This document shows positions 1 to 64,000 of a DNA stretch of 64,000 bases, one piece after another. The notes beneath the pieces are model-generated. The model worked only from the letters and a program-made list of their open reading frames with translations, ran no database searches and had not been told where the DNA came from. How positions within the stretch are numbered: the stretch's first letter is position 1; the number at the start of each line of letters is the position of its first letter. The position numbers and the translations under genes are program-made. The stretch comes from an uncultured Actinomycetes bacterium (GTDB lineage Bacteria > Actinomycetota > Thermoleophilia > RBG-16-64-13). The stretch is taken from contig CAVPLM010000003.1 in the NCBI GenBank assembly GCA_963706025.1, forward strand, positions 224,001-288,000, given 5' to 3'.

Positions 1-16
1 CCCGCACCAGGGTTTT

Positions 17-2764
17 GTGCTCAGTCGGCCGCGACTGCAGGTCCTGGTTCGACCGGTGCTGGCCGGAGGTGTCATCTATCTCGTTGCGGGACCGGGCTAC
101 GGAAAGACCGCCTTCATAGTCGATCTGCTTTCGTCCACTAACAGTCATCCGGTCTACTACTCCCTCGACGAGGGCGATCGGGATCCTGTCCGCTTCCTTT
201 CGTACTTGATGACAGGTTTGGGCATGGGGGTTCCCGAAGCTCGCTCAGCGGTGTCGCTGGGTTGGTCAGAGCGGGGGGAAGGCAACGAGCTGGTGCTCGA
301 CATGACCGCCCGGTTGTTGGATTTCATGTCGACTCGTGGGGGAGAGTCGACCCTGGTGGCCCTCGATGACCTGCATCTCGTCGACACTTCGGCTCAGGTC
401 GTCAGTGTGCTGGAACTCATCACCCGAGGTCTACCTCCTGGCTGGACGATGCTTCTCTCGTCGCGTCGACGGGTGCCCTTTGCGCTCGATAGCGTGAATC
501 TCGGGGGCCGATTGGTACAGCTCCAAAGTCGTGAACTGCGTCTCACACCACGCGAGGTGACGGCCTGGGCCCGGCAAAACTGGGCGGTTCAGTTGCAGCC
601 GTCCGATGCCCGGGCCCTGTGGCGTCTGACCGAGGGCTGGCCGGCGGCGCTCGTGTTGCTCGGGCAGCACCTGCTCTCCCGAGGGGGTGATGTCAGCCGG
701 AAGGATATCGTGGGGATCGTTACCCGAGGGCGCGATCTGAGCGCCTACCTGGAGCGGCACATCCTTTCGGGGCTTGATCCCGCTTCTGCTCAGATCATGC
801 TTAGTGCCGCGCTTCTTCCGCGGGTGATCTTTCCTCGGGACGAGGCATTCCTGCCCGGCTCCTCCGGACAGGCCGAGGCTGCCCTCGAAGAATTCGTATC
901 CCGGGGCTTTCTGGTGATGCGCGTAGGCCGCCACAGCTACAGCGTTCATCCCCTCGTGCGTGGCTTCGCCGAACGCCAGGCCTGGCAGAGCAACGAGGGG
1001 ATCGATCTGGTGCGTCGAGCGGCAGAACATCTTGACCGGGTGGGCGAATACCACCAGGCGGCCTCCCTTTATCTGAGGGCCGGTCACGTTCAGGACGCCG
1101 CCCGCCCCCTACGGTCGCTCGCGTTGTCGTCGCTGAACGCTGCGGTCAACTTCGCCCGCGATGACTGGCTCGATCTGATACCCCCGACCGACAACGCAGG
1201 GGATGGGCTCGATCCGTGGCTGCTCGTGGCAAAGGCCCGGATCCTCCAACAGCAGGCTGAATACGCGGGCGCGGCGGCGCTCTACGAGCGGGCTGCTCGT
1301 CTTCTCTCGGCTTCCGGCGACAAGGAGGGACTACTGCCGGTTCTCCTGGGCTCCGCCTTCTGCCTCTACAACCAGGGCCGCTGGGAGGACAGCCTCGCGG
1401 TCATGACACGCTGCCGGTCCCTGGCCAGCTCTCATCGGGAGAAGGTGGAGGTGCTTGTGGCAGAAGGGAATGTGCTCGTGAGCCTCTGTCGGTGGGACGA
1501 GGCGGTGGAGAATTGGGAACGGGCGCTCGTTCTGGCCCCCACCGCCGACCGCCGTCCTCTCACCCAGCGCATCCATTTTCACAGGGCGCGGCTGTTCTAT
1601 TCGCTGGGCCACTACCATTTGGCCACGCAGTGGCTGGAGAAAGCCATGGGTGGCGGAGAGGGACCGCGGGGTCCTTCATATGCTATGGCCCTCAACGGTG
1701 CCACCATCCTCGCTTACCTGACCGGAGACTACGCACTCGCCGGTCGCTACGCCTGTGAGTGCATGGAGCTCGTTCGCACCCGCGGTTATGTATGGGTGCA
1801 GATGTCGGGCCTTCTCAATCAGGCCGCCGTTGCCATGGGTGCCTGGGATTACCGATCGGCGCTCACGAAGATCCGTGAAGCTCAGACCCTGGCGGCTGCG
1901 ACGGGTGACGCTGAGGCGTGCTTCTGGGCGGAGGATATGCTCGGGGATCTCTGTCGGCGTAACAAGAACGCGCTGCGGGCTCTGGAGCATCATCAGGTCG
2001 CTCTTGAGGTCGTGGAGAGGAGTCGATTGGCTGCGTTCGAACAGGTGCGGGCGCTGACGGCGGTGGGCATGGACCTGGCGGTACTCGGCCGGGACAAAGA
2101 CGCTCGGGTCTCGCTGGAAGAGACCGTGAGTCTGAGTCGCCGCTGGGGCCTCATGAGCTCGCTCTGCCCGGGTCTCTTCTATCTCGGTTGGTTGTATGCT
2201 CGTGAGGGACGCGAGCACGAAGCCGCCCGTTCGCTCCTGGAGGCTACGCGCGTGGCAGGCGAGCACGGACATGTCCACTTCTTCAGCCAGGAAGCGCGAG
2301 TGGCCGTACCGATCCTTGCTCTCTGCGACCGATTCGACTCCGGACCATTTGTTCGTGAAAGCATCGTCCCTCGGCTTCCGGAGCGCCTCCAGACCTATTT
2401 CCACCGCTTGGCTGGGGGGAAGGTATACCCCACCGACGTCCCTCTCGGGCCGCCGCGGGGGGCATTGACCGGACAGCCGGGCATTCCCGCGCTGAGCCCC
2501 ACCGACCGACTGGGTCCTGTCGCACTTGCAGGTATTGAGACCCTCACGGATCGGGAACGCGAGATCCTCAAGATGATCGCGCTGGGAATGCCGAACAAGG
2601 TGATCGGGAGCAAGCTGTTCATCACGGAGAAGACCGTGAAGACGCACGCAAACCATGTCTATCGCAAGCTCGGCGTGGCGAGCCGAGTACAGGCTACTCT
2701 CGTGTTCCAGAGCTACCAGCGTGCTCGCAGAGCCGGCGGGGCCGGGGGTCGCTCTCGTCGCTAA
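17..2764 (+). CDS. MalT-like (LAL) transcriptional regulator: AAA ATPase + TPR + LuxR HTH; true start probably upstream of the window
   Basis: Walker A GPGYGKT, LDDLH Walker B, LTEGWPAAL motif, TPR-like helices, C-terminal LTDREREIL...TVKTHANHVYRKLGV LuxR HTH; frame is open back to the window edge. Confidence 0.9.
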   Translation: MLSRPRLQVLVRPVLAGGVIYLVAGPGYGKTAFIVDLLSSTNSHPVYYSLDEGDRDPVRFLSYLMTGLGMGVPEARSAVSLGWSERGEGNELVLDMTARLLDFMSTRGGESTLVALDDLHLVDTSAQVVSVLELITRGLPPGWTMLLSSRRRVPFALDSVNLGGRLVQLQSRELRLTPREVTAWARQNWAVQLQPSDARALWRLTEGWPAALVLLGQHLLSRGGDVSRKDIVGIVTRGRDLSAYLERHILSGLDPASAQIMLSAALLPRVIFPRDEAFLPGSSGQAEAALEEFVSRGFLVMRVGRHSYSVHPLVRGFAERQAWQSNEGIDLVRRAAEHLDRVGEYHQAASLYLRAGHVQDAARPLRSLALSSLNAAVNFARDDWLDLIPPTDNAGDGLDPWLLVAKARILQQQAEYAGAAALYERAARLLSASGDKEGLLPVLLGSAFCLYNQGRWEDSLAVMTRCRSLASSHREKVEVLVAEGNVLVSLCRWDEAVENWERALVLAPTADRRPLTQRIHFHRARLFYSLGHYHLATQWLEKAMGGGEGPRGPSYAMALNGATILAYLTGDYALAGRYACECMELVRTRGYVWVQMSGLLNQAAVAMGAWDYRSALTKIREAQTLAAATGDAEACFWAEDMLGDLCRRNKNALRALEHHQVALEVVERSRLAAFEQVRALTAVGMDLAVLGRDKDARVSLEETVSLSRRWGLMSSLCPGLFYLGWLYAREGREHEAARSLLEATRVAGEHGHVHFFSQEARVAVPILALCDRFDSGPFVRESIVPRLPERLQTYFHRLAGGKVYPTDVPLGPPRGALTGQPGIPALSPTDRLGPVALAGIETLTDREREILKMIALGMPNKVIGSKLFITEKTVKTHANHVYRKLGVASRVQATLVFQSYQRARRAGGAGGRSRR

Positions 2765-2781
2765 GCATGGTTCCGGGGGCG

Positions 2782-2839
2782 AAGGAGCCGCCCCCCCGGG
2801 CCGGCCGGGGCAGGCCGGGGTCCCCGGGGCAGGCGGCTC
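2782..2839. terminator. GC-rich hairpin between convergent genes, possible bidirectional terminator
   Basis: gagccgcc...ccggg / cccgggg...ggcggctc inverted repeat; no U-tract. Confidence 0.35.
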
Positions 2840-2871
2840 AAGCGAGATAGGGGTCTTGGCTAGGGTCCTGT

Positions 2872-3942
2872 CTACTTCTCGAGTTGGAGCGGTATCTCGA
2901 TCACGTCGATCGGGGAGCCGTCCTTGGGTGACTCGGCGAACACGATGAGCGAACCTGGGCCGGGCTCGTCGATCTCGAAGGGGAGGGCCAAGGCGAAGGT
3001 ACCTCGGGTGCCGGTGCCTGATGTGGCCGTCACCAACCCCTCCTGGATGACGAGGCCGTCGGAGTCCACGATCCTCGCGCGGAACACCCCCTCGAAGACA
3101 TTGGCCGTGCCGTTGATGAGCATGGGGCTGCTCACTGTTTGGCCCAAGGTGGGCGACTCCACCAGGATGGCCGGAGACAGGTCTTCGTAATCGGCTCGGC
3201 TCATCGGATGATCCAGGATCAGGCCCTCTCCACCGAGCACGTCGATCGGCTCACCATCGAGCTTGAAATTGACCCCTTCGACGGTCGGAAACTGGGTCAG
3301 AGTGAAGACCACCTCGGCCAGTCGCATCATCATCGAGAGAGAGCCGCCACCCGAGGCATACTCCTTCGAGAGGTCAACGGTGGCGACCCCGTTGTCGATG
3401 GAGAGACCCAGGAAGGTGGTACCGGCGGGGATGTTGGTGACCATGCCCGCCTCTTCTTCAACATCGGTGGGACCTTCCAGGAGGGCTTTCATGGCGGCGG
3501 CGCCCACCTGCTGGGTCTTGGGGATGACACGGGCGGCCGCACTCATCATCTCGTCGCGCGAATAGTAGGCGTTGACGATCATCGTGTCCTCGGCGGCCGT
3601 CGTGCTGGTGGTGGACCCAGTAGGAGCAGTAGTGGAGGTTGTCGTGGTAGTGGATTCTTCCGGGGGCACGGTCACCGTGGTCTGAGGACCCTCGGTGGTA
3701 CTCACAGTGCCTCCGTCGCCGACCTCGCCACCATACCCACATGCGCCAACAGCCACGGTCGCGCCCGTGAGTACGAGGACCAATATGCCGAATACCAAGA
3801 CGAAGGGCACCATACGGCGCCGGGAGCTTCCCATTGTTCTGCCTCCATGGGGCCGTTTGGATTCACCATTGAGCAAAGGTCTCATCGCCTCTCCCTCCGT
3901 TCGACCCGCACCCTCTGCAGGCCCATTCCCGTACAAGTCCAT
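2872..3942 (-). CDS. GerMN-domain lipoprotein with C-terminal Gmad2-like Ig domain (LpqB-like accessory protein); start probably near 3834 or 3885
   Basis: Signal peptide with AVGAC lipobox, Thr-rich linker, ALLEGPT...IP.GT...ATVDLS...VFTLTQFPTV GerMN pattern, GTANVFEG...ESPKDGS; directly downstream of the HK/RR pair. Confidence 0.85.
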   Translation of the reverse strand: MDLYGNGPAEGAGRTEGEAMRPLLNGESKRPHGGRTMGSSRRRMVPFVLVFGILVLVLTGATVAVGACGYGGEVGDGGTVSTTEGPQTTVTVPPEESTTTTTSTTAPTGSTTSTTAAEDTMIVNAYYSRDEMMSAAARVIPKTQQVGAAAMKALLEGPTDVEEEAGMVTNIPAGTTFLGLSIDNGVATVDLSKEYASGGGSLSMMMRLAEVVFTLTQFPTVEGVNFKLDGEPIDVLGGEGLILDHPMSRADYEDLSPAILVESPTLGQTVSSPMLINGTANVFEGVFRARIVDSDGLVIQEGLVTATSGTGTRGTFALALPFEIDEPGPGSLIVFAESPKDGSPIDVIEIPLQLEK

Positions 3943-3978
3943 ATTTGACCCGTGACTTCACGGACCTGCCGCGATCAG

Positions 3979-3995
3979 GTAACGATCGTGTTACA
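3979..3995. promoter_or_regulatory. GTnAC-N6-GTnAC box (MtrA/GlnR-type OmpR-family site) upstream of the GerMN gene
   Basis: GTAAC-gatcgt-GTTACA; nearly identical copy at 13364-13380. Confidence 0.55.
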
Positions 3996-4072
3996 CAACA
4001 GCCGGTCATCGGCCGTGCCATTGGTCCGGCCGATAAGTGTGGCAGGAGTCGCGGAGGAAGGTGCGGTCGATC

Positions 4073-5575
4073 CTAGACAGGCAGAGTGAGCGCGAAGCAG
4101 GCTCCGCCACCGGGAACGTTGGCGACGGTCAACTCGCCCCCTAGGAGGCGAGCGTTCTCGCGCGCGATGGCCAAGCCGAGCCCGCTCCCGCGACTGGCCG
4201 AGCGGCTGGGGTCGGCCTTGTAGAATCGATCGAACACGTGGGGCAAGTGCTCCTCGGGTATCCCTGGGCCGCTGTCGGTTACGGTGACCCGGATGACGTC
4301 CCCCGCGGGAGGGGTCTGGGTGTCCTCGGTCCCGGGTACGAAACTCGTCTCGATGACGACGGGTTCCGCACCGTGGAGCAGAGCATTCTCCACGAGGTTC
4401 ACGACGATGCGTTCCAGCCGTCGCTTGTCGGTACTGATGACATGGGCGGAGCCATCGCCGCGTGGGGAGCCCACTGTGCCTGCGACGCCCGGGGTGCCGG
4501 GGGAGCTGGCATCGTCGAGGAGGCGCACAAATTCCGACCACCCATGGGCACCTACCAGCTGGGCGAGAAAGACCTGTATGTCCACCGGTTCAATGATGGT
4601 CTCGGCCGCCTGCGCCTCCAGCCGGCTTATCTCGAGCAGGTCGTCCACCAGTTGGCGAAGGCGGGAGATGTCCGCGCTCACCAATAGGGCGAGCTGCGCG
4701 ATCTCCGGGGGGCAGCCGTCCGGGTTCATCTCCAGCCGGGCCTTGAGCAAAGAAGCTTCGCCCACCAGCGCCGATACGGGCGTACGCAGCTCGTGAGTCA
4801 CGTCGGCCACGAAGCGGCGTTCTCGCGCTTGTCCGGCCTCCAGATCCAGCATCTTGGCCTGCAGGTTCTCGGCCATGCGATTGAAAGAGACCCCCAGAAC
4901 CCCGAACTCGTCGGTGCCCGCCGGCAATCGGATATCGAGATCGCCCTTGGACATCCGTACCGCTGCCTTACTGGCGTCTCGCACCGGTCCCAGGAGGCGG
5001 CGGGCCAGCGATAATCCGGCGATGGCTCCTAGGACCGCGAGCGCCAGCCCTCCGATGATGAGTATGTTGCGCAGTCGTGCCAGCTCCGCCAGCCGAGCTC
5101 CTTGGGGGTAGAAGAAATAGAACGCGAGGTCCGGTGATCGCACCTGCCCGCCGGCAGCAACGGTCGGCTCGCCGGCCATCGTGATCATCTGATAGCCGAT
5201 CCGACCCTCGGCCACCTTGGCGGCAAGCTCGGGCGTGATCAAGCCTGCGTCCACTTGCGGCCCGGAGACGAAGATCTCGTCGCCGGCCTCGATCAAGGTG
5301 GCGAAATCGCCACGGATCTTGAATGCGTCCAGAAGCCGGTTGTAGTCGGCAGCCTCAGGTGTCGCCGGGAGCATCGAATCGGCCAGGAACAGGTTGAAAC
5401 GCGACTGAGCCTTGGCCTTCTCGAGAGCCTCGTCGTCCTGAGCCGTCTTGGTGATGAAGTACGCTGATAGAGCGAGCGCCAGAGCGGTGATAACTACCGC
5501 GGCCGTGAAGATGAAGGCCACCCGACGCCGAAGGGAGTGTCGCGCTCCGGAGGGTCTGCGGTCGCGCTTTGCCAT
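4073..5575 (-). CDS. HAMP-domain sensor histidine kinase, MtrB-like
   Basis: Two TM helices, HAMP, FVADVTHELRTP H-box, NLVENA N-box, DSGPGI, FDRFYKAD, GSGLGLAI. Confidence 0.92.
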   Translation of the reverse strand: MAKRDRRPSGARHSLRRRVAFIFTAAVVITALALALSAYFITKTAQDDEALEKAKAQSRFNLFLADSMLPATPEAADYNRLLDAFKIRGDFATLIEAGDEIFVSGPQVDAGLITPELAAKVAEGRIGYQMITMAGEPTVAAGGQVRSPDLAFYFFYPQGARLAELARLRNILIIGGLALAVLGAIAGLSLARRLLGPVRDASKAAVRMSKGDLDIRLPAGTDEFGVLGVSFNRMAENLQAKMLDLEAGQARERRFVADVTHELRTPVSALVGEASLLKARLEMNPDGCPPEIAQLALLVSADISRLRQLVDDLLEISRLEAQAAETIIEPVDIQVFLAQLVGAHGWSEFVRLLDDASSPGTPGVAGTVGSPRGDGSAHVISTDKRRLERIVVNLVENALLHGAEPVVIETSFVPGTEDTQTPPAGDVIRVTVTDSGPGIPEEHLPHVFDRFYKADPSRSASRGSGLGLAIARENARLLGGELTVANVPGGGACFALTLPV

Positions 5576-6429
5576 CAGGAGATCCCCGGACGATCCGCGC
5601 GATAGCCGACCCCGCGCACCGTGAGTATCAGGAGTGGGCGAGCCGGGTCTTCCTCGATCTTCGTGCGTAGGCGCTGCACGTGCACGTCCACCAGGCGGCT
5701 GTCACCGAGATAGGTGTAGCCCCACACCAGTTCCAAGAGTTGGTCACGCGTGAGCACCTGCCCGGCGTGGCGCGCCAGTTCGTACAGGAGGCGGAACTCG
5801 GTGACCGTGAGGGGGACCTCTTCGCCACCCCGGAGCACGCGGTAGGCACCGGGATCGACGTTAAGAGATCCGAGTGTGATGGGCGGGGCAACAGTCACGG
5901 GGGAAGACCCACCGACAGGTCGCGCTCCGGCCGGCACCGCTCCTGCGGCGGATTCCTGCTGGGCGGCCGCCACCTCGGTGCCGGCTGCCCCAGGGGTGCC
6001 GGTCGCTACATCCGTCCCGGCCGGGGTTGGGGCCTTTGTCGACGCCCGACGCATCACCGAGCGAACCCGGGCATTCAGTTCAGGGAACTCAAACGGTTTG
6101 GTCACGTAGTCGTCGGCGCCCGATTCCAGCCCTACCACCACGTCCACGGTGGACGACCGGGCTGTGAGCATGATGATGGGGACGAGCGAGGTCTTGCGCA
6201 GCTCGCGGCAGACGGCAAAGCCGTCCAGGCCGGGCAGCATGATGTCGAGCAGCACCAGATCGGGCTGATGTTCGGCGAACGCCACTAAGGCAGACGGCCC
6301 GTCCTCCGCCGTCACCACGCGGTACCCTTCGCCCTCGAGTCCCAAGCTGATGACCTCGCGTAGCGAGGGGTCGTCCTCGACCACAAGCAGGAGTTCCTCC
6401 ACGCTCGGATTATCCCCGCCCACCGCCAA
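5575..6429 (-). CDS. OmpR-family response regulator, MtrA-like, with long Ala/Pro/Gly linker
   Basis: VEDD, LLDIMLP, PIIMLTAR, GADDYVTKPF; winged helix DSRLVDVHVQRLRTKIEEDP...TVRGVGYR. Confidence 0.92.
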   Translation of the reverse strand: MAVGGDNPSVEELLLVVEDDPSLREVISLGLEGEGYRVVTAEDGPSALVAFAEHQPDLVLLDIMLPGLDGFAVCRELRKTSLVPIIMLTARSSTVDVVVGLESGADDYVTKPFEFPELNARVRSVMRRASTKAPTPAGTDVATGTPGAAGTEVAAAQQESAAGAVPAGARPVGGSSPVTVAPPITLGSLNVDPGAYRVLRGGEEVPLTVTEFRLLYELARHAGQVLTRDQLLELVWGYTYLGDSRLVDVHVQRLRTKIEEDPARPLLILTVRGVGYRADRPGIS

Positions 6430-6553
6430 CGAGTCCAGCCCCGGGCTTGAAAAGACGCAGAGCCTTCGCTTCTGCGAGAGCGCTCAGGGCGTACAGACTC
6501 CCGGCTCGGAGGCCGTTTTGCGACCAAAACGGAACCTTCGGAAGAACTTGCAA

Positions 6554-6601
6554 TAACTATATATTGGGTGCTAGGATGCAGGAACACCCTACATCTTGTG
6601 T
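6554..6601 (+). promoter_or_regulatory. Tandem NrdR boxes
   Basis: taaCtAtATaTtGggt (6554-6569) and accCtAcATcTtGtgt (6586-6601) match acaCwAtATaTwGtgt, starts 32 bp apart, upstream of nrdR-nrdJ. Confidence 0.85.
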
Positions 6602-6693
6602 ATAGTTCACTCGGACGGCCGATGGGGCACCGGGTGCGCGTACGCCAGCAGGGGTCGGCATGATCGATGGGACCAAGAAGAGAGCGGGGGGTT

Positions 6694-7155
6694 GTGAACT
6701 GCCCATATTGCGGTCTTCCCGACAGCAAAGTGGTCGATTCACGCGAGACGGAGAGCAAAGAGGCCATTCGCCGACGGAGGGAATGCGTCAACTGCGGCCA
6801 GCGTTTCACTACTTATGAGAAGGTCGAAGAGATTCCCATCACGGTGGTCAAGCGCGACGGAACCACGCAGCTCTTTCATGCGGACAAGCTCCTGCGTGGC
6901 CTCATGCGGGCCTGCGCTAAGCGGAACGTGCCTATGGAGAGCTTGGAGGTGATCGTCTCCGACATCGAACGAGAACTCCGGGAGGAGTCGGCGTACGAGG
7001 TGACGTCCGAGCGGGTCGGTAAGATGGCGCTTGAGCGCCTGCAAGGGGTGGACCTGGTGGCCTACATCCGCTTTGCCTCGGTGTACCGGCAGTTCGACAG
7101 CATCGAGGGATTCAAACGGGAACTGGAACAACTTGCGAAAGAGGGGATCAGATGA
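6694..7155 (+). CDS. nrdR: Transcriptional repressor NrdR
   Basis: CPYC...SKVVDSR...[18 protein letters not shown] Zn ribbon, ATP cone, [11 protein letters not shown]; GTG start at 6694. Confidence 0.97.
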
Positions 7156-10100
7156 CCGTCGCCGAGCTGCGTGCCGCTTCGGCCGAGTTGGAGAAAAGAC
7201 TCTCCCCCAGTGCCAATAAAGTCCTGCAGAAGCGGTACCTGAAGCGTACCGAGACCGGTGAACCTCTGGAGACCGCGGCCGATATGTTCGCCCGGGTGGC
7301 GGAGAACATCGCCCAGGCCGACCTCATCTACCATCCCGAAACGTCTCTCGACGCCACCATCTCCGAGTTCTTCGAGGTGATGGCGCGGCTGGAATTCCTG
7401 CCCAACACGCCCACTCTGATGAATGCCGGGCGCGAGCTCCAGCAGCTATCCGCCTGCTTCGTCCTCCCGGTCGAGGACAGCATGGACTCCATCTTCAGCG
7501 CCATCCGCGACGCGGCACTGGTGCACCAGTCAGGTGGGGGTACGGGTTTCAGCTTCAGCCGGCTCCGGCCCAAGAACGACCTGGTCCGCTCCACCATGGG
7601 TGTGGCCAGCGGGCCGGTGTCGTTCATGCGCGTCTTCGATATGGCCACCGAGACCATCAAACAGGGGGGTACGCGCCGGGGCGCCAATATGGGCATCTTG
7701 CGGGTCGACCATCCCGACATCGTGGAGTTCATCCGGGCCAAAGAAGACGAGCATATCCTCAACAACTTCAACATCTCCGTAGGGGTCACCGAAGAATTCA
7801 TGGGGGCGGTTCTTACCGGTGACGACTATGCGCTGCGCAACCCTCGGGATCTCACCGAAGTGGGACGGCTGAACGCCCGCGAGATCTTCGACCTCATCGT
7901 GGATCTGGCCTGGAAGAACGGCGAGCCGGGCATCGTCTTCCTCGACCGGCTCAATCGTGACAATCCCACGCCCCAACTGGGCCAGATCGAATCCACAAAC
8001 CCATGCATCACCGGGGACACCCTGGTGTATACCGGCCGGGGACTGGTGCGGGCGATGGACCTCTTCCTGGAAGGCGAGCCCGATCCAGGTAGCGGTCGAT
8101 GGCCGCATGGCGGCGGCCGCTGTGTCCGGGGGCTGCACTCGGACCGGCCGAGGCGACAGCGTGACGGGCGGATCCTTGGTCGATTCGTCGCCTGTGTTCT
8201 ACAGCGGTCACAAGCAGGTCGTCCGGGTCACCACGAAGGAAGGCTATGAACTGCGGGTCACCCCCGATCACCGGATCATGACCGAGCGGGGCTGGGTGCC
8301 CGCGGGCGAGCTCGCGCCGGGCGATGAGGTGCACGTACTCAACCGCAAAGGTGGGTTCGGCAGCGAGGGCTCGGCAGAGCTGGGTCGAGTCCTGGGTTGG
8401 TTGGTGGGCGACGGCACGGTCAAATCAGACCGGGCAGTGCTCTCCTTCTGGGGAGAAGAGCGAGAGTTGGCGCCCGCCTTCCGTCGGGCGGTGGAAGCGG
8501 TGGTCAGACCGGCGGCCAATAACCGTGTGTACAGGGCCGGGGTGGTGGCCGTGGTCGAGCGGAACGAGACCCGGGTCCAGTCGGCGCGGTTGCGCGAGAT
8601 CGCCGAGGAGTACGGCCTGGTCGACGAGAAGCTGATGGTGCCCGAGCCGGTCCTGCGAGGCTCTGAAGACATGCAGCGCGGGTTCCTGCAGGCGCTGTTC
8701 ACGGCGGACGGGACGGTGCTCAACCAGGAGCCGGCACGCCGCGATGTGCGACTCACCTCGGTCAGCCTGGATCTGCTCCAGGATGTGCAGCGCATGCTGC
8801 TCAACTTCGGCATCTTCTGCCGGATCTACCAAGATCGCAAACGCGGTAAGGCGACGGCCTTGCTACCGGACGGCAAGGGTGGTCACAAGGAGTATCCGGT
8901 CCGGCCGTATCACGATCTGTGTGTGGGGAGTGAGAGTCTTTTTCGCTTCGCCAATGAGATCGGCCTGCTTAGCCGAGAGAAGTCCGCGGCACTACGCCGG
9001 GCGATAGAAGGTTACTCACGCGGGCCCAATCGGGAGAAGTTCGTAGCTCGCGTAGCAGCGGTCATCCCCGAAGGCGTCGAACCGGTCTTTGACTTGACGG
9101 AGCCATTGACCCATTCATTCATTGGAAATGGTATTGTCATATCGAACTGTGGAGAGCAACCTCTTCTGCCCTACGAGAGCTGCAATCTGGGCTCCATCAA
9201 CCTCGCCATCATGGTCAAAGATGGTGCCGTGGATTGGGATCGTCTGCGCCGGGTGACCCGCACGGGCGTCCACTTCCTCGACAACGTCATCGACATGAAC
9301 CGCTATCCCCTTCCCGAGATCGACAGGATGACCAAGGGAAACCGCAAGGTCGGCCTCGGGGTCATGGGTTGGGCCGACATGCTGGTGGAGCTGGGCATCG
9401 CCTACGATTCCGACGAAGCCATCAGGCTCGGGCACGAGCTGATGGGCTTCGTCCACGAGGAAGCCATTGAAGCCTCCGAGGACCTGGCCCGCGACCGGGG
9501 GGTGTTCCCCAACTGGGAGAGCAGCACGTGGAAGGCCAGCGAGAGGAAGGTACGAAACGCTACGCTCACGACCATCGCTCCCACCGGCACCATTTCCATC
9601 ATCGCCGGTTGCTCCAGCGGAGTGGAGCCCATATTCGCCCTGGCCTTCATCCGCAACGTGATGGACAACACCGAACTGCCGGAGGCCCATCCGGCGCTCG
9701 AGCAGGCGCTCAAGGAGCGCGGCCTGTACTCGGACGACCTCATGAAGAGCATCGCGACGATCGGTGGGCTGCACGACATGGAAGTGCCCGCGGATCTCAA
9801 GAAGGTCTTCGTCACCGCCCACGATGTGTCCCCGGAATGGCATATAAACATGCAGGCCGCTTTCCAGGACCACGTCGACAACGCCGTATCGAAGACGGTC
9901 AACTTCCCCAACCAAGCCCGGCCCGAAGACGTGGAGCGCGTCTACCTGCTCGCCTACGAACTGGGGGTCAAGGGCGTCACGATCTATCGCGACGGCTCCC
10001 GGCAGGAACAGGTGCTCAACATCGGCCAGGTCAAGCGCAAGGGAGCCGAGGCCGGGGAGGCCGTTCAGATGGAGCTCGGTCCGCAGGGTACCGCCGTCAT

Positions 10101-10578
10101 GCCGGTGCGGCCCAGTCGCTCTCCCGTGCTGCGCGGCGAGACCCGGGAGAAGGTCACGGGCTGCGGCAGTCTCTACGTCACCGTCAACGAAGACGACTTC
10201 GGTCCCAGGGAAATCTTCGCCAACATGGGGAAAGCCGGCGGTTGCGCTTCGGCGTCCACCGAAGCTATTGGACGACTCATCTCCCTGGCCTTCCGTTACG
10301 GGGTGCCACCCGACAAGATCGTGAAACAGCTCAAAGGTATCCGCTGTCACGTGCCTCTGGGATTCGGTCCCAATCAGATCCTTTCCTGCCCCGACGCTAT
10401 CGGCAAAGCGCTGGCCGACAAGTATCATCTCGCCAGCGGCAATGGCGGCAAGACCGTGGGCCAACTGGAGATCCCCATCTCGTTGGCGCAAGGCGCATGC
10501 CCGGACTGCGGCGGAGCGGTCGAGCACGAGGGCGGTTGCGTGGTATGCCGTTCATGCGGCTATTCCAAGTGCGCGTGA
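7152..10578 (+). CDS. nrdJ: Class II adenosylcobalamin-dependent ribonucleotide reductase with intein and C-terminal TSCPD/Zn-ribbon domain; one frameshift near 8080
   Basis: [32 protein letters not shown]|[45 protein letters not shown]...CRSCGYSKC. Confidence 0.93.
8004..9147 (+). mobile_element. Intein with LAGLIDADG homing endonuclease, inserted before the thiyl-radical Cys of NrdJ
   Basis: CITGDTLV block [11 protein letters not shown] block B, LGWLVGDG and [19 protein letters not shown] motifs, PVFDLTEP block F, NGIVISN|C end. Confidence 0.93.
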
Positions 10579-10685
10579 AACGAGTTCTAGGGTGCGTCGC
10601 GCGCGAAGCGCGCCACCCGGGTGCGTCTGGCGCCGGGCGCTGCCCGCCGCGCTCGGCGAGAGTTAAGGGTGGAGTGACCATCTTC

Positions 10686-10964
10686 ATGGATGTCGAGCTG
10701 GTGTCGATCGTGGACGGTGAGCCACCCGATGCTTACACCGTCACCTTTGACGTGATCTACTCCGGCGAGACCTGGTGTAGGTCGATCATTGGTGTCGACG
10801 CGCGGTCGCCGCCGGGCTGGAGCGCGAGGAATACGAGATCGTACGGGCTGCGCGCGACGCCCTGCTGGAAATACTGGCTACGGAAGCGGAACCGGTCTCC
10901 TTTCAGTTGCGGCTCGCCGCCTGCGGCACGACGGTTCTCGCGCGGGCTACGCCGGGTGGCGTAG
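10686..10964 (+). CDS. Small hypothetical protein, probably frameshifted near 10805
   Basis: GGAG RBS and ATG, MDVELVSIVDGEPPDAYTVTFDVIY...; a shifted frame continues LEREEYEIVRAARDALLEILA. Confidence 0.4.
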   Translation: MDVELVSIVDGEPPDAYTVTFDVIYSGETWCRSIIGVDARSPPGWSARNTRSYGLRATPCWKYWLRKRNRSPFSCGSPPAARRFSRGLRRVA

Positions 10965-13212
10965 TCTCCCACGATCCACTCGTCGGTCCAGGCAGGGCGC
11001 GATGGGGCCTGACCGGAATCGAGGAGCGCCACCCACTCCTCGTCGGTTAGCCGTTTGTCCAGCGGGACGGTGAACTCGTAGTAGGCGTAGGCGGCCCCGG
11101 CAAGCAGCTGCATCTGCCGTCGAGCTCGAAGGCCGCGTACAGGGCCAGCGGGATACCCGGTCGCCTCCTCCAGCGCCTGGTTGGAGTTGTAGCTGGTGTG
11201 CACGTCGGCCACCAGCGGGCTTTTCTCTGCGGTGGGTGAGAGGGTGCGCCCGTCTTCTTCGTCGTCGAACTGCTCCAGGGTCTCCAGGTAGTGCCCGTAC
11301 TCGGCGATCGTCGTCTCTTCGTCCAGGGTGAGCTCCGCGCCGGCCAGTTCCTTCTCGGCGATCGACGCCAGCGTACTCAGCCAATCCGATCATCATCTCC
11401 AGCTTGTTCGCGGATTCGGAGTCGATCAGGCCGTATCTCATGAGGCCCTCGCGCAAGGTGGTGGCCAACTCCGCGATCTTGGCGTAGAAGGCCGGGTATG
11501 GCTCCACGTAGCCCGCAGCCTCCGGCTCCTCGCCTCCCCCACCTTCCGCCGTCACCGACTGCTTGGCGTAGAGGATGGTGTCGTGGCGTAACTCGGTCCA
11601 GCTACCCAGGGCGGTGTTCAGGCTCTTGCGCGCCCACACCCGAGACTTCATGAAATCGGGCGCGCCCTCGGCTGGGAAGGCCATCACGTGCTGCAAGGAT
11701 TCAAGCCAACCGGTGTAGAGATTGACCGGCCACAGATCGGGGCTGCGCTCGGTGAACTCCTCGTTGACCTTCTTGATCTGGCTCTCCCAGTTCTTGTACC
11801 GATCCTGCTCGAAGTCTTCTTTCGCCAGCTGGTAGGCCTGGTCGGAGCCGAGCACCGTCATGATGTCGAGGCCCATGGGCAGGTCGCGCTTGCCTCAGGC
11901 GGCTGCTCTTCGCCCACGTACGCCCACACCAGTTGCTGGAAGGCGTAGGAATCGGGGATGTAGCGCTGGCCCATGACCCGGAAGCTCCGCTCGTTCTCCT
12001 CCCGGTTCAGGGTGTCGCCGGCTAGCGCGGACCGCGCTCGTCAGGATCTTGGGGGCGGGGAGCTTGTTGAGCTCTTCCCGCACCGTCGCGATCTTGCCTG
12101 CGTCGGCCAGGGCGTCGGGGGCCGGCTGGGCGGTGCCGAACACCTGCTTGATCACCGTCTGCATGTCGTCCACGGTCAGGTCGTCGGCCCGGCCGACCAG
12201 GAAGCTGGTGGGCTCGTACACGGCCGTCCAGGCCTCCTTGGCCGGTCCCGCCAGCGACGACGGGATGAGGATCGCCCGGCGGGTGAGGCTCGCGGCCAGC
12301 TCCTCGGGGACGTCGGGGTCGCGCGGGTTGATGAAGAAGCCGGTGTGGCCGTACCACATCATGGCCTTGAAGTAGCGCTTGAGCTCCTCGCTGCGGGTGT
12401 AGTGGCCGCGGGGCTTGTACTGGCTGTAGTCCTCGGTGTAGCCGAGGATGGGCGATTTCTCCGTGCCGCCGGCCCCCTCGATCAGGGCGAGCTCGGCGTC
12501 GGCCAGGTCGCGAGCGCGCGTCCGGGCCGCCGTCCCGGTACGATCGGTCCCTTGAGCAAGCGAGTCTGCGCCACGGCGAAGTAGGCCATGTTGAGTCGGG
12601 CCTCTTCTTGATGGCCGGGTCGGTGGCGGCGTTCCACTGGTCGAAGGCGGCGGCATACAGCGCCTCGGTCATGACGATGGCCTGCTCGATAGAGCGCGGC
12701 CTCTTCCATGCGCTGGAGCAGGGTGTCGAAGAGGCCGTGGTAGGCGTTGAGCACGGAGTCGGTGGTGACCAGCAGCGGCAGGCCCTCGTAGCGGGCCTCC
12801 TCGTAGACCTGCCAGAACTTCCAGGGACCCTCGCTCGGGCGGCGTGGCTACCGCCACGAAGCTCTGTCGGGCGAGCACCTGTTTCTGCGCCGCGGACAGG
12901 CCGGCTTCATCGAGATTGACGATGGCGTCCAGATCGACCGGCTGAGACATCGAGGTAGTCCGGTTCTTCGTAGGGGCCGGTCAACGAGGCCTGGGCCACT
13001 CCTTCGGACGCGTTGTTCGCGGCGGGGCTCGAAGTGCTGGTGGACGTGCTGCTACTGGTAACGCCGGCGGCAGCGCCGCCGGACGGGTCGGTCGGCGATG
13101 TCGTGCCGGTCTCTCCATCGCTGCAGCCGAGGACGGCGAGACTCAGGGTGAGGATGGCGAAGATGGCAATGAGTCCCGTGACACCGGAAACCCGTGACCA
13201 AGATCGACGCAT
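10961..13212 (-). CDS. DUF3160-family secreted lipoprotein, split by about five or more frameshifts; 3' end approximate
   Basis: LAVLGC lipobox; fragments YSQYKPRGHYTRSEELKRYFKAMMWYG, LNTALGSWTELRHDTILYAKQS, GYVEPYP, ADVHT, RLTDEEW. Confidence 0.8.
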
Positions 13213-13341
13213 CGAGTTAGAAGGTGCCGCCTAGGCGATGCCGGGTGAGTATCTGCGCGCTCCATGGTCGTCCCCTCCGCTGCTCTCAGGTTGCCACTTG
13301 ATTGCTCGATAGATGCCCACCTACTATGTTCGCGGGCGAAT

Positions 13342-13380
13342 GTCACATCGCGGCGACAGACCTGTAACGATCTGGTTACA
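13342..13380. promoter_or_regulatory. Four GTnAC-like half-sites at 11-bp period upstream of the DUF3160 gene
   Basis: GTCAC 13342, GCGAC 13353, GTAAC 13364, GTTAC 13375. Confidence 0.6.
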
Positions 13381-13452
13381 GAGGGGCCGGTACGGGCCGA
13401 TCCCCCCTGTTCGCTCGTCAGACGGAACCGCGACGCGGGGTCCGCGCTACCG

Positions 13453-14091
13453 TCACGGTTGGGTAGCCGGTTCGAGGGCCGTGAAACCGAAACCGTTCCA
13501 GCGATAGGTCGTGGTCTGAACGCCGCCTCTGCCGAGGTGGATTCCTCGGTGAGCACGATCAGGTCCCCGGCACCGGCGAGGCCGCCGAGTCGCCGGCGAC
13601 CGGTAGCGCCCGCGTCGTCGCCGCGGGCGCGCTCTCCGTCAGTGACGAGCTGCAGCGAGAGCGGCCGGGGTGTGAGAGCACTCGGTGACCAGTCGCTCCC
13701 GGTACTCGCCCCCCATGTAGGCGAAAAGCCCGAGGTGGCGGCCGTCTGGGCCATCGAGAAGAGTCACCACCTCGAGCAGGCCGTTGCGGTCGGTGTCGCC
13801 CAGAGAGCCTTCGACTACCCGCCACTTCTCCCGGCTGCGGTAGACGGTCGCGCCATCGGTGATGACAAGCCGGCCGGAGTTCCCCTCTATGAGGATCTGT
13901 TCGGCGACGCCGTCTCCGTCGAGGTCGGCGGAAAAGGTGAGCGTCGTGCGTAAGCCGGTCTCCCGAGCGGCCGAGAGGGGCTCGGTCTGCGAGCACCCCG
14001 CTGCGAGCCAGGCCGTGTCGCCAGAGAACGGCCGAGAGTCAGGAGCAGCGCTGCTAGGAGCTGCGGCTCTCCGGTGGCGGCGCAAGGGCAT
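13453..14091 (-). CDS. Putative lipoprotein with FG-GAP/VCBS-like repeats, frameshifted
   Basis: LAAGC lipobox, ADLDGDGVAE and GDTDRNGLLE motifs; a shifted frame ends TYRWNGFGFTALEPATQP*. Confidence 0.55.
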
Positions 14092-14138
14092 GTGGCGCCC
14101 AGCGGCGAGGCGCTCGCCGGCGCGCGGGCGCGCCGTCG

Positions 14139-14512
14139 CTACTTGGCGGCCTGTCGGGCGCGGTAGTCGTCGATGGCGGCTTGCAGCCCATCGGCGGCCA
14201 GGTTGCTGCAGTGCATCTTGGCCGGGGGAAGCCCCCCAACGCTTCGGCCACCGCCTTGTTGGTGATCTCCATCGCCTCGTCGAGTTTCTTGCCCTTGGCC
14301 ATCTCCGTCACCATGCTGGACGTGGCTACCGCGGCTCCGCACCCCAGGGTCTGGAACTTGATGTCTTCGAGCGTGTCGTCCTCGACCTTGATGGTGATGC
14401 GCATCATGTCGCCGCACTGCGGGTTGCCCACTTCGCCCACGCCGTCGGCATCCTCGATGACTCCCATGTTGCGAGGGTTGCGGAAATGCTCCATGACGAG
14501 TTCCGAGTACAT
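14139..14512 (-). CDS. iscU: Fe-S cluster scaffold IscU/NifU-N, frameshift near 14235
   Basis: MYSELVMEHFRNPRN, GNPQCGD, FQTLGCGAAVATSS, then LPPAKMHCSNLA in the next frame. Confidence 0.92.
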
Positions 14513-14513
14513 G

Positions 14514-15700
<1,187 letters not shown>

Positions 15701-15719
15701 GGAGCCCCCGTCGGGTCGC

Positions 15720-15983
15720 TCATTCGCGAACGTGGTTCCCGGACTCACTAGGTCCGCGCGCGCCCTCCCCGGCTTCGGTAAGGCATACGGCCCAGTCGGG
15801 GCACATGTCCGAGCATAGACCGCAGGAGGTGCAGGCCTCAGGATCTGCGAGATAGGGCGTGCCGTCCCCTTCGACCCCGATGGCATCCACGGGGCAGAAA
15901 TGGCTACAGATGCCGCAGCGCTTGCAACGCGTCAGCGAGAAGATCGGCACCTGCTTCTTGGTCTTGTCCTTGGTGGTAGCCAC
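15720..15983 (-). CDS. 2x[4Fe-4S] ferredoxin
   Basis: CKRCGICSHFCP and CTSCGLCSDMCP; GTG start at 15983. Confidence 0.88.
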   Translation of the reverse strand: MATTKDKTKKQVPIFSLTRCKRCGICSHFCPVDAIGVEGDGTPYLADPEACTSCGLCSDMCPDWAVCLTEAGEGARGPSESGNHVRE

Positions 15984-16085
15984 GGCGCTATTGTATATCA
16001 GCGGCCTGGCTTGTGAGGCTCCAAGCGGCGACGCGTGCGAGCGATCGAGTTCGACCATCACGGAACGGCCGGTGGTAGCCGGGTC

Positions 16086-17152
16086 TTAGGTGCGCTCCCG
16101 GAGCCAAGCCGAGGTCTCGAAGCTGAGGCGGAAGCAGCGTTCGGCCACCTCCAAGGGCAGCGCGCCGGTCCCGCAGGCCGGGGAGACGAACGAGAGGGCG
16201 AGCACCTCGTCTACCGAAATCGCTCCCGTCTTCTCCAGAGCCGCCGCGCCGGCGAGCACCTGGCGCGCGGTCTCTTCCGCCTTCAGGGCCAAAGCCCGGT
16301 CGTCGTTGGGGACCACACCCCAAGCCAGCAGGCCGCCTTCGGCGGCGAAGGCGGCGAAGGCCTCACGCTGAGTGACCACTGAGTCCAGGAAATCGGCGGC
16401 GTCGAAGGACAGCAGGTCGAACGGCAGGTTCACCACCGACTCCCAATCGGCGCCACCACAGACGTGGATGCCGGTCAGACAATCCAAAGGAGCCAGACAC
16501 TCCTCCAAGAGGGGATAGCAGAGCTCCGGAGGCACGTTGACGAAGGCCGAGCCCATCTGAGCCATGTAAGGCTCGTCGAATACGATCAGCGGCACAGACG
16601 CGGGTGCCCATGCGAGCAGCAGGTCCTGCTGCCAACGGGCCTTGTTGGCCAGGAGCGTGGTGGCGAGTTCGCGCTGTGTGTCGTCGTACAGCAGGCTTCG
16701 CTTGTCCTCGCGGAGGACGGTAAGTCCGAAGGAAACCGGACCCGTCACCTGGCCCTTGACGAAGGCAGGGAGAGCGCCGACCTCAGTGAGCGAGCGCAGA
16801 GCAGACACGAACGCAGTGATGCCCGCGGCGCGATCCGAGGAGATCGCGAAGAGGCTGGGATCATCCTGTTCCAATCGATCCAGGAAATCCGCCACCTCGT
16901 CGGCCGGGGGCTCGTCGGTCACGTGGAAACGCTGCGCTCGGCATCGACGATGGCGCCCGGCAAACCCTCGCCGAACTGCACGTACATGTTCTCGAGGAAG
17001 GAGCGGCGCGGGAGTTGCGGCCAGGCCGGGATCTCCGGCGTCCAGCGCAGGATGAAGTCCATGGCCTGCCGGGCGTCTTCATAGGGAACGGACCCGATGG
17101 CCAGGGCGCGCAGCGCGGCCGGTCGACCGGGCGGGAACCGCGCCGAAACCAC
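16086..17152 (-). CDS. Core (single-domain) MetE-like methionine synthase, MesB-like; frameshift near 16920
   Basis: IGSVP, IPAWPQLPRRSFLENMYVQF, VKGQVTGPVSFG, DEP, GIHVCG and SPACG Zn ligands, LSFDA, LAWGVVP. Confidence 0.75.
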
Positions 17153-17206
17153 CGGCCGCGGAGGCGGCGCGTGCCGCCGCGACCCTATCGAGTCCTCTGA
17201 TCCTGG

Positions 17207-19492
17207 TCACGCTTCCTGTCCTCTCAAGGACGTGAGTCGCGGCACACCGTACCATGTGAACAAGGTCCTTACCCACCCGTGACGCTTTCGCAAGCGGGTC
17301 GTCACTTCCTGGCGCAGTATCTCGGCCCGGTCGAGATCGGCCTGAGTAGCCTGGTAGCCCCCGAACAGTACGGCGTCGGTACGTGCGATCAGGACGGGAT
17401 CCGGATCGATGCCCAAGCGAAGGTCGAGCGCGGAGAGCGTCTCCTCGAGAGTCTGTGAAGGGGCTACGGCGATACCGTAGTCGGCCATCTCGCTCCGGAG
17501 TAGTGCCAGCGATGCCTGCAGACGCTGCTCCGGAGGGCCACGACGGAGGCGTCTTCTCCGCCACAGACTGCGCCCGACCGGCCAAGCGATCACCAGCACG
17601 GCCAGCCCTGCCAGCCACGGTACCCAGGCGGCCCCGGCCAGCCATCCTCGTCCTTCGTTCCCGGCGCTCGCGCCGCCGGTCGGCTCGTCTTCGGGGGAGT
17701 TCGGTCTGCGGGGCTCGGTGGTCACGGTCCCCGGCTCGGTGCTGCCGGTGTCGACGAAGGGGTTGATGAAGCCCGGGCTGGTCGAGGAAGCTCCCGGAGT
17801 GGGGATAGTATGCTCCAGCCCGGGGGTGGGGTCGAAGGCCACCCAGCCGATCTGGGGGAAGTAGACCTCCACCCAGGCATGGGCATTGTTGGTGCTCACG
17901 GTATAGGTGTCCGGGCTCGACTCATCCAGTTCACCGCTCGTGAAGCCCACCGCCACCCGAGCCGGGATGCCGTTGTAGCGAAGCAGCAGGGCCATGGCCC
18001 CGGCAAAATGCTGGCAGTAGCCGGAGCGGGTGTCGAACAGAAAAGCCGAGTAGGGGGAGGAGTAGTCGCTGGAAGGTGGGGTGAGCGAGTACTCGAAGAA
18101 GTTGCGCAGATAGCGCTCGATGCGCAGGGTGACCTCGTAGGGGTCGGTGGCCTCGCCGATGATCTCCCGGTTGAAGGCGTAGAGGTCCACCCACTCCCCA
18201 CCCCCGGGGAAGCTGTCCGGCACGGTGCTTCGCCAGCTGGCTTCCTGGTCGGGGCCCTCGATCCGGGAGGCGGGGAGGAAGGGCAGGCCCAGGTAGCGAT
18301 CCAGAGCCTGGGGATAGTCGCTTCCCTTGCCGACCACGTCCGTGGGCTTAAGATCGGGGATGACGGCGGTGACTCGGTAGGCGAGCGTGGGCCCCAGGGC
18401 TTTGTTCGAATGGAGGGCGCGCACGTCGTTGGTACGCAGAGCGAGATCCTGGTCGATCCTGAACGACCGGGGGTCGCCTCCCACGAAGAGGTAGTTGGTG
18501 TAGACCGACTGCACCTGGAAGGACTGGGAGACGGTCAGCCCCGGAGGTGTGGGCGCCACCTCCGGTACGGAGTAGACGTAGGAGTCCCCGCTCCGCGTAG
18601 GCTCCAGGCGCTCAAGGAAGGCCTGGACCGCAGTCCAGGCGTTGCCGGTGAAGGTTTCGAGCGCGTTGGCCCGCCAGTAGGAAGGCGAGGGCGAGGTGAC
18701 CTTCATGATCATCACATCGTTGGCCGGGTCCAGAAGCCGGGGGTAGTTCTGCAGCCAGTTGAACTGGTACACGGAGGGGCCCCGACCGAAGGGGTCCCAG
18801 GTGCGCCAATCCTGCCAGGGGGTGGCCACGGCGGATGGTGCCGCGCCCAGGAGGAGCAGCGCGAGTAGCGCTGCCACCACTCCCACCGCTCCTCCGGCCA
18901 GGGTGTCTCGAAGCGCCCACTCTTCGCGCTTGAGGCCTCGGGCGAGAACCAGCAAGCAGGCTGCCAGGATGAGGAAGAGGAGGGCCGACCAGAGCACTCT
19001 GGGGGCGCCGTCGACCGTGAGACTGAAGCCGAGAAGCACCAACGTCAAGACGATCCCCGGGACGGGTCTGCGCAGGCTGAGGGACAAGAAAGCGGCCGCC
19101 CCGACGAGCCAGTAGACGCAGAACGCCAGCAGGAGCTGCAACTCGGGGACGTCGGTGGACGTCAGGGGGAAGACCTGGCTCAAGTATGCGTCTGTACCCA
19201 GCCGAAGCTGTTCCGTGTAGAAGTGATACTGCCCACCGACACCCTCGACCAGCGCCGGGATCGGGATGATGGTGCGCAAGAGAAGGTAGGCTCCGACGGG
19301 CAGCAACACTAGACTGAGGGGCCAGAGCTTACGGTGGACGAGGCCGGGTGCACCGCAGAGCGCGGCGACGATGACGGTCCGCACAAGGATGGTGGCCATG
19401 GATGGTTCCACCACCCGATCGAGCGCCAGCGCCCCCACCACCGCTAGGCCGCTGAAACACAAGAGATAGAGAATCTTTGGCAAGATCTTCAT
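17207..19492 (-). CDS. Membrane transglutaminase-like protein (TgpA type)
   Basis: N-terminal TM helices; GYCQHFA, GIPARVAVGF, HAWVEVYFP, FDPTP catalytic triad motifs. Confidence 0.9.
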   Translation of the reverse strand: MKILPKILYLLCFSGLAVVGALALDRVVEPSMATILVRTVIVAALCGAPGLVHRKLWPLSLVLLPVGAYLLLRTIIPIPALVEGVGGQYHFYTEQLRLGTDAYLSQVFPLTSTDVPELQLLLAFCVYWLVGAAAFLSLSLRRPVPGIVLTLVLLGFSLTVDGAPRVLWSALLFLILAACLLVLARGLKREEWALRDTLAGGAVGVVAALLALLLLGAAPSAVATPWQDWRTWDPFGRGPSVYQFNWLQNYPRLLDPANDVMIMKVTSPSPSYWRANALETFTGNAWTAVQAFLERLEPTRSGDSYVYSVPEVAPTPPGLTVSQSFQVQSVYTNYLFVGGDPRSFRIDQDLALRTNDVRALHSNKALGPTLAYRVTAVIPDLKPTDVVGKGSDYPQALDRYLGLPFLPASRIEGPDQEASWRSTVPDSFPGGGEWVDLYAFNREIIGEATDPYEVTLRIERYLRNFFEYSLTPPSSDYSSPYSAFLFDTRSGYCQHFAGAMALLLRYNGIPARVAVGFTSGELDESSPDTYTVSTNNAHAWVEVYFPQIGWVAFDPTPGLEHTIPTPGASSTSPGFINPFVDTGSTEPGTVTTEPRRPNSPEDEPTGGASAGNEGRGWLAGAAWVPWLAGLAVLVIAWPVGRSLWRRRRLRRGPPEQRLQASLALLRSEMADYGIAVAPSQTLEETLSALDLRLGIDPDPVLIARTDAVLFGGYQATQADLDRAEILRQEVTTRLRKRHGWVRTLFTWYGVPRLTSLRGQEA

Positions 19493-19513
19493 GACACGGT
19501 CATCTTGCCGTTC

Positions 19514-20917
19514 TCATTGGGCGCTCACCCGCTTCCGTCCGGTGCCCCAGAGGGACAGAGCCCGGATCAAGTCGTCGCCGTGACTGAGGGTCAGACAGGG
19601 GACACCGGCGGAGGAAAGCGAAAGCAACAAGCTCCGGGCCTCCGGGGAAAGCCCAACTTGCGCCGTTGGGGCGACCCCGGCACGCGGGTCGGGCTGGGTC
19701 GGGCTGGGGGGCGTGGTGCCGTCAGGGGCGGCGCCGGCCGGGTCGCGCGGGGGCAGGAAGGGTAGGAGGGAGGAGGAACCGGCTCCTGCCCCGTCCTTCA
19801 CCCCTGCGAACGACGCTCCCACCACGTAAAGGAACGTCAAACGCATGCCCTTTTCCCGCAAGCCGGCGAAGGTGCGCACCAACTGGTGATCGAGCGACAG
19901 GCTCACAACGGCGACGCTTTGCGAACGCAGCAGATGCGGACCGTCGAAGCGCAGGTGGCGCAGAGCGTTGGCCAGGGGAGCCGAAGCGTTCGGTCGGGCT
20001 TCAGCGAGGACTTCCAGCAGGGTGCGGCGCCCTCCCCCGTCGGCCGTCAGCCGCGTCTGCCGCCAGGTGTGCTCGTGACGCAGGAGACTGACTCCGCGGC
20101 CGGCGCGCAGAGCGAAATCGGCGATACTGCCCGTGGCGCGCACCGCCAGCTCGAAGTTGCTGTAGGGCGGCTCGCCCAGCACCTGCTGGGCCGTGCCGTC
20201 GAGCAGCAGGGTGATGTCGGCACCGGCGGGCTCCTCCATCTCGCGCAGCATCAAGACGCCGGTCTTGGCGGTGCTTTTCCAATCGATGTGACTGAGAGGC
20301 TCGCCGGGCTGATGTGGCCGGATCCCTTTGAATTCGGAGGCCCCCGGCGCAGGAAGGCCGTGCTGGCCTCCCCAGTCGTGCTTGAGGCCTATTTCCGGAT
20401 AGAGCGCGCAGGACTCGAGCAACGCGATCCGCGGATAGACGGTCACCGGCAGAGAAGCACTGACCCTGTGAACGGTGCTCGCGATACCGAGAGGGTCTTC
20501 GGCGACGACCTGTGCCGCAGGGAGCGTGTGGACTCCGCGATTCACCCGGCCGATGTGGGTCCTGATGGTCTTCTCCCCGCGGGGGGCCAGGCTCTCGACT
20601 TCCAGTTCGAGATCGCCCGCGCTGAGTCCCACCAGTTGGTTCCGTAGCGTGAGATGCGGCCCGGGAAGGTAGGACGCATTCTCGACACGGAGACTGAGCT
20701 CAGGCTCGTCACCGGCCACGGGACGCTCCGGGGTCACGGTTCGGGTCACGCGGATCCGGCGACCCGTGGCTGCCACCAGGAGCCAGGAGATGATCACGGC
20801 CCCCAGGAAGGCGAACGCGAAGAGGTACAACTCCCAGGTGCCGACCACCCGCCCGGCCAAATAGGTCCCGGCGGCGAGGCCCAAGAGGGCGAAGCCGCGG
20901 CCGGTGGGGCGAGGCAT
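19514..20917 (-). CDS. DUF58 (VWA-like) protein
   Basis: EDPLG, EFKGIRPHQPGEPLSHIDWKSTAKTG.LM.RE; lies between MoxR and transglutaminase. Confidence 0.88.
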   Translation of the reverse strand: MPRPTGRGFALLGLAAGTYLAGRVVGTWELYLFAFAFLGAVIISWLLVAATGRRIRVTRTVTPERPVAGDEPELSLRVENASYLPGPHLTLRNQLVGLSAGDLELEVESLAPRGEKTIRTHIGRVNRGVHTLPAAQVVAEDPLGIASTVHRVSASLPVTVYPRIALLESCALYPEIGLKHDWGGQHGLPAPGASEFKGIRPHQPGEPLSHIDWKSTAKTGVLMLREMEEPAGADITLLLDGTAQQVLGEPPYSNFELAVRATGSIADFALRAGRGVSLLRHEHTWRQTRLTADGGGRRTLLEVLAEARPNASAPLANALRHLRFDGPHLLRSQSVAVVSLSLDHQLVRTFAGLREKGMRLTFLYVVGASFAGVKDGAGAGSSSLLPFLPPRDPAGAAPDGTTPPSPTQPDPRAGVAPTAQVGLSPEARSLLLSLSSAGVPCLTLSHGDDLIRALSLWGTGRKRVSAQ

Positions 20918-20920
20918 GAT

Positions 20921-22024
20921 CTAGCCGCCGCCTTGGGGGACCGGCACCGTCTCGAGTAGTTTGGCCACCACGTTCTCGGCGCTCACGTCGCGCACTTTGG
21001 CGTCTGGGGACAGCATTATGCGGTGCGCGAGACAGCGCACTGCCAGGTCCTTGATGTCCTTGGGAACCACGAAGTCGCGGCCTCGCAACAACGCGAGCGC
21101 TTTGGCGGCTCTCATGAGGGCGATGCCGGCCCGTGGACTCGCGCCCAGATACACTTCTCGCTGCTGGCGGGTCGCGGTCATGATATCTACCACGTAGCGA
21201 CGCAGGGACGGAGCGACTCGGACCCGGGTCACGGCTTGGGTCATGGCAAGCACCTCGGAACCGTCCACGACCGGACCCAACTCGGCCAGCGGATTGCGCG
21301 AGGTCTGCTCGTGGATGATGGCTTCTTCCGCTTCCGCGGAGGGATAGCCCAAGCTAACGCGCATCATAAAGCGGTCGAGTTGGGCCTCGGGCAGGGGATA
21401 GGTGCCTTCGTACTCTATGGGATTCTGAGTGGCGATCACCATGAATGGCGGATGTATGGCGTGGGTGATGTTGTCGACGGTTGCCTGCCGTTCTTCCATG
21501 CACTCCAGCAGGCTCGACTGGGTCTTGGGCGAGGCCCGGTTTATCTCGTCGGCCAGCACGATGTTGGCGAAGATGGGACCGGGTCGGAACTCAAACTCCC
21601 CGCGTCTCTGGTCGAAGACGCTGACCCCGGTGACATCGCTGGGGAGGAGATCGGGGGTGAACTGGATGCGGGCGAAGCGGCAGTCGATGGAACGCGCCAG
21701 GGATTTGGCGAGCAGCGTCTTGCCGACTCCGGGAAAGTCCTCGACGATAACATGGCCTCCCGCCAGAAGGGCGACCACACATGCCCGGATGACCTCTTCC
21801 TTGCCCAAGATGACCGAGGCGATAGCACCCGCGATGCGGGCGGCTCGCCGGGCGACCTCCTGCATCTCGTCGTCCTGTAGGACGGCCATGCCTGGCGCGC
21901 CCGAGGTGGAGGAGGGGCTGGCGGTGACCATCGGGCCGGACGGCTCGGCGGTGATGGTCTGAGTGACATCGGTAGCATCGGCGGTCGCAAACGGGTCGAC
22001 GGGGCCTAGGATCCTATCGGGCAT
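20921..22024 (-). CDS. moxR: MoxR-family AAA+ ATPase
   Basis: PGVGKT, RIQFTPDLLPSDVTG, LADEINRASPKTQSSLLE, ATQNPIEYEGTYPLPEAQLDRF. Confidence 0.93.
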   Translation of the reverse strand: MPDRILGPVDPFATADATDVTQTITAEPSGPMVTASPSSTSGAPGMAVLQDDEMQEVARRAARIAGAIASVILGKEEVIRACVVALLAGGHVIVEDFPGVGKTLLAKSLARSIDCRFARIQFTPDLLPSDVTGVSVFDQRRGEFEFRPGPIFANIVLADEINRASPKTQSSLLECMEERQATVDNITHAIHPPFMVIATQNPIEYEGTYPLPEAQLDRFMMRVSLGYPSAEAEEAIIHEQTSRNPLAELGPVVDGSEVLAMTQAVTRVRVAPSLRRYVVDIMTATRQQREVYLGASPRAGIALMRAAKALALLRGRDFVVPKDIKDLAVRCLAHRIMLSPDAKVRDVSAENVVAKLLETVPVPQGGG

Positions 22025-22310
22025 GATGCCCCTCCCATTCTGTGAACCGGTAGTCGGCGGGATTACCTGCAATCTCGAGACCTGCGTCGAGGGCCGCGTC
22101 CGCCTCGGCCTCCGCGGCGGCACTACTGCTGCTACGACGTACGAGACCGGCTTCCGAGGTTCCGGCGACTCGTTGAGCCGCGATCGTCTCGGGAAGCCTG
22201 GGACGCAAAGTGGAGGCCTTGTCGAGATAGATCATGAATCGCTCCGCGCGGTGGTATCCCGTTGCATTTTACCCTGCTCACGGGCGTATGACACCCTGGG
22301 GGTGACTCGC

Positions 22311-22850
22311 CTACTCCGGACTGGCCGTAGCAGCGTCCACAAGGGCCCTGAGGTCGCCGTCGACCCGCCAGGCTTTGTCACCGCGGGCGATGAATCCCCG
22401 ATCCAAGTCGGCCACAAAAGTCAAGATCTCGCGGGTGGGTAGCACGAAGGTGATGGTGGCAGGGGCCGGCGAGCCGGCGCCGCCTGTGCCCCCGGCGCCC
22501 GTCATCGTCGCGGCGGTCTCGGCGTCCACTTCCTCCGCGTCGCGGATGGCCTCAGAAAGCACTTGTGCAGCCGCAAGTCCCGTGCTGATCCCATAGCTGG
22601 TGAGTTCGCCGTCCTCGTTCGGGATGAGGATGCTGACGAACGAGGCTTCTTCGACCACATCGAGATCGATGTCGGCGGGGAGTTCGACGAAGTCGTACGG
22701 CGAAGTAACGCCGGTGGTAGAGGTGGCGGCGATGGCCGCGGCGCGCCGGGCTTCGTCGCGCTCCCGATCGAGCAAGATCGCCACGACTGTGATCGCGACG
22801 ATGAGGCCTATGACCAGTACCGCGATGATTATGATCCACTTACGCGACAC
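22311..22850 (-). CDS. Hypothetical membrane-anchored protein
   Basis: AAGGAG RBS, N-terminal hydrophobic helix, acidic soluble domain. Confidence 0.65.
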   Translation of the reverse strand: MSRKWIIIIAVLVIGLIVAITVVAILLDRERDEARRAAAIAATSTTGVTSPYDFVELPADIDLDVVEEASFVSILIPNEDGELTSYGISTGLAAAQVLSEAIRDAEEVDAETAATMTGAGGTGGAGSPAPATITFVLPTREILTFVADLDRGFIARGDKAWRVDGDLRALVDAATASPE

Positions 22851-22897
22851 GAGGCTCCTTGAAGTTTGCCCTGCATACCACTAGACTACGCCAGCGC

Positions 22898-23453
22898 AAA
22901 GGCGATGACGGGAACGAGTAGACGCCGCTCTTCTCGCGAGCGAGCCGGGGACGGTGTGAGCCCGGTGGGAATCGGCGTGCGAATATCATCCCCGAGCCGC
23001 CAGCCGAACGGTCGAGCCGACCGGCCCCGCTAGGTTACCTTAGCGGGGGAGATGGCGCCAGACGGAGCGCCCGCAGGGCCGCAGCGCGGCTGTGCCCTCT
23101 GGGCCGCGGTGTCCGCGCCAGCCGCACGTTACCGGTTGCAGCAGGCTCGCGCTCAGTAGACCTGGCCGGGTCCTTCCCGTCACAGAAGGGGGGCGTGAAA
23201 GCCGCCGGCGGGTGCTGCGATGGTCGCGGAGCCGCGCCGGGTGGGCGACCCGTACCGGACCGGGCGCGAAGCACGACATTCCGCGCGCGGGCCGCGGTGG
23301 GTCGGCCCTCACAGGCGTAGCGTCCGCTGAGTGGGGCCGCGCCGGGCGATGCTGCACCCAGGGGCAGCGACCGGCAGCAGCGCAGGTAGCGCCTTAGGGC
23401 GGGGCGGCGTGCGGCCAAGTAGGGTGGTACCGCGGGTAACGTCCCGTCCCTAC
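22898..23453 (+). ncRNA. Isoleucine T-box riboswitch with extended stems
   Basis: Stem I GA motif, AGUA, AGCGA and GGUGUGA distal motifs, specifier ATC at 22985-22987, stem II GAA/AGUA S-turn, CCTTC-ccgtcaca-GAAGG stem IIA, T-box AAGTAGGGTGGTACCGCG at 23417-23434; upstream of ileS. Confidence 0.88.
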
Positions 23454-23770
23454 GCGCTCTGGTTCCGCGACGAAGAGTCGGCGGGCGGATGAGGGGCCAT
23501 CGTCGGAGATCCTCCGGCGGTCGCCGTCAGATCTCCCGGCAGTCGCGGAGACCGATAGGCGCCCCGGCGAGGATCGCCGGCAGGCGCAGCGCGGGGCGGG
23601 GCGTATTTGTTTGTGGAGCGCACTCCACGTTGAGGGCTCCGCGGCAGGAGCGGCGATGGCCGCGACGGCGGCGGGCGCGGGTTACCGAAGGCGGGGCGCC
23701 GCCGCAGGCGCCCGCGGCGCGCAGATGACGCGCCCGCGGGGCCCTAGGACGGCAGCGACTGGGAGGGTTC

Positions 23771-26700
23771 ATGGCAGGCCAGTATCGACCGGTGGACACA
23801 GGACAAAGCTTCCCCGCCCTGGAGGAGCGGATCCTGGCCTGGTGGAAAGAACGCCGCATTTTTGAGAAGAGCCTCGAGCTGCGCGCCGGCAATCCCGAAT
23901 GGGTGTTCTACGAAGGTCCCCCCACGGCCAACGGCAAACCCGGGGTCCATCACGTGCTCGCGCGGGTGTTCAAGGACATCTATCCGCGCTACAAGACTAT
24001 GCGCGGCTACTTCGTCGGCCGCAAGGGTGGTTGGGACTGCCACGGCCTGCCCGTGGAACTGGAGATCGAGAAACAGCTCGGCTTCGATCACAAGGAGCAG
24101 ATCGAGGCCTACGGCGTGGCCGAGTTCAACCGGCTGTGCAAGGAGTCGGTGACCAGCTACGTGGACGAGTGGAACCGCTTGACCGAGCGGATAGGCATGT
24201 GGCTCGATCTGGACGACCCGTACATGACCATGACCAACGAGTACATCGAGTCGGTGTGGTGGATCCTGTCGGAATTCGGCAGACAGGGACTTCTGTACGA
24301 GGGGTACAAGGTAGTGCCGTATTGCCCGCGCTGTGGGACGGCGCTATCGTCGCACGAAGTGGCGTCCGGGTATCAGATGGTCACCGACCCGTCGGTCTAC
24401 GTGCGCTTCCCGTTGTACCCGGCGGGGGGTGGGCCGTCGACCGGCGGCGCGAACGGCGCCCCGGCCTTAGACGATAGCCCGGCCGGTGAGGACGAACCCC
24501 TGGTCCCCGACGGTCTGCCTATCAGCCTCCTGGTCTGGACCACCACGCCCTGGACCCTCATCTCCAACGTGGCGGCGGCTGTGGGCGCCGACATCGAGTA
24601 CGCCCGGGCTCGGCTGGGCGACGAATACCTCATCTTGGCGGCCGATCTGGTGGGCGCCGTCCTGGGGCCCGACGCGGTCATCGAGGAGACCTTTCTGGGC
24701 TCGGCCCTGGTAGGCCGCCACTACCGGGCTTCGTATGACTTCGTCACTCCCGAAAAGCCGGCCTGGCGCGTCATCGCCGGCGATTTCGTGGCTACAGACG
24801 AAGGAACCGGCATCGTCCACATCGCCCCTGCGTTCGGGGCCGACGATATGGCGGTGGGTCAGGCAAACGACCTGCCCGTGATCAAGCCGGTAGACGAGGA
24901 GGCCCGTTTCACCGCCGAGATCACCCCCTGGGCGGGCGTGTTCGTCAAAGACGCCGACGCCGGTATCATGGACGACCTCGATTTCCGCGGCCTGCTCTTT
25001 GCCCGCCAGCCCTACGAGCACAACTATCCTCACTGCTGGCGCTGCGACACGCCCCTCATCTACTACGCCATGACCTCCTGGTACGTGCGCACCACCGCCC
25101 GCAAGGAGGCGGTGTTGGCCGCCAACGAGGAGATCACCTGGTATCCAGACCACCTCAAGCACGGCCGCTTCGGCAAATGGCTGGAGAACAACGTCGACTG
25201 GTCGCTTTCCCGGGACCGCTATTGGGGGACGCCTCTGCCCGTATGGCGGTGCGCCAACGGGCACGACACGGTGGTCGGCTTCCGGACCGAACTGAGCGAT
25301 TTGGCCGGCCGCGACCTCTCCGATCTGGAGCTCCACCGGCCCTACGTGGACGAGGTCACTTTCGCCTGCCCCGAGTGCGGGGCCGAAGCCCGCCGGATCG
25401 AAGCCGTCATCGACGCCTGGTTCGACTCGGGCTCCATGCCGGTGGCGCAGTGGCACTATCCCTTCGCCAATCACGAGTTGTTCACCAAGCGCTTCCCGGC
25501 CGACTTCATCTGCGAGGCCATCGACCAGACCCGGGGCTGGTTCTACAGTCTCCTCGCCATCAGCGCCCTTCTCAGCGGCCACACCTGCTACCGCAACGTA
25601 CTCTGCCTCGGCCATATCATGGATAACCAAGGCCGCAAGATGTCCAAGCGCCTGGGCAACGTGGTCGACCCCTGGACCATCCTCGACAAGCAGGGTGCGG
25701 ACGCCCTGCGCTGGTACCTGTTCACGGTCAGTTCCCCTTGGTTCGCCCGCCGTTTCGGGCCGGAGAACGTGGACGAGGTGGTCCGCAAGTTCATCCTCAC
25801 TCTCTGGAACACGTACTCTTTCTACACGCTGTACGCGAACATCGATGGCTTCGATCCGGCCGAGCACCACGTGCCCGCGGCCGAGCGTGGCCTCATGGAC
25901 CGCTGGATATTGGGCAATCTCCACCTCCTCGTCCGCAAGGTGACCGCCGAGCTCGACAGCTACGATGCCTTCGCGGCCGGCCGTGCCATCGCCGAGTTCG
26001 TGGACGAGCTCTCCAACTGGTACGTGCGCCGGAGCCGGCGGCGCTTCTGGAAGAGCGAAGCCGACCAAGACAAGATCGCCGCCTACCTCACTCTTAACGA
26101 ATGCCTGACGACCCTCGCCGAGCTACTCGCGCCTTTTACGCCGTTTCTCGCCGAGGAGCTCTATCAGAATCTGGTGGTCGACCGTTCCCCGCAGGCGCCG
26201 GAGTCGGTGCACTTAGTTGACTGGCCGGTCGCCGACGAAGCCCTGATCGACGAGGACCTGTCCTTCCGTATGGCGGTAGCGCGACAGGTGGTCAACCTTG
26301 GTCGCGCCGCCCGCAACGCCGCCCAGATCAAGACCCGGCAGCCCATCGAGGTGGCCGTGGTTGCCTGCCGCGAGAAGGAACGCGCAGCGCTGGAGAGTCT
26401 GGCTGCCGTGGTGGCCGATGAGCTCAACGTGAAGGCCATTGAATACGTGGAATCGGCGAGCGAACTGGTCAGCTACGTGGTCAAGCCCAACTATCGCACC
26501 CTGGGCCCGAAGTTCGGCAAGAACATGCCGGCCGTCGCGGCGGCCGTGGCTGCTCTTCCGCCGGATGAGACCGGCGACCGGGTGGCGGGTGGTCGCTCAG
26601 TGATGGTGAGGGTGGAGGGCCGAGAGCACGAGTTCGGCCCCGAGGACTTCGTGGTCGAGGCCAACGAGCGAGAGGGTTTCCAAGTGGAACGGGAGGGCGG

Positions 26701-27031
26701 TGTCGCCGTGGCCATCTCCACTCGGCTCTCGCCCGATCTCTTGCGCGAAGGCCTGGCCCGGGAACTGGTGCACCATATTCAGAACACCCGCAAGGCCGCC
26801 GACTTCCAGATCGACGACCGTATCCATCTCGGCGTCTACGGTCCCCCAGAGATCGCCGACATGCTGGCCGTGCACTCCGACTGGGTCAAGAAGGAGACCC
26901 TGGCGGTGAGCCTGGAGGTGGGTGATAGGGCGGCGACCGGCGAGGCCGACGCCGCCTCTGACGCCGGCTTCCACCGCGAAGAGCTGAAGGTCAACGGCCT
27001 GGCCGTGACGGTCGAGGTGGCGAAGGCTTGA
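23771..27031 (+). CDS. ileS: Isoleucyl-tRNA synthetase, type 2
   Basis: EGPPTANG, GWDCHGLPVE, WTTTPWT editing motif, DWSLSRDRYWGTP, DQTRGWF, KMSKR. Confidence 0.97.
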   Translation: MAGQYRPVDTGQSFPALEERILAWWKERRIFEKSLELRAGNPEWVFYEGPPTANGKPGVHHVLARVFKDIYPRYKTMRGYFVGRKGGWDCHGLPVELEIEKQLGFDHKEQIEAYGVAEFNRLCKESVTSYVDEWNRLTERIGMWLDLDDPYMTMTNEYIESVWWILSEFGRQGLLYEGYKVVPYCPRCGTALSSHEVASGYQMVTDPSVYVRFPLYPAGGGPSTGGANGAPALDDSPAGEDEPLVPDGLPISLLVWTTTPWTLISNVAAAVGADIEYARARLGDEYLILAADLVGAVLGPDAVIEETFLGSALVGRHYRASYDFVTPEKPAWRVIAGDFVATDEGTGIVHIAPAFGADDMAVGQANDLPVIKPVDEEARFTAEITPWAGVFVKDADAGIMDDLDFRGLLFARQPYEHNYPHCWRCDTPLIYYAMTSWYVRTTARKEAVLAANEEITWYPDHLKHGRFGKWLENNVDWSLSRDRYWGTPLPVWRCANGHDTVVGFRTELSDLAGRDLSDLELHRPYVDEVTFACPECGAEARRIEAVIDAWFDSGSMPVAQWHYPFANHELFTKRFPADFICEAIDQTRGWFYSLLAISALLSGHTCYRNVLCLGHIMDNQGRKMSKRLGNVVDPWTILDKQGADALRWYLFTVSSPWFARRFGPENVDEVVRKFILTLWNTYSFYTLYANIDGFDPAEHHVPAAERGLMDRWILGNLHLLVRKVTAELDSYDAFAAGRAIAEFVDELSNWYVRRSRRRFWKSEADQDKIAAYLTLNECLTTLAELLAPFTPFLAEELYQNLVVDRSPQAPESVHLVDWPVADEALIDEDLSFRMAVARQVVNLGRAARNAAQIKTRQPIEVAVVACREKERAALESLAAVVADELNVKAIEYVESASELVSYVVKPNYRTLGPKFGKNMPAVAAAVAALPPDETGDRVAGGRSVMVRVEGREHEFGPEDFVVEANEREGFQVEREGGVAVAISTRLSPDLLREGLARELVHHIQNTRKAADFQIDDRIHLGVYGPPEIADMLAVHSDWVKKETLAVSLEVGDRAATGEADAASDAGFHREELKVNGLAVTVEVAKA

Positions 27032-27136
27032 CAGCCCTCGCCGAAGGGTGTCCGCCGGGTAGAGCGCAGCCGGCTGCAGTGGCGAGAAAGAACAGCGCAA
27101 GGAACAGCACAAGAACGATACCGGCGACCCTTCTGT

Positions 27137-27745
27137 TCACCTCGCCCCCTGCAGCACCTGTCGCCCTGCCTCCAACCTGGCGCGGTTCTCCTCGGACACC
27201 GCCGCCAGCCCCTGGTCGATCACGGCGAGCGCCTCGTCGTCTCGGCCCTGGCGCCACAGCAATTCGGCCAGATTGAGGTAGGGCGGCGCCAGGGCGGGAT
27301 CGTCGGCGATGGCCCTGCGATAGGCAGCCTCGGCGCCCATCTCGTCGCCCAGATCGCGTAGCGTGTTGCCTAGACGGTTGCGGAGCACCGCGTCCTCTTC
27401 GGCCGCAAGGAGCCGCTTGTAGATGGTGGCGGCATCATCCAGGCGGCCGAGGTTGTAGTAGGCGAGGGCCAACTTGCGTTGGATGTTGACGTCGTCAGGG
27501 TCGCCTTCCGCGATCTCCTGCAGCCTGGGCAGCAACGCTGCCCACTCCTCTTCCGAAGGCTGCAACCGCCCGGGAGCCGGCGCGACGGTAGGTCCGGAGC
27601 CCATCTCCTCCTCGGTGAGCTGATCGGTGGTGCCGGTGACGGCGGACACAAGCGGGCCCCGCAGCACTCCTTCGACGTCGGCGGGGTCGTCCGCCAGGCG
27701 ACCGATGAGCAGTGCAATGGCCGTTACCAGAATGGCCGCGACCAC
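27137..27745 (-). CDS. Membrane-anchored TPR protein
   Basis: TM helix then LALAYYNLGRLDDAA, NRLGNTLRDLG, YLNLAELL TPR motifs. Confidence 0.8.
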   Translation of the reverse strand: MVAAILVTAIALLIGRLADDPADVEGVLRGPLVSAVTGTTDQLTEEEMGSGPTVAPAPGRLQPSEEEWAALLPRLQEIAEGDPDDVNIQRKLALAYYNLGRLDDAATIYKRLLAAEEDAVLRNRLGNTLRDLGDEMGAEAAYRRAIADDPALAPPYLNLAELLWRQGRDDEALAVIDQGLAAVSEENRARLEAGRQVLQGAR

Positions 27746-27846
27746 GATGACCGGGATCGTTCGGCCCGAACGGCGCCGCGGCCGGGAAGCGTTATCCCTC
27801 GTGGATCTCGCGTCCCGCCGGTCCGCGCGAGCCCTCTCCCGCGTGG

Positions 27847-28482
27847 CTACGTCGTCGTGGTCGCCTCGGTCAGCTTCTGTTTGAAGGTCTCCAGCCGTTC
27901 TTTGTCTTCTCCTGTGGTGGCCGCTAGACCGCGATCCAGCACTGCCAGAGCCTCGGACATTTCCCCCTTGGCGGCGAGGACCGAGGCCAGATTCAGATAT
28001 GCGGTGACGAGGGTCGGGTCGGAGGAGATCGCCTTCTCGTATTCCGCTTTGGCCTCATCCACTTTGTTCCAGTCGCGCAGGACGTTGCCGTAATTGTTGT
28101 GAGTGAAGGCATCGTCCTTGAGTTGGAGCATCTTCTGGTAGGTAGCGGCTGCCTCTTCGTACCTACCTGTGTTGTATTGGGCGATGGCCAGCTCCTGAAG
28201 CGCGGTGAGGTCGTCGGGCGTGGCTTTCACGGCCTTTTCCAGATCGGACAGGGCTGCCTCGTACTCCTCCGCCGTCTTCCCGCCCACCACCAGTCGTTGA
28301 GGCTCTTCGGAACCGACGGAGACACTGGTGGCGCTACCTGCCAGGGTCGTGTTGGAGCTTTCTGCCGCCGTGGTCGTCGTCGTGTCGTCCGCGGACGAGC
28401 ACCCAGTTGCGAGCAAAGCCGTGGCGGCGAGCACCGCCAAGACCAGGATCGCGACTCTGCCCTTTCTCACTGCTTTGGTCAT
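27847..28482 (-). CDS. TPR lipoprotein, paralogue of the adjacent TPR gene
   Basis: LATGC lipobox; LAIAQYNTGRYEEAA, NNYGNVLRD, YLNLASVL. Confidence 0.82.
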   Translation of the reverse strand: MTKAVRKGRVAILVLAVLAATALLATGCSSADDTTTTTAAESSNTTLAGSATSVSVGSEEPQRLVVGGKTAEEYEAALSDLEKAVKATPDDLTALQELAIAQYNTGRYEEAAATYQKMLQLKDDAFTHNNYGNVLRDWNKVDEAKAEYEKAISSDPTLVTAYLNLASVLAAKGEMSEALAVLDRGLAATTGEDKERLETFKQKLTEATTTT

Positions 28483-28504
28483 GTGTCTCTCTCCGTTCCG
28501 GGTT

Positions 28505-29392
28505 TCAACGCACAAGCACTTCAAGCCCATGCGGGTCGATCGTGACCGTGGCGGGTAGGCTGCCGGCCAGCTCACCATCGGTCTGGAACCACACCGTTTC
28601 CTCGCCTTCGAGAGGCGTCAGTTCTACCCGCGTCGCGCGCAACCAGATCACGTGGGGATTGCGCATATGCAGACCGCTGGGCACTCCCATCCAGAAGACG
28701 GCCAGACTCGACCGGGTAGTTCCGGTGAAAAGCATCAGGTCCAGTATGCCATCAGTGGGGTCCGCCGAAGGCGTGATACCGAAGCGGCCCGCGTAGTTGC
28801 GCGTGTTCCCGGCGACAAAGAAGGTAGTCCGATAGTCTTCCCCGTTTGCCCGCACCAGAAAGACCGGAGGGCGCGCGACGAAGCCGGCCTTCAGCCCGGT
28901 GCCCACGAAGGCCAGTTCCTTGAAGCGCCTCTTGGCGCGAAGATCGATGTTCCGAACCGTCAACGCGTCGATACCGGCGCCCATCATGAGCGTGAAACGG
29001 CGGTCGTTGACCCTTCCTAGGTCGAGGAAGACGGTATTGCCGCCTGCGATGATGTCGCAGGCTCCTTCTGTGTGGAACGGGATGCCCAGTTCAAGGGCAA
29101 GCACGTTCACCGTGCCGGCAGGCACGATCCCCAGCGTGGCCCTGCCGGCTGCGTCGCCGGCGCGGGCCAGGCCGTTTGCCACCTCGTTGATGGTGCCGTC
29201 TCCGCCGACGGCCACGATGATGTCGGCTTCGAGGGCGAACCGCTGGGCGATGATCTTGGCATCGTTGGGACCCTGTGTGGGATGGAGCTCCACCTGAAGC
29301 CCGCGTCCGGTCAAGACCCGCTCCACCTTCGAGGCGATGGCGTCGCCCCGTTCCTTCCCAGCCTGAGGATTGAAGATGACGATGGTCCTCAC
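28505..29392 (-). CDS. Diacylglycerol kinase family (YegS/DAGK) lipid kinase
   Basis: FNPQAG, GGDGTINEV, PAGTVNVLA, QTDGE. Confidence 0.9.
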   Translation of the reverse strand: MRTIVIFNPQAGKERGDAIASKVERVLTGRGLQVELHPTQGPNDAKIIAQRFALEADIIVAVGGDGTINEVANGLARAGDAAGRATLGIVPAGTVNVLALELGIPFHTEGACDIIAGGNTVFLDLGRVNDRRFTLMMGAGIDALTVRNIDLRAKRRFKELAFVGTGLKAGFVARPPVFLVRANGEDYRTTFFVAGNTRNYAGRFGITPSADPTDGILDLMLFTGTTRSSLAVFWMGVPSGLHMRNPHVIWLRATRVELTPLEGEETVWFQTDGELAGSLPATVTIDPHGLEVLVR

Positions 29393-30259
29393 GAGCGCCG
29401 CTTGTCTAGGGGGGTGGGAGGGCGCCGGTCCGCGAAGGCGGCCGGCGCCCCGAAGGGGTTCGAACATACCTGCGCTCGCCGACCGTTCGGCTGACCCACG
29501 AGAGAGGCGAAGGCGGCATACCCGGCGGCTTGGGCGAGCGCGACCGCATGATCGAAGTCGCGGCCCACTTCTTGCGGCTCGTGCGCGTCGGAGCCGAAGG
29601 TGACGGCTACTCCCGCGTCGCACAACCGGCGGAGGATGTCGAGACTGGGATAGGCTTCACCCACCGGCCTGTGGAGGCCTGCCGTGTTGATCTCGACCAA
29701 GACGCCGGCCTTCGCCACCCGCTCCACCAGACGGTCGAGCTCGGTCCCCAGGGTCCGAGTGGGGCGATAGCCGAACTTCTTCACCAGGTCGAGGTGGCCC
29801 AAGATGGTGAAGAGGCCGCGATTCAGCGGCATCACCCACCACCTCGAAGTACTCGACCCACACGTCGTCGATCTCACGATCGGCGTACTCGTCCATCTGG
29901 CGGGGATCGTCGAACCCCCAGCCGCCCAGATGATGGACGGAGCCGATGACGTAGTCGAAAGGATGACTATCGAGGAGCGAACGGACCTCGAGGACCGTAT
30001 GCGGACGGTAGTCGGCCTCGACGCCGAGAAGCACGTAGTCGGGGAATCGGGCCTTGAGCGCCTGCACCTCGGTGACGTAATCGCCCAGCTCGCACGCGCT
30101 CATGGAGAGCTCGGGGTCGCGCTCCGGCAGCAGTGGGAGGTGATCGGCGATGCCGATGCCGATGAGACCCTTCGCGCGGGCCGCCTCTACATACTCGCCG
30201 GGATGCCCTGAGGCATGTCCGCAGCGGGCGGTGTGGGTGTGATAGTCGGGCAGGTGCAC
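29389..30259 (-). CDS. PHP-family histidinol-phosphatase (HisJ/HisK type), frameshift near 29820
   Basis: DYHTHT, ADH, GVEAD, DYVIGSVH, GHLDLVKKF, EINTAG, FGSDAH. Confidence 0.85.
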
Positions 30260-30260
30260 G

Positions 30261-30806
30261 TCAGTCTCCTTTGAGGAGTTGGGAGTCCACACTAGGCCCA
30301 TGACCGTTCGTCACTCTCCGGGGCCCGGCGAGCGTCTCGCTGTCGAGCAGGATGGTGTAAGGGCCGTCGTTGACCAGCGACACGGTCATGTGTGCCCCGA
30401 ACCGGCCTGTGGCCGTCGACACTCCCAGTCGCTCCAGCGCAGAGCGGAACTCCTCCACCAAGGCCTCGGCCGGGCCGGGATCGGCGGCTTCGGTGAAAGA
30501 CGGCCGGCGGCCGCGGCGACAGTCCGCGTACAACGTGAACTGGCTGATCACCAGAGCCGCGCCCCCGGTATCGAGGAGGGAGAGATTCGACTTGCCCTCG
30601 GTGTCGGGGAAGATGCGCAGGTTGGCGACCTTGTCGGCCAGTGCCGCCGCTCTTGCACCGCCCATCGTGTCCTCTCCGCCATCACGCGTTCCCACGTCAC
30701 CCCTCCCCGCTCCCACGAAGATGAGCAGGCCCCCATCGATCTCGCCCACGACACTGCCTTCGACCCGTACCGAGGCATGGCTCACCCGCTGGACCACGGC
30801 CCTCAT
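30261..30806 (-). CDS. dtd: D-aminoacyl-tRNA deacylase
   Basis: [26 protein letters not shown]. Confidence 0.95.
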
Positions 30807-32208
30807 CAGACCGACAACTCCCTGCGCACCAAGGGCTCCTTGCGCACCAGGCTGGTCTCCCAGCGGCCATTGAGGAGCGGCCGCCTCATACGTACCCAGA
30901 CGAACTGATTCATGAGGGCCTCGTCACCTTCCACGAGCACTTCCTGGTAGTTGCCGGTCAGCCCTACGAGCCGGCCGTCTGCCGTCCGCTCCTTGAGGAC
31001 CAGAGCTCTTTGCTCGGTCCCGGCAAGCCTCCCGCGAAACAGCGCATTCTTACGCTCTCCTAACTCGCGCAGGCGCAAACTGCGCTCATGGATCGTCTCG
31101 GGACGGACCTTGGGCTCCATGAACGAAGCTCGGGTGCCCGGTCGGTCGCTGTAGCTGAAAACGTGCAGATAAGTGAGAGGCGAATGTTCGACGAACAGAA
31201 GGGTCTCCTCGAACTCCCTATCGGTCTCCCCCGGGAAGCCCACGATGACGTCGGCCCCGATCGCGGCGTCCGGGAAGCGGCGGACCAGCCTGGTGACCAC
31301 ATCCAGGTACTCGGCGGCGGTGTAAGGACGGCCCATGCGCCCGAGTACCGAATCGGACCCGCTCTGAAGAGGCAGGTGCAGGTGCCGAGCCACTCTGTTC
31401 CCCGCCTCTTCGATCACGTCCAGGAGGGCACCATCCAGCTCCATGGGCTCGATGGAGCTCAGGCGGTACCGGGACGCATCCCCATTCTCGACAAGGAGCG
31501 CCACCAGGTCGGCGAGAGAGCCGTCGCCGGTGTCGCTGCCCCAGCTGCCCAGATCGATGCCGGTCAGCACCACCTCCTGGTAGTCCCGTGCGGCCAACAG
31601 GCGCACCTGCTCCAGGACGCCGGCCTTGGGCATGCTGCGGGCCGGGCCTCGGGCCAAAGGGATGATGCAGTAGGCGCAGCGCGAATCGCAGCCGGTCTGG
31701 ATCTTGAGAAAGGCCCGGGTGTATCCGTAGAAATGGGTGAAGAACTCGCCTTCGAAGCCAGGGTGGTCGGAGTATGGCGACACGGAGACGCCGGCCGGGG
31801 CGACGGCGGTTTCGCTCACGGAAGCCGACGGCCCCGCGGCCGCGCGCCCGGTAGACCGCGAGGCCAGATGCTCGCCCAGGTGGTGCCCCAGGCGCAGCTT
31901 GTCGATGTTGCCCAACACCAGGTCGACCCCGGGGATCGCGGCCACCGCGTCCGGGTCCACCTGGGCGTAGCAGCCGGTGACCGCCACCACGCAACCTGGG
32001 TCGAGACGCTTGGCCAGCCGGATCTCGTGCCGGCACGTGCGGTCGCTCTTGGCGGTCACAGTGCAGGTGTTGATCACTCTGATTCGGCGGGTCGATCCCA
32101 CTCCACGAGCCGGTAGCCCGAGGCAGACAGCAGCTCCTGCATCTGGGCGGTCTCACACTGGTTGAGCTTGCAGCCGATAGTTCGGAAAGCAACCGTGGTC
32201 GGCGCCAT
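30806..32208 (-). CDS. mtaB: tRNA t6A methylthiotransferase MtaB, frameshift near 32080
   Basis: [10 protein letters not shown] in the upstream frame, [54 protein letters not shown]. Confidence 0.88.
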
Positions 32209-32391
32209 TCCGTGGAGGTAAAGAGCAGGCATCATCGGCCGATGGTCGCTTCTCCCACGCGCTACTCCGGGCCACTGGAGGACTGAGGGATGTTAGCATA
32301 TAGACCGCTTGCCTCCGGCAGGCTAAACCACTCCAACGGTCAGGGGATCGTGAATCCTGTCTCCGCGCTTCCCGGTGAAGAACAGAGCCCA

Positions 32392-32865
32392 ATGACGCAG
32401 GAGCCCTGGTACCAACGCCTGGTACCTGCATTTCTGCGGCGCGATCGCATGGCCGGGCAGGCCGTCCGCTTCATCATGGTGGGCGTGCTCAACACGGCCG
32501 TCGATCTGGTGGCCTTCTACCTTCTGGCGCTGATCCCCGGCATGCCCGAAGTGGCGGCCAAGACCATCTCGTACATGTTGGGGATCTGCAACAGCTTCGT
32601 CTGGAACAAGTACTGGACGTTCAGCGCGCGCGGCTCGGGACGGGGCTGGCGCGAATTCGCGGTCTTCTTCGCCGTCAACATCCCTCCGTTACTCGTGAAC
32701 GTGGTGGCCTTCACTCTGCTCGGACTGTGGATCGAGTCGGGGACGTGGTATGTGCGGATGGGCAAGGCCTTCGCCGCGGCCGTGGTATCCGTGGCCTGGA
32801 ACTTCCTGGGCAGCCGCTATCTGGCCTTCCGGCACACGGCCCTGAAGCGAGGACCCGATGAATGA
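32392..32865 (+). CDS. GtrA-family flippase
   Basis: RFIMVGVLNTAVD, NSFVWNKYWTF, four TM helices. Confidence 0.88.
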   Translation: MTQEPWYQRLVPAFLRRDRMAGQAVRFIMVGVLNTAVDLVAFYLLALIPGMPEVAAKTISYMLGICNSFVWNKYWTFSARGSGRGWREFAVFFAVNIPPLLVNVVAFTLLGLWIESGTWYVRMGKAFAAAVVSVAWNFLGSRYLAFRHTALKRGPDE

Positions 32866-33677
32866 GGCGGTGGGCGGCGACCGCGGCCGGGCAGGTGAGG
32901 CGGCTGTGGAGCCTTTGTCTGGGGCCGCGCCCCCGCAGGCGGGCGCGGCGCCTCACGCGGGCGCGGCGCCCAACTACTCGATCGTCATCCCCATCCACAA
33001 CGAGGCCGAGTGTCTTGTCGGAGAGGTAACTGAGCTTGTGCGCGAATTGGAGGCCCGGGGGGTCGACTACGAACTGCTCCTGGCCGAGAACGGCAGCTCC
33101 GATGAGTGCCCGGCGATCGCCGAGGCACTCGCCCATCAGAACCCTCGCATCCGGGTCCTGCGCGTTCCCGTGCCCGACTACGGGGCCGCTATGAAGACCG
33201 GCATGCTCAGCGGTCGGGGCGAGCTAGATCGTCAATTTCGACATCGACTTTCACGACGTCGGCTTCATGCTGGCCGCCGGCGACCTGATCGCGGCCACTG
33301 GGGCCGGCGCAGTGGTGGGCAGCAAGCTCATAGAGGGGGCCGAAGACCGGCGTTCGCCCGCACGCCATCTGGTGTCGCTGGGTTTCACCAGCATTCTCAG
33401 ACTATTGTTCGACCCCCGCATGGACGATACTCATGGCATGAAAGTGCTCCGTCGCGAGGTGGTCGAGCGCTACGCGCCCCGAACGGTAAGGACGCGGGAT
33501 CTGTTCGATACCGAGCTCATCATCCGCGCCCGGCGCGGAGGGGTGACCGTCAAAGCCCTGCCGGTGAGGGTAGAGGAGAAAAGGAAACCGCGTTCGTCTA
33601 TAGTACGTCGCATACCGCGTACCATGTGGGGTCTGATGCAGTTGCGGCTGATCCTGTGGAGGGAGGGGAATGCTTGA
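32858..33677 (+). CDS. GT2 polyprenol-phosphate glycosyltransferase, frameshift near 33225
   Basis: SIVIPIHNE, ENGSSD, YGAAMKTG, FDID, VVGSK, DTHGMK, FDTEL. Confidence 0.82.
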
Positions 33678-35940
33678 TCGCAAGCGGGAGGACCTAGTCG
33701 AGAGAGGAAGCATCTGGGACTGGGTCCCCACGCTGCTGGCCTTCCTGGCCATCTACACCACCCTCTTCATCTTCTACAGGCCCGACCTCCTCTTCAGTAT
33801 CACCACGACCGCAGGCGGCGATACCGGCGCCCATCATTACCCGGCGCAGTACCTCATCCAGGAGTTGCTGCCCAATTTCCGCCTGACCGGGTGGGCCCCG
33901 GGCTGGTACGCCGGTATGCCCATGCTCACGTTCTACTTCCCCTTCCCATTCTTGCTGATCGCCATCATGGATTGGTTCATGGCCTACGAGGTGGCCTTCA
34001 AGATCGGGACCGTGCTCGGCGTCTTCGCCCTGCCGGCCGCCGCCTACGCGATGGGCCGGCTCTGGCGGGTGCGGCGTCCTTTCCCCATCTTGGCCGCCGT
34101 CTTCGCCCTGGTCTTCCTGCTCATGGAGAGCTACTCCATCTATGGGGGGAACATCCTCAGCACGCTGGCGGGTGAATTCGGCTACATGCTGAGCTTCGCC
34201 CTGGTGTTCCTGTTCTTGGGCACCATGTACCGGGGGATGGAGAAACCGCACTTCAACATGCTCTTCGTACTGAACTGCCTCATCCTGATGGCCTTGGTCC
34301 TCTCGCACATAGTGACCACGATCGTGCTGGTCGGCATCATCCCCGGCCTGTTGCTCGTGAATCCCCGCTGGCGCTCTCTGGGCTATGTGGCGGCCGTGGC
34401 CGCGGTGGGATTCTGCTTGACTGCTTTCTGGTCACTACCGTTCGCCGCGAACCTGGAGTGGACGGCCCATATGGCCTGGGACCAGTTGAACTCCCTCGGT
34501 GATCTGTTGCCGGTGCAACTGCTGCCGGTCGCCACCCTGGGTCTGATCGGGATGGCCTATGCCGTGGCCCGCAAGGAGAAGAAGCTGCTCCCGCTCGCCT
34601 GGATCACCTTCATCACCCTGGTGCTTTTCTGGGTACTGCCCAACGGCCGCTTGTGGAACGCCCGCATCCTGCCCTTCTTCTACGTCTCCCTACACTTCTG
34701 GGCCGCCTACGGCGCCACCTGGCTGATCCGCCCCTTCACCGTGATGATGTGGGACCTCTTCCGGTTGCGGGGGGTCAATGCCCGGCGCGTCTACGTCCCG
34801 GTGGTGGCGATCGTGCTGGGAGCGGTAGTCATCGTCACCAGCACCACGGCGGCCGGATGGATCAGATGGAACTACTCCGGCTATGAGGGCAAGACCGCCT
34901 GGGAGCAGTACAACTCGATCAACGAGTTCATCGCAACGCTGGATCCCCCGGGCCGGGTGATGGTGGAACACGGGCAGAAGATCGATCAGTTCGGCACCCC
35001 CCGTGCTTTCGAGATCATCCCGTACTGGACCGGACTGCCCACCATGGAGGGCACCCTGATGGAGGCTTCCTACACGGCGCCCTTCCACTTCATCAACCAG
35101 GCGGAGCTTTCCAAGGAGGCGAGCAACGCCATCATCGGCGTCAACTACCCCTCACTCAACGTGCCCCAGGGGATAACCCATCTGCAGCTCATGAACATCC
35201 CTTATCTGCTCACGTTCTCCCCCGAGGTGACCGGCGGTGTCCAGGCCGACCCGCGGGCGGAGTTGCTGGCCACGTTCGGTGACTACAACGTCTTCCGCAT
35301 CTCGGGCACCACCGGTTACGTCGAGGTAATGAAGAACAAGCCGGTGCGGGTCGACGTTGAGGTGAGCGAGTGGCGCGACATCGCCGTCGAGTGGTATCTC
35401 ACCGACGCCGCCCTCGACACTCCGCTGGTGCTCGACAAAGGGGAGGAGGCACTTCAACAGTTCGCCGCCATCACCCCGGGCGAGGCTACGGTTCCCCCCG
35501 TGGAGCCCATCGTCACCGAGGACCGTGTGACAGGGGAGCTGATGGAGAACGAGAGCCTCTCCTTCGATACCACGGCCATCGGGCAGCCGCATTGGGTCAA
35601 GGTCTCGTATTTCCCAAACTGGCACGTGGAAGGAGCCGAAGGTCCGTATCTGGCGTCCCCGTCGTTCATGATGGTCATCCCCACCCAAAGCCACGTGACG
35701 CTCACCTACGGGCGCACTGCTGCCAATACCGTGGGTCAGACACTAGAGGTGGCTGCCTGGCTCTTGCTTCTGGGACTGGCCGTCTGGAGGGCCATCCTCT
35801 GGCGCCGGCGCAGACGGCTGGCCGGGGCGGTGCAGGACTCTGCACCGATCCTGGGCGTCGACTCGTACGCAGATGAAGATCCGATAAGTGGGCCGAACGA
35901 CCCCGACGACGGCGACTCAGGCGAGCGGACCAGGGTCTAG
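33670..35940 (+). CDS. Multi-TM GT-C-like membrane protein (PTPS-related/YfhO-like)
   Basis: GGDTGAH, GW.PGWYAG.P...FYFP, many TM helices, large extracellular domain with KVSYFPNW. Confidence 0.75.
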   Translation: MLDRKREDLVERGSIWDWVPTLLAFLAIYTTLFIFYRPDLLFSITTTAGGDTGAHHYPAQYLIQELLPNFRLTGWAPGWYAGMPMLTFYFPFPFLLIAIMDWFMAYEVAFKIGTVLGVFALPAAAYAMGRLWRVRRPFPILAAVFALVFLLMESYSIYGGNILSTLAGEFGYMLSFALVFLFLGTMYRGMEKPHFNMLFVLNCLILMALVLSHIVTTIVLVGIIPGLLLVNPRWRSLGYVAAVAAVGFCLTAFWSLPFAANLEWTAHMAWDQLNSLGDLLPVQLLPVATLGLIGMAYAVARKEKKLLPLAWITFITLVLFWVLPNGRLWNARILPFFYVSLHFWAAYGATWLIRPFTVMMWDLFRLRGVNARRVYVPVVAIVLGAVVIVTSTTAAGWIRWNYSGYEGKTAWEQYNSINEFIATLDPPGRVMVEHGQKIDQFGTPRAFEIIPYWTGLPTMEGTLMEASYTAPFHFINQAELSKEASNAIIGVNYPSLNVPQGITHLQLMNIPYLLTFSPEVTGGVQADPRAELLATFGDYNVFRISGTTGYVEVMKNKPVRVDVEVSEWRDIAVEWYLTDAALDTPLVLDKGEEALQQFAAITPGEATVPPVEPIVTEDRVTGELMENESLSFDTTAIGQPHWVKVSYFPNWHVEGAEGPYLASPSFMMVIPTQSHVTLTYGRTAANTVGQTLEVAAWLLLLGLAVWRAILWRRRRRLAGAVQDSAPILGVDSYADEDPISGPNDPDDGDSGERTRV

Positions 35941-35941
35941 C

Positions 35942-36871
35942 CTACTCGCCCGCCGAGCCTCGAAGCGGTTTGGGGATACCGGATTCGCAGGGCACCTTGG
36001 TCTGGCACAGGCCGCAGCCATAGCCGTCGAAGCCATATTCCCGCTGAACGAAATCCGCGGTCACAGGTAGGAGGTGCCGGGCACAGGCAGCCTTGTCGCG
36101 GCCTTCTCCGCTGATGGAGCCCACCGGGCACCGGTCCGCGCAAGCGGCGCACGTGCCGCGGGCGAAGAAGAGGCAGTGCGCGAAGGGGTCGGTGTAGGGC
36201 CTTGGAGTGGCCGGGATCTGCGCGTGGATTACCACCGAGCCGAGTCTGACCGCCTGTCCTCGCTTCGTTATCAACCCGCCCGATAGTCCGAACGTTCCCA
36301 GCCCTGAGACATAGGCCACATGACGCTCAGACCAGGTGCACGCCCGTCCGAACTGGGGAGAGGACTCCTCGGTCCACTGGCGGAGCAGCCCAGGGGCTAC
36401 CGCCTCGTATCCGCGAGCGCTGAGGGCCTCTACCAAAGCCCAGTGCAGGCGGCGATTACAGTCCTGGCCGAAGATCCGGGCTCGAGCCCAAGGCTCGGAC
36501 GGCAGCCGGGTCTGCGCGCGATTGGCGGCCTTTGTACTTTCTGTCTGACAGAGGGCCCAACTGATCACCGTGAGCTCATCCGGCCGGGGGTGGGTGGGCT
36601 GGTCGGCATCGGATAGCGGCCGATGCGCAGTGGAGCCGAGGGCGAAAGCCTCGGCCGGTGTCCAGTGGAAGGCACCGATGTGTTCTTTGAGGAACTCGTA
36701 GAGCTCGTCGGCGCCGCTGGAGAACCCCACCAGGATGTCTTGCCAGGCTTCGCCGGTGGTGCCGGGACCGAGGTTGTTGTTCTCCGGCCGCTGGAGGTGA
36801 TCTCGGATGAAGTCCTCCACAGCCAGACCGAGCTCCGGCCCGGAACCGGTCCCGGGCTCGGACGCGCTCAC
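35942..36871 (-). CDS. Epoxyqueuosine-reductase-like (QueG/RdhA superfamily) 4Fe-4S protein
   Basis: SERHVAYVSGLGTFG, GQAVRLGSV, CAACADRCP, CGLCQTKVPC. Confidence 0.7.
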   Translation of the reverse strand: MSASEPGTGSGPELGLAVEDFIRDHLQRPENNNLGPGTTGEAWQDILVGFSSGADELYEFLKEHIGAFHWTPAEAFALGSTAHRPLSDADQPTHPRPDELTVISWALCQTESTKAANRAQTRLPSEPWARARIFGQDCNRRLHWALVEALSARGYEAVAPGLLRQWTEESSPQFGRACTWSERHVAYVSGLGTFGLSGGLITKRGQAVRLGSVVIHAQIPATPRPYTDPFAHCLFFARGTCAACADRCPVGSISGEGRDKAACARHLLPVTADFVQREYGFDGYGCGLCQTKVPCESGIPKPLRGSAGE

Positions 36872-37278
36872 GCCGGCGCGGGCACTATCAGTACCCGCCG
36901 GGTCCTGGGACCGTCGAACTCAGCCAGGTAGATGCTCTGCCAGGTGCCCAGCCGCAATTGGCCTTGTTCCACCGGGACAGCCACATGGCAGCCGATGAGA
37001 CTGGCCTTGATGTGAGCGTCGGAGTTTCCTTCGCTGTGGCGGTAGCCGGCCTCGCGGGGGACGAAGCGCGTGAGACCTTCGACGATGTCGCGGGCCACCG
37101 ATGGGTCAGCGCCCTCGTTGATGGTCACGCCGGCCGTGGTGTGAGGGACGAACAGGTTCACCATGCCGCTCAGCGTCGGATCGGACTCGACAACGGCGCG
37201 CTGGACCCTCTCGGTGATGTCCACCAGAGCTTCTCGCGAGGGAGAAGAGACTTTGAGCTCGATGAGAGGCATGGTCAT
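36868..37278 (-). CDS. yjbQ: YjbQ/UPF0047 family protein
   Basis: PHTTAGVTINEGADP, HSEGNSDAHIK, LGTWQSIYLAEFDGPR. Confidence 0.9.
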   Translation of the reverse strand: MTMPLIELKVSSPSREALVDITERVQRAVVESDPTLSGMVNLFVPHTTAGVTINEGADPSVARDIVEGLTRFVPREAGYRHSEGNSDAHIKASLIGCHVAVPVEQGQLRLGTWQSIYLAEFDGPRTRRVLIVPAPA

Positions 37279-37380
37279 CGCCCCCTCTTCATGTGCGTGT
37301 CACACCTGCCGCGGCCGGTCGATGGCGCAGCCGCCGAAAAGCGGCCGCATCCCGATGACGACAAGCGAAGGAAGGGAGAA

Positions 37381-37453
37381 TGGAGGTAAGGGGACTCGAA
37401 CCCCTGGCCTTCGCGATGCGAACGCGACGCTCTCCCAACTGAGCTATACCCCC
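37381..37453 (-). tRNA. tRNA-Ala, anticodon CGC; CCA not encoded
   Basis: GGGGGTATAGCTCAGTTGGGAGAGCGTCGCGTTCGCATCGCGAAGGCCAGGGGTTCGAGTCCCCTTACCTCCA cloverleaf with G3:U70. Confidence 0.97.
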
Positions 37454-37508
37454 AGTCGAACCAATGACCACCCCGTGCGCGGCGGACGCGTATTTATAGC
37501 ACACGGGT

Positions 37509-37574
37509 GGAATCACCATCATCCTCGCTCCAGCTGCGCTTAGCGACTCTTCCCCCGAGCATGATGGTGATTCC
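37509..37574. repeat. Perfect 14-bp inverted repeat upstream of the tRNA
   Basis: ggaatcaccatcat (37509-37522) / atgatggtgattcc (37561-37574). Confidence 0.8.
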
Positions 37575-37713
37575 GAACTGAGCAGGCTGCGATCCCCGGC
37601 TGCCGGCGAGTCTTACGGCGGGCCGCATGGCGACGCGTAGAGGAACCCAGACGAGCGGTGACTGATCGCATCTCCGCGCGCCGGCGTCCGGCGGGACCAC
37701 GGGCAGCAAGGCG

Positions 37714-38481
37714 TTACTCGCTCGTTAGTTGCCTCTTCAGGAACGGCTCGATCAGATCGATTGGGATCGGGAAGATGGTGGTCGAGTTCTTCTCGACAGC
37801 GATCTCGGCCAGAGTCTGCAGGTAACGCAATTGGAGAGCGGCCGGGTTTCGTGACAACACCTCGGCGGCCTGAGCCAGTTTCTCCGAAGCCTGGAACTCG
37901 CCCTCGGCGGCGATGACCTTGGCCCGGCGTTCCCGTTCGGCTTCGGCCTGCCGGGCCATGGCCCGTTGCATAGTGCTGGGGATCTCCACGTCCTTGATCT
38001 CCACTATGCTGACCTTGATGCCCCAGGGGTCGGTCTGCTCATCGATGATCTCCTGCAGTCGGGTGTTGAGCTTGTCGCGCTCGGTCAGCAGGTGATCGAG
38101 GTCGGACTGGCCGAGCACGCTCCGCAAGGTGGTCTGGGCTATCTGCGAGGTCGCGGCCACGTAGTTCTGTACCTCCACTACCGATCGGGAGGGGTCGACG
38201 ACCCGGAAGTAGACCACGGCGTTCACCTTGGCCGGCACATTGTCCTTGGTGATGACCTCTTGCGCCGGCACGTCGAAGGTGACCGTACGCAGGTCGACCC
38301 TCACCACCTTGTCCACAATGGGGATGATGAGGAAGATGCCCGGTCCTTTGGGCGGGGACAGGCGTCCCAGGCGGAAGATCACACCGCGCTGATACTCGGG
38401 GAAGACCTTTATCGCCGACGCCAGTATGATGATCACCACGATCACCACGATCACGATCACTACCACTGTGCCTACATCCAT
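37714..38481 (-). CDS. SPFH/band 7 stomatin-like protein
   Basis: [47 protein letters not shown]. Confidence 0.95.
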
Positions 38482-38490
38482 GACGTCTCC

Positions 38491-39957
38491 TTACGTCCCT
38501 TGGTCCTGTTTCTCCGCAGCCTCGGCGCCCGACCGACCCGGCCGGCGCACGACGAGCGTGAGTCCCTCTGTTCTTAGTACCTCTATTTGCTCGTCTTTAA
38601 GCAGGTCCTCCCCCTCGGTGCGGGCTTTCCACGTCTCTCCGTGGAGCCGCACCTGGCCCTGGGGACTGAGCGGCGAGATCACGACGCCGGTGGCTCCCAC
38701 CAGGGTCTCCGCTCCCGTGGCAACGGGTCGGCGTCTCGCTCGAGCCACCGCCTGGATCACGAACATGAAGAAGGCGAGGGCGATGACCCCGGCCGCTATT
38801 ACGACCGGCCAGCTGACCTTGAGGAATGATGCCGAAGTGTCGAACAGGAGGAGGCCGCCCGCGATGAGCGCGGCGGCTCCCCCGATCCCCAGGACCCCGT
38901 GGCTTTGGATGAAGATCTCGGCTACGAAGAGGATCATGGCCAGCACCACCAGGGCTATCCCCACCAGGCTGACCGGGAGCACCTGGAACGAATAGAAAGC
39001 CAGAAGTAAGGCGATGACCCCGCCGATCCCCGCCCCCCCAAAGCCGGGAGTGCTGAGCTCCGTGATGATCCCCAGGATCCCGATGGTCATGAGGATGTAG
39101 GCGATGTCGGGGTTGGCGATGACATGGAGGAAACGCTGGATCCAACCCATGCTGACTTCTTCGACGGGGGCTCCGGCGGTCTGCAGGGTGAGGCCTTTGG
39201 GGACGGTAACGTAGCCGTCCATGGCCTGGAGGAGGGCGGGTAGGTCGGCGGCCACGAACTCGATGACGTTCTGCTGCAGGGCTTCTTCGGCAGTGAGCGA
39301 GACCGACTCCCGTACCGCCCGCTCGGCCCACACGGCGTTACGCTCGTGGGTGGTGGCCAGGCCGGAGATATAGGCGGCGGCGTCGTTGGTGACTTTGGCT
39401 TTCATGACCTCGTCCATCTCGCCGCCGATTGCCACCGGGGTCGCCGCGCCCAGATTGGTCTGGGGAGCCATCGCCGCCACGTCCGAACCCATGAGGATGT
39501 AGACTCCAGCCGATGCCGCTCTAGCTCCCTGGGGATAGACGTAGAACACGATAGGTATGGGGGCGCTGAGTTGGGCCTGGATGATGTCGCGCATGGCCGT
39601 GTCGAGTCCGCCGGGGGTGTCGAGCTCGACCACCAGCGCGGCCGCCTGGGCTTCGGCGGCGCGCTCCATCGTCTTGACCAGGTAGCTCGCCATGGCTGGA
39701 TCGACGATACCCTTGGCCCGAGTGACCCAGACGGGGGCCCTGCCCTCGGCAGTTTGCGGCTGCGCGGCGACCTGAGATCCGCCGGCGTCGGCAACCGCCC
39801 GGGGCAGTGCCGGCAGTGCCACCAAAGCGAATACCGCCAGGAAGACCAGCATCCCCGCAACAACGGCAACCGGCGCCAACAGAGCGTCGCAGGGTGAACT
39901 TCTCCGAGCGCCACGTGCCCCGCCACACTGGGAGCTGTTCTGGCGCCGCGAGCTCAC
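38491..39957 (-). CDS. nfeD: Long NfeD (ClpP-like protease domain + TM + OB fold)
   Basis: LDTPGG, RAASAG, NLGAATP, TM block, G.V.LHGETWKA; paired with the SPFH gene. Confidence 0.9.
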   Translation of the reverse strand: MSSRRQNSSQCGGARGARRSSPCDALLAPVAVVAGMLVFLAVFALVALPALPRAVADAGGSQVAAQPQTAEGRAPVWVTRAKGIVDPAMASYLVKTMERAAEAQAAALVVELDTPGGLDTAMRDIIQAQLSAPIPIVFYVYPQGARAASAGVYILMGSDVAAMAPQTNLGAATPVAIGGEMDEVMKAKVTNDAAAYISGLATTHERNAVWAERAVRESVSLTAEEALQQNVIEFVAADLPALLQAMDGYVTVPKGLTLQTAGAPVEEVSMGWIQRFLHVIANPDIAYILMTIGILGIITELSTPGFGGAGIGGVIALLLAFYSFQVLPVSLVGIALVVLAMILFVAEIFIQSHGVLGIGGAAALIAGGLLLFDTSASFLKVSWPVVIAAGVIALAFFMFVIQAVARARRRPVATGAETLVGATGVVISPLSPQGQVRLHGETWKARTEGEDLLKDEQIEVLRTEGLTLVVRRPGRSGAEAAEKQDQGT

Positions 39958-40030
39958 GGTGGTGGTCGCCGTTCCCAGGTCCGGCGGCCCGGCCCAGGAT
40001 CGCGTCGCGCCCAGGATCGTTGCCGGCTCA

Positions 40031-40735
40031 TTACGTCCCTCGGCGCGTCCAGGCGGCGGGGCTCGGGGTGGGGTCGTTCCTCAGCACTCTCCGGACCGCC
40101 GTCTCTACCTGGTTGATGAGCGAAAGCAGGCCCCGCAGGTCGGCGCGCATGAGATAGATGTCCCCGTTGTCTCTGACCGGTTGGAAACCGTTGGACTCAA
40201 GGAAGTGGAGGGAGAAGAACTCACACCGCTCGTTGTCTTCAGGGCTGCCGACGAGACCGGCGAAGGCATACACTTCCTGGGCGCCTCGGTCTTTCAGTTG
40301 TCCGAGTGCCTTGTGCAGTATCCGTCTGGCCTGTGGTCCGGCGCGATTCTCCTCCGAGCGAAGGCAGAACAGGAGCACCGATCCGCGCTCGGGAGGAGCG
40401 AAGGGAAGACTCCGTAGCCGGGGGACCGCCGCCGCCGGAGCGTAATGGATGGAGGCGGCCGCCGTCAGGTCGGCCGACGAACCTCCCGGATCGTCCGGAT
40501 CCTCGGGCATTCCGCTGGACGCATAGGCGGGACGCGCTGATGCCTCGGTTCTCTCCAGGAGGAGTCCTGGGCTACCCCAGGTGGATTCGACCGCGATCAT
40601 CCACTGGCGGCGTTTCTCGCCGGCAGCGACCGTGCACTCTCGCCCACCACCAGGGATCTGCCACCACGCGCACGCGCGACAGACAGGCGGCAGCAGGTCC
40701 TGTCGAGAAGCGCAAAGAGGTAGGTAGTCGGGCAT
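40031..40735 (-). CDS. GNAT-like hypothetical protein resembling the actinobacterial Rv3916c type
   Basis: CRACAWWQ, WGSPG, YAP...PR, GAQEVYAF, FLESNGF. Confidence 0.55.
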   Translation of the reverse strand: MPDYLPLCASRQDLLPPVCRACAWWQIPGGGRECTVAAGEKRRQWMIAVESTWGSPGLLLERTEASARPAYASSGMPEDPDDPGGSSADLTAAASIHYAPAAAVPRLRSLPFAPPERGSVLLFCLRSEENRAGPQARRILHKALGQLKDRGAQEVYAFAGLVGSPEDNERCEFFSLHFLESNGFQPVRDNGDIYLMRADLRGLLSLINQVETAVRRVLRNDPTPSPAAWTRRGT

Positions 40736-40736
40736 G

Positions 40737-41153
40737 CTAGCCCTCCTGCGAGTCACCGCCCTCCGTCGGTCCGGCTATCTCATCGACGAAAAGCGTGACG
40801 TTCCCCAATTCGAGACTGAGAAGTCCGGTAACCCGGCTGCGCACAGCCTCCTCGACTTCACGAGCCAACTCCGGTATCACCACACCCCAGGCCACCTGGG
40901 CATGGATCTCCACGTCCACCGTCCCTGGCAGAGATTCCCGGATGAGCACACCGCCCGTGTGAGTCTCGCGCACGCGCGACGAAAGTCCCTTCCAGGCCGA
41001 GGTGTGGAGATCGACAATGCCGTGGACTGAGCGGGCCGCGTCGGCCACGTAGGTGGCCACCACCTCGTGGGAGACGGCGGGTCTCATCTCTTCGTAGGGT
41101 GTCGGACTGACCGGCAGGTCTCCAGACAGCCGCTCATCCTGCGACTGACTCAT
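40737..41153 (-). CDS. Asp23/Gls24-family protein
   Basis: VSHEVVATYVADAARSVHGI, WGVVIPELAREVEEAV, VTLFVDEI. Confidence 0.8.
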   Translation of the reverse strand: MSQSQDERLSGDLPVSPTPYEEMRPAVSHEVVATYVADAARSVHGIVDLHTSAWKGLSSRVRETHTGGVLIRESLPGTVDVEIHAQVAWGVVIPELAREVEEAVRSRVTGLLSLELGNVTLFVDEIAGPTEGGDSQEG

Positions 41154-41206
41154 GAATGCCCCCTGTTCAAGTGCACCATCCGATTTCCCTCGGTCTCGCT
41201 GCAATT

Positions 41207-42157
41207 CTATACCAATCGCCACAGGCTCGCCTCGGGCCGAGTCAGCAGGCGAAAAGGAAGGAAGCTGGTACCCACCCCGCGCGAAACGACCAGCAGGCTC
41301 TCTCCGCAGGTGTGTACTCCCCCCAGGTACTCGCCTTCTTCTCTGTGGATAGGCTTCAAACCGTGTCGGCAGGGCAATCGCAGCTGACCGCCGTGGGTAT
41401 GTCCGGCAAAAGCCAGCGGGAACAGACGGGTCAAAGGGGATCCTGCAGGCGGCGGCTCATGGATGAGGAGTATAGGGAAGTCGGAATCGGATCCGATCAG
41501 CGGACCAGTCACCGCCGCGCCCACCCCGTCATCGTCGATGAGCCCGAAGCCACCGCTCAGATAGTCGGCACCGCACAGGATGATATGGGAGCCCTCGCGC
41601 GCCGGCAGAGACACGCATCGGTCGACCAGCAGTGTGATCCCTGCTTGTGCCCACAGGTGGTCCGTCTCTCGGGGGCGCGCCAGAGGGTCTTTGCCGATCC
41701 CGTACTCGTGATTGCCGGTGACCGCGAAGGTCCCCAGCGGCGGTCGTAGCCGGGAGAGCAGCTCGAGAGACGGGCTGCTTCGACGGGGATCGCCGAGCAC
41801 GTCGCCGGTGAGGAGCACCAGATCCGGGGCGCGGGGCACGGCCCAGCGCACGGCCTTCTCGAGACTGCGTTCGTTCGTAGGGAAAAGGCCCGCGTGCACG
41901 TCGGAGAGATGCAGCACGCGCAGACCGGACCAGGCGGGCGGCAGACCGGGCACACTGAGTTCGGCCTCGCGGCACTGGACCCACTGGGCCTCGAAGACCA
42001 TGTAGGCCACGGTGGCCGCCCCTGCGGCCGCGGCCCAGTGGAGCGGCCGCGGCACGGTATCCGATACCGAGGCGCGAATCCTGGAGTCCTTGGTATCCGG
42101 CAGATGCCGGTAGTTTCGGCGGTCGATCATCGTAGCTATGGTAACCCAGGGGGGCAT
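41207..42157 (-). CDS. Calcineurin-like metallophosphoesterase (YkuE-like)
   Basis: SDVH, TGD, GNHE, LIHEP, GHTHGGQ, SRGVG. Confidence 0.9.
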   Translation of the reverse strand: MPPWVTIATMIDRRNYRHLPDTKDSRIRASVSDTVPRPLHWAAAAGAATVAYMVFEAQWVQCREAELSVPGLPPAWSGLRVLHLSDVHAGLFPTNERSLEKAVRWAVPRAPDLVLLTGDVLGDPRRSSPSLELLSRLRPPLGTFAVTGNHEYGIGKDPLARPRETDHLWAQAGITLLVDRCVSLPAREGSHIILCGADYLSGGFGLIDDDGVGAAVTGPLIGSDSDFPILLIHEPPPAGSPLTRLFPLAFAGHTHGGQLRLPCRHGLKPIHREEGEYLGGVHTCGESLLVVSRGVGTSFLPFRLLTRPEASLWRLV

Positions 42158-42169
42158 AGGGGTGGTATT

Positions 42170-43102
42170 TTGGGCATCGTGATCTCCAGCACACCTGATC
42201 GATCTCAGTATGGCCCTTCCAGGACCCGGTCACTGCCCGCAATCGAGGCGCAGTGGCTGGCGTGCGTCGCTCAAATGGCCTCCGCGGGTAAGGAAGCGAT
42301 CCGGCCACATCTTGGTAGAGCCTCGGGTAGGGTGGTGCTCGGGCAGGGAGCCGGCGGGGATCGCACGCTGGAGGTCGACCGAGTCAGCGAGGAAGCTATC
42401 CGGCGCGCTCTGGATGCCCAGGCACCGTTTCCGCATCGTCTGGTATCGGAGGAATCCGGCATCAGCGGGCCCCTGGATGCCGGATGGCTGGTGGTGGTCG
42501 ATCCTGTGGATGGCAGCCTCAACGCCAAGCGCGGTCTTGCGCCCTTCTGCGTCTCGATCGCCGTAGCCGACGGCCCCACGATGGGCGACGTGCGCGTGGG
42601 ACACGTCGAGGACTGTCTGCGTCCCCACATCTTCAGCGCAGTCAAGGGCTTCGGAGTGATCGCGGCCGGGGAGCCTGGGGTGGCAGTCGAGCCCGAACGT
42701 TTCGAGAGCGACCTGGTGGAGGTGATCCTGCTCGAAGCCGGAAGGCCCGACCGTCATCACTTCCGGTTCCATGATCTGAGCGCCATGGGCGCTGTGGGCC
42801 GAAGCCAGGACATGCGCATCCGTCAGATCGGTTCGTTGGCCCTCGCGCTGTGCTATGTAGCCACCGGGGTCGCCGATATCCTGGTTGCGGCCGTCCGTTC
42901 CCGCTCGGTCGATGTCGCCGCGGGGATTCTGATCCTAGCTGAGGCAGGAGGCGGAGTCGCCACTCTGGCCGGCGGGGACGTGTGGGATCAACCTCTCGAC
43001 CTGGAGAAGCGATGCGCCTTCGTCGCCTGGCGCGCGGGACTCGACGGTGCCGAGATCGTGGCGCGCGCCCGAGGGCTGCGGGAGGCTCTACTCCACCCCT
43101 AA
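42170..43102 (+). CDS. Inositol monophosphatase / FBPase-IMPase family; start approximate
   Basis: GAGGD.T.EVD, SEESG, DPVDGSLNA, IGSLAL.LCYVA.G, VDVAAG. Confidence 0.85.
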   Translation: MGIVISSTPDRSQYGPSRTRSLPAIEAQWLACVAQMASAGKEAIRPHLGRASGRVVLGQGAGGDRTLEVDRVSEEAIRRALDAQAPFPHRLVSEESGISGPLDAGWLVVVDPVDGSLNAKRGLAPFCVSIAVADGPTMGDVRVGHVEDCLRPHIFSAVKGFGVIAAGEPGVAVEPERFESDLVEVILLEAGRPDRHHFRFHDLSAMGAVGRSQDMRIRQIGSLALALCYVATGVADILVAAVRSRSVDVAAGILILAEAGGGVATLAGGDVWDQPLDLEKRCAFVAWRAGLDGAEIVARARGLREALLHP

Positions 43103-44606
43103 GAGGCGGTCGGCCGCATCTAGAGCGTAAACCTGTATTTCCGGGTCTGGATCGTCGAGGCAGCGGCGAAGCACGTCGAGAGACGAGGGGTTCCCCAGAT
43201 TCTCGAGCACGTCGATGACCGCCTTTTTCAGCTTACGGTCGTCACTGGCCTCGATGACCCGAGCGAGTTCAGGTGGTTCCAAGAAGGCCAGCATGTCGGC
43301 CTGATCGCCTGGGGGTAGGGCCAGGAGTTCGTCCGCGGTCCTGACCCTGACGTGGAGGCTGGAAAGCGAATCCTCGGGCGTCTGGACCTGTGCTGTCATG
43401 TCGTCGATCGACGATAGCTCTTCGGCATCCCCAAGGTCGACGGTCTCGGTGTCGGTGCCCCCCACGGCCGCGCCCACCACGCCCGCGGTCACCACGCCCG
43501 CGGTCGCGCCGTTGAGGCCATCCGGGTTTCCGGCCTCGATGCCGCGCGGTCTCCATATCGACGAGGAGCGTCTCCTCGGCCGGTTCGACCGCGACCTCCT
43601 CAGGGGCAGGTGCTTCGTGAATATCCCATCCGGCCGGCTCCTCTGACCACGGTGAGGGCGTGGCCGGCTCCGCCGGCTGCGACTCTTCGGGCCACGGTGA
43701 CGAGACGGCCGGCTCGACCGGCTGTGACTCCTCTGGCCACGGCGGTGACGCGAGCGGCTCGGACGACTGTGGCTCTCCACTCCCCTCGGCCGCGAGCTCT
43801 TCTCCGAGCTCCATCTCCAAGCTCTTGCGATCCTGGATCTGCTCGCTTCCGAAGGTGCCTGCCACGGCCGCGGCTGCCACACCCGCACCGGCCGCGCTCG
43901 CCTCCGGCAGCGGAGACCCCCAAAGCGGAGTCGAGCCGTCAGGCTTGACCTCGGTTGCCAGCGGGGCGGCCTCGCTCTGGATGGCCTCGGCCTCGACCAT
44001 CGACTCTGCTCCGGGAGGGGATGCGGTGTCAGGGGCCTTGTGCTCGAGTTGCTTGTCGGCTGCGTATTTCCTGATCTGCAGGAGACGGGTGCGGGCGTAG
44101 CCGCCGCCCGCGTCGTCCTTGGGAAGCTCGATCGTCTCGGCTACAGCCAACACCTTGTCCGGCCGAAAGAGAGCGAGCCGGTTGGTGTCCTCACTGGTGA
44201 GGTCGCCCCACCCGTGAACGATATCGACGACTACAGCCTTCAACGGGTCGTCGGCGAGCGCCCCGCTCTCTGCAGCCCCGCCTGCCGTGGTCGAGGGCTT
44301 GACGAAAGCGGGGGTCTCGCCCGGTACGGCAGGTTGAGGAGTGACTGCAGTGGTCTGAGTAGTGGGAACGAAGGGTGTAGGCGGCGCTTCGGGCGCTTCA
44401 GTCGGCGTGGGTCTGGCCGGCGGTGCGACCACTCGTTCCGCCGACCGGGCCTCGGTGGGACCGGTGCGCCGACGTTTCCGCGTCATCAGGATGAGCAGCA
44501 GCACCAGGAGCAAGACGACTACTATGACGACCGGCAGTATGTAGGCATTTCCAAAAAGCTCTGGCATCTCCATCCACCCTTCCTGGAGTCCGCGCAGCAC
44601 ATCCAT
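43088..44606 (-). CDS. Membrane-anchored protein with disordered linker and C-terminal HEAT repeat, frameshift near 43540
   Basis: TM plus RKRRR, Pro/Glu-rich region, AVIDVLENLG...LDDPDPEIQVYALDA. Confidence 0.6.
43638..43777. repeat. Three-copy 45-bp tandem repeat encoding SPWPEESQP.EPA
   Basis: Units start at 43638, 43683 and 43728. Confidence 0.8.
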
Positions 44607-44765
44607 ATATACTATCCGCCAGCACGGAACCCTGGTAAAGGCGTGTTGTCCACGCTTCGGTCGCCTTAGCGCAGCAGGCGTGAGCCCACCCGGGTCCCTT
44701 CTAGTATTTTCGGCTTCACAGCCCTAGTAGTTGAGGCCGTATCTCAGGGAGGACGCGCCGAGAGG

Positions 44766-45539
44766 ATGATCGACACTCATTCCCACCTTCTGCCCGGAGT
44801 GGACGACGGCTCTCCCGACCTGGCGACCAGCCTGCGGATGGCCGCCGAAGCCGCGGAGGTCGGCACCACTGTCGTGGTGTGCACGCCCCACCTTAGGGAG
44901 CTGGACCTGGCGTTCGTCGAGAGGGCTCGAGAAGAGATCGAGTCGCTCAGGACCGCCTTGATGGAGGCGGGCATCGGACTGGATCTTCTCCTGGGCTTCG
45001 AGGTGGGTCTGGACGTGGTGGCGACTGCCGGAAGAAACGAGCTCGAGACCCTTACGATCGAAGGCAGTGCGGGCGCTCTTCTGATCGAGGTACCTCATTG
45101 GGGCTGGCCGGTCTATGCGCTGGAGGCGGTGTTTCGACTGCGGATGGAGGGTCTTCTACCGGTGCTTGCCCATCCCGAAAGGAACGATCGGATACAACGC
45201 TCCCCGGAACTACTGACAAAGTGCTTGGAAGCGGGGGCGGTCGCGCAAGGTACGGCCGCCAGTCTGAACGGGGACTTCGGTCGCGCGAGCAAGCAGGCGT
45301 TCTATCGCCAGCTCTTCCGAGGTGAGATGAGCCTGCTCGCCTCGGACGCCCATGCCCATCGCCGCTCGAGCTGGACCTTGGCTCCTGTCACCGCGACCCT
45401 GCGCGATCGGATACCGGCAGACGACCTTGACATGCTTGTCCGCGTGAACCCCGGCATCGTGCTCTCAGGAGGCCGGCCGGTGGCGGTCATGCCCTCGGAG
45501 AGACGCTCGTGGCGCAAACGGATGAGGATGGGGCCGTAG
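44766..45539 (+). CDS. CpsB/CapC-family PHP tyrosine phosphatase
   Basis: MIDTHSHLLPGVDDG, TPH, AHPERN, ASDAH. Confidence 0.9.
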   Translation: MIDTHSHLLPGVDDGSPDLATSLRMAAEAAEVGTTVVVCTPHLRELDLAFVERAREEIESLRTALMEAGIGLDLLLGFEVGLDVVATAGRNELETLTIEGSAGALLIEVPHWGWPVYALEAVFRLRMEGLLPVLAHPERNDRIQRSPELLTKCLEAGAVAQGTAASLNGDFGRASKQAFYRQLFRGEMSLLASDAHAHRRSSWTLAPVTATLRDRIPADDLDMLVRVNPGIVLSGGRPVAVMPSERRSWRKRMRMGP

Positions 45540-45651
45540 GGATCTCACCGGGACCCAGCACAGTCGGAGGCTTGGCTGTGCGCTAAGAACTCGTTTCAGA
45601 ATGGAGTCTTGGCCGCCTCGTCCGCGCTGGGCGGAGCGATCCATCTGTCCT

Positions 45652-47094
45652 TCAGTCGCGCCCGTAGCTATCCTCCAAGCGGACGATGTCGTCCTCGCCG
45701 AGGTAATCGCCCGACTGCACCTCGATGATCTCCAGAGGTTCCGGTCCCGGATTGGCCAGACGGTGGGGAGTGCCTACGGGCACGTAGGTGGATTCATCCG
45801 CTGTCAGCCGGAAGACCCGGTTCCCGCAGGTCACCTCGGCGATGCCGCGGACCACCACCCAGTGCTCCGCCCGGTGTTTGTGGAACTGAAGGCTCATGCT
45901 GGCCCCCGGGTCGACGACGATGTGCTTCACTTGGAAGCGCTCACCGCTGTCGATGGAGTCGAACCGCCCCCAGGGGCGCTGCACCCGGCGATGACTCTGC
46001 GTAAGGTCCGGGTCCGCGTCGTGGACGCGGGCCACGAGTCTCTTGAGGTCGGTGGTTTTCTCCCTGCCCGCCACCAGCACGGCGTCGGCGGTCTCGACCA
46101 CCACTAAGTCCTCGGCGCCCAACACCGCGACCAGGCGGGAATCGGCGTGCACCAGCGTGTCCCGGGTATCCTCGAGGATGACCTGCCCTCGGGCCACGTT
46201 GCCGGATTCATCTCTGGGGGAGACGGCCCAGATGGCCTCCCAACTGCCGACATCCGACCAACCGGCCTCGAGAGGCACAACCACCGCCTCAGTGATGGCG
46301 GAGGAGGTGCCGAGTTCTTCCATTACGGCGTAGTCGATGGATTCCGAGGGACAAGCTGCGAAGGCCTCCTTGTCCAGGCGCACCGAGAGACCGTCGATCT
46401 TGGCTCCGGCCATCGCCTGCCGGCAGGCCGCGCCGATGCCGGGGCGGTGCCGCTCGAGAGCCGCCAGCCACACCGAGCGCTTCATCATGAAGATACCGCT
46501 GTTCCAAAGGTGTTCGCCTCCCGCGACGTAGCTTTCGGCGGTCTCCAGGTCGGGCTTCTCCTCGAAACCGGCGAGAACGCGGGCCGTTGCCGCCCGGGAG
46601 ATCGGTTGCCCGACCCGGATGTAGCCGTAGCCCGTCTCGGGTCGCTGCGGGACGATGCCGAAGGTGACCAGCAGGCCCGCTTCGGCCTGCTCTGCGCCTT
46701 CACCGACGGCGGCGTGAAAAGCGGGGATGTTCTCGATGAGGTGGTCGGACGGCATTATCAGCAATACGGGGTCATCCTCCGAGTCGGCGGGTAGCAGCGC
46801 GGCCAGGGTCAGCGCCGGTGCCGTGTTCCGGCCCACCGGCTCCAAGACGACCCGCGGTGCGGTGACGCCGATGTCCCGAAGCTGGTCGAGCACGATGAAG
46901 CGGTATTCCTCGTTCGTAACAACCACCGGCTCGGCTACTGTCGCCCCTGCGAAGCCTTGCAGGCGCAAAGCAGTCTCCTGCAGCAAGGAATTCGGGCCGA
47001 CGAGGGCAAGCAGTTGCTTCGGATGCAACTGCCGCGATGCCGGCCACAATCTGGTGCCGGAACCTCCGGCCAGGATGACGGGTCGGATGATCAA
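45652..47094 (-). CDS. manC: Mannose-1-phosphate guanylyltransferase / mannose-6-phosphate isomerase
   Basis: ILAGGSGTRLWP.SR..HPKQ, EPVGRNTAPA, WSDVGSW, RPWG, SLQFHKHRAEHW cupin. Confidence 0.95.
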   Translation of the reverse strand: MIIRPVILAGGSGTRLWPASRQLHPKQLLALVGPNSLLQETALRLQGFAGATVAEPVVVTNEEYRFIVLDQLRDIGVTAPRVVLEPVGRNTAPALTLAALLPADSEDDPVLLIMPSDHLIENIPAFHAAVGEGAEQAEAGLLVTFGIVPQRPETGYGYIRVGQPISRAATARVLAGFEEKPDLETAESYVAGGEHLWNSGIFMMKRSVWLAALERHRPGIGAACRQAMAGAKIDGLSVRLDKEAFAACPSESIDYAVMEELGTSSAITEAVVVPLEAGWSDVGSWEAIWAVSPRDESGNVARGQVILEDTRDTLVHADSRLVAVLGAEDLVVVETADAVLVAGREKTTDLKRLVARVHDADPDLTQSHRRVQRPWGRFDSIDSGERFQVKHIVVDPGASMSLQFHKHRAEHWVVVRGIAEVTCGNRVFRLTADESTYVPVGTPHRLANPGPEPLEIIEVQSGDYLGEDDIVRLEDSYGRD

Positions 47095-47252
47095 ACCAGC
47101 CCCCCGGGTCCTTTCCGAATCGTGGATCTACAGGGCTCCATGATAGGACGATTGCCGTGACGCGGGCAACCTCTGTATCAGTGATCGACCCAAGCATGCC
47201 GATACCTCGTTTCGGGCTGCACCAAAGATAGCGGGATATACTTCTGGCCACT

Positions 47253-48194
47253 ATGGCGGATGACGTGGGAGACAACGCGGAGAAGACACCGGAAGCAGCA
47301 GGGCCGCCGGGGGACGCGGCGCCTCAGGGGCAAGACACGCCCCAGTTGGATGTGACGCACACGGGGGAGGTGACGCCAGGCGAGCCGACGGCGCGCCGCT
47401 CCCGCTGGAGGCGCCGGTCGTGGAAGCGCTGGTTGGCCGACCTCATGATCGTGGCCGGCGTGTTGTTGCTCGCCTATCCAGTGGGAACTTGGGGCTATAC
47501 CTGGTATCAGCAGCGAGAGCTCCGGCAGCAACTGGAAAGGGACAACCCGCAGATGGCTGCTACCGGTGCCGCTCTCTCGGCCGCCGATTTCGTTCCTATG
47601 GAGGTCGAGGCTGAGACCGCTGAGCAAGCCTCGGCAGGCGCAGTCGAGACAACTGAGACCACGGCCCCGCAGACTGCCGCGGAAATCGCGGCAGCCGCGG
47701 CCGAGGCCGAGCGACTGGCGGAGCTGGCTGCCTTTGAGGCGGCTGCCGACGACTTCGAGCGATCTGTCGGCGGCCGGCCCGGCGAGCCCATCGGCCGGAT
47801 CGTGATCCCCAGCATCGGCATGGACGTGGTCATGGTTGAGGGCACAGGGAAGGGCGACCTACGTGAAGGGCCTGGACATTGGCCGGAGACGCCCTTTCCA
47901 GGCCAGGGGGGCAATTTTGTCGTGTCGGGGCATCGCACTACCTACGGTGCTCCTTTCCTCAAGCTCAACAAGGTGGAGGTCGGCGACCAGATCAACTTGG
48001 TGCTGCCATACGCCGTCGCCCGCTACACCGTGACCCGGGTGATCATCGTCTACCCGGACGAGGTGGACGAGGTGGCCCAACTCGGCAAGGAACAGGTCTC
48101 GCTGGCCGCCTGCCATCCCATCTACAGCGCGAAGCAACGCATCGTGGTGCAAGGGGACATGATCGGCTTCAAGCTGATCGAGCAGCAAGGCTAG
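47253..48194 (+). CDS. Sortase (class D/E-like)
   Basis: TM anchor, GRIVIPSI, GHRTTYG, LAACHP, QRIVV catalytic His/Cys/Arg. Confidence 0.9.
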   Translation: MADDVGDNAEKTPEAAGPPGDAAPQGQDTPQLDVTHTGEVTPGEPTARRSRWRRRSWKRWLADLMIVAGVLLLAYPVGTWGYTWYQQRELRQQLERDNPQMAATGAALSAADFVPMEVEAETAEQASAGAVETTETTAPQTAAEIAAAAAEAERLAELAAFEAAADDFERSVGGRPGEPIGRIVIPSIGMDVVMVEGTGKGDLREGPGHWPETPFPGQGGNFVVSGHRTTYGAPFLKLNKVEVGDQINLVLPYAVARYTVTRVIIVYPDEVDEVAQLGKEQVSLAACHPIYSAKQRIVVQGDMIGFKLIEQQG

Positions 48195-48443
48195 GTGCGC
48201 GGAGGCCAACGCTCGGTGCGTGGGCGCACGTGTCGGCCGTCGACCATCCTCATGATCGTCGGCGCCTTGTTGTCCCTGGCTGTGCGCGGTGATATCAGGA
48301 AGAAGCGGCAATAGCCCTCGCTTGCGACGGGATGCGACCCTCCGTATGCTATGGTCGTCTGGGCGGACACCAGGCTCGACAGACACCAGGCTCGGCGGCC
48401 ACCCGGCCAATGCGGCATGAGCAAAAAACGGAGCGGGCAGTCC

Positions 48444-49466
48444 ATGGGTGTTGATCTCTTCATCGACTATCTCATCAAGGTCACCCCTGAGATCGACGAG
48501 AAGTTGCACGGGTACCTGGCCGGGGTCCCGGAGGGCAGCCCTCTCCACCAGTATCTGTACGGGATCCTGGACGAGTTCATCGTCCGCGGAGGCAAACGGG
48601 CGCGACCGGCTCTGGCCATGCTGGCGTGCGAGGCGGTGGGTGGCGAGCCGCGCAAGGCCCTGTCCGCCGGTTGTGCGATCGAGTTCTTCCATGCAGCGGC
48701 GCTTATCCACGACGACATCATGGATGCGAGCCTACTTCGCCGCGGTCAGAAGTGCGCGCACATCCTGCACGGCGCACCGCTGGCCATCAACGCCGGCGAC
48801 TACGCTCTGGGCCTGGTATGCACCATCGTGGTGCGCGATCCGTTGCTCGACGACGCCACCAAGTTGGCGGTCCTAGACGTCATCGGCGAGATGAGCGCCC
48901 GTACGGTCGAGGGTCAGGCGCTCGACGTGGGCTGGGTGCGCGACGACGTCTACGACCTTACTCTCGATGACTACCTGCAGATGGCTCTAGGCAAGACCGG
49001 GTACTACTCCGGCATTGCTCCGGTCAAGGTGGGATCGATCATCGGGGGGGCCACGAACGAGGAGAAAAAGGCGCTCGAAGGTTTTGGAAAGAGCTCTTCC
49101 ATCGCTTTTCAGATACAGGACGATCTTCTCAACATCCTGGGCGACGTCGACACCATGGGTAAGGACTACCTCACCGACGTGGTCGAGAGCAAGCGGACGC
49201 TCATGGTGATCCACTGCCTGACGGTAGCGGAGCCGGTGGATAGAGAGCGGCTTGTGGAGATCTTGCGTTTGGGACACGGCAAGAACCTGGAGCATGCGGC
49301 GGAGGTGTTGGAGCTGCTGCGGCGTTATGACTCCATCGGGTTCGCGCGCGCCCAAGCCCGCGATCTAATCAAGGAGGCGCGCGAGTGTCTCGGCGTTTTG
49401 CGGGCATCACCTGCCCGTGACGTGCTGGAGTCGATGGCGGACTTCTTCCTGGAGCGGGAGAAGTAG
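48444..49466 (+). CDS. Trans-polyprenyl diphosphate synthase
   Basis: GGKRARP, IHDDIMD..LRRG, GQALD, KT, FQIQDDLLN. Confidence 0.92.
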   Translation: MGVDLFIDYLIKVTPEIDEKLHGYLAGVPEGSPLHQYLYGILDEFIVRGGKRARPALAMLACEAVGGEPRKALSAGCAIEFFHAAALIHDDIMDASLLRRGQKCAHILHGAPLAINAGDYALGLVCTIVVRDPLLDDATKLAVLDVIGEMSARTVEGQALDVGWVRDDVYDLTLDDYLQMALGKTGYYSGIAPVKVGSIIGGATNEEKKALEGFGKSSSIAFQIQDDLLNILGDVDTMGKDYLTDVVESKRTLMVIHCLTVAEPVDRERLVEILRLGHGKNLEHAAEVLELLRRYDSIGFARAQARDLIKEARECLGVLRASPARDVLESMADFFLEREK

Positions 49467-49467
49467 G

Positions 49468-51131
49468 GTGGACGACGCGAGACTGAAGGCGCTGCGCGGA
49501 CTCCCGTCGGTGGAGGAACTGGTAAGCCACTCGGCTGCGGCAGCCCTCCTGGAACGCTACCCGCGGGTTCAGGTGGTCGAAGCGGCCCGGGTGGCGGTGG
49601 AGGCGGTGAGGCAGGCGATCGTGACCGATGGCCCGACGAGCGGCGGAGACACCCGGACCGTCGGCGCTGTGGCGGCTGCGCGAGCCGACGCTTCCTCGGA
49701 GACGCTTCTCGCCCAAATGGCCGTCATCTTGGAGTCGTGGGCGCGGCCGGGCCTGCGGCGGGTCTTCGACCTGAGCGGAGTAGTGGTCCACACGAACCTG
49801 GGTCGCGCTTGCCTGGCCGAAAGCGCGGTGGAGCGGGTGACGGAAATCGCTCGTTCTTACAGCAACCTGGAATACGATCTGGAAGCGGGAGTCCGCGGCC
49901 GGCGTGAGGTCCACGTTGAAGCCCTGCTCACTCGGCTGACCGGTGCAGAGGCCGCCTTCGTGGTCAACAACAACGCGGGCGCGATGCTGCTCCTCTTGAT
50001 GGGACTGGCCTCCGGGCGCGAGGTCCTGGTCTCGCGGGGACAATTGGTGGAGATCGGCGGTTCTTTCCGGCTGCCGGAGATCATGCGTGCAGGAGGCGTT
50101 CGGCTGGTGGAGGTGGGGACGACCAACCGGACCCGGATCTCGGACTACGAAGCTGCCATCACTGCCGAGACCGCGCTGTTGCTGCGGGTGCACACCTCCA
50201 ACTACCGGATCCTCGGCTTCGTCGAGGAAGCCGATTTGGCCGAGCTGGTCGATCTGGGCTGCCGGCGAGGTCTGCCGGTCGCCGACGACCTGGGTAGCGG
50301 CGCCCTGTACGAGCTCGACGCGTTCCTCGGGGAGCCGGCGGTGATGGCGTCGTTGCGGGCGGGCGTGGATGTGGTCTGCTTCAGCGGGGACAAGCTGCTG
50401 GGCGGTCCGCAGGCCGGGATCCTCCTCGGCCGGGCCGAGTTGATCGACAGACTCCGCGGGCACCCGGTAGCCCGTGCTCTACGCCTGGACAAGATGACGC
50501 TGGCCGCGCTGGAGGCGACCCTTCGTCTGTATCAGGACCCGGACCGGGCCCGTCGGGAGATCCCCACGTTGCGCTATCTCAGCCGCACTTCGGCGGAGAC
50601 GAGCGCGCTGGCCTCGGCTCTGCAGGCGGCCATCGAGCGGCGCTGCGGGGACGGTTTCATCCTGGAAGTGGAGGAGTCGAGCGCTCGGGCCGGCGGTGGC
50701 TCGATGCCGCTGGTGGAATTGCCGTCGCATGCCGTACGCATAAGGTTCCCGGAACAACCGGTACAGAGCGGAGCGCAGGGCGGGTCTGCCCGGCCCGCGG
50801 GAGCGGCCGGGGGTCCCGGAGGTTCGGCCGCCACGGACGCGGGGACCTTGCGGGCTTCCGGGCCCACGGTCTCGGCGCTGGAAGCGCAACTGCGCCGGGC
50901 GCCGATCCCCGTGGTGGCGCGGGTATCGCAGGACAGCCTCCACTTGGACGTGCTGGCTCTCGCTGAGAGCGAGGTGGAGGCCGCGGCCGAGAGCGTCGCC
51001 TGGGCGATCGAGCAGCTGGTGGGTCCGCCTACCGGGACGCCGACGGGGCCCTCGACCGGCCCTCCGGCCGGGGCGCCGGCTGCGGCCCCACCCGGGGCCT
51101 CGGCGGGTCTTCGACCGGGGCGGGGCCGTGA
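49468..51131 (+). CDS. selA: L-seryl-tRNA(Sec) selenium transferase; likely ends at the GTGA overlap with selB after a frameshift in a low-complexity tail (raw ORF runs to 51399)
   Basis: HTNLGRA, SNLEYDL, VNNNA, EIGGSFR, EVGTTNRT, DLGSG, FSGDKLLGGPQAG. Confidence 0.93.
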
Positions 51132-53197
51132 CCAAGGGGTCGACGCCCGCGGCGGGTGCGGGCTTGGAGGCGGCGCCCGGCCCCCGGGCGCCCGGGAACC
51201 GGGAGGCTGGGGGTCGGGGGTCCGGAGCAGCGCGTCCCCTGACCTTGGGGACCGCAGGTCACATCGACCACGGCAAGACCACCCTCATCAAGGCCCTTAC
51301 CGGTCGGGACACCGACCGGCTCAAAGAGGAGAAGGAGCGGGGCATCAGCATCGAGCTTGGCTTCGCCGAGCTGGTATTGCCCAGCGGCCGGCATCTTAGT
51401 GTGGTCGACGTTCCTGGGCACGAGCGTTTCGTCAAGACCATGGTGGCCGGGGCCACGGGGATCGACCTCTTCCTGTTGGTGGTGGCCGCCGACGACGGGG
51501 TCATGCCTCAGACCCGAGAGCACCTGCGCATCATCGAACTGCTCGACATCCCTACCGGCATGGTGGCCCTCACCAAGGTCGATGTCGTCGAGCGCGATCT
51601 GGCCGAGTTGGCGCGCGCCGACGCGGAGGAGTTCCTTGCCTCCACCCGTTACGCGGGGGCGCCGATCGTGGCGGTCAGCGGCGTGACGGGGGAGGGACTG
51701 CCCGAGCTGCTGGCCGCGCTCGACCGGTTGGGGGAACAGGTACCGCCGCGCCCCGCGTATCCCGCGACCCGCATGCCGGTCGACCGGGTCTTCTCCCTGA
51801 AGGGGATCGGGACCGTGATCACCGGCACCCTGTGGTCGGGGAACCTCAGCGCCGAAGACACGGTAGCTATTCTCCCGCCCCGGGCCGCTCGAAGCTCCGC
51901 CGGACTTCGCGACATACGGGTGCGGAGCGTGCAGGTGCACGACCAGGAAGTGGCTGTGGCCACCGGCGGCCAACGAGTAGCGCTGAACCTCACGGGCGTC
52001 GACCGAGATGAAGTCGACCGCGGGCAGTGGGTGGTGAAGGATCCCGCCATCAATCCCACCTTCCTGGCCGACGTGCACCTGATGTTGCTGGCCGACGCGC
52101 CCGGCGGGCTGTCCAGGGTGTCCCGGGCGCGGGTGGACCACGGGACCGCCGAGATACTGGCCAAGGTCGTGCTTGCCGACCGCGAATCCCTCGAGCCGGG
52201 AGAGTCCTGCTACGCCCAAGTACGTTTCGAAAGACGGGCCTTGGTGTATCCGGGCGACCAGTTCATCCTCCGCTCGGTCACGCCCGTTACCACTATCGGT
52301 GGGGGCCGGGTGATCGATCCCGCGCCGCATAAACACAGCACCGGGCCGCGGTGGCACGAGCGTCTCGCCTTGCTGGAGCAGGGACCGCCGGACGGGATCG
52401 CCGCCCTATTGCTCGAAGAATCGTTCCCGCGTTTCCTGGTCCGCGGGAGACTGGAAGCCAGTCCTTACCTCTGGCGTTTTGCCACCACTGATGTGGGCGC
52501 GGCCGTCGCCCGCCTGCTGGCGGACGGCCGCGCCCTACCGGTCCTCGGCGTCGGGACTACGGGCGCCGCGAGTGCCCGGCTTCTCCATGGGCCGCGGCTT
52601 CTGTCGCTGACCGAGACCACTCTGGGCACCCTGCGGGCCCAGGCCGAAGACGACGGATTGAACCCATATCTCACCCTCGGCGAGTTGCGGCGGCGCTTGG
52701 CAGGGGGCAAGGAGTGGCCGGCGCTCGACGCCGCGCTCGAGCGACTCCAGGCCGCCGACGAAGTCCTCCGTAGTGAGCATGGCTATCGCTGGGCGGGAGC
52801 TGTCGTCGCGCCGGATACCGCCGAGAGCCTGGTGATCGAGCGCCTGTTGGAGCAATTCACGGCGCCAGGCGCCGCCGAGACGCCGAGCGTGGTCGTGGCC
52901 GCGACGGCCGCCGGGCTCGTGCCTCGCGAGGCGCAGAAGATGGTTGACGCCTTGGTCCGTCAGGGCCGGTTGATCAAGGTAGGCGAAGACCTCTACTACC
53001 CGCAGGACCGGCTGCAGTCGCTCATGGATCGCCTGTCAGCCGCCATGGAGGCGGCCGGGCAACTGACCCTGGCGGAAGCCCGCGATCTGCTTGGCACGTC
53101 GCGGCGTTATGCCCAGGCCCTTCTCGAGCACATGGATTCTGAAGGCCTGACCCTCCGGGTGGGTGAGGCGCGGCGCCTGCGGCGCCGCCGCCGGTGA
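51128..53197 (+). CDS. selB: Selenocysteine-specific elongation factor
   Basis: [33 protein letters not shown]-terminal winged helix [19 protein letters not shown]. Confidence 0.95.
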
Positions 53198-53449
53198 CGA
53201 GGGACCCATCGCCAGCGTGGACGATGCTCGCCAGATAGCCCTGGGACGAGTCGAAGCTACGTGAGGCGATCGACCGCCGAAGCGCGCGCTTGGGGGGTGT
53301 CAACCTACTCACGGGACCTCCGCGATGGTAATGTAAGCGGACTGCCCCCAGGTATCGGCTGCTTGAGCCCAGGGGCCTGCGAGGGCCTGAGGGCGCCCGA
53401 CCCCACAGAGTAAGCACGGAATAGAGCCACGACGAGAAGGGGAAAGCAC

Positions 53450-54559
53450 GTGAAGATCAAAGCGGCTGTCCTACGGGAAGTCAAGAAAGGCTACAGTATC
53501 GAGGAACTTGAGCTCGAACCGCCACGTGCGGGTGAGGCCCTTATCAAGTATGCCTACACCGGCTACTGCCACAGCGATCTGAGCAACCTCATGGGCCGGA
53601 TCGAGATGGCCTTGCCGATGGTGGCCGGCCACGAATGCGCCGGCGTCGTCGAGGCCGTTGGCCCGGGCGTGACCCGCGTGAAGGTGGGCGATCACGTTGC
53701 CAGCGCGTGGATGGTCCCCTGCGGGGACTGCCCCGAGTGTCGCCGCGGGCTAGGCAATGTCTGCTCGGGCAACTTCCAGCACTTCGTCGGGGGCACCATG
53801 CTCGACGGTACCACCCGCATCAGGGACGCCAAGGGCAAGCCGGTTCTGCACGGCAACTTCGTATCCGGCTTCTCCGACTATACGGTGGCCCCCGAGGGCG
53901 CACTCGTGCCCATCCGCAAGGACATGCCTCTCGACTGGGCCTCCCTGATGAGTTGCTGCGTTCCCACAGGTTGGGGGACGGTAACCAAGCTGGCCAATGT
54001 CCAGCCTGGGGACAAGGTCGCCGTATGGGGCCTGGGAGGCGTGGGTCAGAACACGCTCCGCGCGGCCAAGATGCGGCAGGCCAACCCCCTCATCGCAGTG
54101 GATCTCGAGGAGTCCCGACGCGACCTCGCCCTCGAGTTGGGCGCCACGCACTTCATCTGCAATTCGCAGGAGGACCCTGTCCCGATCATCCAGGGGCTGA
54201 CAGGCGGGGGCGCGAACTTTATCTTCGAGTGCAGCGGAGACCCGGGCGCCCTGGTGCAGGCCTGGTGGGCACTGGGAGCGGCCGGTCGCCTTATGGTCAT
54301 CGGGATCATGGCCCAAGACCAGGTGGCGCCCATGCCCCTGACCTTCATGGCCCTGCAGCAGAAGGCGATGATCGGCGGGCTCTACGGTTCCATCTCGACA
54401 AAAGACGACATCCCGAAATTGGTCGATCTCGCGATGACCGGGGAGCTGAAACTGGACAAGATAGTAGAGGGCAAGTTCAAGCTCGAACAGATAAATGAGA
54501 TCGCCGAGAAGATGGAGAAGCGGCAGCTCGGCGGGCGCTGGGTCTGCGAATGGGACTGA
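53450..54559 (+). CDS. Zn-dependent MDR alcohol dehydrogenase, probably mycofactocin-coupled
   Basis: CHSD, GHECAG, CGDCPEC...C structural Zn, GLGGVG; directly upstream of mftA. Confidence 0.88.
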   Translation: MKIKAAVLREVKKGYSIEELELEPPRAGEALIKYAYTGYCHSDLSNLMGRIEMALPMVAGHECAGVVEAVGPGVTRVKVGDHVASAWMVPCGDCPECRRGLGNVCSGNFQHFVGGTMLDGTTRIRDAKGKPVLHGNFVSGFSDYTVAPEGALVPIRKDMPLDWASLMSCCVPTGWGTVTKLANVQPGDKVAVWGLGGVGQNTLRAAKMRQANPLIAVDLEESRRDLALELGATHFICNSQEDPVPIIQGLTGGGANFIFECSGDPGALVQAWWALGAAGRLMVIGIMAQDQVAPMPLTFMALQQKAMIGGLYGSISTKDDIPKLVDLAMTGELKLDKIVEGKFKLEQINEIAEKMEKRQLGGRWVCEWD

Positions 54560-54593
54560 GAGGCTGACGCGCTCTTCCTGACGGAGGGAATAC

Positions 54594-54719
54594 ATGGATA
54601 CGACGTTCGACGACGCCCTGGCCAATGTCCCCAGCCCCGCTTGTGCCGAGGAGCCGGCGATCCTCGAGGAAATCGAGGTCGAGGATCTGGCCGTAGACGG
54701 CATCTGCGGTGTCTACTGA
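54594..54719 (+). CDS. mftA: Mycofactocin precursor peptide, 41 aa; not in the supplied ORF track
   Basis: GGAGG RBS; MDTTFDDALANVPSPACAEEPAILEEIEVEDLAVDGICGVY*, matching the IDGxCGVY C-terminal signature. Confidence 0.95.
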   Translation: MDTTFDDALANVPSPACAEEPAILEEIEVEDLAVDGICGVY

Positions 54720-54972
54720 GCGAACGAGCGAGTATCTCGTGCCGGACTGGGTCCGCGTGCGGCGCGAGAGCTTCGGGCTGCTCTTCTACGATACCCGTTC
54801 CACTAGGCTGACGTTCGTGCGCTCCGGTGACAGCCTGGCGCCTCCGCCCTTCACCGGCCCCCTTCGCGCCCTCCGCGTGAACCCGGTCGACGAGGGGCGG
54901 CGTCCGGCGGTGTCGCGACTCCTGCAGAGCCTTGTAGCCAAAGGCCTCATCGTTGCCGCCGAGCCTCAGTAG
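54709..54972 (+). CDS. mftB: Mycofactocin RRE chaperone
   Basis: VRVRRESFGLLFYDTRSTRLTFVRS, L..L..KGLI; lies between mftA and mftC. Confidence 0.9.
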   Translation: MSTERTSEYLVPDWVRVRRESFGLLFYDTRSTRLTFVRSGDSLAPPPFTGPLRALRVNPVDEGRRPAVSRLLQSLVAKGLIVAAEPQ

Positions 54973-56018
54973 CACCCGGCTCCGCGCGCCGGTCAACGTC
55001 ACCTGGGAGATCACCGAGGCGTGTAACCTCCGCTGCACCCATTGCTTGTCCGCCGATCTGTGGGCGGGGGGGCGGGGCGAGCTCGACCTGGGCCAGTGCC
55101 GGGCTCTCATCGACGAACTGGCGCGCATGGAGGTCTTCCAGGTGAACTTCGGAGGCGGAGAGCCCTTCCTACGGGACGATTTCCTCGACATCCTCCGCTA
55201 CGCGCATTCCCGGGGCATTACCAACTGCGTCAGCACCAACGGGACGTTGCTCGAACGACGCTCTTGTCGATGAGCTACTGCGAGTGGCGCCCGTCTACCT
55301 ACAGGTGAGCCTTGACGGCGCGTGCGCCGATACCAACGACGCCATCCGAGGCCGGGGGACCTTCGCCCGCATCCTCGCGGGTATCGAGCTTCTCTCCGAG
55401 CGCGGCTATCCCGACTTCAGCCTCAACCTGGTGGTCACCCGCCTGAACGTGGCCGAGATCGCGGACTTCGACCGGCTCGCCCGGCGCTACGGCGCCAAGA
55501 CCCGTCTCTCCCGTTTCCGCCCCTCTGGAGCGGGGTGCAGCATCTGGGAGGACTACCGGCTGACCCGGGACCAGCTCCTGGCGCTCTCGGCCTTTCTGGG
55601 GGACCACTCGGAGATCCTGACCGGCGATTCGTTCTTCGCCCTTACCCCGGAGAGTCGCCGGGCCCTGGGGCTGAACATGTGCGGCGCGGCGAAGATGACC
55701 TGCGCCGTGGCGCCCGACGGCAGCGTCTATCCCTGCGCTTTCCTCTGTCACCCCGACTTTCTCGCCGGCAACGTCACCGCCGAGCCGTTCGCGGCCATCT
55801 TCCGCTCCTCGCCGGTGCTCGAACGGTTCCGGGAGCTCGAGGTAGATACGTGCCGCACCTGCGACCGCTTCTCCGTCTGCCACGGTGGCTGTCCGGCGGT
55901 GGCGTGTTTCCTCACTGAGTCGCTGGACCATCCCGACCCGGAGTGCCTGCGTGCTGTGTTGCCCGTCACGGAAGCGGTGCCCGTCAGGGAGGCGATACCC
56001 GCCAAGGAGGTGGCCTAG
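54953..56018 (+). CDS. mftC: Mycofactocin radical SAM/SPASM maturase, frameshift near 55255
   Basis: APVNVTWEIT, CNLRCTHC, GGGEP, STNG, QVSLDG, RFRPSG, LNMCGA..TC....DG.VYPC, CRTC...CHGGC, DPEC. Confidence 0.92.
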
Positions 56019-56021
56019 GCC

Positions 56022-57972
56022 ATGCAGTTCCCCAACCTCTTCAGCCCTTTGCGGATCGGTCGGGTGACCGTGCCCAACCGCATCTCCTTCTCCGCCCATC
56101 TGACGAACCTCGCGGATGACGCACTGCCCACCGACCGGCTCACACACTACCTGGCGGCCCGCGCCCGGGGCGGGACCGGCCTGATCATTACCGAAGAGCA
56201 GTCCGTCCACCCCACCGACCGGGCCTACGAGCGACTTATCGAGGCCTTCCGTCCGGAGGTCATCCCCGGCTACAGGCGGCTCACTCAGGCGGTCCACGCC
56301 TACGACACCCGCATCTTCGCCCAGCTCAACCACAACGGGCAGCAGTGCAGCGGCAGCCTTTCCCGGCTTCCCGTGTGGGCGCCCTCCCCCGTTCCGGACG
56401 TGCTCTACCGGGAGACGCCCAAGGCCATGGAGATCGAGGACATCCAGGAAATGATCGATCACTTCGCGCTTTCCGCGGTCCATGTCCGCGAAGGCGGGTT
56501 CGACGGGGTGGAGCTGCAGTTCGGTCACAGCTCGCTGGTGCGCCAGTTCATGTCGCCGCTCACGAACTATCCGGGGCGACGAGTACGGCGGCGACTTCGA
56601 GAACCGGATCCGGTTCGCCCTGCAGGTGATCGCCGCGGTCCGTGAGGCGGTGGGCGCCGACTTCACCCTGGGCGTACGCCTCTGCGCCGACGAGCTGATC
56701 CCCGGGGGACTCACCCTCGACGACGCCAAGCAGATCGCGCAGCGGCTCGAAGCGACCGGCCACCTGGACTACTTCAACCTCACTCTGGCCACCTTCTACA
56801 ACCTCTATCTGGTCGGGGGCCCCATGCATCTGCCTCTGGGCTACGCGGTCCCCTTGGCGGCCGGTATCAAGGAGGTGGCGACGCTCCCGGTGTTCGCCAC
56901 CGGGCGCATCAACGACCCGGCGATGGCCGAGCGGGTGCTGGCCGAAGGACAGGCCGACATGATCGGGGTGGTGCGGGGCCAGATCGCCGACCCCGACTTC
57001 GCCCGCAAGGCCCGCGAGGGCCGGACCGAGGAGATACGCTACTGCATAGCCTGCAACCAGAATTGCTACGGACGGGTGGGGCTCAACAAGACGATCGGGT
57101 GCGTCCAGAACCCCTTCGTAGGTCACGAAGACACCGAGGGAGAGTCGCATCTCCGGCCTGCGCTACGCAAGAAGCGGGTAATGGTCGTGGGCGGGGGCCC
57201 AGCGGGCATGTGGGCGGCCAAGATCGCCACCCTGCGGGGACACCAGGTGACCCTGTACGAGAAGGCCGAGGAGCTCGGCGGCCAGGTGCTCCTGGCCGCG
57301 AAGGGAGCAGGCAGGGACGAGTTCGGGGTGATCGTGCGTAACGAGCGCAACCAGTTGGCCCATCTGGGGGTGCCCGTGGAGCTTGGCGTGGAGGTCACGC
57401 CGGAGCTCGTTCTCGAACAGCAGCCGGACGCGGTGATCGTGGCCACCGGGTCGCGTCCCAAGGCCAGCCCGGTCGCCGGCGCCGACGGCCCCCATATCTT
57501 CAACGTGTGGCAGGTCCTGAGCGGGGAGGCAGAGCTGGGCGAGAAGGTGCTCTTGATCGACTACGACGGCCACCACCAGGCGACGGCCACGGCGGAGTTC
57601 CTCGCCGAGCTCGGCAAGACCGTGCACGTGGTGACCTCGAGCCTCTTCGTGGGAGCTGAGCTGGGTCCGTCGCAGGATCTCTATCTCACCCGGCAGCGAC
57701 TGCTCCAGAAAGGGGTCACCTTCACCCCCGACTTCGCGGTCATGGAGATCAAGGGCACGGAGGTCCACGGTTTCAACGTCTACTCCAATGTCTGGGACGT
57801 GTTCTCGGGTCACGACAGCATCGTCACCGCCATGGGCAACGACGCCTACGACGGTCTCTACTTCGCCCTCAAGGGGAAGGTACCCGAGCTCTACCGTATC
57901 GGCGACTGCGTGGCGCCGCGGAAGGTGGACATGGCCATCCACGAAGGCTACATGGCCGGCAAGCGCGTGTGA
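56022..57972 (+). CDS. FadH/OYE (TMADH-like) flavoenzyme with 4Fe-4S, mycofactocin-associated type; frameshift near 56570
   Basis: NRISFSAH, RARGGTGLII, GFDGVELQ..H, N.R.DEYGG..ENR, CIACNQNC-x11-C, VVGGGPAG. Confidence 0.88.
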
Positions 57973-59060
57973 GTACCAGTGGCGACAACGCGACGCCCGC
58001 GGTGGCTGCCGGCCCTAGCAGCGGCGGCGCGCGCGCCCTCCTCGTGGTCGTCGAGCCGCCGAGCGGAGGGAGCGAAGCGGTCGGAATGGTCGGCGCGGCG
58101 GGGGCCGTTCTCCTCACCGAAGGCGCCCGGCTCGCTCGCGATCTGGGGGTAGACCCGCACTTTGTCACCTGGCCGGCCGGGGCGGAAGTCGACCCCGAGC
58201 TGCTGGCCGCGGCGCTGGCCGATCTCGTCGAGCACACGCGGGCGAGGGCCGTCGTACTGGCCGACACCGATGTCGGCCGCCAGCTCGCGCCCATGGTGGC
58301 CCACCGACTGGGCTCCGGGGCCGTAGTAGGCTGCAGCGACGTGCTGCTGCGCGAGGAAGCCGAGGGGGGCGGCCGGGCGGGCCGGCGGGCGGACGGTGGA
58401 CCGGGCTCCTGCGCGGAAGGTGGACGGGGACCGCGGACCCTTGCGTTCGTGAAGCCGGTCTACGGGGGCTGGTTGGAACGGGAGATCGAACCCGGGGCCG
58501 GCGTCGTACCGGTCGCGACCCTGGACCTCACCGGGATGGAGGCGCCGGACTCTCCTTCGGACGGGTTGCCGACCCCAGAGGTCCTGCAGATCGAGGTCGG
58601 CGCGCCCGGCGCGCAACCGCACGTCCAGCACCTCGAGACCATCCCCCCGGACCCTCGGTCCGTGGACCTGGTCCATGCCAGACGCATCGTGGCCGCTGGG
58701 GCGGGAAGTGCGAGCGAAGATCTCCTGGCCGCGGTGCGGGAGCTGGCCGAGCTTCTCGAGGGTTCGGTGGGAGCTACTAGGCCGGTGGTCGACGACGGGC
58801 GCCTCCCCAAGGAGCGGCTTATCGGTCAGACGGGTAGGACGGTGACCCCTGAGTTGTACCTCGCGCTTGGGATCTCGGGTTCCCCTCACCACGTGGCGGG
58901 GGTGCGGAAGGCCGATCGGATCCTCTCTATCAACCGGGATGTACGTGCCCCCATCTTCCAGTTCTCCGACGTCGGCTATGTCGCAGACCTGGAGGTGGTG
59001 CTGCCCGGCCTCGTGCAGAGGATCAAGGAGTGGCGGGATGCCCCCGGCAGTCCCGACTAG
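57969..59060 (+). CDS. fixB: Electron transfer flavoprotein alpha subunit
   Basis: KPVYGG, GATRPVVD, IGQTGRTV.PELYLALGISG, INRD..APIF..SDVG.VADL. Confidence 0.9.
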   Translation: MSTSGDNATPAVAAGPSSGGARALLVVVEPPSGGSEAVGMVGAAGAVLLTEGARLARDLGVDPHFVTWPAGAEVDPELLAAALADLVEHTRARAVVLADTDVGRQLAPMVAHRLGSGAVVGCSDVLLREEAEGGGRAGRRADGGPGSCAEGGRGPRTLAFVKPVYGGWLEREIEPGAGVVPVATLDLTGMEAPDSPSDGLPTPEVLQIEVGAPGAQPHVQHLETIPPDPRSVDLVHARRIVAAGAGSASEDLLAAVRELAELLEGSVGATRPVVDDGRLPKERLIGQTGRTVTPELYLALGISGSPHHVAGVRKADRILSINRDVRAPIFQFSDVGYVADLEVVLPGLVQRIKEWRDAPGSPD

Positions 59061-60483
59061 CCCCGTTGGCGCATCCACCGGTAGCGGCGCAGGCGTTCGC
59101 GGAGGCTCCGCCCCGGGTGCGCCCACTCCCGGCGCCTCCGTCCGCGGCTCCTCCGGAGGGTTCGATGCCATAGTCGTCGGCGCGGGCCCGGCCGGCACGA
59201 GCGCGGCGCTCGGCCTAGCACAGAAAGGGGCCAAGGTCCTCCTCCTGGAGCGAGGCGAGTACCCCGGGGCCAAGAACATGTTCGGCGGGATGACGGCCTA
59301 CTGCCCGGCTCCAGAGCAGCTGGTACCCGACTTCTGGGAGCGTGCTCCTTGGGAGCGAGCGGTGACCAAGCGGGTGCTCTCCGTGGTGGGCGAGGCTTCC
59401 TCCACCTCGCTGGTCTTCCATGCCAACTCCGACTCCGATCGACCCTCGGCGGGCGCCGGCTCGACCTCCGACCGGACCCTGACCGGGTTCACCCTCTTCC
59501 GCCCTCTCTTCGACCGCTGGTACGCGGAGCAGGCGGTCGCCCAGGGAGTGACCCTGCTCACCGGCTGCCGCGCGGAGGGTCTGCTGATGCGCGATGGAGC
59601 CGTCCGGGGAGTGCGTGTGACTGGGGTCGACGACATCGTGGAGGCTCCTCTGGTCATCGCCTGCGACGGGACCCTGTCCTTCCTGGCCCAAGAAGCCGGG
59701 CTGCATGGAGGCTTCAAGCCGGAACAGGTGGCGCTCGGAGTCCGAGCTCTTTACCGGCTGACCGAGGAGGAGATCAACGACCGCTTCGGCCTCACCGGCC
59801 GCGAGGGCGCTACCCACGAGTTCCTGGGCTGCACAGAAGGGATCCGTGGAGGCGGCTTCATCTACACCCAGACCGAGACCCTCTCGGTGGGCCTGGTGAT
59901 GCACCTCGACTCGCTGAAATCACGGGGGATACCGCCCTACGAGATGATGGAGCGTTTCATCGTCTCCAGCCCGGTGGCTTCGATGCTTCGGGGGGCCCGG
60001 CTGGTTGAGTACTCGGCCCACCTGCTGCCGGAGGCCGGCATGCGCATGGTACCTCGCTTGTCCACCGAGGGATTGCTGGTCGCCGGGGACGCCGCCGGGT
60101 TCTGCTACACGAACGGACTCACCCAGGAAGGGATGAACCTGGCCATGACCTCGGGCCTCGTGGCAGGCCGGGTGGCCGCGGAAGCCCTGGCCGAGGGCGA
60201 CTTCTCCGCGGCCCGTCTCGCGCGCTACGCGGAAGAACTCAAGCAGAGCTTCGTCCTGCGCGACCTGACCACGTTCGGTCGGGCCATCGATTTCCTGCAC
60301 CATGACCGGCTGTTCACGGTCTACCCGCGGGTGGTGAGCGCGCTCATGGAGGACGTCTACCGCTCCGACGGCAGCCCCAAGGAGAAGATCGGCCGCCTGG
60401 GCCGCAGGGCGGTGAAGGACGAGGTACCGTTACGTCAGCTGATCGCGGACCTGTTCGGAGGAGGGAGGGCGTTCCTGTGGTAG
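59038..60483 (+). CDS. fixC: FixC-like ETF:quinone oxidoreductase flavoprotein
   Basis: FDAIVVGAGPAG, ERGEYPGAKNMFGG, APWER, GGGFIYT..E..SVG, EYSAHLLPE, GDAAG, GMNLAMTSG. Confidence 0.9.
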   Translation: MPPAVPTSPVGASTGSGAGVRGGSAPGAPTPGASVRGSSGGFDAIVVGAGPAGTSAALGLAQKGAKVLLLERGEYPGAKNMFGGMTAYCPAPEQLVPDFWERAPWERAVTKRVLSVVGEASSTSLVFHANSDSDRPSAGAGSTSDRTLTGFTLFRPLFDRWYAEQAVAQGVTLLTGCRAEGLLMRDGAVRGVRVTGVDDIVEAPLVIACDGTLSFLAQEAGLHGGFKPEQVALGVRALYRLTEEEINDRFGLTGREGATHEFLGCTEGIRGGGFIYTQTETLSVGLVMHLDSLKSRGIPPYEMMERFIVSSPVASMLRGARLVEYSAHLLPEAGMRMVPRLSTEGLLVAGDAAGFCYTNGLTQEGMNLAMTSGLVAGRVAAEALAEGDFSAARLARYAEELKQSFVLRDLTTFGRAIDFLHHDRLFTVYPRVVSALMEDVYRSDGSPKEKIGRLGRRAVKDEVPLRQLIADLFGGGRAFLW

Positions 60484-60752
60484 TCGATGAACTGTTCGAC
60501 CTGGTGAGCTACCGGATCCACCCCGAGGCACACATCCTCCTAAACCAGGACGTCTGCCAGGACTGCACCCATCGCGCGTGCACCTTTGCCTGCCCCGCGC
60601 GCTGCTACACCTGGAGCGAGGAGCGAGCCCGGGTGGAGTTCGCCTACGAGGCATGTCTGGAATGCGGCACCTGCCTGCTCCTTTGCGACCGCGAAGCTCT
60701 TGACTGGCATTACCCCCATGGAGGGTATGGTGTGCGCTTCCGACTCACATAG
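60477..60752 (+). CDS. fixX: FixX-like ferredoxin
   Basis: CQDC....CTFACPARCY, EACLECGTC, W.YP.GGYGV. Confidence 0.9.
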   Translation: MVVDELFDLVSYRIHPEAHILLNQDVCQDCTHRACTFACPARCYTWSEERARVEFAYEACLECGTCLLLCDREALDWHYPHGGYGVRFRLT

Positions 60753-60888
60753 TTTCCAAGCGGCCACTCCGATTGCCGGTGGGATTCCGCCGTGGCGTCC
60801 GCGCCGTCGGCGACCGCGCGCGGCGGCGAGGCCCGCTCTCGCCGCGCGGACTCGCCGGCATGTGGGCGCCCCCATGGGGAGTCTACCG

Positions 60889-61863
60889 ATGAAGCTGCTC
60901 GTCTTCCTGGAGCTGGGCGCCGACGTGCGCATCCCGCCGGAGCGCGATTCGCGCAGCGGACGTGTCCGCGAGGATTGGCTCGTGCGGGAGATCGATCCGG
61001 CCGGCGCTCGTGCCCTCGACCTTGCGTTGGGCGTGAAGGCGGCCCGACCGGGTACCGAAGTGACCCTTTTCCACCTCGGGCCGCCGAACAACGAACCCTG
61101 GCTCCGTCAAGCCCTGGCCCGGGGCTGCGACCGGGCGGTGCGCGTCTGGGATGACGAGGTCGCCGAGGTCCGAGCCGCGGGCAAGGCGGTCGTCCTGGCC
61201 GCCGCCGCGGAGGCAGCCGGCTTCGACCTTGCTCTTGCTGGAGCCGCAGGCGTCATCAACAACAGCGGTCAGTTCGGTGTGCTTCTCGCCGCTCATCTGG
61301 GCTTGCCCTGCGTGACCCAGGTGATCGACATCGTGCTCTCGGACGGCACAGGTAGCGTGGAGATGAGCCGCGGTCTGGACAAGGGCTTTCGCGAGCGGGT
61401 GGAGGTGCCCCTGCCCGCCGTGGTGACCGTAGCGGCCGGCGGGCCCACTTCAGATGGCGCGCCGCCGCCCGATGTCTCTGCCGCCGCCTTCCTGGCTGCC
61501 CATGACTACGAGATCACGGTGTGGGACCTGGCCGACCTGGGAGTGCCCCGCGAGAGGGTCCGGCGCGCCGACCAGCCCCTCAGATACGGCCGTCCCCGTC
61601 CTCGTCAGCCCCGGCTTCATAATCTCGCGGCGCCCGACCCAGCTCTGCCGGCTTTCGACCGTATCCTGGAGCTTGTCCGAGGATCGGTGCAGACGCGTCA
61701 GGGCCGCGTCGTTCAGCAGCCCGCGGAAGCGATCGTAGAGGAGATCTTCAAGACTCTGAGGGATGAGGGCTGGCTCGATCACCTCCGTGCCGGCGAGGGC
61801 CGCGGTGCCGATGGCTCGATCCCCGCCGCCGGCCCGACCCCGGAGGCCGGTGAGCCTCTTTGA
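60889..61863 (+). CDS. fixA: Electron transfer flavoprotein beta subunit, divergent
   Basis: ALDLAL, LGPP, LRQALARGCDRAVRV, DL.LAG, LAAHLGLPCVT, LPAVVTV, W..ADLG. Confidence 0.8.
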   Translation: MKLLVFLELGADVRIPPERDSRSGRVREDWLVREIDPAGARALDLALGVKAARPGTEVTLFHLGPPNNEPWLRQALARGCDRAVRVWDDEVAEVRAAGKAVVLAAAAEAAGFDLALAGAAGVINNSGQFGVLLAAHLGLPCVTQVIDIVLSDGTGSVEMSRGLDKGFRERVEVPLPAVVTVAAGGPTSDGAPPPDVSAAAFLAAHDYEITVWDLADLGVPRERVRRADQPLRYGRPRPRQPRLHNLAAPDPALPAFDRILELVRGSVQTRQGRVVQQPAEAIVEEIFKTLRDEGWLDHLRAGEGRGADGSIPAAGPTPEAGEPL

Positions 61864-63404
61864 TACCCTTGGAGTACCGGCTTCGTGAGTCGGTGCGGTT
61901 CGAACAGAATACCGACGGTACCTGGTGCGTAGTATCCGAGCTGCCTCTCAGCGTGGTGACGGTCAACGCGTCCGCCGTCCGGCTCTTGGAACGTACCCGT
62001 GACGGCGCCTCGATCACCGATATCGCTGCCGAGCTCCGCATTCCTGAAGAACGGATCTTCACCCTATGCGAGTACTTTCGCGGCCGGGGGATCCTCGAAG
62101 TCGGCCGGTCGAGTCCCGATCCCGACTTCGCGCCGTCGGCAACGGTGATCGTCCCCACCCGCGACCGCGCGAACGATCTGGACGACTGTCTGGGCGCTCT
62201 TGCTCACCTGGACTACCCGCGCGACCGGCTCGAAGTGATCGTCGTCGACGATGGCTCCGCCGACCCGGACGCGGTCGCGGAAGTCGTCGCTCGCCACGGT
62301 TGCCGCCTGCTGGTCAACGAGCGCAACCGAGGCCCCTCCTACTCGCGCAACCGAGCCGCCCGCGAAGCGGCGGGCGAGATACTCGCGCTGGTCGACAGCG
62401 ACTGCGTGACCGGCCCGGGCTGGCTCCGGGAACTCACGCCCTACTTCTCCTGGGAACGCGTGGGAGCGGTAGGAGGCCGTACGCTCGGCTACTACACCGA
62501 GTCGCGGCTCGACCGATACGAGGAGGTCGCTTCTCCTCTCGACATGGGCAGGCATCTGGTCCTGAAGACGCGAGGAAGCGACACGTTCTACGTTCCCACG
62601 TGCAATCTCCTGGTGCGCCGGTCCGTGTACCTCGATCTGGGGGGCTTACGCGAAGACCTGCTTGTGGGTGAGGACGTGGACTTCTGCTGGCGTCTCCGGG
62701 CATCCGGGGCCTATCTCGTATACGCCCCCGAAGGGACGGTGCGCCATAAGCACCGCAACCACCTGGGTTCGATGCTCCAGCGGCGGGCGGACTACGGGAC
62801 CTCCGAAGCCACGCTCCACGCGCTCCATCGCGACAAGCGCAAGCGCTTCCCGCTGGCCCCGGCTCCCTTGGCGACCGTAACCATGTTCTCAGCGGCTCTG
62901 GTCGGGATGCAGCCAGGGTTGCTGCCTATCTGCTTGGCGCCGCCGCTGTGGGACGGGGCGCGTCGTTCACTTCATCTGCGGCGCAGCGGGATCGATCTGC
63001 CCGCCGGGCGCGTGTGGTCTTCCGTGTTCCGTGGACACCTCTCCATGCTCTACTTCGTCTACTTCCATCTTGTGCGGTACTACCTGGTGCCTTTGGCCAC
63101 GGCGGGTCTCTTTGCCCCGGGTGTTCGGCTGCTCACTGCCTTCGCCGTCCTGTACTCCTCGGCCGTCGACTACTCCACCAAAGGGCCTCGGATCGGTTAC
63201 CCCACGTACCTCGGCTACTACCTGGCGGAGCACACGGCATATCAGATGGGTGTCATCGCGGGCTGCGTCCGCGCGCGGACCTTCCGGTCGTATCTACCGG
63301 CGGTCCAGCGGGACCGGTCGTCCGGAGACTGGCAGGCCGCGCGGGAAGAGCCCCAGGGCCACGCTGCCAGGATGCGCGGTGCCAGAACCCGTGTTTCTGG
63401 GTAA
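61860..63404 (+). CDS. mftF: Mycofactocin glycosyltransferase (GT2)
   Basis: VIVPTRDR, VVDDGS, N.GP...RN, VDSD, L.RYE...SPLDMG, YVPTCNLLVRR, GEDVDFCWR, YGTSEA.L. Confidence 0.9.
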   Translation: MIPLEYRLRESVRFEQNTDGTWCVVSELPLSVVTVNASAVRLLERTRDGASITDIAAELRIPEERIFTLCEYFRGRGILEVGRSSPDPDFAPSATVIVPTRDRANDLDDCLGALAHLDYPRDRLEVIVVDDGSADPDAVAEVVARHGCRLLVNERNRGPSYSRNRAAREAAGEILALVDSDCVTGPGWLRELTPYFSWERVGAVGGRTLGYYTESRLDRYEEVASPLDMGRHLVLKTRGSDTFYVPTCNLLVRRSVYLDLGGLREDLLVGEDVDFCWRLRASGAYLVYAPEGTVRHKHRNHLGSMLQRRADYGTSEATLHALHRDKRKRFPLAPAPLATVTMFSAALVGMQPGLLPICLAPPLWDGARRSLHLRRSGIDLPAGRVWSSVFRGHLSMLYFVYFHLVRYYLVPLATAGLFAPGVRLLTAFAVLYSSAVDYSTKGPRIGYPTYLGYYLAEHTAYQMGVIAGCVRARTFRSYLPAVQRDRSSGDWQAAREEPQGHAARMRGARTRVSG

Positions 63405-63480
63405 GAGATGACCATAGGGCCGAAATGGGCTTGATGTCGGAGGACCTGGAGAAACGGTTGACCTGGCTGGGAGGAAGAAG

Positions 63481-63834
63481 ATGGGTCGCTTGGTGGATGT
63501 CGGAGCAGCGGGGGACTTCGCAGACGGGACGATGCGGGCGGTGACCGTCGAGGGGCGCGAGCTGCTGGTCGCCCGGGTGGGCGACGCGTACTACGCAGCC
63601 GACGAACGGTGCCCTCACATGGGGGGAAGGCTGTCCCAGGGCAAGTTGGAGGGCACGATCGTCACCTGTCCTCGGCACGGATCTCGCTTCGACCTGGCCG
63701 ACGGGCGCATGGTCCGGTGGACCGACTGGTCGGGTCTCACCCTCACTCTGGCGAAGACATTCAAGTCGCCGCGGCCCATCAGAACCTATGCCACACAGGT
63801 ACAGGCTGACCGTTTGACGGTGGAGCTCGAGTAA
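63481..63834 (+). CDS. Rieske [2Fe-2S] ferredoxin
   Basis: CPHMGG and CPRHGSRFDL motifs. Confidence 0.9.
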   Translation: MGRLVDVGAAGDFADGTMRAVTVEGRELLVARVGDAYYAADERCPHMGGRLSQGKLEGTIVTCPRHGSRFDLADGRMVRWTDWSGLTLTLAKTFKSPRPIRTYATQVQADRLTVELE

Positions 63835-64000
63835 GGGGCGGGAACCGGTTGCGACCCGGGCGGCGGTCGTCGACCCGGGCGTCGGTGGCCGCGTTCGCGG
63901 CCTGGCCCGGGTGCTGGCGACGGCCGGGTATCAGCGGGGGCGTTCTTGGTCTGACCCGGGGTATCATTGACCAAGCTGCGGAGCGGCGCTCGGTCTGGTG

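Follow-up and report, generated by a model that had tools for sequence, protein, structure and literature searches.

The window analysed here, a stretch of 64,000 nucleotides from an uncultured Actinomycetes bacterium, carries a mycofactocin operon with an embedded set of OYE_2, ETF and FixCX genes. This five-gene block is conserved in related loci and is mutually exclusive with MftD and, in this clade, with MftE, but not specifically with MftG. We propose that the variant-type operon has an O2-independent outlet, running from OYE_2 through ETF and FixCX to menaquinone, that would form and/or re-oxidise the keto group, and give this reading about an even chance of being right.

Gene content of the operon

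All eleven genes lie on the + strand between positions 53450 and 63834, with overlaps or gaps of a few bases between most of them, in the order ADH-mftA-mftB-mftC-OYE2-etfA-fixC-fixX-etfB-mftF-Rieske. The initial annotation had listed this run correctly, with its coordinates and overlaps.

53450..54559, + strand: Zn-dependent alcohol dehydrogenase (ADH), nearest to TIGR03989, the NDMA-dependent (nicotinoprotein) subfamily
54594..54719, + strand: mftA, variant-type precursor of 41 aa; NF040489 (variant_MftA), 40.9 bits, cut-off 30
54709..54972, + strand: mftB, precursor-binding chaperone; TIGR03967, 46.7 bits, cut-off 33
54953..56018, + strand: mftC, radical SAM/SPASM maturase, in two frames, 54953-55273 and 55284-56018
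56022..57972, + strand: OYE_2 (gene OYE2), FadH/OYE-family flavoenzyme with FMN, [4Fe-4S] and FAD domain; TIGR03997, in frames 56022-56645 and 56482-57972
57969..59060, + strand: ETF large (alpha) subunit of the mycofactocin-associated type, divergent in its N-terminal half; NF038209 (mft_etfA)
59038..60483, + strand: FixC-type ETF:quinone oxidoreductase flavoprotein; PRK10157, 316 bits, below the cut-off of 610
60477..60752, + strand: FixX-type ferredoxin-like protein with two Cys clusters; PRK15449, 48.4 bits
60889..61863, + strand: ETF small (beta) subunit, mycofactocin-associated type; TIGR04503 (mft_etfB)
61860..63404, + strand: mftF, mycofactocin glycosyltransferase; TIGR03965, 355.8 bits, cut-off 280
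63481..63834, + strand: Rieske-type [2Fe-2S] ferredoxin of 117 aa, AndAb/HcaC/NirD-like at 40-50 bits

The locus is a real mycofactocin operon into which an ETF/FixCX set is embedded, as had been claimed before; the NCBIfam matches agree, and the arrangement is not due to chance, since dozens of loci across several phyla share this gene order. The precursor ends in VDGICGVY, with the Cys-Gly-Val-Tyr terminus, and also matches TIGR03969 (27 bits, cut-off 25); every ETF-type locus retains a precursor ending in Val-Tyr. Clustered with it, MftB and MftF pass their cut-offs. The two pieces of MftC cover profile positions 7-100 (103.4 bits) and 112-334 (231.7 bits), each below the cut-off of 265 when taken alone; mftC is a single ORF in the relatives L018 and L102, and the orthologue in genome G035 scores 331 bits. 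The OYE_2 pieces (308.7 bits over profile 1-179 and 636.3 bits over 179-644) abut at position 179 and, should the extra base prove erroneous, would sum to about 945 bits against a cut-off of 793; the intact orthologue in G035, from the same family of genomes, reaches 927 bits.

The ETF subunits score below the cut-offs of mft_etfA (140.2 bits for alpha, cut-off 240) and mft_etfB (74.3 bits for beta, cut-off 200), which are still their best or near-best families. For fixC, the ATG at 59038, preceded by AAGGAG, is the sole in-frame start. The best NCBIfam family of the ADH is TIGR03989, at 317.9 bits against a cut-off of 440, which places the protein outside the family as defined. Its tblastn identity is 62-80% in most cassette copies (Actinomycetota, Thermodesulfobacteriota and Acidobacteriota) and 46-90% over all rows, and it is likely the substrate-side partner of mycofactocin. 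The Rieske gene, previously counted into the cassette, was matched by tblastn in one of 80 loci (L017) and is a neighbour, not a conserved part.

Two frameshifts in the deposited sequence

The initial annotation overlooked that mftC and OYE2 are each split by one extra base, near 55252-55257 and near 56569-56571, respectively. Were these genuine mutations, the locus would be decaying and the operon dead in this organism. We consider this unlikely. In favour of decay, the deposited sequence breaks the reading frame of both genes, and the ADH of a relative is also split (L102, the same record as L026). Against decay, every other gene of the locus is open. Furthermore, the extra base at 55252/55254 is missing from all covering short-read contigs in 4/4 runs from four studies, and the one at 56569/56571 is absent from some or all of the coverage in three runs (X1, X2 and X6), one of the covering pieces being 99% alike. 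Indel noise is also common in the assembly, as contig C21, a 99.03% copy of C3:487663-509792, differs from it by 31 gap openings in 22 kb. Given the contigs from other studies and this noise, both frameshifts are probably assembly artefacts.

Exclusion of MftD and distribution of the block

The mycofactocin genes A, B, C and F always occur together, whereas D, E and R are found 'in most but not all species' (PMC3023750, Haft 2011). In the present genome, a MAG of 92.3% completeness and 7.3% contamination, whole-genome searches found no MftD (TIGR03966, best 31.1 bits, cut-off 470.85), MftE (TIGR03964, 65.6 bits, cut-off 172) or MftR (TIGR03968, 39.2 bits, cut-off 224.9), and no MftG with TIGR03970 (20.3 bits, cut-off 387.45), the one MftG model used; TIGR04542 and NF038210 describe the MftG of Gordonia and Dietzia. 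The 16 kb that follow the window yielded none of the four. The earlier remark that they were not in view thus extends to the genome as assembled.

Among 49 fully covered related loci, each with at least 8 kb upstream, the OYE2/ETF/FixCX block is complete in 39; the others are one locus with four of the five genes, seven compact mftABC-mftF loci and two without mftC. The related loci belong to at least five phyla (Actinomycetota, Thermodesulfobacteriota, Acidobacteriota, Chloroflexota and Bacillota), and OYE2 is 64-92% identical to the window copy apart from a few rows, with lower values in Bacillota. The initial annotation had named two outcomes as contrary to its reading: canonical genes elsewhere in the genome, and a block not conserved inside the mft loci of relatives. 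Since MftD, MftE, MftG and MftR were not found genome-wide and the block is conserved, neither outcome was observed.

In the genomes behind the related loci, MftD was found in 0/49 (E ≤ 1e-40) and MftE over its cut-off in 0/49, and no substitute peptidase was seen in the variant clade. A further 158 actinobacterial OYE2/ETF loci gave no MftD-like match, while two canonical control loci scored 764 and 506 bits. Across 251 Actinomycetota genomes, MftC passes its cut-off in 26 and MftD in 21, all of them MftC-positive; OYE_2 occurs in four plus this genome, none of which has MftD, although the 4+1 and the 21 genomes represent few lineages and are not independent. The predicted anticorrelation with mftD therefore stands. 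A second form of the locus, mftC-OYE_1-OYE_2-etfA-fixC-fixX-etfB-mftE, retains MftE and likewise has no MftD. Many OYE/ETF loci are in MAGs labelled Ilumatobacteraceae, Acidimicrobiia and Streptosporangiaceae, which are largely aerobic lineages, and this speaks against the former view of the OYE/ETF type as a trait of anaerobes.

The initial annotation had ETF and FixCX take the place of MftG. On that reading, the module would serve recycling only, re-oxidising mycofactocinol into the quinone pool, and unlinked enzymes would make the keto group and cleave the peptide. We regard this as possible, but clearly on the doubtful side. A dedicated ETF with a quinone reductase suits a high-flux catabolic route. 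About 25% of MftC genomes are without MftG, the substitute being described as an open question (PMC11778925), and MftG is in none of the 4+1 OYE_2 genomes. However, MftG passes its cut-off in 7 of the 26 MftC-positive Actinomycetota genomes, so its absence here says little; it is also absent from 14 of the 21 MftD-positive genomes, and the block therefore tracks the loss of MftD, not of MftG. The expected anticorrelation with mftG is thus not specific, and recycling only would leave the strict exclusion of MftD unexplained. In the second actinobacterial form, moreover, the module is flanked by mftC and mftE and so takes the canonical position of mftD. The seven compact loci, without module and without MftD, count in favour of recycling only. 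The genomes of five of them gave MftD in 0/5 and OYE_2 over its cut-off in 0/5; an mft system can therefore exist without either, and core maturation is possible without OYE_2.

OYE_2 and its putative redox partners

At its second dinucleotide site, OYE_2 has an invariant D..DGHHQAT where FadH has GCGGIG; the site of TMADH is likewise degenerate. The NAD(P)H motif is thus gone from OYE_2, which would therefore depend on a protein redox partner. Among solved structures it scores 315 bits to NCR, 276 to FadH and 208 to TMADH, and its closest NCBIfam neighbours are BaiCD and bilirubin reductase. We considered and rejected membership of the trimethylamine/histamine dehydrogenase family. In the alignment, Cys30 of TMADH, which we take to carry the 6-S-cysteinyl FMN, corresponds to Leu in OYE_2, and the strings YGGAH and HNGQQ face each other at Tyr169 and His172, presumably the active-site pair; both features are missing from OYE_2.

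Group-2 (Fix-type, bifurcating) ETFs are defined by RXGV and GXXSPTXV in the small subunit and RPXFGG in the large subunit, the Arg of the latter being essential for ferredoxin reduction (PMC10734219). The window ETF has REDW for RXGV, no GxxSPTxV, and KPVYGG, with Lys for Arg, at the RPxFGG site. Assignment to group 2 was rejected, both motif sets being absent. The ETF is apparently non-bifurcating and dedicated, and the earlier labels fixA and fixB were misnomers, the top scores going to the mycofactocin-associated ETF models of NCBIfam. The alpha subunit matches 7koe_B at 118.8 bits over the C-terminal FAD domain.

These features bear on whether electrons might run the opposite way. ETF/FixCX would then feed OYE_2 to reduce an unsaturated substrate or mycofactocin, as in CaiA-FixABCX or NCR/FadH/BaiCD, and the ETF may split electrons between quinone and ferredoxin. 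The reductases among the relatives of OYE_2 would fit this direction, and FixCX is best known from bifurcating EtfABCX. The Chloroflexota small subunits keep REGL, similar to the group-2 RXGV, and the Arg of the RPxFGG site is retained in the majority of large subunits from outside the Actinobacteria. Nevertheless, we judge this reading very improbable. Besides the Lys in the window, GxxSPTxV was found in 0/53 small-subunit orthologues and exact RPxFGG in 0/46, in a regular-expression search run without a positive control. The small subunit most resembles a non-bifurcating ETF: the orthologue in L018 has as its best PDB match 1o94_C, the ETF beta that partners TMADH (70.5 bits). In addition, electron flow from quinol to ETF would be uphill, and the cassette has no further conserved gene for substrate handling.

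FixC aligns with 7koe_C over residues 42-451 (219.3 bits) and FixX with 7koe_D across both Cys-rich stretches (67.7 bits). The pair thus shows full-length homology to EtfCX and the EtfX Cys clusters, from which quinone binding is predicted. A methyltransferase of the MenG/UbiE family scores over its cut-off here as well as in 5/5 other ETF-type genomes; MenA was not found, so the quinone assignment is founded on MenG. The MenG family also matches in Thermotoga. A search of this genome for heme-copper oxidases found none. With an E0' of -255 mV for premycofactocin (PMC11778925), menaquinone reduction would be downhill.

Proposed mechanism

These data enable us to propose a working model for the oxidative outlet. 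Judging from family membership, MftB and MftC would decarboxylate and cross-link MftA at its Val-Tyr end, and the product would be glycosylated by MftF. In the canonical pathway the MftD step creates the redox-active keto-amide. 'The MftD-mediated step is aerobic' (PMC8406134). Here the five-gene module would stand in place of the absent MftD: OYE_2 would oxidise C3 of the mycofactocin core, acting on the precursor amine to give the keto group, on the alcohol of reduced mycofactocin for recycling, or on both. Its electrons would then pass to the dedicated ETF and, via FixX and FixC, to menaquinone. The putative chain, from alcohol through ADH, mycofactocin, OYE_2, ETF and FixCX to quinone, would operate without O2. 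The initial annotation had drawn a similar chain; the ETF/FixCX gene set and its conservation in relatives are borne out, whereas the replacement of MftG is not supported. Saccharopolyspora erythraea makes MMFT-2, MMFT-2H2 and MMFT-3 (Ellerhorst et al. 2022, PMC9679996, Table 2), and 17 Saccharopolyspora clusters are mftD-less and carry TIGR03997 (BGCFlow, PMC11162802); a keto core can thus be made without MftD.

Several points weigh against the proposed model. By sequence score, the catalytic domain of OYE_2 is nearer to the reductases NCR and FadH than to TMADH, an amine dehydrogenase, and it has neither the Cys30 nor the Tyr/His pair of TMADH. For a single biosynthetic step, an ETF and a quinone reductase of its own would be a costly provision. 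The compact loci persist with neither module nor MftD, though their precursors end in Ile-Tyr. MftE has no replacement in this clade, MenA was not found, and the genomes behind the exclusion of MftD stand for few lineages. Finally, mftC and OYE2 are broken in the deposited assembly.

For the variant clade, which has neither MftE nor MftD, we also put forward a more speculative version, itself unlikely. OYE_2 would dehydrogenate the N-C(alpha) bond before the cross-linked core in the MftC-modified peptide; hydrolysis of the acyl-imine would yield, in a single step, the leader amide and the keto-amide cofactor, while two electrons pass through ETF/FixCX to menaquinone. If true, a single flavo-iron-sulfur enzyme linked to ETF would do the work of two canonical ones, and maturation of the cofactor would be coupled to the respiratory chain.

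Comparison with known systems

The canonical Mycobacterium system (mftR, mftA-F and mftG; PMC3023750; Graca et al. 2025, PMC11778925) shares with the window MftB, MftC, MftF, an MftA ending in CGVY and a nicotinoprotein-like dehydrogenase alongside. It differs in having MftD, MftE, MftG and MftR, which were not found in the window genome, in lacking the five extra genes between mftC and mftF, and in the residue before the precursor Cys (Met in GMCGVY, Ile in GICGVY of the window).

The layout is widespread and already named and curated in NCBIfam (TIGR03996, TIGR03997, NF038209, TIGR04503 and NF040489). It is less new than the initial annotation had scored it, as these models exist and PMC11162802 describes the mftD-less TIGR03997 clusters. 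The NCBIfam form (seen in L099-L101 and in many Acidimicrobiia) shares OYE_2, the ETF pair, FixC, FixX and the lack of MftD. Its loci have two OYE paralogues, MftE and a canonical-type MftC, whereas the window has one OYE, no MftE and the variant precursor. In L100, ETF alpha passes its cut-off of 240 with 283 bits and the ADH passes TIGR03989 with 452.7 bits, unlike the window subunits (alpha 140/240, beta 74/200) and ADH. The Saccharopolyspora clusters resemble the window in having TIGR03997 without mftD, and S. erythraea makes both oxidised and reduced methylmycofactocins; the pertinent parts of the two papers do not mention ETF, FixC or FixX and propose no role for the OYE (PMC11162802, PMC9679996).

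TMADH with its ETF (PDB 1O94) and histamine dehydrogenase share with OYE_2 the three-domain FMN/[4Fe-4S]/ADP-type architecture, the degenerate NAD(P)H motif and an ETF as acceptor. A TMADH-like mode of action is plausible for OYE_2, which falls outside the family at the residues described above. FixC and FixX have clear homologues in EtfC and EtfX, the menaquinone-reducing proteins of Thermotoga maritima EtfABCX/FixABCX (PDB 7KOE; PMC10734219). In contrast to that complex, the window ETF is without the group-2 motifs and is joined by an additional dehydrogenase, OYE_2. The path in the window is thus probably a plain ETF:quinone route and not NADH bifurcation.

Results

Operon content

The window (C3:224001-288000) comes from a 3.66-Mb MAG of 30 contigs (92.3% complete, 7.3% contamination), and its MftF relatives put it among Gaiellales/Thermoleophilia-like Actinomycetota. 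It carries a single mycofactocin (mft) locus and a single fixCX pair. As described in the initial annotation, eleven close-packed genes run co-directionally on the plus strand from 53450 to 63834, with selA and selB upstream and an MMPL transporter, unknowns and sucC downstream. Five of these genes, OYE_2-etfA-fixC-fixX-etfB, form a module embedded within the operon.

Genes of the operon (53450-63834) with NCBIfam profile matches in bits
Plus strand: Zn-dependent ADH, TIGR03989-like, 317.9, under the cut-off of 440
Plus strand: MftA, variant-type precursor with C-terminus VDGICGVY, NF040489, 40.9 against a cut-off of 30
Plus strand: MftB, 46.7 against a cut-off of 33
Plus strand: MftC, match in two frames (profile 7-100 and 112-334)
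Plus strand: OYE_2, "mycofactocin system FadH/OYE oxidoreductase 2", TIGR03997, in two frames
Plus strand: ETF large subunit, best family "mycofactocin-associated ETF alpha", 140.2, under the cut-off of 240
Plus strand: FixC and FixX, named by NCBIfam
Plus strand: ETF small subunit, "mycofactocin-associated ETF beta", 74.3, under the cut-off of 200
Plus strand: MftF, 355.8 against a cut-off of 280
Plus strand: small Rieske ferredoxin, last of the eleven genes

The two frames of OYE_2 meet at profile position 179, and both OYE_2 and mftC are single ORFs in the orthologous loci L018 and L102; programmed frameshifting was ruled out on this ground. Over 54600-57000 we compared the window with Logan contigs of four short-read runs from four studies. 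At 55252/55254, one base is omitted in all covering contigs of all four runs. At 56569/56571, one base is omitted in three runs, at depths of 6.9/14.7 (X1), 23.6/50.3 (X2) and 18.8/18.8 (X6), the fourth (X7) being without cover there; a 134-base contig piece, 99% alike, is also without the extra base. Both frameshifts are probably assembly errors, and there is only a slim chance that they are real mutations.

Elsewhere in the assembly, contig C21 (22,148 bases) duplicates C3:487663-509792 on the window's own contig at 99.03% identity, representing a haplotig or strain copy, and an ETF paralogue is whole on C21 and apparently split on the C3 copy. Over 22 kb the two copies show 31 gap openings along with 175 mismatches, a sign that this assembly is rich in small indels. 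The selA open frame (49417-53197 region) encodes 660 aa, with the family profile stopping at residue 447, and shares about 270 bases with the selB frame, which may reflect either a further small indel or a genuine extension. In the short-read assembly behind L102 (the same record as L026), the cassette ADH lies in two frames (9512-10619, minus strand), which may be a genuine lesion.

Conservation among related loci

Relatives were sought with MftF, and the best 80 loci of the 212 found were searched by tblastn with the window's proteins. The order ADH-A-B-C-OYE2-etfA-fixC-fixX-etfB-F recurs in MAGs labelled Gaiellales, Thermoleophilia, Syntrophorhabdales and other Thermodesulfobacteriota, Acidobacteriota and many Dehalococcoidales, and a rearranged order, OYE-OYE-etfA-fixC-fixX-etfB-B-C-F, is found in Pelotomaculum, in Peptococcaceae and in Ca. 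Formimonas warabiya, whose genome is complete. Conservation of the module within the mft loci of relatives was borne out: among the 49 loci that extend 8 kb or more upstream of mftF, 39 have all five genes and one has four, seven are compact (mftABC-mftF) and two are without mftC. Having been selected by MftF likeness to the window, this set describes the window's clade, which lies almost wholly in anaerobic lineages, and not all mft systems. The 49 genomes behind these loci yielded no MftD at E<=1e-40 and no MftE over cut-off; a distant creatininase-family match (64-94 bits) is present in 16 of them. In some Chloroflexota loci, genes for an ACR3 transporter, lipoprotein-like proteins and unknowns lie between mftC and OYE2, with no MftD or MftE stand-in among them. 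The class of one Dehalococcoidales carrier was of no use for co-occurrence, with MftC in one of 121 genomes, that of the carrier itself. A search of sequencing runs gave no run with more than 0.38 of the query words.

In many Dehalococcoidales loci a second, unclassified radical SAM/SPASM gene directly follows mftF (L046:11427-14923, L047:10218-11405), with a TIGR03989-like ADH and a LarA-like racemase then on the opposite strand; tblastn finds the same layout, unannotated, in L049, L058, L059, L065, L068, L078 and L084. The compact loci, with mftA, B, C and F alone, make up a third type (L039, L043, L073, L074, L083, L089, L094, L095), from MAGs labelled delta proteobacteria, Desulfomonile, Desulfobacteraceae and Acidobacteriota. 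Their precursor ends in Ile-Tyr (GICGIY), not Val-Tyr, in seven of the eight; that of L039 ends in GICGVY.

The module excludes MftD

Profile searches of the whole genome left all four canonical genes reported missing from the window under cut-off, with best matches of 31.1 bits for the deaminase MftD (cut-off 470.85), 65.6 for the peptidase MftE (172), 20.3 for the recycling enzyme MftG (387.45) and 39.2 for MftR (224.9). Where such genes are present, the searches do detect them: among 251 Actinomycetota genomes, MftE is over cut-off in 24, and MftD and MftG are found as listed below. Three genomes of this sample that are flagged as unpublished (G179, G023 and G244) count in denominators only.

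Genomes over profile cut-off among 251 Actinomycetota
MftC: 26, plus the split copy of the window's genome
MftD: 21, all MftC-positive
OYE_2: 4 (G246, G178, G127, G035), plus the window's genome
MftG: 9, of which 7 are MftC-positive and all of one family, and 2 are marginal and without MftC

MftD-positive and OYE_2-positive genomes do not overlap at all. Apart from these, only G204 is MftC-positive and MftD-negative, and its mftC lies on a contig of 5 kb. The initial annotation had ETF and FixCX taking the place of MftG, which is indeed absent here; however, 14 of the 21 MftD-positive genomes are also without MftG, so that lacking MftG does not set carriers of the module apart; the exclusion is with MftD instead.

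In three of the four OYE_2 genomes the layout is a different one, mftC-OYE_1-OYE_2-etfA-fixC-fixX-etfB-mftE, accompanied by a mycofactocin-coupled SDR; here OYE_1, OYE_2, ETF alpha and MftE are each over the curated cut-off. Two extra scans, with ETF alpha and OYE_2 of this two-OYE form, gave 158 more actinobacterial loci among the matches listed. None of these listed loci has an MftD-like match (against 764 and 506 bits for canonical control loci), and of the 99 that are at least 15 kb, 67 have MftE. Saccharopolyspora had no record among the best 80 kept in either scan. The two-OYE/ETF/FixCX/MftE form is very common in Acidimicrobiia MAGs (L116-L273; Ilumatobacteraceae, Microthrixaceae), and OYE_2 has at least 569 relatives.

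MAGs labelled Ilumatobacteraceae, Acidimicrobiia and Streptosporangiaceae, which are largely aerobic lineages, carry the OYE/ETF type as well. Thus, the "anaerobic mycofactocin redox circuit" first proposed is too narrow a frame for the type, even though nearly all of the window's variant clade comes from anaerobic lineages.

OYE_2 and its putative electron acceptors

Comparison with solved structures via the intact orthologue in L018 matched OYE_2 to 2-naphthoyl-CoA reductase (314.8 bits), FadH (275.9), trimethylamine dehydrogenase (TMADH, 207.9) and histamine dehydrogenase (203.9). Across 25 orthologues, the FAD-type motif GGGPAG never varies, and neither do three of the cluster-motif Cys. 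At the second dinucleotide site, OYE_2 has D..DGHHQAT, compared with GCGGIG in FadH and NADTYFMA in TMADH. Given this degenerate site, OYE_2 is probably unable to take NAD(P)H and dependent on a protein partner. It lacks the flavin-linking Cys of TMADH, and its catalytic domain resembles reductases more. In the OYE_2 alignment, the cluster motif (L018 residues ~341-348) reads C-V-A-D-N-Q-G-C in the majority and C-I-A-C-N-Q-N-C in the window's clade, so that the majority consensus has Asp at the position of the second [4Fe-4S] Cys.

The ETF large subunit aligns to solved ETFs over the FAD domain only, and the best match of the small subunit is the ETF serving TMADH (70.5 bits, versus 38.5 for the bifurcating T. 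maritima subunit). Three motifs are given for group-2 ETFs in PMC10734219, and mutating the Arg of RPxFGG abolished ferredoxin reduction. GxxSPTxV is absent from the window and all 53 orthologues, and exact RPxFGG from all 46 orthologues; the window has KPVYGG, with Lys in place of that Arg. The genome's other ETFs also miss the group-2 motifs, so that the motif search had no positive control there. With these motifs missing from the window's ETF, the fixA/fixB naming of the initial annotation was abandoned, the ETF not being of the Fix type. Judged by these motifs, bifurcation is unlikely, though Chloroflexota copies keep the Arg and an REGL string. FixC and FixX match EtfC (219.3 bits) and EtfX (67.7 bits) of 7KOE over their full length. 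A MenG/UbiE methyltransferase is over cut-off in the window's genome and in five of five other carriers searched; genome searches found neither MenA nor heme-copper oxidase subunit I.

Discussion

The best-supported reading is a chain drawing electrons from C3 of the mycofactocin core, in which electrons would leave this position at OYE_2 and pass via ETF and FixX/FixC to menaquinone. Two roles fit, and both may operate together. In the first, OYE_2 would form the keto-amide in MftD's stead, a step termed aerobic for MftD in PMC8406134. This role is supported by the strict exclusion with MftD and by the literature on mftD-less clusters and a producer: PMC11162802 describes 17 Saccharopolyspora clusters from BGCFlow without mftD and with TIGR03997, and S. 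erythraea was found by Ellerhorst et al. to contain MMFT-2, MMFT-2H2 and MMFT-3 (PMC9679996). Against a simple swap of the module for MftD, both MftD and OYE_2 stay under cut-off in five genomes of the compact type (precursors ending Ile-Tyr in seven loci), the catalytic domain of OYE_2 looks closer to reductases, and the cassette holds no substitute for MftE. The missing MftE substitute prompts the more daring reading that OYE_2 may cleave the modified peptide oxidatively. In the second role of the chain, mycofactocinol would be re-oxidized, as shown for MftG in M. smegmatis; the E0' of premycofactocin, -255 mV, makes transfer to menaquinone downhill (PMC11778925). Electron flow on this scale would be in keeping with an ETF and quinone reductase dedicated to it.

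Mycofactocin has been studied almost wholly in aerobic mycobacteria. About one quarter of MftC-bearing genomes are without MftG, and their cofactor recycling is a question raised in PMC11778925; how mftD-less clusters still yield mycofactocin is a second one (PMC11162802 with PMC9679996). The present operon type is an obvious candidate answer to both. It would account for the ability of strict anaerobes (syntrophs, Dehalococcoidales, Pelotomaculum, Ca. Formimonas) to make and use a cofactor whose known maturation step requires O2. As cultured carriers exist, the question is directly testable.

The layout is already catalogued: the variant precursor, OYE_1, OYE_2 and both ETF subunits each have an NCBIfam model, and mftD-less, OYE-bearing clusters are in print (PMC11162802). 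Full-text searches of main articles found no literature joining mycofactocin with "electron transfer flavoprotein" or ETF; full-text searches likewise gave none for mycofactocin with FixC or FixX and nothing relevant with "old yellow". In summary, of the initial interpretation, the mft operon with embedded ETF and FixCX stands, while an MftG-specific replacement and a Fix-type ETF find no support. The window is one more member of a known layout, and it sharpens three points: the exclusion is with MftD rather than MftG, the NAD(P)H site of OYE_2 is probably lost, and the ETF is not of the Fix type.

Follow-up and report, generated by a model that had tools for sequence, protein, structure and literature searches.

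Enzymes of mycofactocin redox metabolism and their relatives

MftD, a member of the alpha-hydroxy-acid-oxidase family, converts AHDP into PMFT (PMC7491314) in a step that has been described as aerobic (PMC8406134), while alcohol dehydrogenases reduce mycofactocin and MftG, a GMC enzyme, reoxidises mycofactocinol for respiration, electron flow from PMFT (-255 mV) to menaquinone (-74 mV) being downhill (PMC11778925). In the same work, about 25% of the genomes with mftC are reported to be without MftG, and the reoxidant in these genomes is named by Graca et al. 2025 as an open question (PMC11778925). Being reportedly aerobic, the MftD step is also closed to anaerobes.

NCBIfam also holds TIGR03997, a family without an assigned function that is listed as "mycofactocin system FadH/OYE family oxidoreductase 2" (OYE2 in what follows), together with models for mycofactocin-associated subunits of the electron transfer flavoprotein (ETF), NF038209 (mft_etfA) and TIGR04503 (mft_etfB). 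Besides the family and these models, its mftD-less context has already been published, namely 17 Saccharopolyspora clusters without mftD which hold a TIGR03997 gene, its role left unassigned (BGCFlow, PMC11162802). Our search covered the open-access literature and found there no paper giving the family a function and nothing joining mycofactocin with an electron transfer flavoprotein. Among open-access papers on mycofactocin and mftC since 2023, only BGCFlow touches TIGR03997 at the level of titles and abstracts; an open-access search for mycofactocin with "old yellow enzyme" gave nothing relevant, and the published "lacking mftD" work found there concerns, by its listings, mutants.

The closest functional precedent for OYE2 is 6-hydroxypseudooxynicotine dehydrogenase (Pno), which contains non-covalent FMN, uses neither O2 nor NAD(P), and has EtfAB as acceptor, its gene cluster also containing etfAB and euo (ETF-QO) (PMC7688666). 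Both proteins share the three-domain FMN/4Fe-4S fold (6l6j, rmsd 2.0, 640 aligned), but with 27% identity, a catabolic amine as the substrate of Pno, and Euo where OYE2 has FixCX. Another relative, histamine dehydrogenase, deaminates a primary amine (PMC11759058).

Organization of the operon

The whole 64-kb stretch of DNA that was analysed, referred to here as the window, contains a mycofactocin operon in the order Zn-ADH, mftA, mftB, mftC, OYE2, etfA, fixC, fixX, etfB and mftF, with a small Rieske protein next:

53450..54559, + strand: Zn-dependent alcohol dehydrogenase that probably serves to reduce mycofactocin (best model TIGR03989, 317.9 bits, under its cut-off of 440)
54594..54719, + strand: mftA, variant-type precursor peptide of 41 aa (NF040489, 40.9 bits, cut-off 30)
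54709..54972, + strand: mftB, chaperone (TIGR03967, 46.7 bits, cut-off 33)
54953..56018, + strand: mftC, radical SAM maturase with a one-base frameshift near 55255 (TIGR03962, in two pieces; two tblastn frames)
56022..57972, + strand: OYE2 (TIGR03997), FMN/[4Fe-4S] flavoenzyme with a one-base frameshift near 56571 (308.7 and 635 bits for the pieces)
57043..57102, + strand: OYE2 cluster motif C-x2-C-x3-C-x11-C (C341, C344, C348 and C360 in P0001 numbering)
57969..59060, + strand: etfA, ETF alpha subunit (NF038209 mft_etfA, 140 bits, under its cut-off of 240; PF00766)
59065..60483, + strand: fixC-like flavoprotein resembling ETF:quinone oxidoreductase, start approximate (NF007542 FixC, 317 bits, under its cut-off of 610)
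60477..60752, + strand: fixX-like ferredoxin (best model NF011993 FixX, under its cut-off)
60889..61863, + strand: etfB, ETF beta subunit (TIGR04503 mft_etfB, 77 bits, under its cut-off of 200; PF01012)
61860..63404, + strand: mftF, glycosyltransferase (TIGR03965, 355.8 bits, cut-off 280)

The Zn-ADH is 63% identical to the one found 5' of mftA in locus L055 of the survey described below, the fixX-like ferredoxin is 43% identical to a Streptomyces cluster homologue, and the fixC-like protein gives a weak match to PF21162 (ETFQO_UQ-bd). No homologue of mftD, mftE or mftG was found by tblastn within the window, and a scan for promoters and terminators gave matches at chance level only.

The first-pass annotation had described a gene starting 3 bp after mftC, overlapping etfA and encoding an FMN barrel, a cysteine cluster motif and a nucleotide-binding domain. 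All of this holds, since the stop codon of mftC (TAG, 56016-56018) is followed after 3 bp by the ATG of OYE2 (56022-56024), the stop of OYE2 (TGA, 57970-57972) and the start of etfA (GTG, 57969-57971) overlap by 4 bases (57969-57972), and the domains are PF00724, the motif listed above and the Rossmann domain PF07992, whose first glycine motif lies at about 57190.

In the present assembly, a one-base frameshift that the first-pass annotation does not mention breaks OYE2 in two: the ORF at 56022-56645 matches residues 1-185 of an intact 649-aa protein, P0001, at 96%, and another frame, at 56572-57972, matches its residues 184-649 at 98%. P0001 scores 958.9 bits against TIGR03997, with a cut-off of 793.15, the next NCBIfam model being BaiCD, so that through this relative the window gene is a member of the family. 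Its named close homologues, with 75-91% identity, come from Thermoleophilia, Gaiellales and Actinobacteria MAGs, and its matches in the ESM Atlas bear names at family level only. The gene stands beside mft genes and is followed by ETF genes, and differs in nothing essential from TIGR03997. What is added here is a definite candidate, amenable to experiment, for a gap already named in mycofactocin biology; as a member of a curated family, the gene itself is ordinary.

Fold and active-site residues

The AlphaFold model of OYE2 (pLDDT 94) shows an FMN barrel, a 4Fe-4S motif and two Rossmann-like domains, as in trimethylamine dehydrogenase (TMADH), histamine dehydrogenase and Pno. Its best structural matches are, tied, the 2-naphthoyl-CoA reductase NCR (6qkg; Z 54.8, rmsd 1.9) and TMADH (2tmd; Z 54.6, rmsd 1.9, 643 aligned), followed by DCR (FadH, 1ps9; Z 52.9), Pno (Z 52.7) and histamine dehydrogenase (3k30; Z 51.9). 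By sequence, NCR (324 bits) and DCR (289 bits), which share the spacing of the cluster motif, score higher than TMADH (205 bits), so that the earlier label "TMADH-like" is apt for the fold but not for the sequence. Of 120 close homologues, 15 have Asp where the motif has C344. No sequence similarity of MftD or MftG to the window was detected by tblastn, and OYE2 gave no hit to the MftD model TIGR03966.

In TMADH, His172 is the active-site histidine and Tyr60, Tyr169, Trp264 and Trp355 form the aromatic amine-binding bowl, while Asp270 of histamine dehydrogenase and Tyr166 of DCR have catalytic roles. The histidine, common to TMADH and histamine dehydrogenase, pairs with His169 of OYE2, which all 118 of the close homologues aligned there retain and which is replaced by Gln in 9 of 120 actinobacterial homologues and in three Rhodococcus loci; Glu58, Glu59 and Glu70 are conserved too. 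Neither the bowl nor Asp270 is found in the sequence alignment, where OYE2 has Glu59, Gln166, Leu261, Val264 and Val352, the four bowl residues pairing, in the order given, with Glu59, Gln166, Leu261 and Val352. TMADH has Cys30 for covalent 6-S-cysteinyl FMN, whereas OYE2 has Leu27 in its place (in all 114 homologues with a residue at that position). In the second Rossmann fold of OYE2 there is no GxGxxG, but Asp513 in 120 of 120 homologues in each of two sets, as TMADH and histamine dehydrogenase have Asp there. DCR, in contrast, has an NADPH-binding glycine motif as well as Tyr166, which pairs with Ser171 of OYE2, and the lack of both argues against NAD(P)H-linked ene reduction. The residue pattern therefore fits a dehydrogenase which would hold FMN non-covalently and would not use NAD(P)H, and the O2-independent, ETF-coupled dehydrogenase architecture proposed at first sight is, as far as sequence and fold can tell, supported. 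Co-folding of OYE2 with EtfB gave scores of 0.42, 0.30 and 0.05, with the median under the 0.32 mark, and counts neither for nor against a contact between the two.

The second paralogue of some clusters, OYE1, has in common with bacterial OYE2 an H-x-T-N motif, Glu58, His63, a D-x-x-Y-E loop and His104, which suggests related ligands for the two.

Distribution in clusters, plasmids and genomes

A motif taken from the end of MftA was used to scan GTDB genomes and gave at least 120 stretches, a sample rather than a census; the 80 that came with flanking DNA (10 kb at most) were used and 40 short ones left out. Genes were assigned by tblastn, the OYE, MftD and MftG queries or matches being checked with NCBIfam (TIGR03966 for MftD, TIGR03970/TIGR04542 for MftG), and the OYE clades follow a tree of 40 sequences made by a quick method.

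An OYE2-clade gene was present in 16 of the 80 loci (15 above the cut-off, plus Halobellus), with at most one in each. mftD occurred in 3 of these 16 and in 39 of the 64 without one (Fisher p=0.004, with no correction for phylogeny), and mftG in 1 and 22 of them, respectively (p=0.03). Moreover, the ten loci with etfA and fixC all carry an OYE2-clade gene, and none of them has mftD (p=0.0003) or mftG (p=0.055, over all 80 loci). The direction of these results is unchanged after removing 25 loci that are short or without mftC. Among the 33 loci without mftG, mftD is found in 2 of 12 with OYE2 or an OYE2-like gene and in 12 of 21 without (p=0.033), a persistence of mftD avoidance which a pure replacement of MftG does not predict. 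In a tree of MftC (56 rows, after exclusion of short or split mftC and of loci carrying neither gene), D-type and OYE-type clusters interleave with 11 changes; the independent pairs contrasting OYE with mftD, five and thus too few for significance, show the opposite mftD state in three and the same state in none (p=0.25), and those contrasting ETF with mftD or mftG are two, likewise too few. Neither mftD nor an OYE gene was found in 20 of the 80 loci, of which 8 end within 2 kb of mftA, and plain ORF lists of the others gave no third candidate enzyme.

The three loci combining OYE2 with mftD are all from Rhodococcus, where they form one branch (support 93), carry the change of His169 to Gln and have no ETF genes in the retrieved flanks; one of them (L021) has mftG as well. 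OYE1 and OYE2 occur together without ETF genes in Rhodococcus, Pseudonocardia (L016) and Amycolatopsis (L019), and SDR genes lie between the two in L013, L041 and L049.

As for gene order, the constant neighbour of OYE2 is ETF and not mftC. In fact, OYE2 adjoins etfA wherever the ETF module occurs, and follows mftC directly only in the clade of the window (the window itself, L055, L066, L067 and L074), while in two-OYE clusters it is OYE1 that comes after mftC, or after mftD in Rhodococcus. The "mftD position" formerly ascribed to the gene is therefore real in the window but is not specific to this family. The window clade, which includes Geobacteraceae and Acidobacteriota loci, has a single OYE and is without OYE1, mftD, mftE and mftG. 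In all, the OYE2-etfA-fixC-fixX-etfB module was found in Actinomycetota, Thermodesulfobacteriota, Acidobacteriota, Pseudomonadota and haloarchaea.

A plasmid set, searched without anchoring on mftA, agrees with the mutual exclusion of OYE2 and mftD seen at cluster level. Of 12 plasmids with mftC, four carry mftD and the other eight an OYE gene; the latter are exactly the eight best matches of the OYE2 query (among the best 50 of 82 matches), all within about 10 kb of mftC, although they do not represent eight independent cases, being six from Streptomyces and two from haloarchaea. Five of the eight OYE-type regions were inspected, and in each of them OYE-etfA-fixC-fixX-etfB is accompanied by mftE and mftF, mftD and mftG being absent; in the three of four D-type regions inspected, no OYE was seen.

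At the level of whole genomes the exclusion is less strict. MftD proteins above the cut-off and named S. erythraea (two), Saccharopolyspora sp. ASAGF58 and Pseudonocardia bannensis occur among the matches listed, and the last two strains, judged by organism name, have OYE2 together with MftD, which indicates that mftD can sit elsewhere in OYE2 genomes. The phylogenetic profile against MftD that had been suggested as a check thus gives exclusion in clusters and plasmids and fails in the Rhodococcus clusters and in two named strains, and co-occurrence with intact mftD, put forward beforehand as what would speak against a deaminase, is found in part. By genus, Saccharopolyspora accounts for 18 names among the 120 OYE2 matches listed and 3 among the 120 MftD matches listed, and Amycolatopsis for 16 and none, respectively. 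S. erythraea is reported to make the methylmycofactocins MMFT-2, MMFT-2H2 and MMFT-3 (PMC9679996); these, with the mftD-less Saccharopolyspora clusters, were considered as support for deamination and dropped, given the MftD proteins named S. erythraea and ASAGF58.

Regarding MftG, the seven named carriers of OYE2 or of its haloarchaeal OYE2-like form that were found in the genome table of PMC11778925 are all entered there as lacking it (H. turkmenica, Halolamina CBA1230, S. yangpuensis, Streptomyces SAT1, Saccharopolyspora ASAGF58, S. pogona and S. spinosa). The Geobacter, Geotalea, Desulfofarcimen and Desulfonema entries of this table are also without MftG, and the Rhodococcus entries seen all have it (PMC11778925). 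In ASAGF58, with MftD but no MftG, the missing function would be that of MftG. Thermomicrobium roseum, in turn, has MftD, lacks MftG and shows no OYE near its mft cluster, so other recycling routes exist.

Proposed function

The reactions of MftD and MftG both remove the C3 hydride of the mycofactocin core, and the OYE2-ETF clusters are without either gene; OYE2 could supply either function. The reading placed first, at about even chances, is that OYE2 is a mycofactocinol dehydrogenase wired to quinone through ETF and FixCX, replacing MftG and perhaps also deaminating. The Zn-ADH 5' of mftA would reduce mycofactocinone to mycofactocinol, OYE2 would take the C3 hydride onto its non-covalent FMN, and the electrons would pass from FMN through the [4Fe-4S] cluster to EtfAB, FixCX and the quinone pool. 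OYE2 would then mainly recycle the cofactor, taking the place of MftG without being homologous to it. Recycling as its main task is suggested by the dedicated chain of ETF and FixCX, by the downhill potential and by the MftD-positive, MftG-less ASAGF58, and such a chain seems better suited to continuous reoxidation than to a maturation step taking place once per molecule, hence the first rank given to reoxidation, which the first-pass annotation had offered as an alternative to AHDP deamination.

Nevertheless, the characterised oxidative relatives act on amines and not on carbinols, which favours deamination chemically and counts against recycling. The loci with OYE1 and OYE2 but no ETF genes, the avoidance of mftD among mftG-less loci, the p=0.055 of ETF against mftG, the small number of independent pairs and the case of T. 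roseum weigh on the same side. Deamination of AHDP consists of an oxidation at the same carbon followed by imine hydrolysis, and OYE2 may therefore do both; in single-OYE clusters, without mftD, mftG and OYE1, it may also deaminate AHDP, once per cofactor molecule. With the amine-oxidising relatives, the conserved acidic residues and the exclusion of mftD among mftG-less loci, deamination in some form stays plausible and would be the case with a probability somewhat short of even. The stronger proposal, that a single Fe-S flavoenzyme with ETF-FixCX both matures (AHDP to PMFT) and recycles (MFTH2 to MFT) the cofactor in lineages without mftD and mftG, anaerobes included, is rather unlikely as it stands. 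If true, lineages from Geobacteraceae and Thermoleophilia to haloarchaea would share a full mycofactocin redox system that works without oxygen, and the OYE1/OYE2 pair of actinomycetes would divide maturation and recycling between them. The OYE2-EtfAB-FixCX module is in any case a concrete candidate for the MftG gap, the MftD gap or both, and oxidation of a carbinol by OYE2 would be, within the literature searched, a new type of reaction for the TMADH/FadH fold.

Alternative explanations

The main suggestion of the first-pass annotation, in the strict form that OYE2 does no more than deaminate AHDP without O2 in place of MftD, with ETF/FixCX taking the two electrons, draws on the exclusion of mftD in clusters, plasmids and independent pairs, on the place of the gene directly after mftC in the window clade, on the aerobic nature described for the MftD step (PMC8406134), on the primary amine substrate of histamine dehydrogenase (PMC11759058), on the conservation of His169 and the three glutamates, and on the absence of Amycolatopsis among the MftD matches listed. 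Its first element, the exclusion of mftD, is borne out at cluster level, but MftD coexists with OYE2 in Rhodococcus clusters, ASAGF58 and P. bannensis, S. erythraea has two MftD copies, the clusters are also without mftG, and OYE1 holds the position after mftC when both paralogues occur. Furthermore, the bowl residues of TMADH and Asp270 of histamine dehydrogenase are not conserved, and a respiratory chain of four genes would seem out of proportion to a biosynthetic step that runs at trace level. Deamination as the sole function is thus unlikely.

Decidedly unlikely is action on an outside substrate (an enoate, an enoyl-CoA, a steroid or an amine), in which case the gene would be clustered in the manner of the mycofactocin-coupled SDR dehydrogenases. 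NCR and DCR as best sequence matches, BaiCD as the next NCBIfam model, the SDR genes between OYE1 and OYE2 and the presence of OYE2 beside both MftD and MftG in L021 would agree with it; a catabolic client, however, would not be expected to occur at most once per locus, with a fixed link to etfA in bacteria and archaea and to the exclusion of mftD and mftG, and the catalytic Tyr and the NAD(P)H motif are absent.

We regard as very improbable a chain running in reverse, in which a bifurcating ETF of the FixABCX type would feed low-potential electrons to OYE2, which would reduce mycofactocin as NCR does its substrate. FixC- and FixX-like genes do accompany ETF, and NCR, a reductase, ties for the best structural match, but no bifurcation motifs were recognised in eight aligned, very divergent EtfB sequences, and alcohol dehydrogenases already reduce mycofactocin, which makes oxidation the step left (PMC11778925).

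Finally, that OYE2 is a pseudogene of a decaying operon in the source organism is scarcely credible, for although both mftC, whose pieces cover model positions 7-100 and 111-334 of TIGR03962, and OYE2 are frameshifted, the two OYE2 pieces have an intact counterpart at 96-98% identity, and nrdJ and hisJ elsewhere in the window are split by changes of frame as well, so that an error of the assembly is the likely cause.

Residue variation in OYE1 and OYE2

Among the OYE2 proteins, the flavoenzymes of family TIGR03997 carrying FMN and a [4Fe-4S] cluster, His169 (equivalent to His172 of TMADH) is replaced by Gln in members lacking the ETF genes, namely those of Rhodococcus and one Amycolatopsis subgroup (loci L013, L021, L041 and L019; proteins P0121-P0125). 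In every OYE2 seen beside etfA-fixC-fixX-etfB, His or an equivalent occupies this position, as it also does in the ETF-less locus L016. The His169 to Gln replacement in ETF-less OYE2 may represent a change of function. The cluster motif itself (C-x2-C-x3-C-x11-C) varies too, since its second position is Asp in the OYE2 of L055 and in 15 of 120 close homologues, while Fe-S cysteines have been lost from some proteins of the OYE1 clade, the mycofactocin paralogue (L014, L016, L062).

Operon contents and flanks

The peptidase which frees AHDP, MftE, is absent from all four single-OYE clusters with a variant MftA (L055, L066, L067, L074) and from the window, whose cluster lies at 54594-63404. According to one report, an M. 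smegmatis mftE deletion strain still forms mycofactocin in some amount (PMC7491314). The operon is flanked as follows:

49417-53197, selA and selB, selenocysteine machinery, immediately upstream
63481-63834, same strand as mftF, stand-alone Rieske [2Fe-2S] protein, directly downstream of mftF

A long low-complexity tail of the selA ORF overlaps selB in the window. As regards mftD, a tandem pair with 79% identity between copies is found in Rhodococcus sp. 1R11 (L076:11493-14026), and S. erythraea likewise has two MftD copies (P0322, P0325).

Split genes

Three further genes of the window are broken by a frame change:

54953-56018, (+), mftC
7152-10578, nrdJ, B12-dependent ribonucleotide reductase
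29560-30301, hisJ-family gene

Since all are split like OYE2, the assembly probably contains uncorrected indels. In addition, nrdJ (7957-10578) carries an apparent extra segment of ~400 aa near position ~280-288 of the model; this segment, whose first residue is a Cys after the conserved NPC motif, is probably an intein.

Other loci

Self-contained mycofactocin cassettes on Streptomyces plasmids are of two types, OYE1-OYE2-ETF (L122, L125, L128) versus mftD plus mftG (L123), a pair provided by nature for experiments. The L057 cluster, from a MAG labelled Mycobacteriaceae, almost matches loci of Rhodospirillaceae and Competibacter in its layout and in the clade of its OYE, a resemblance which points to misbinning or transfer. 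Haloarchaeal OYE2 genes are flanked by pairs of AAA ATPase and VWA-domain genes (L121:8694-11868; L126:21874-24998); an AAA ATPase gene of broadly the same kind lies in the window at 20921-22123, away from the operon.
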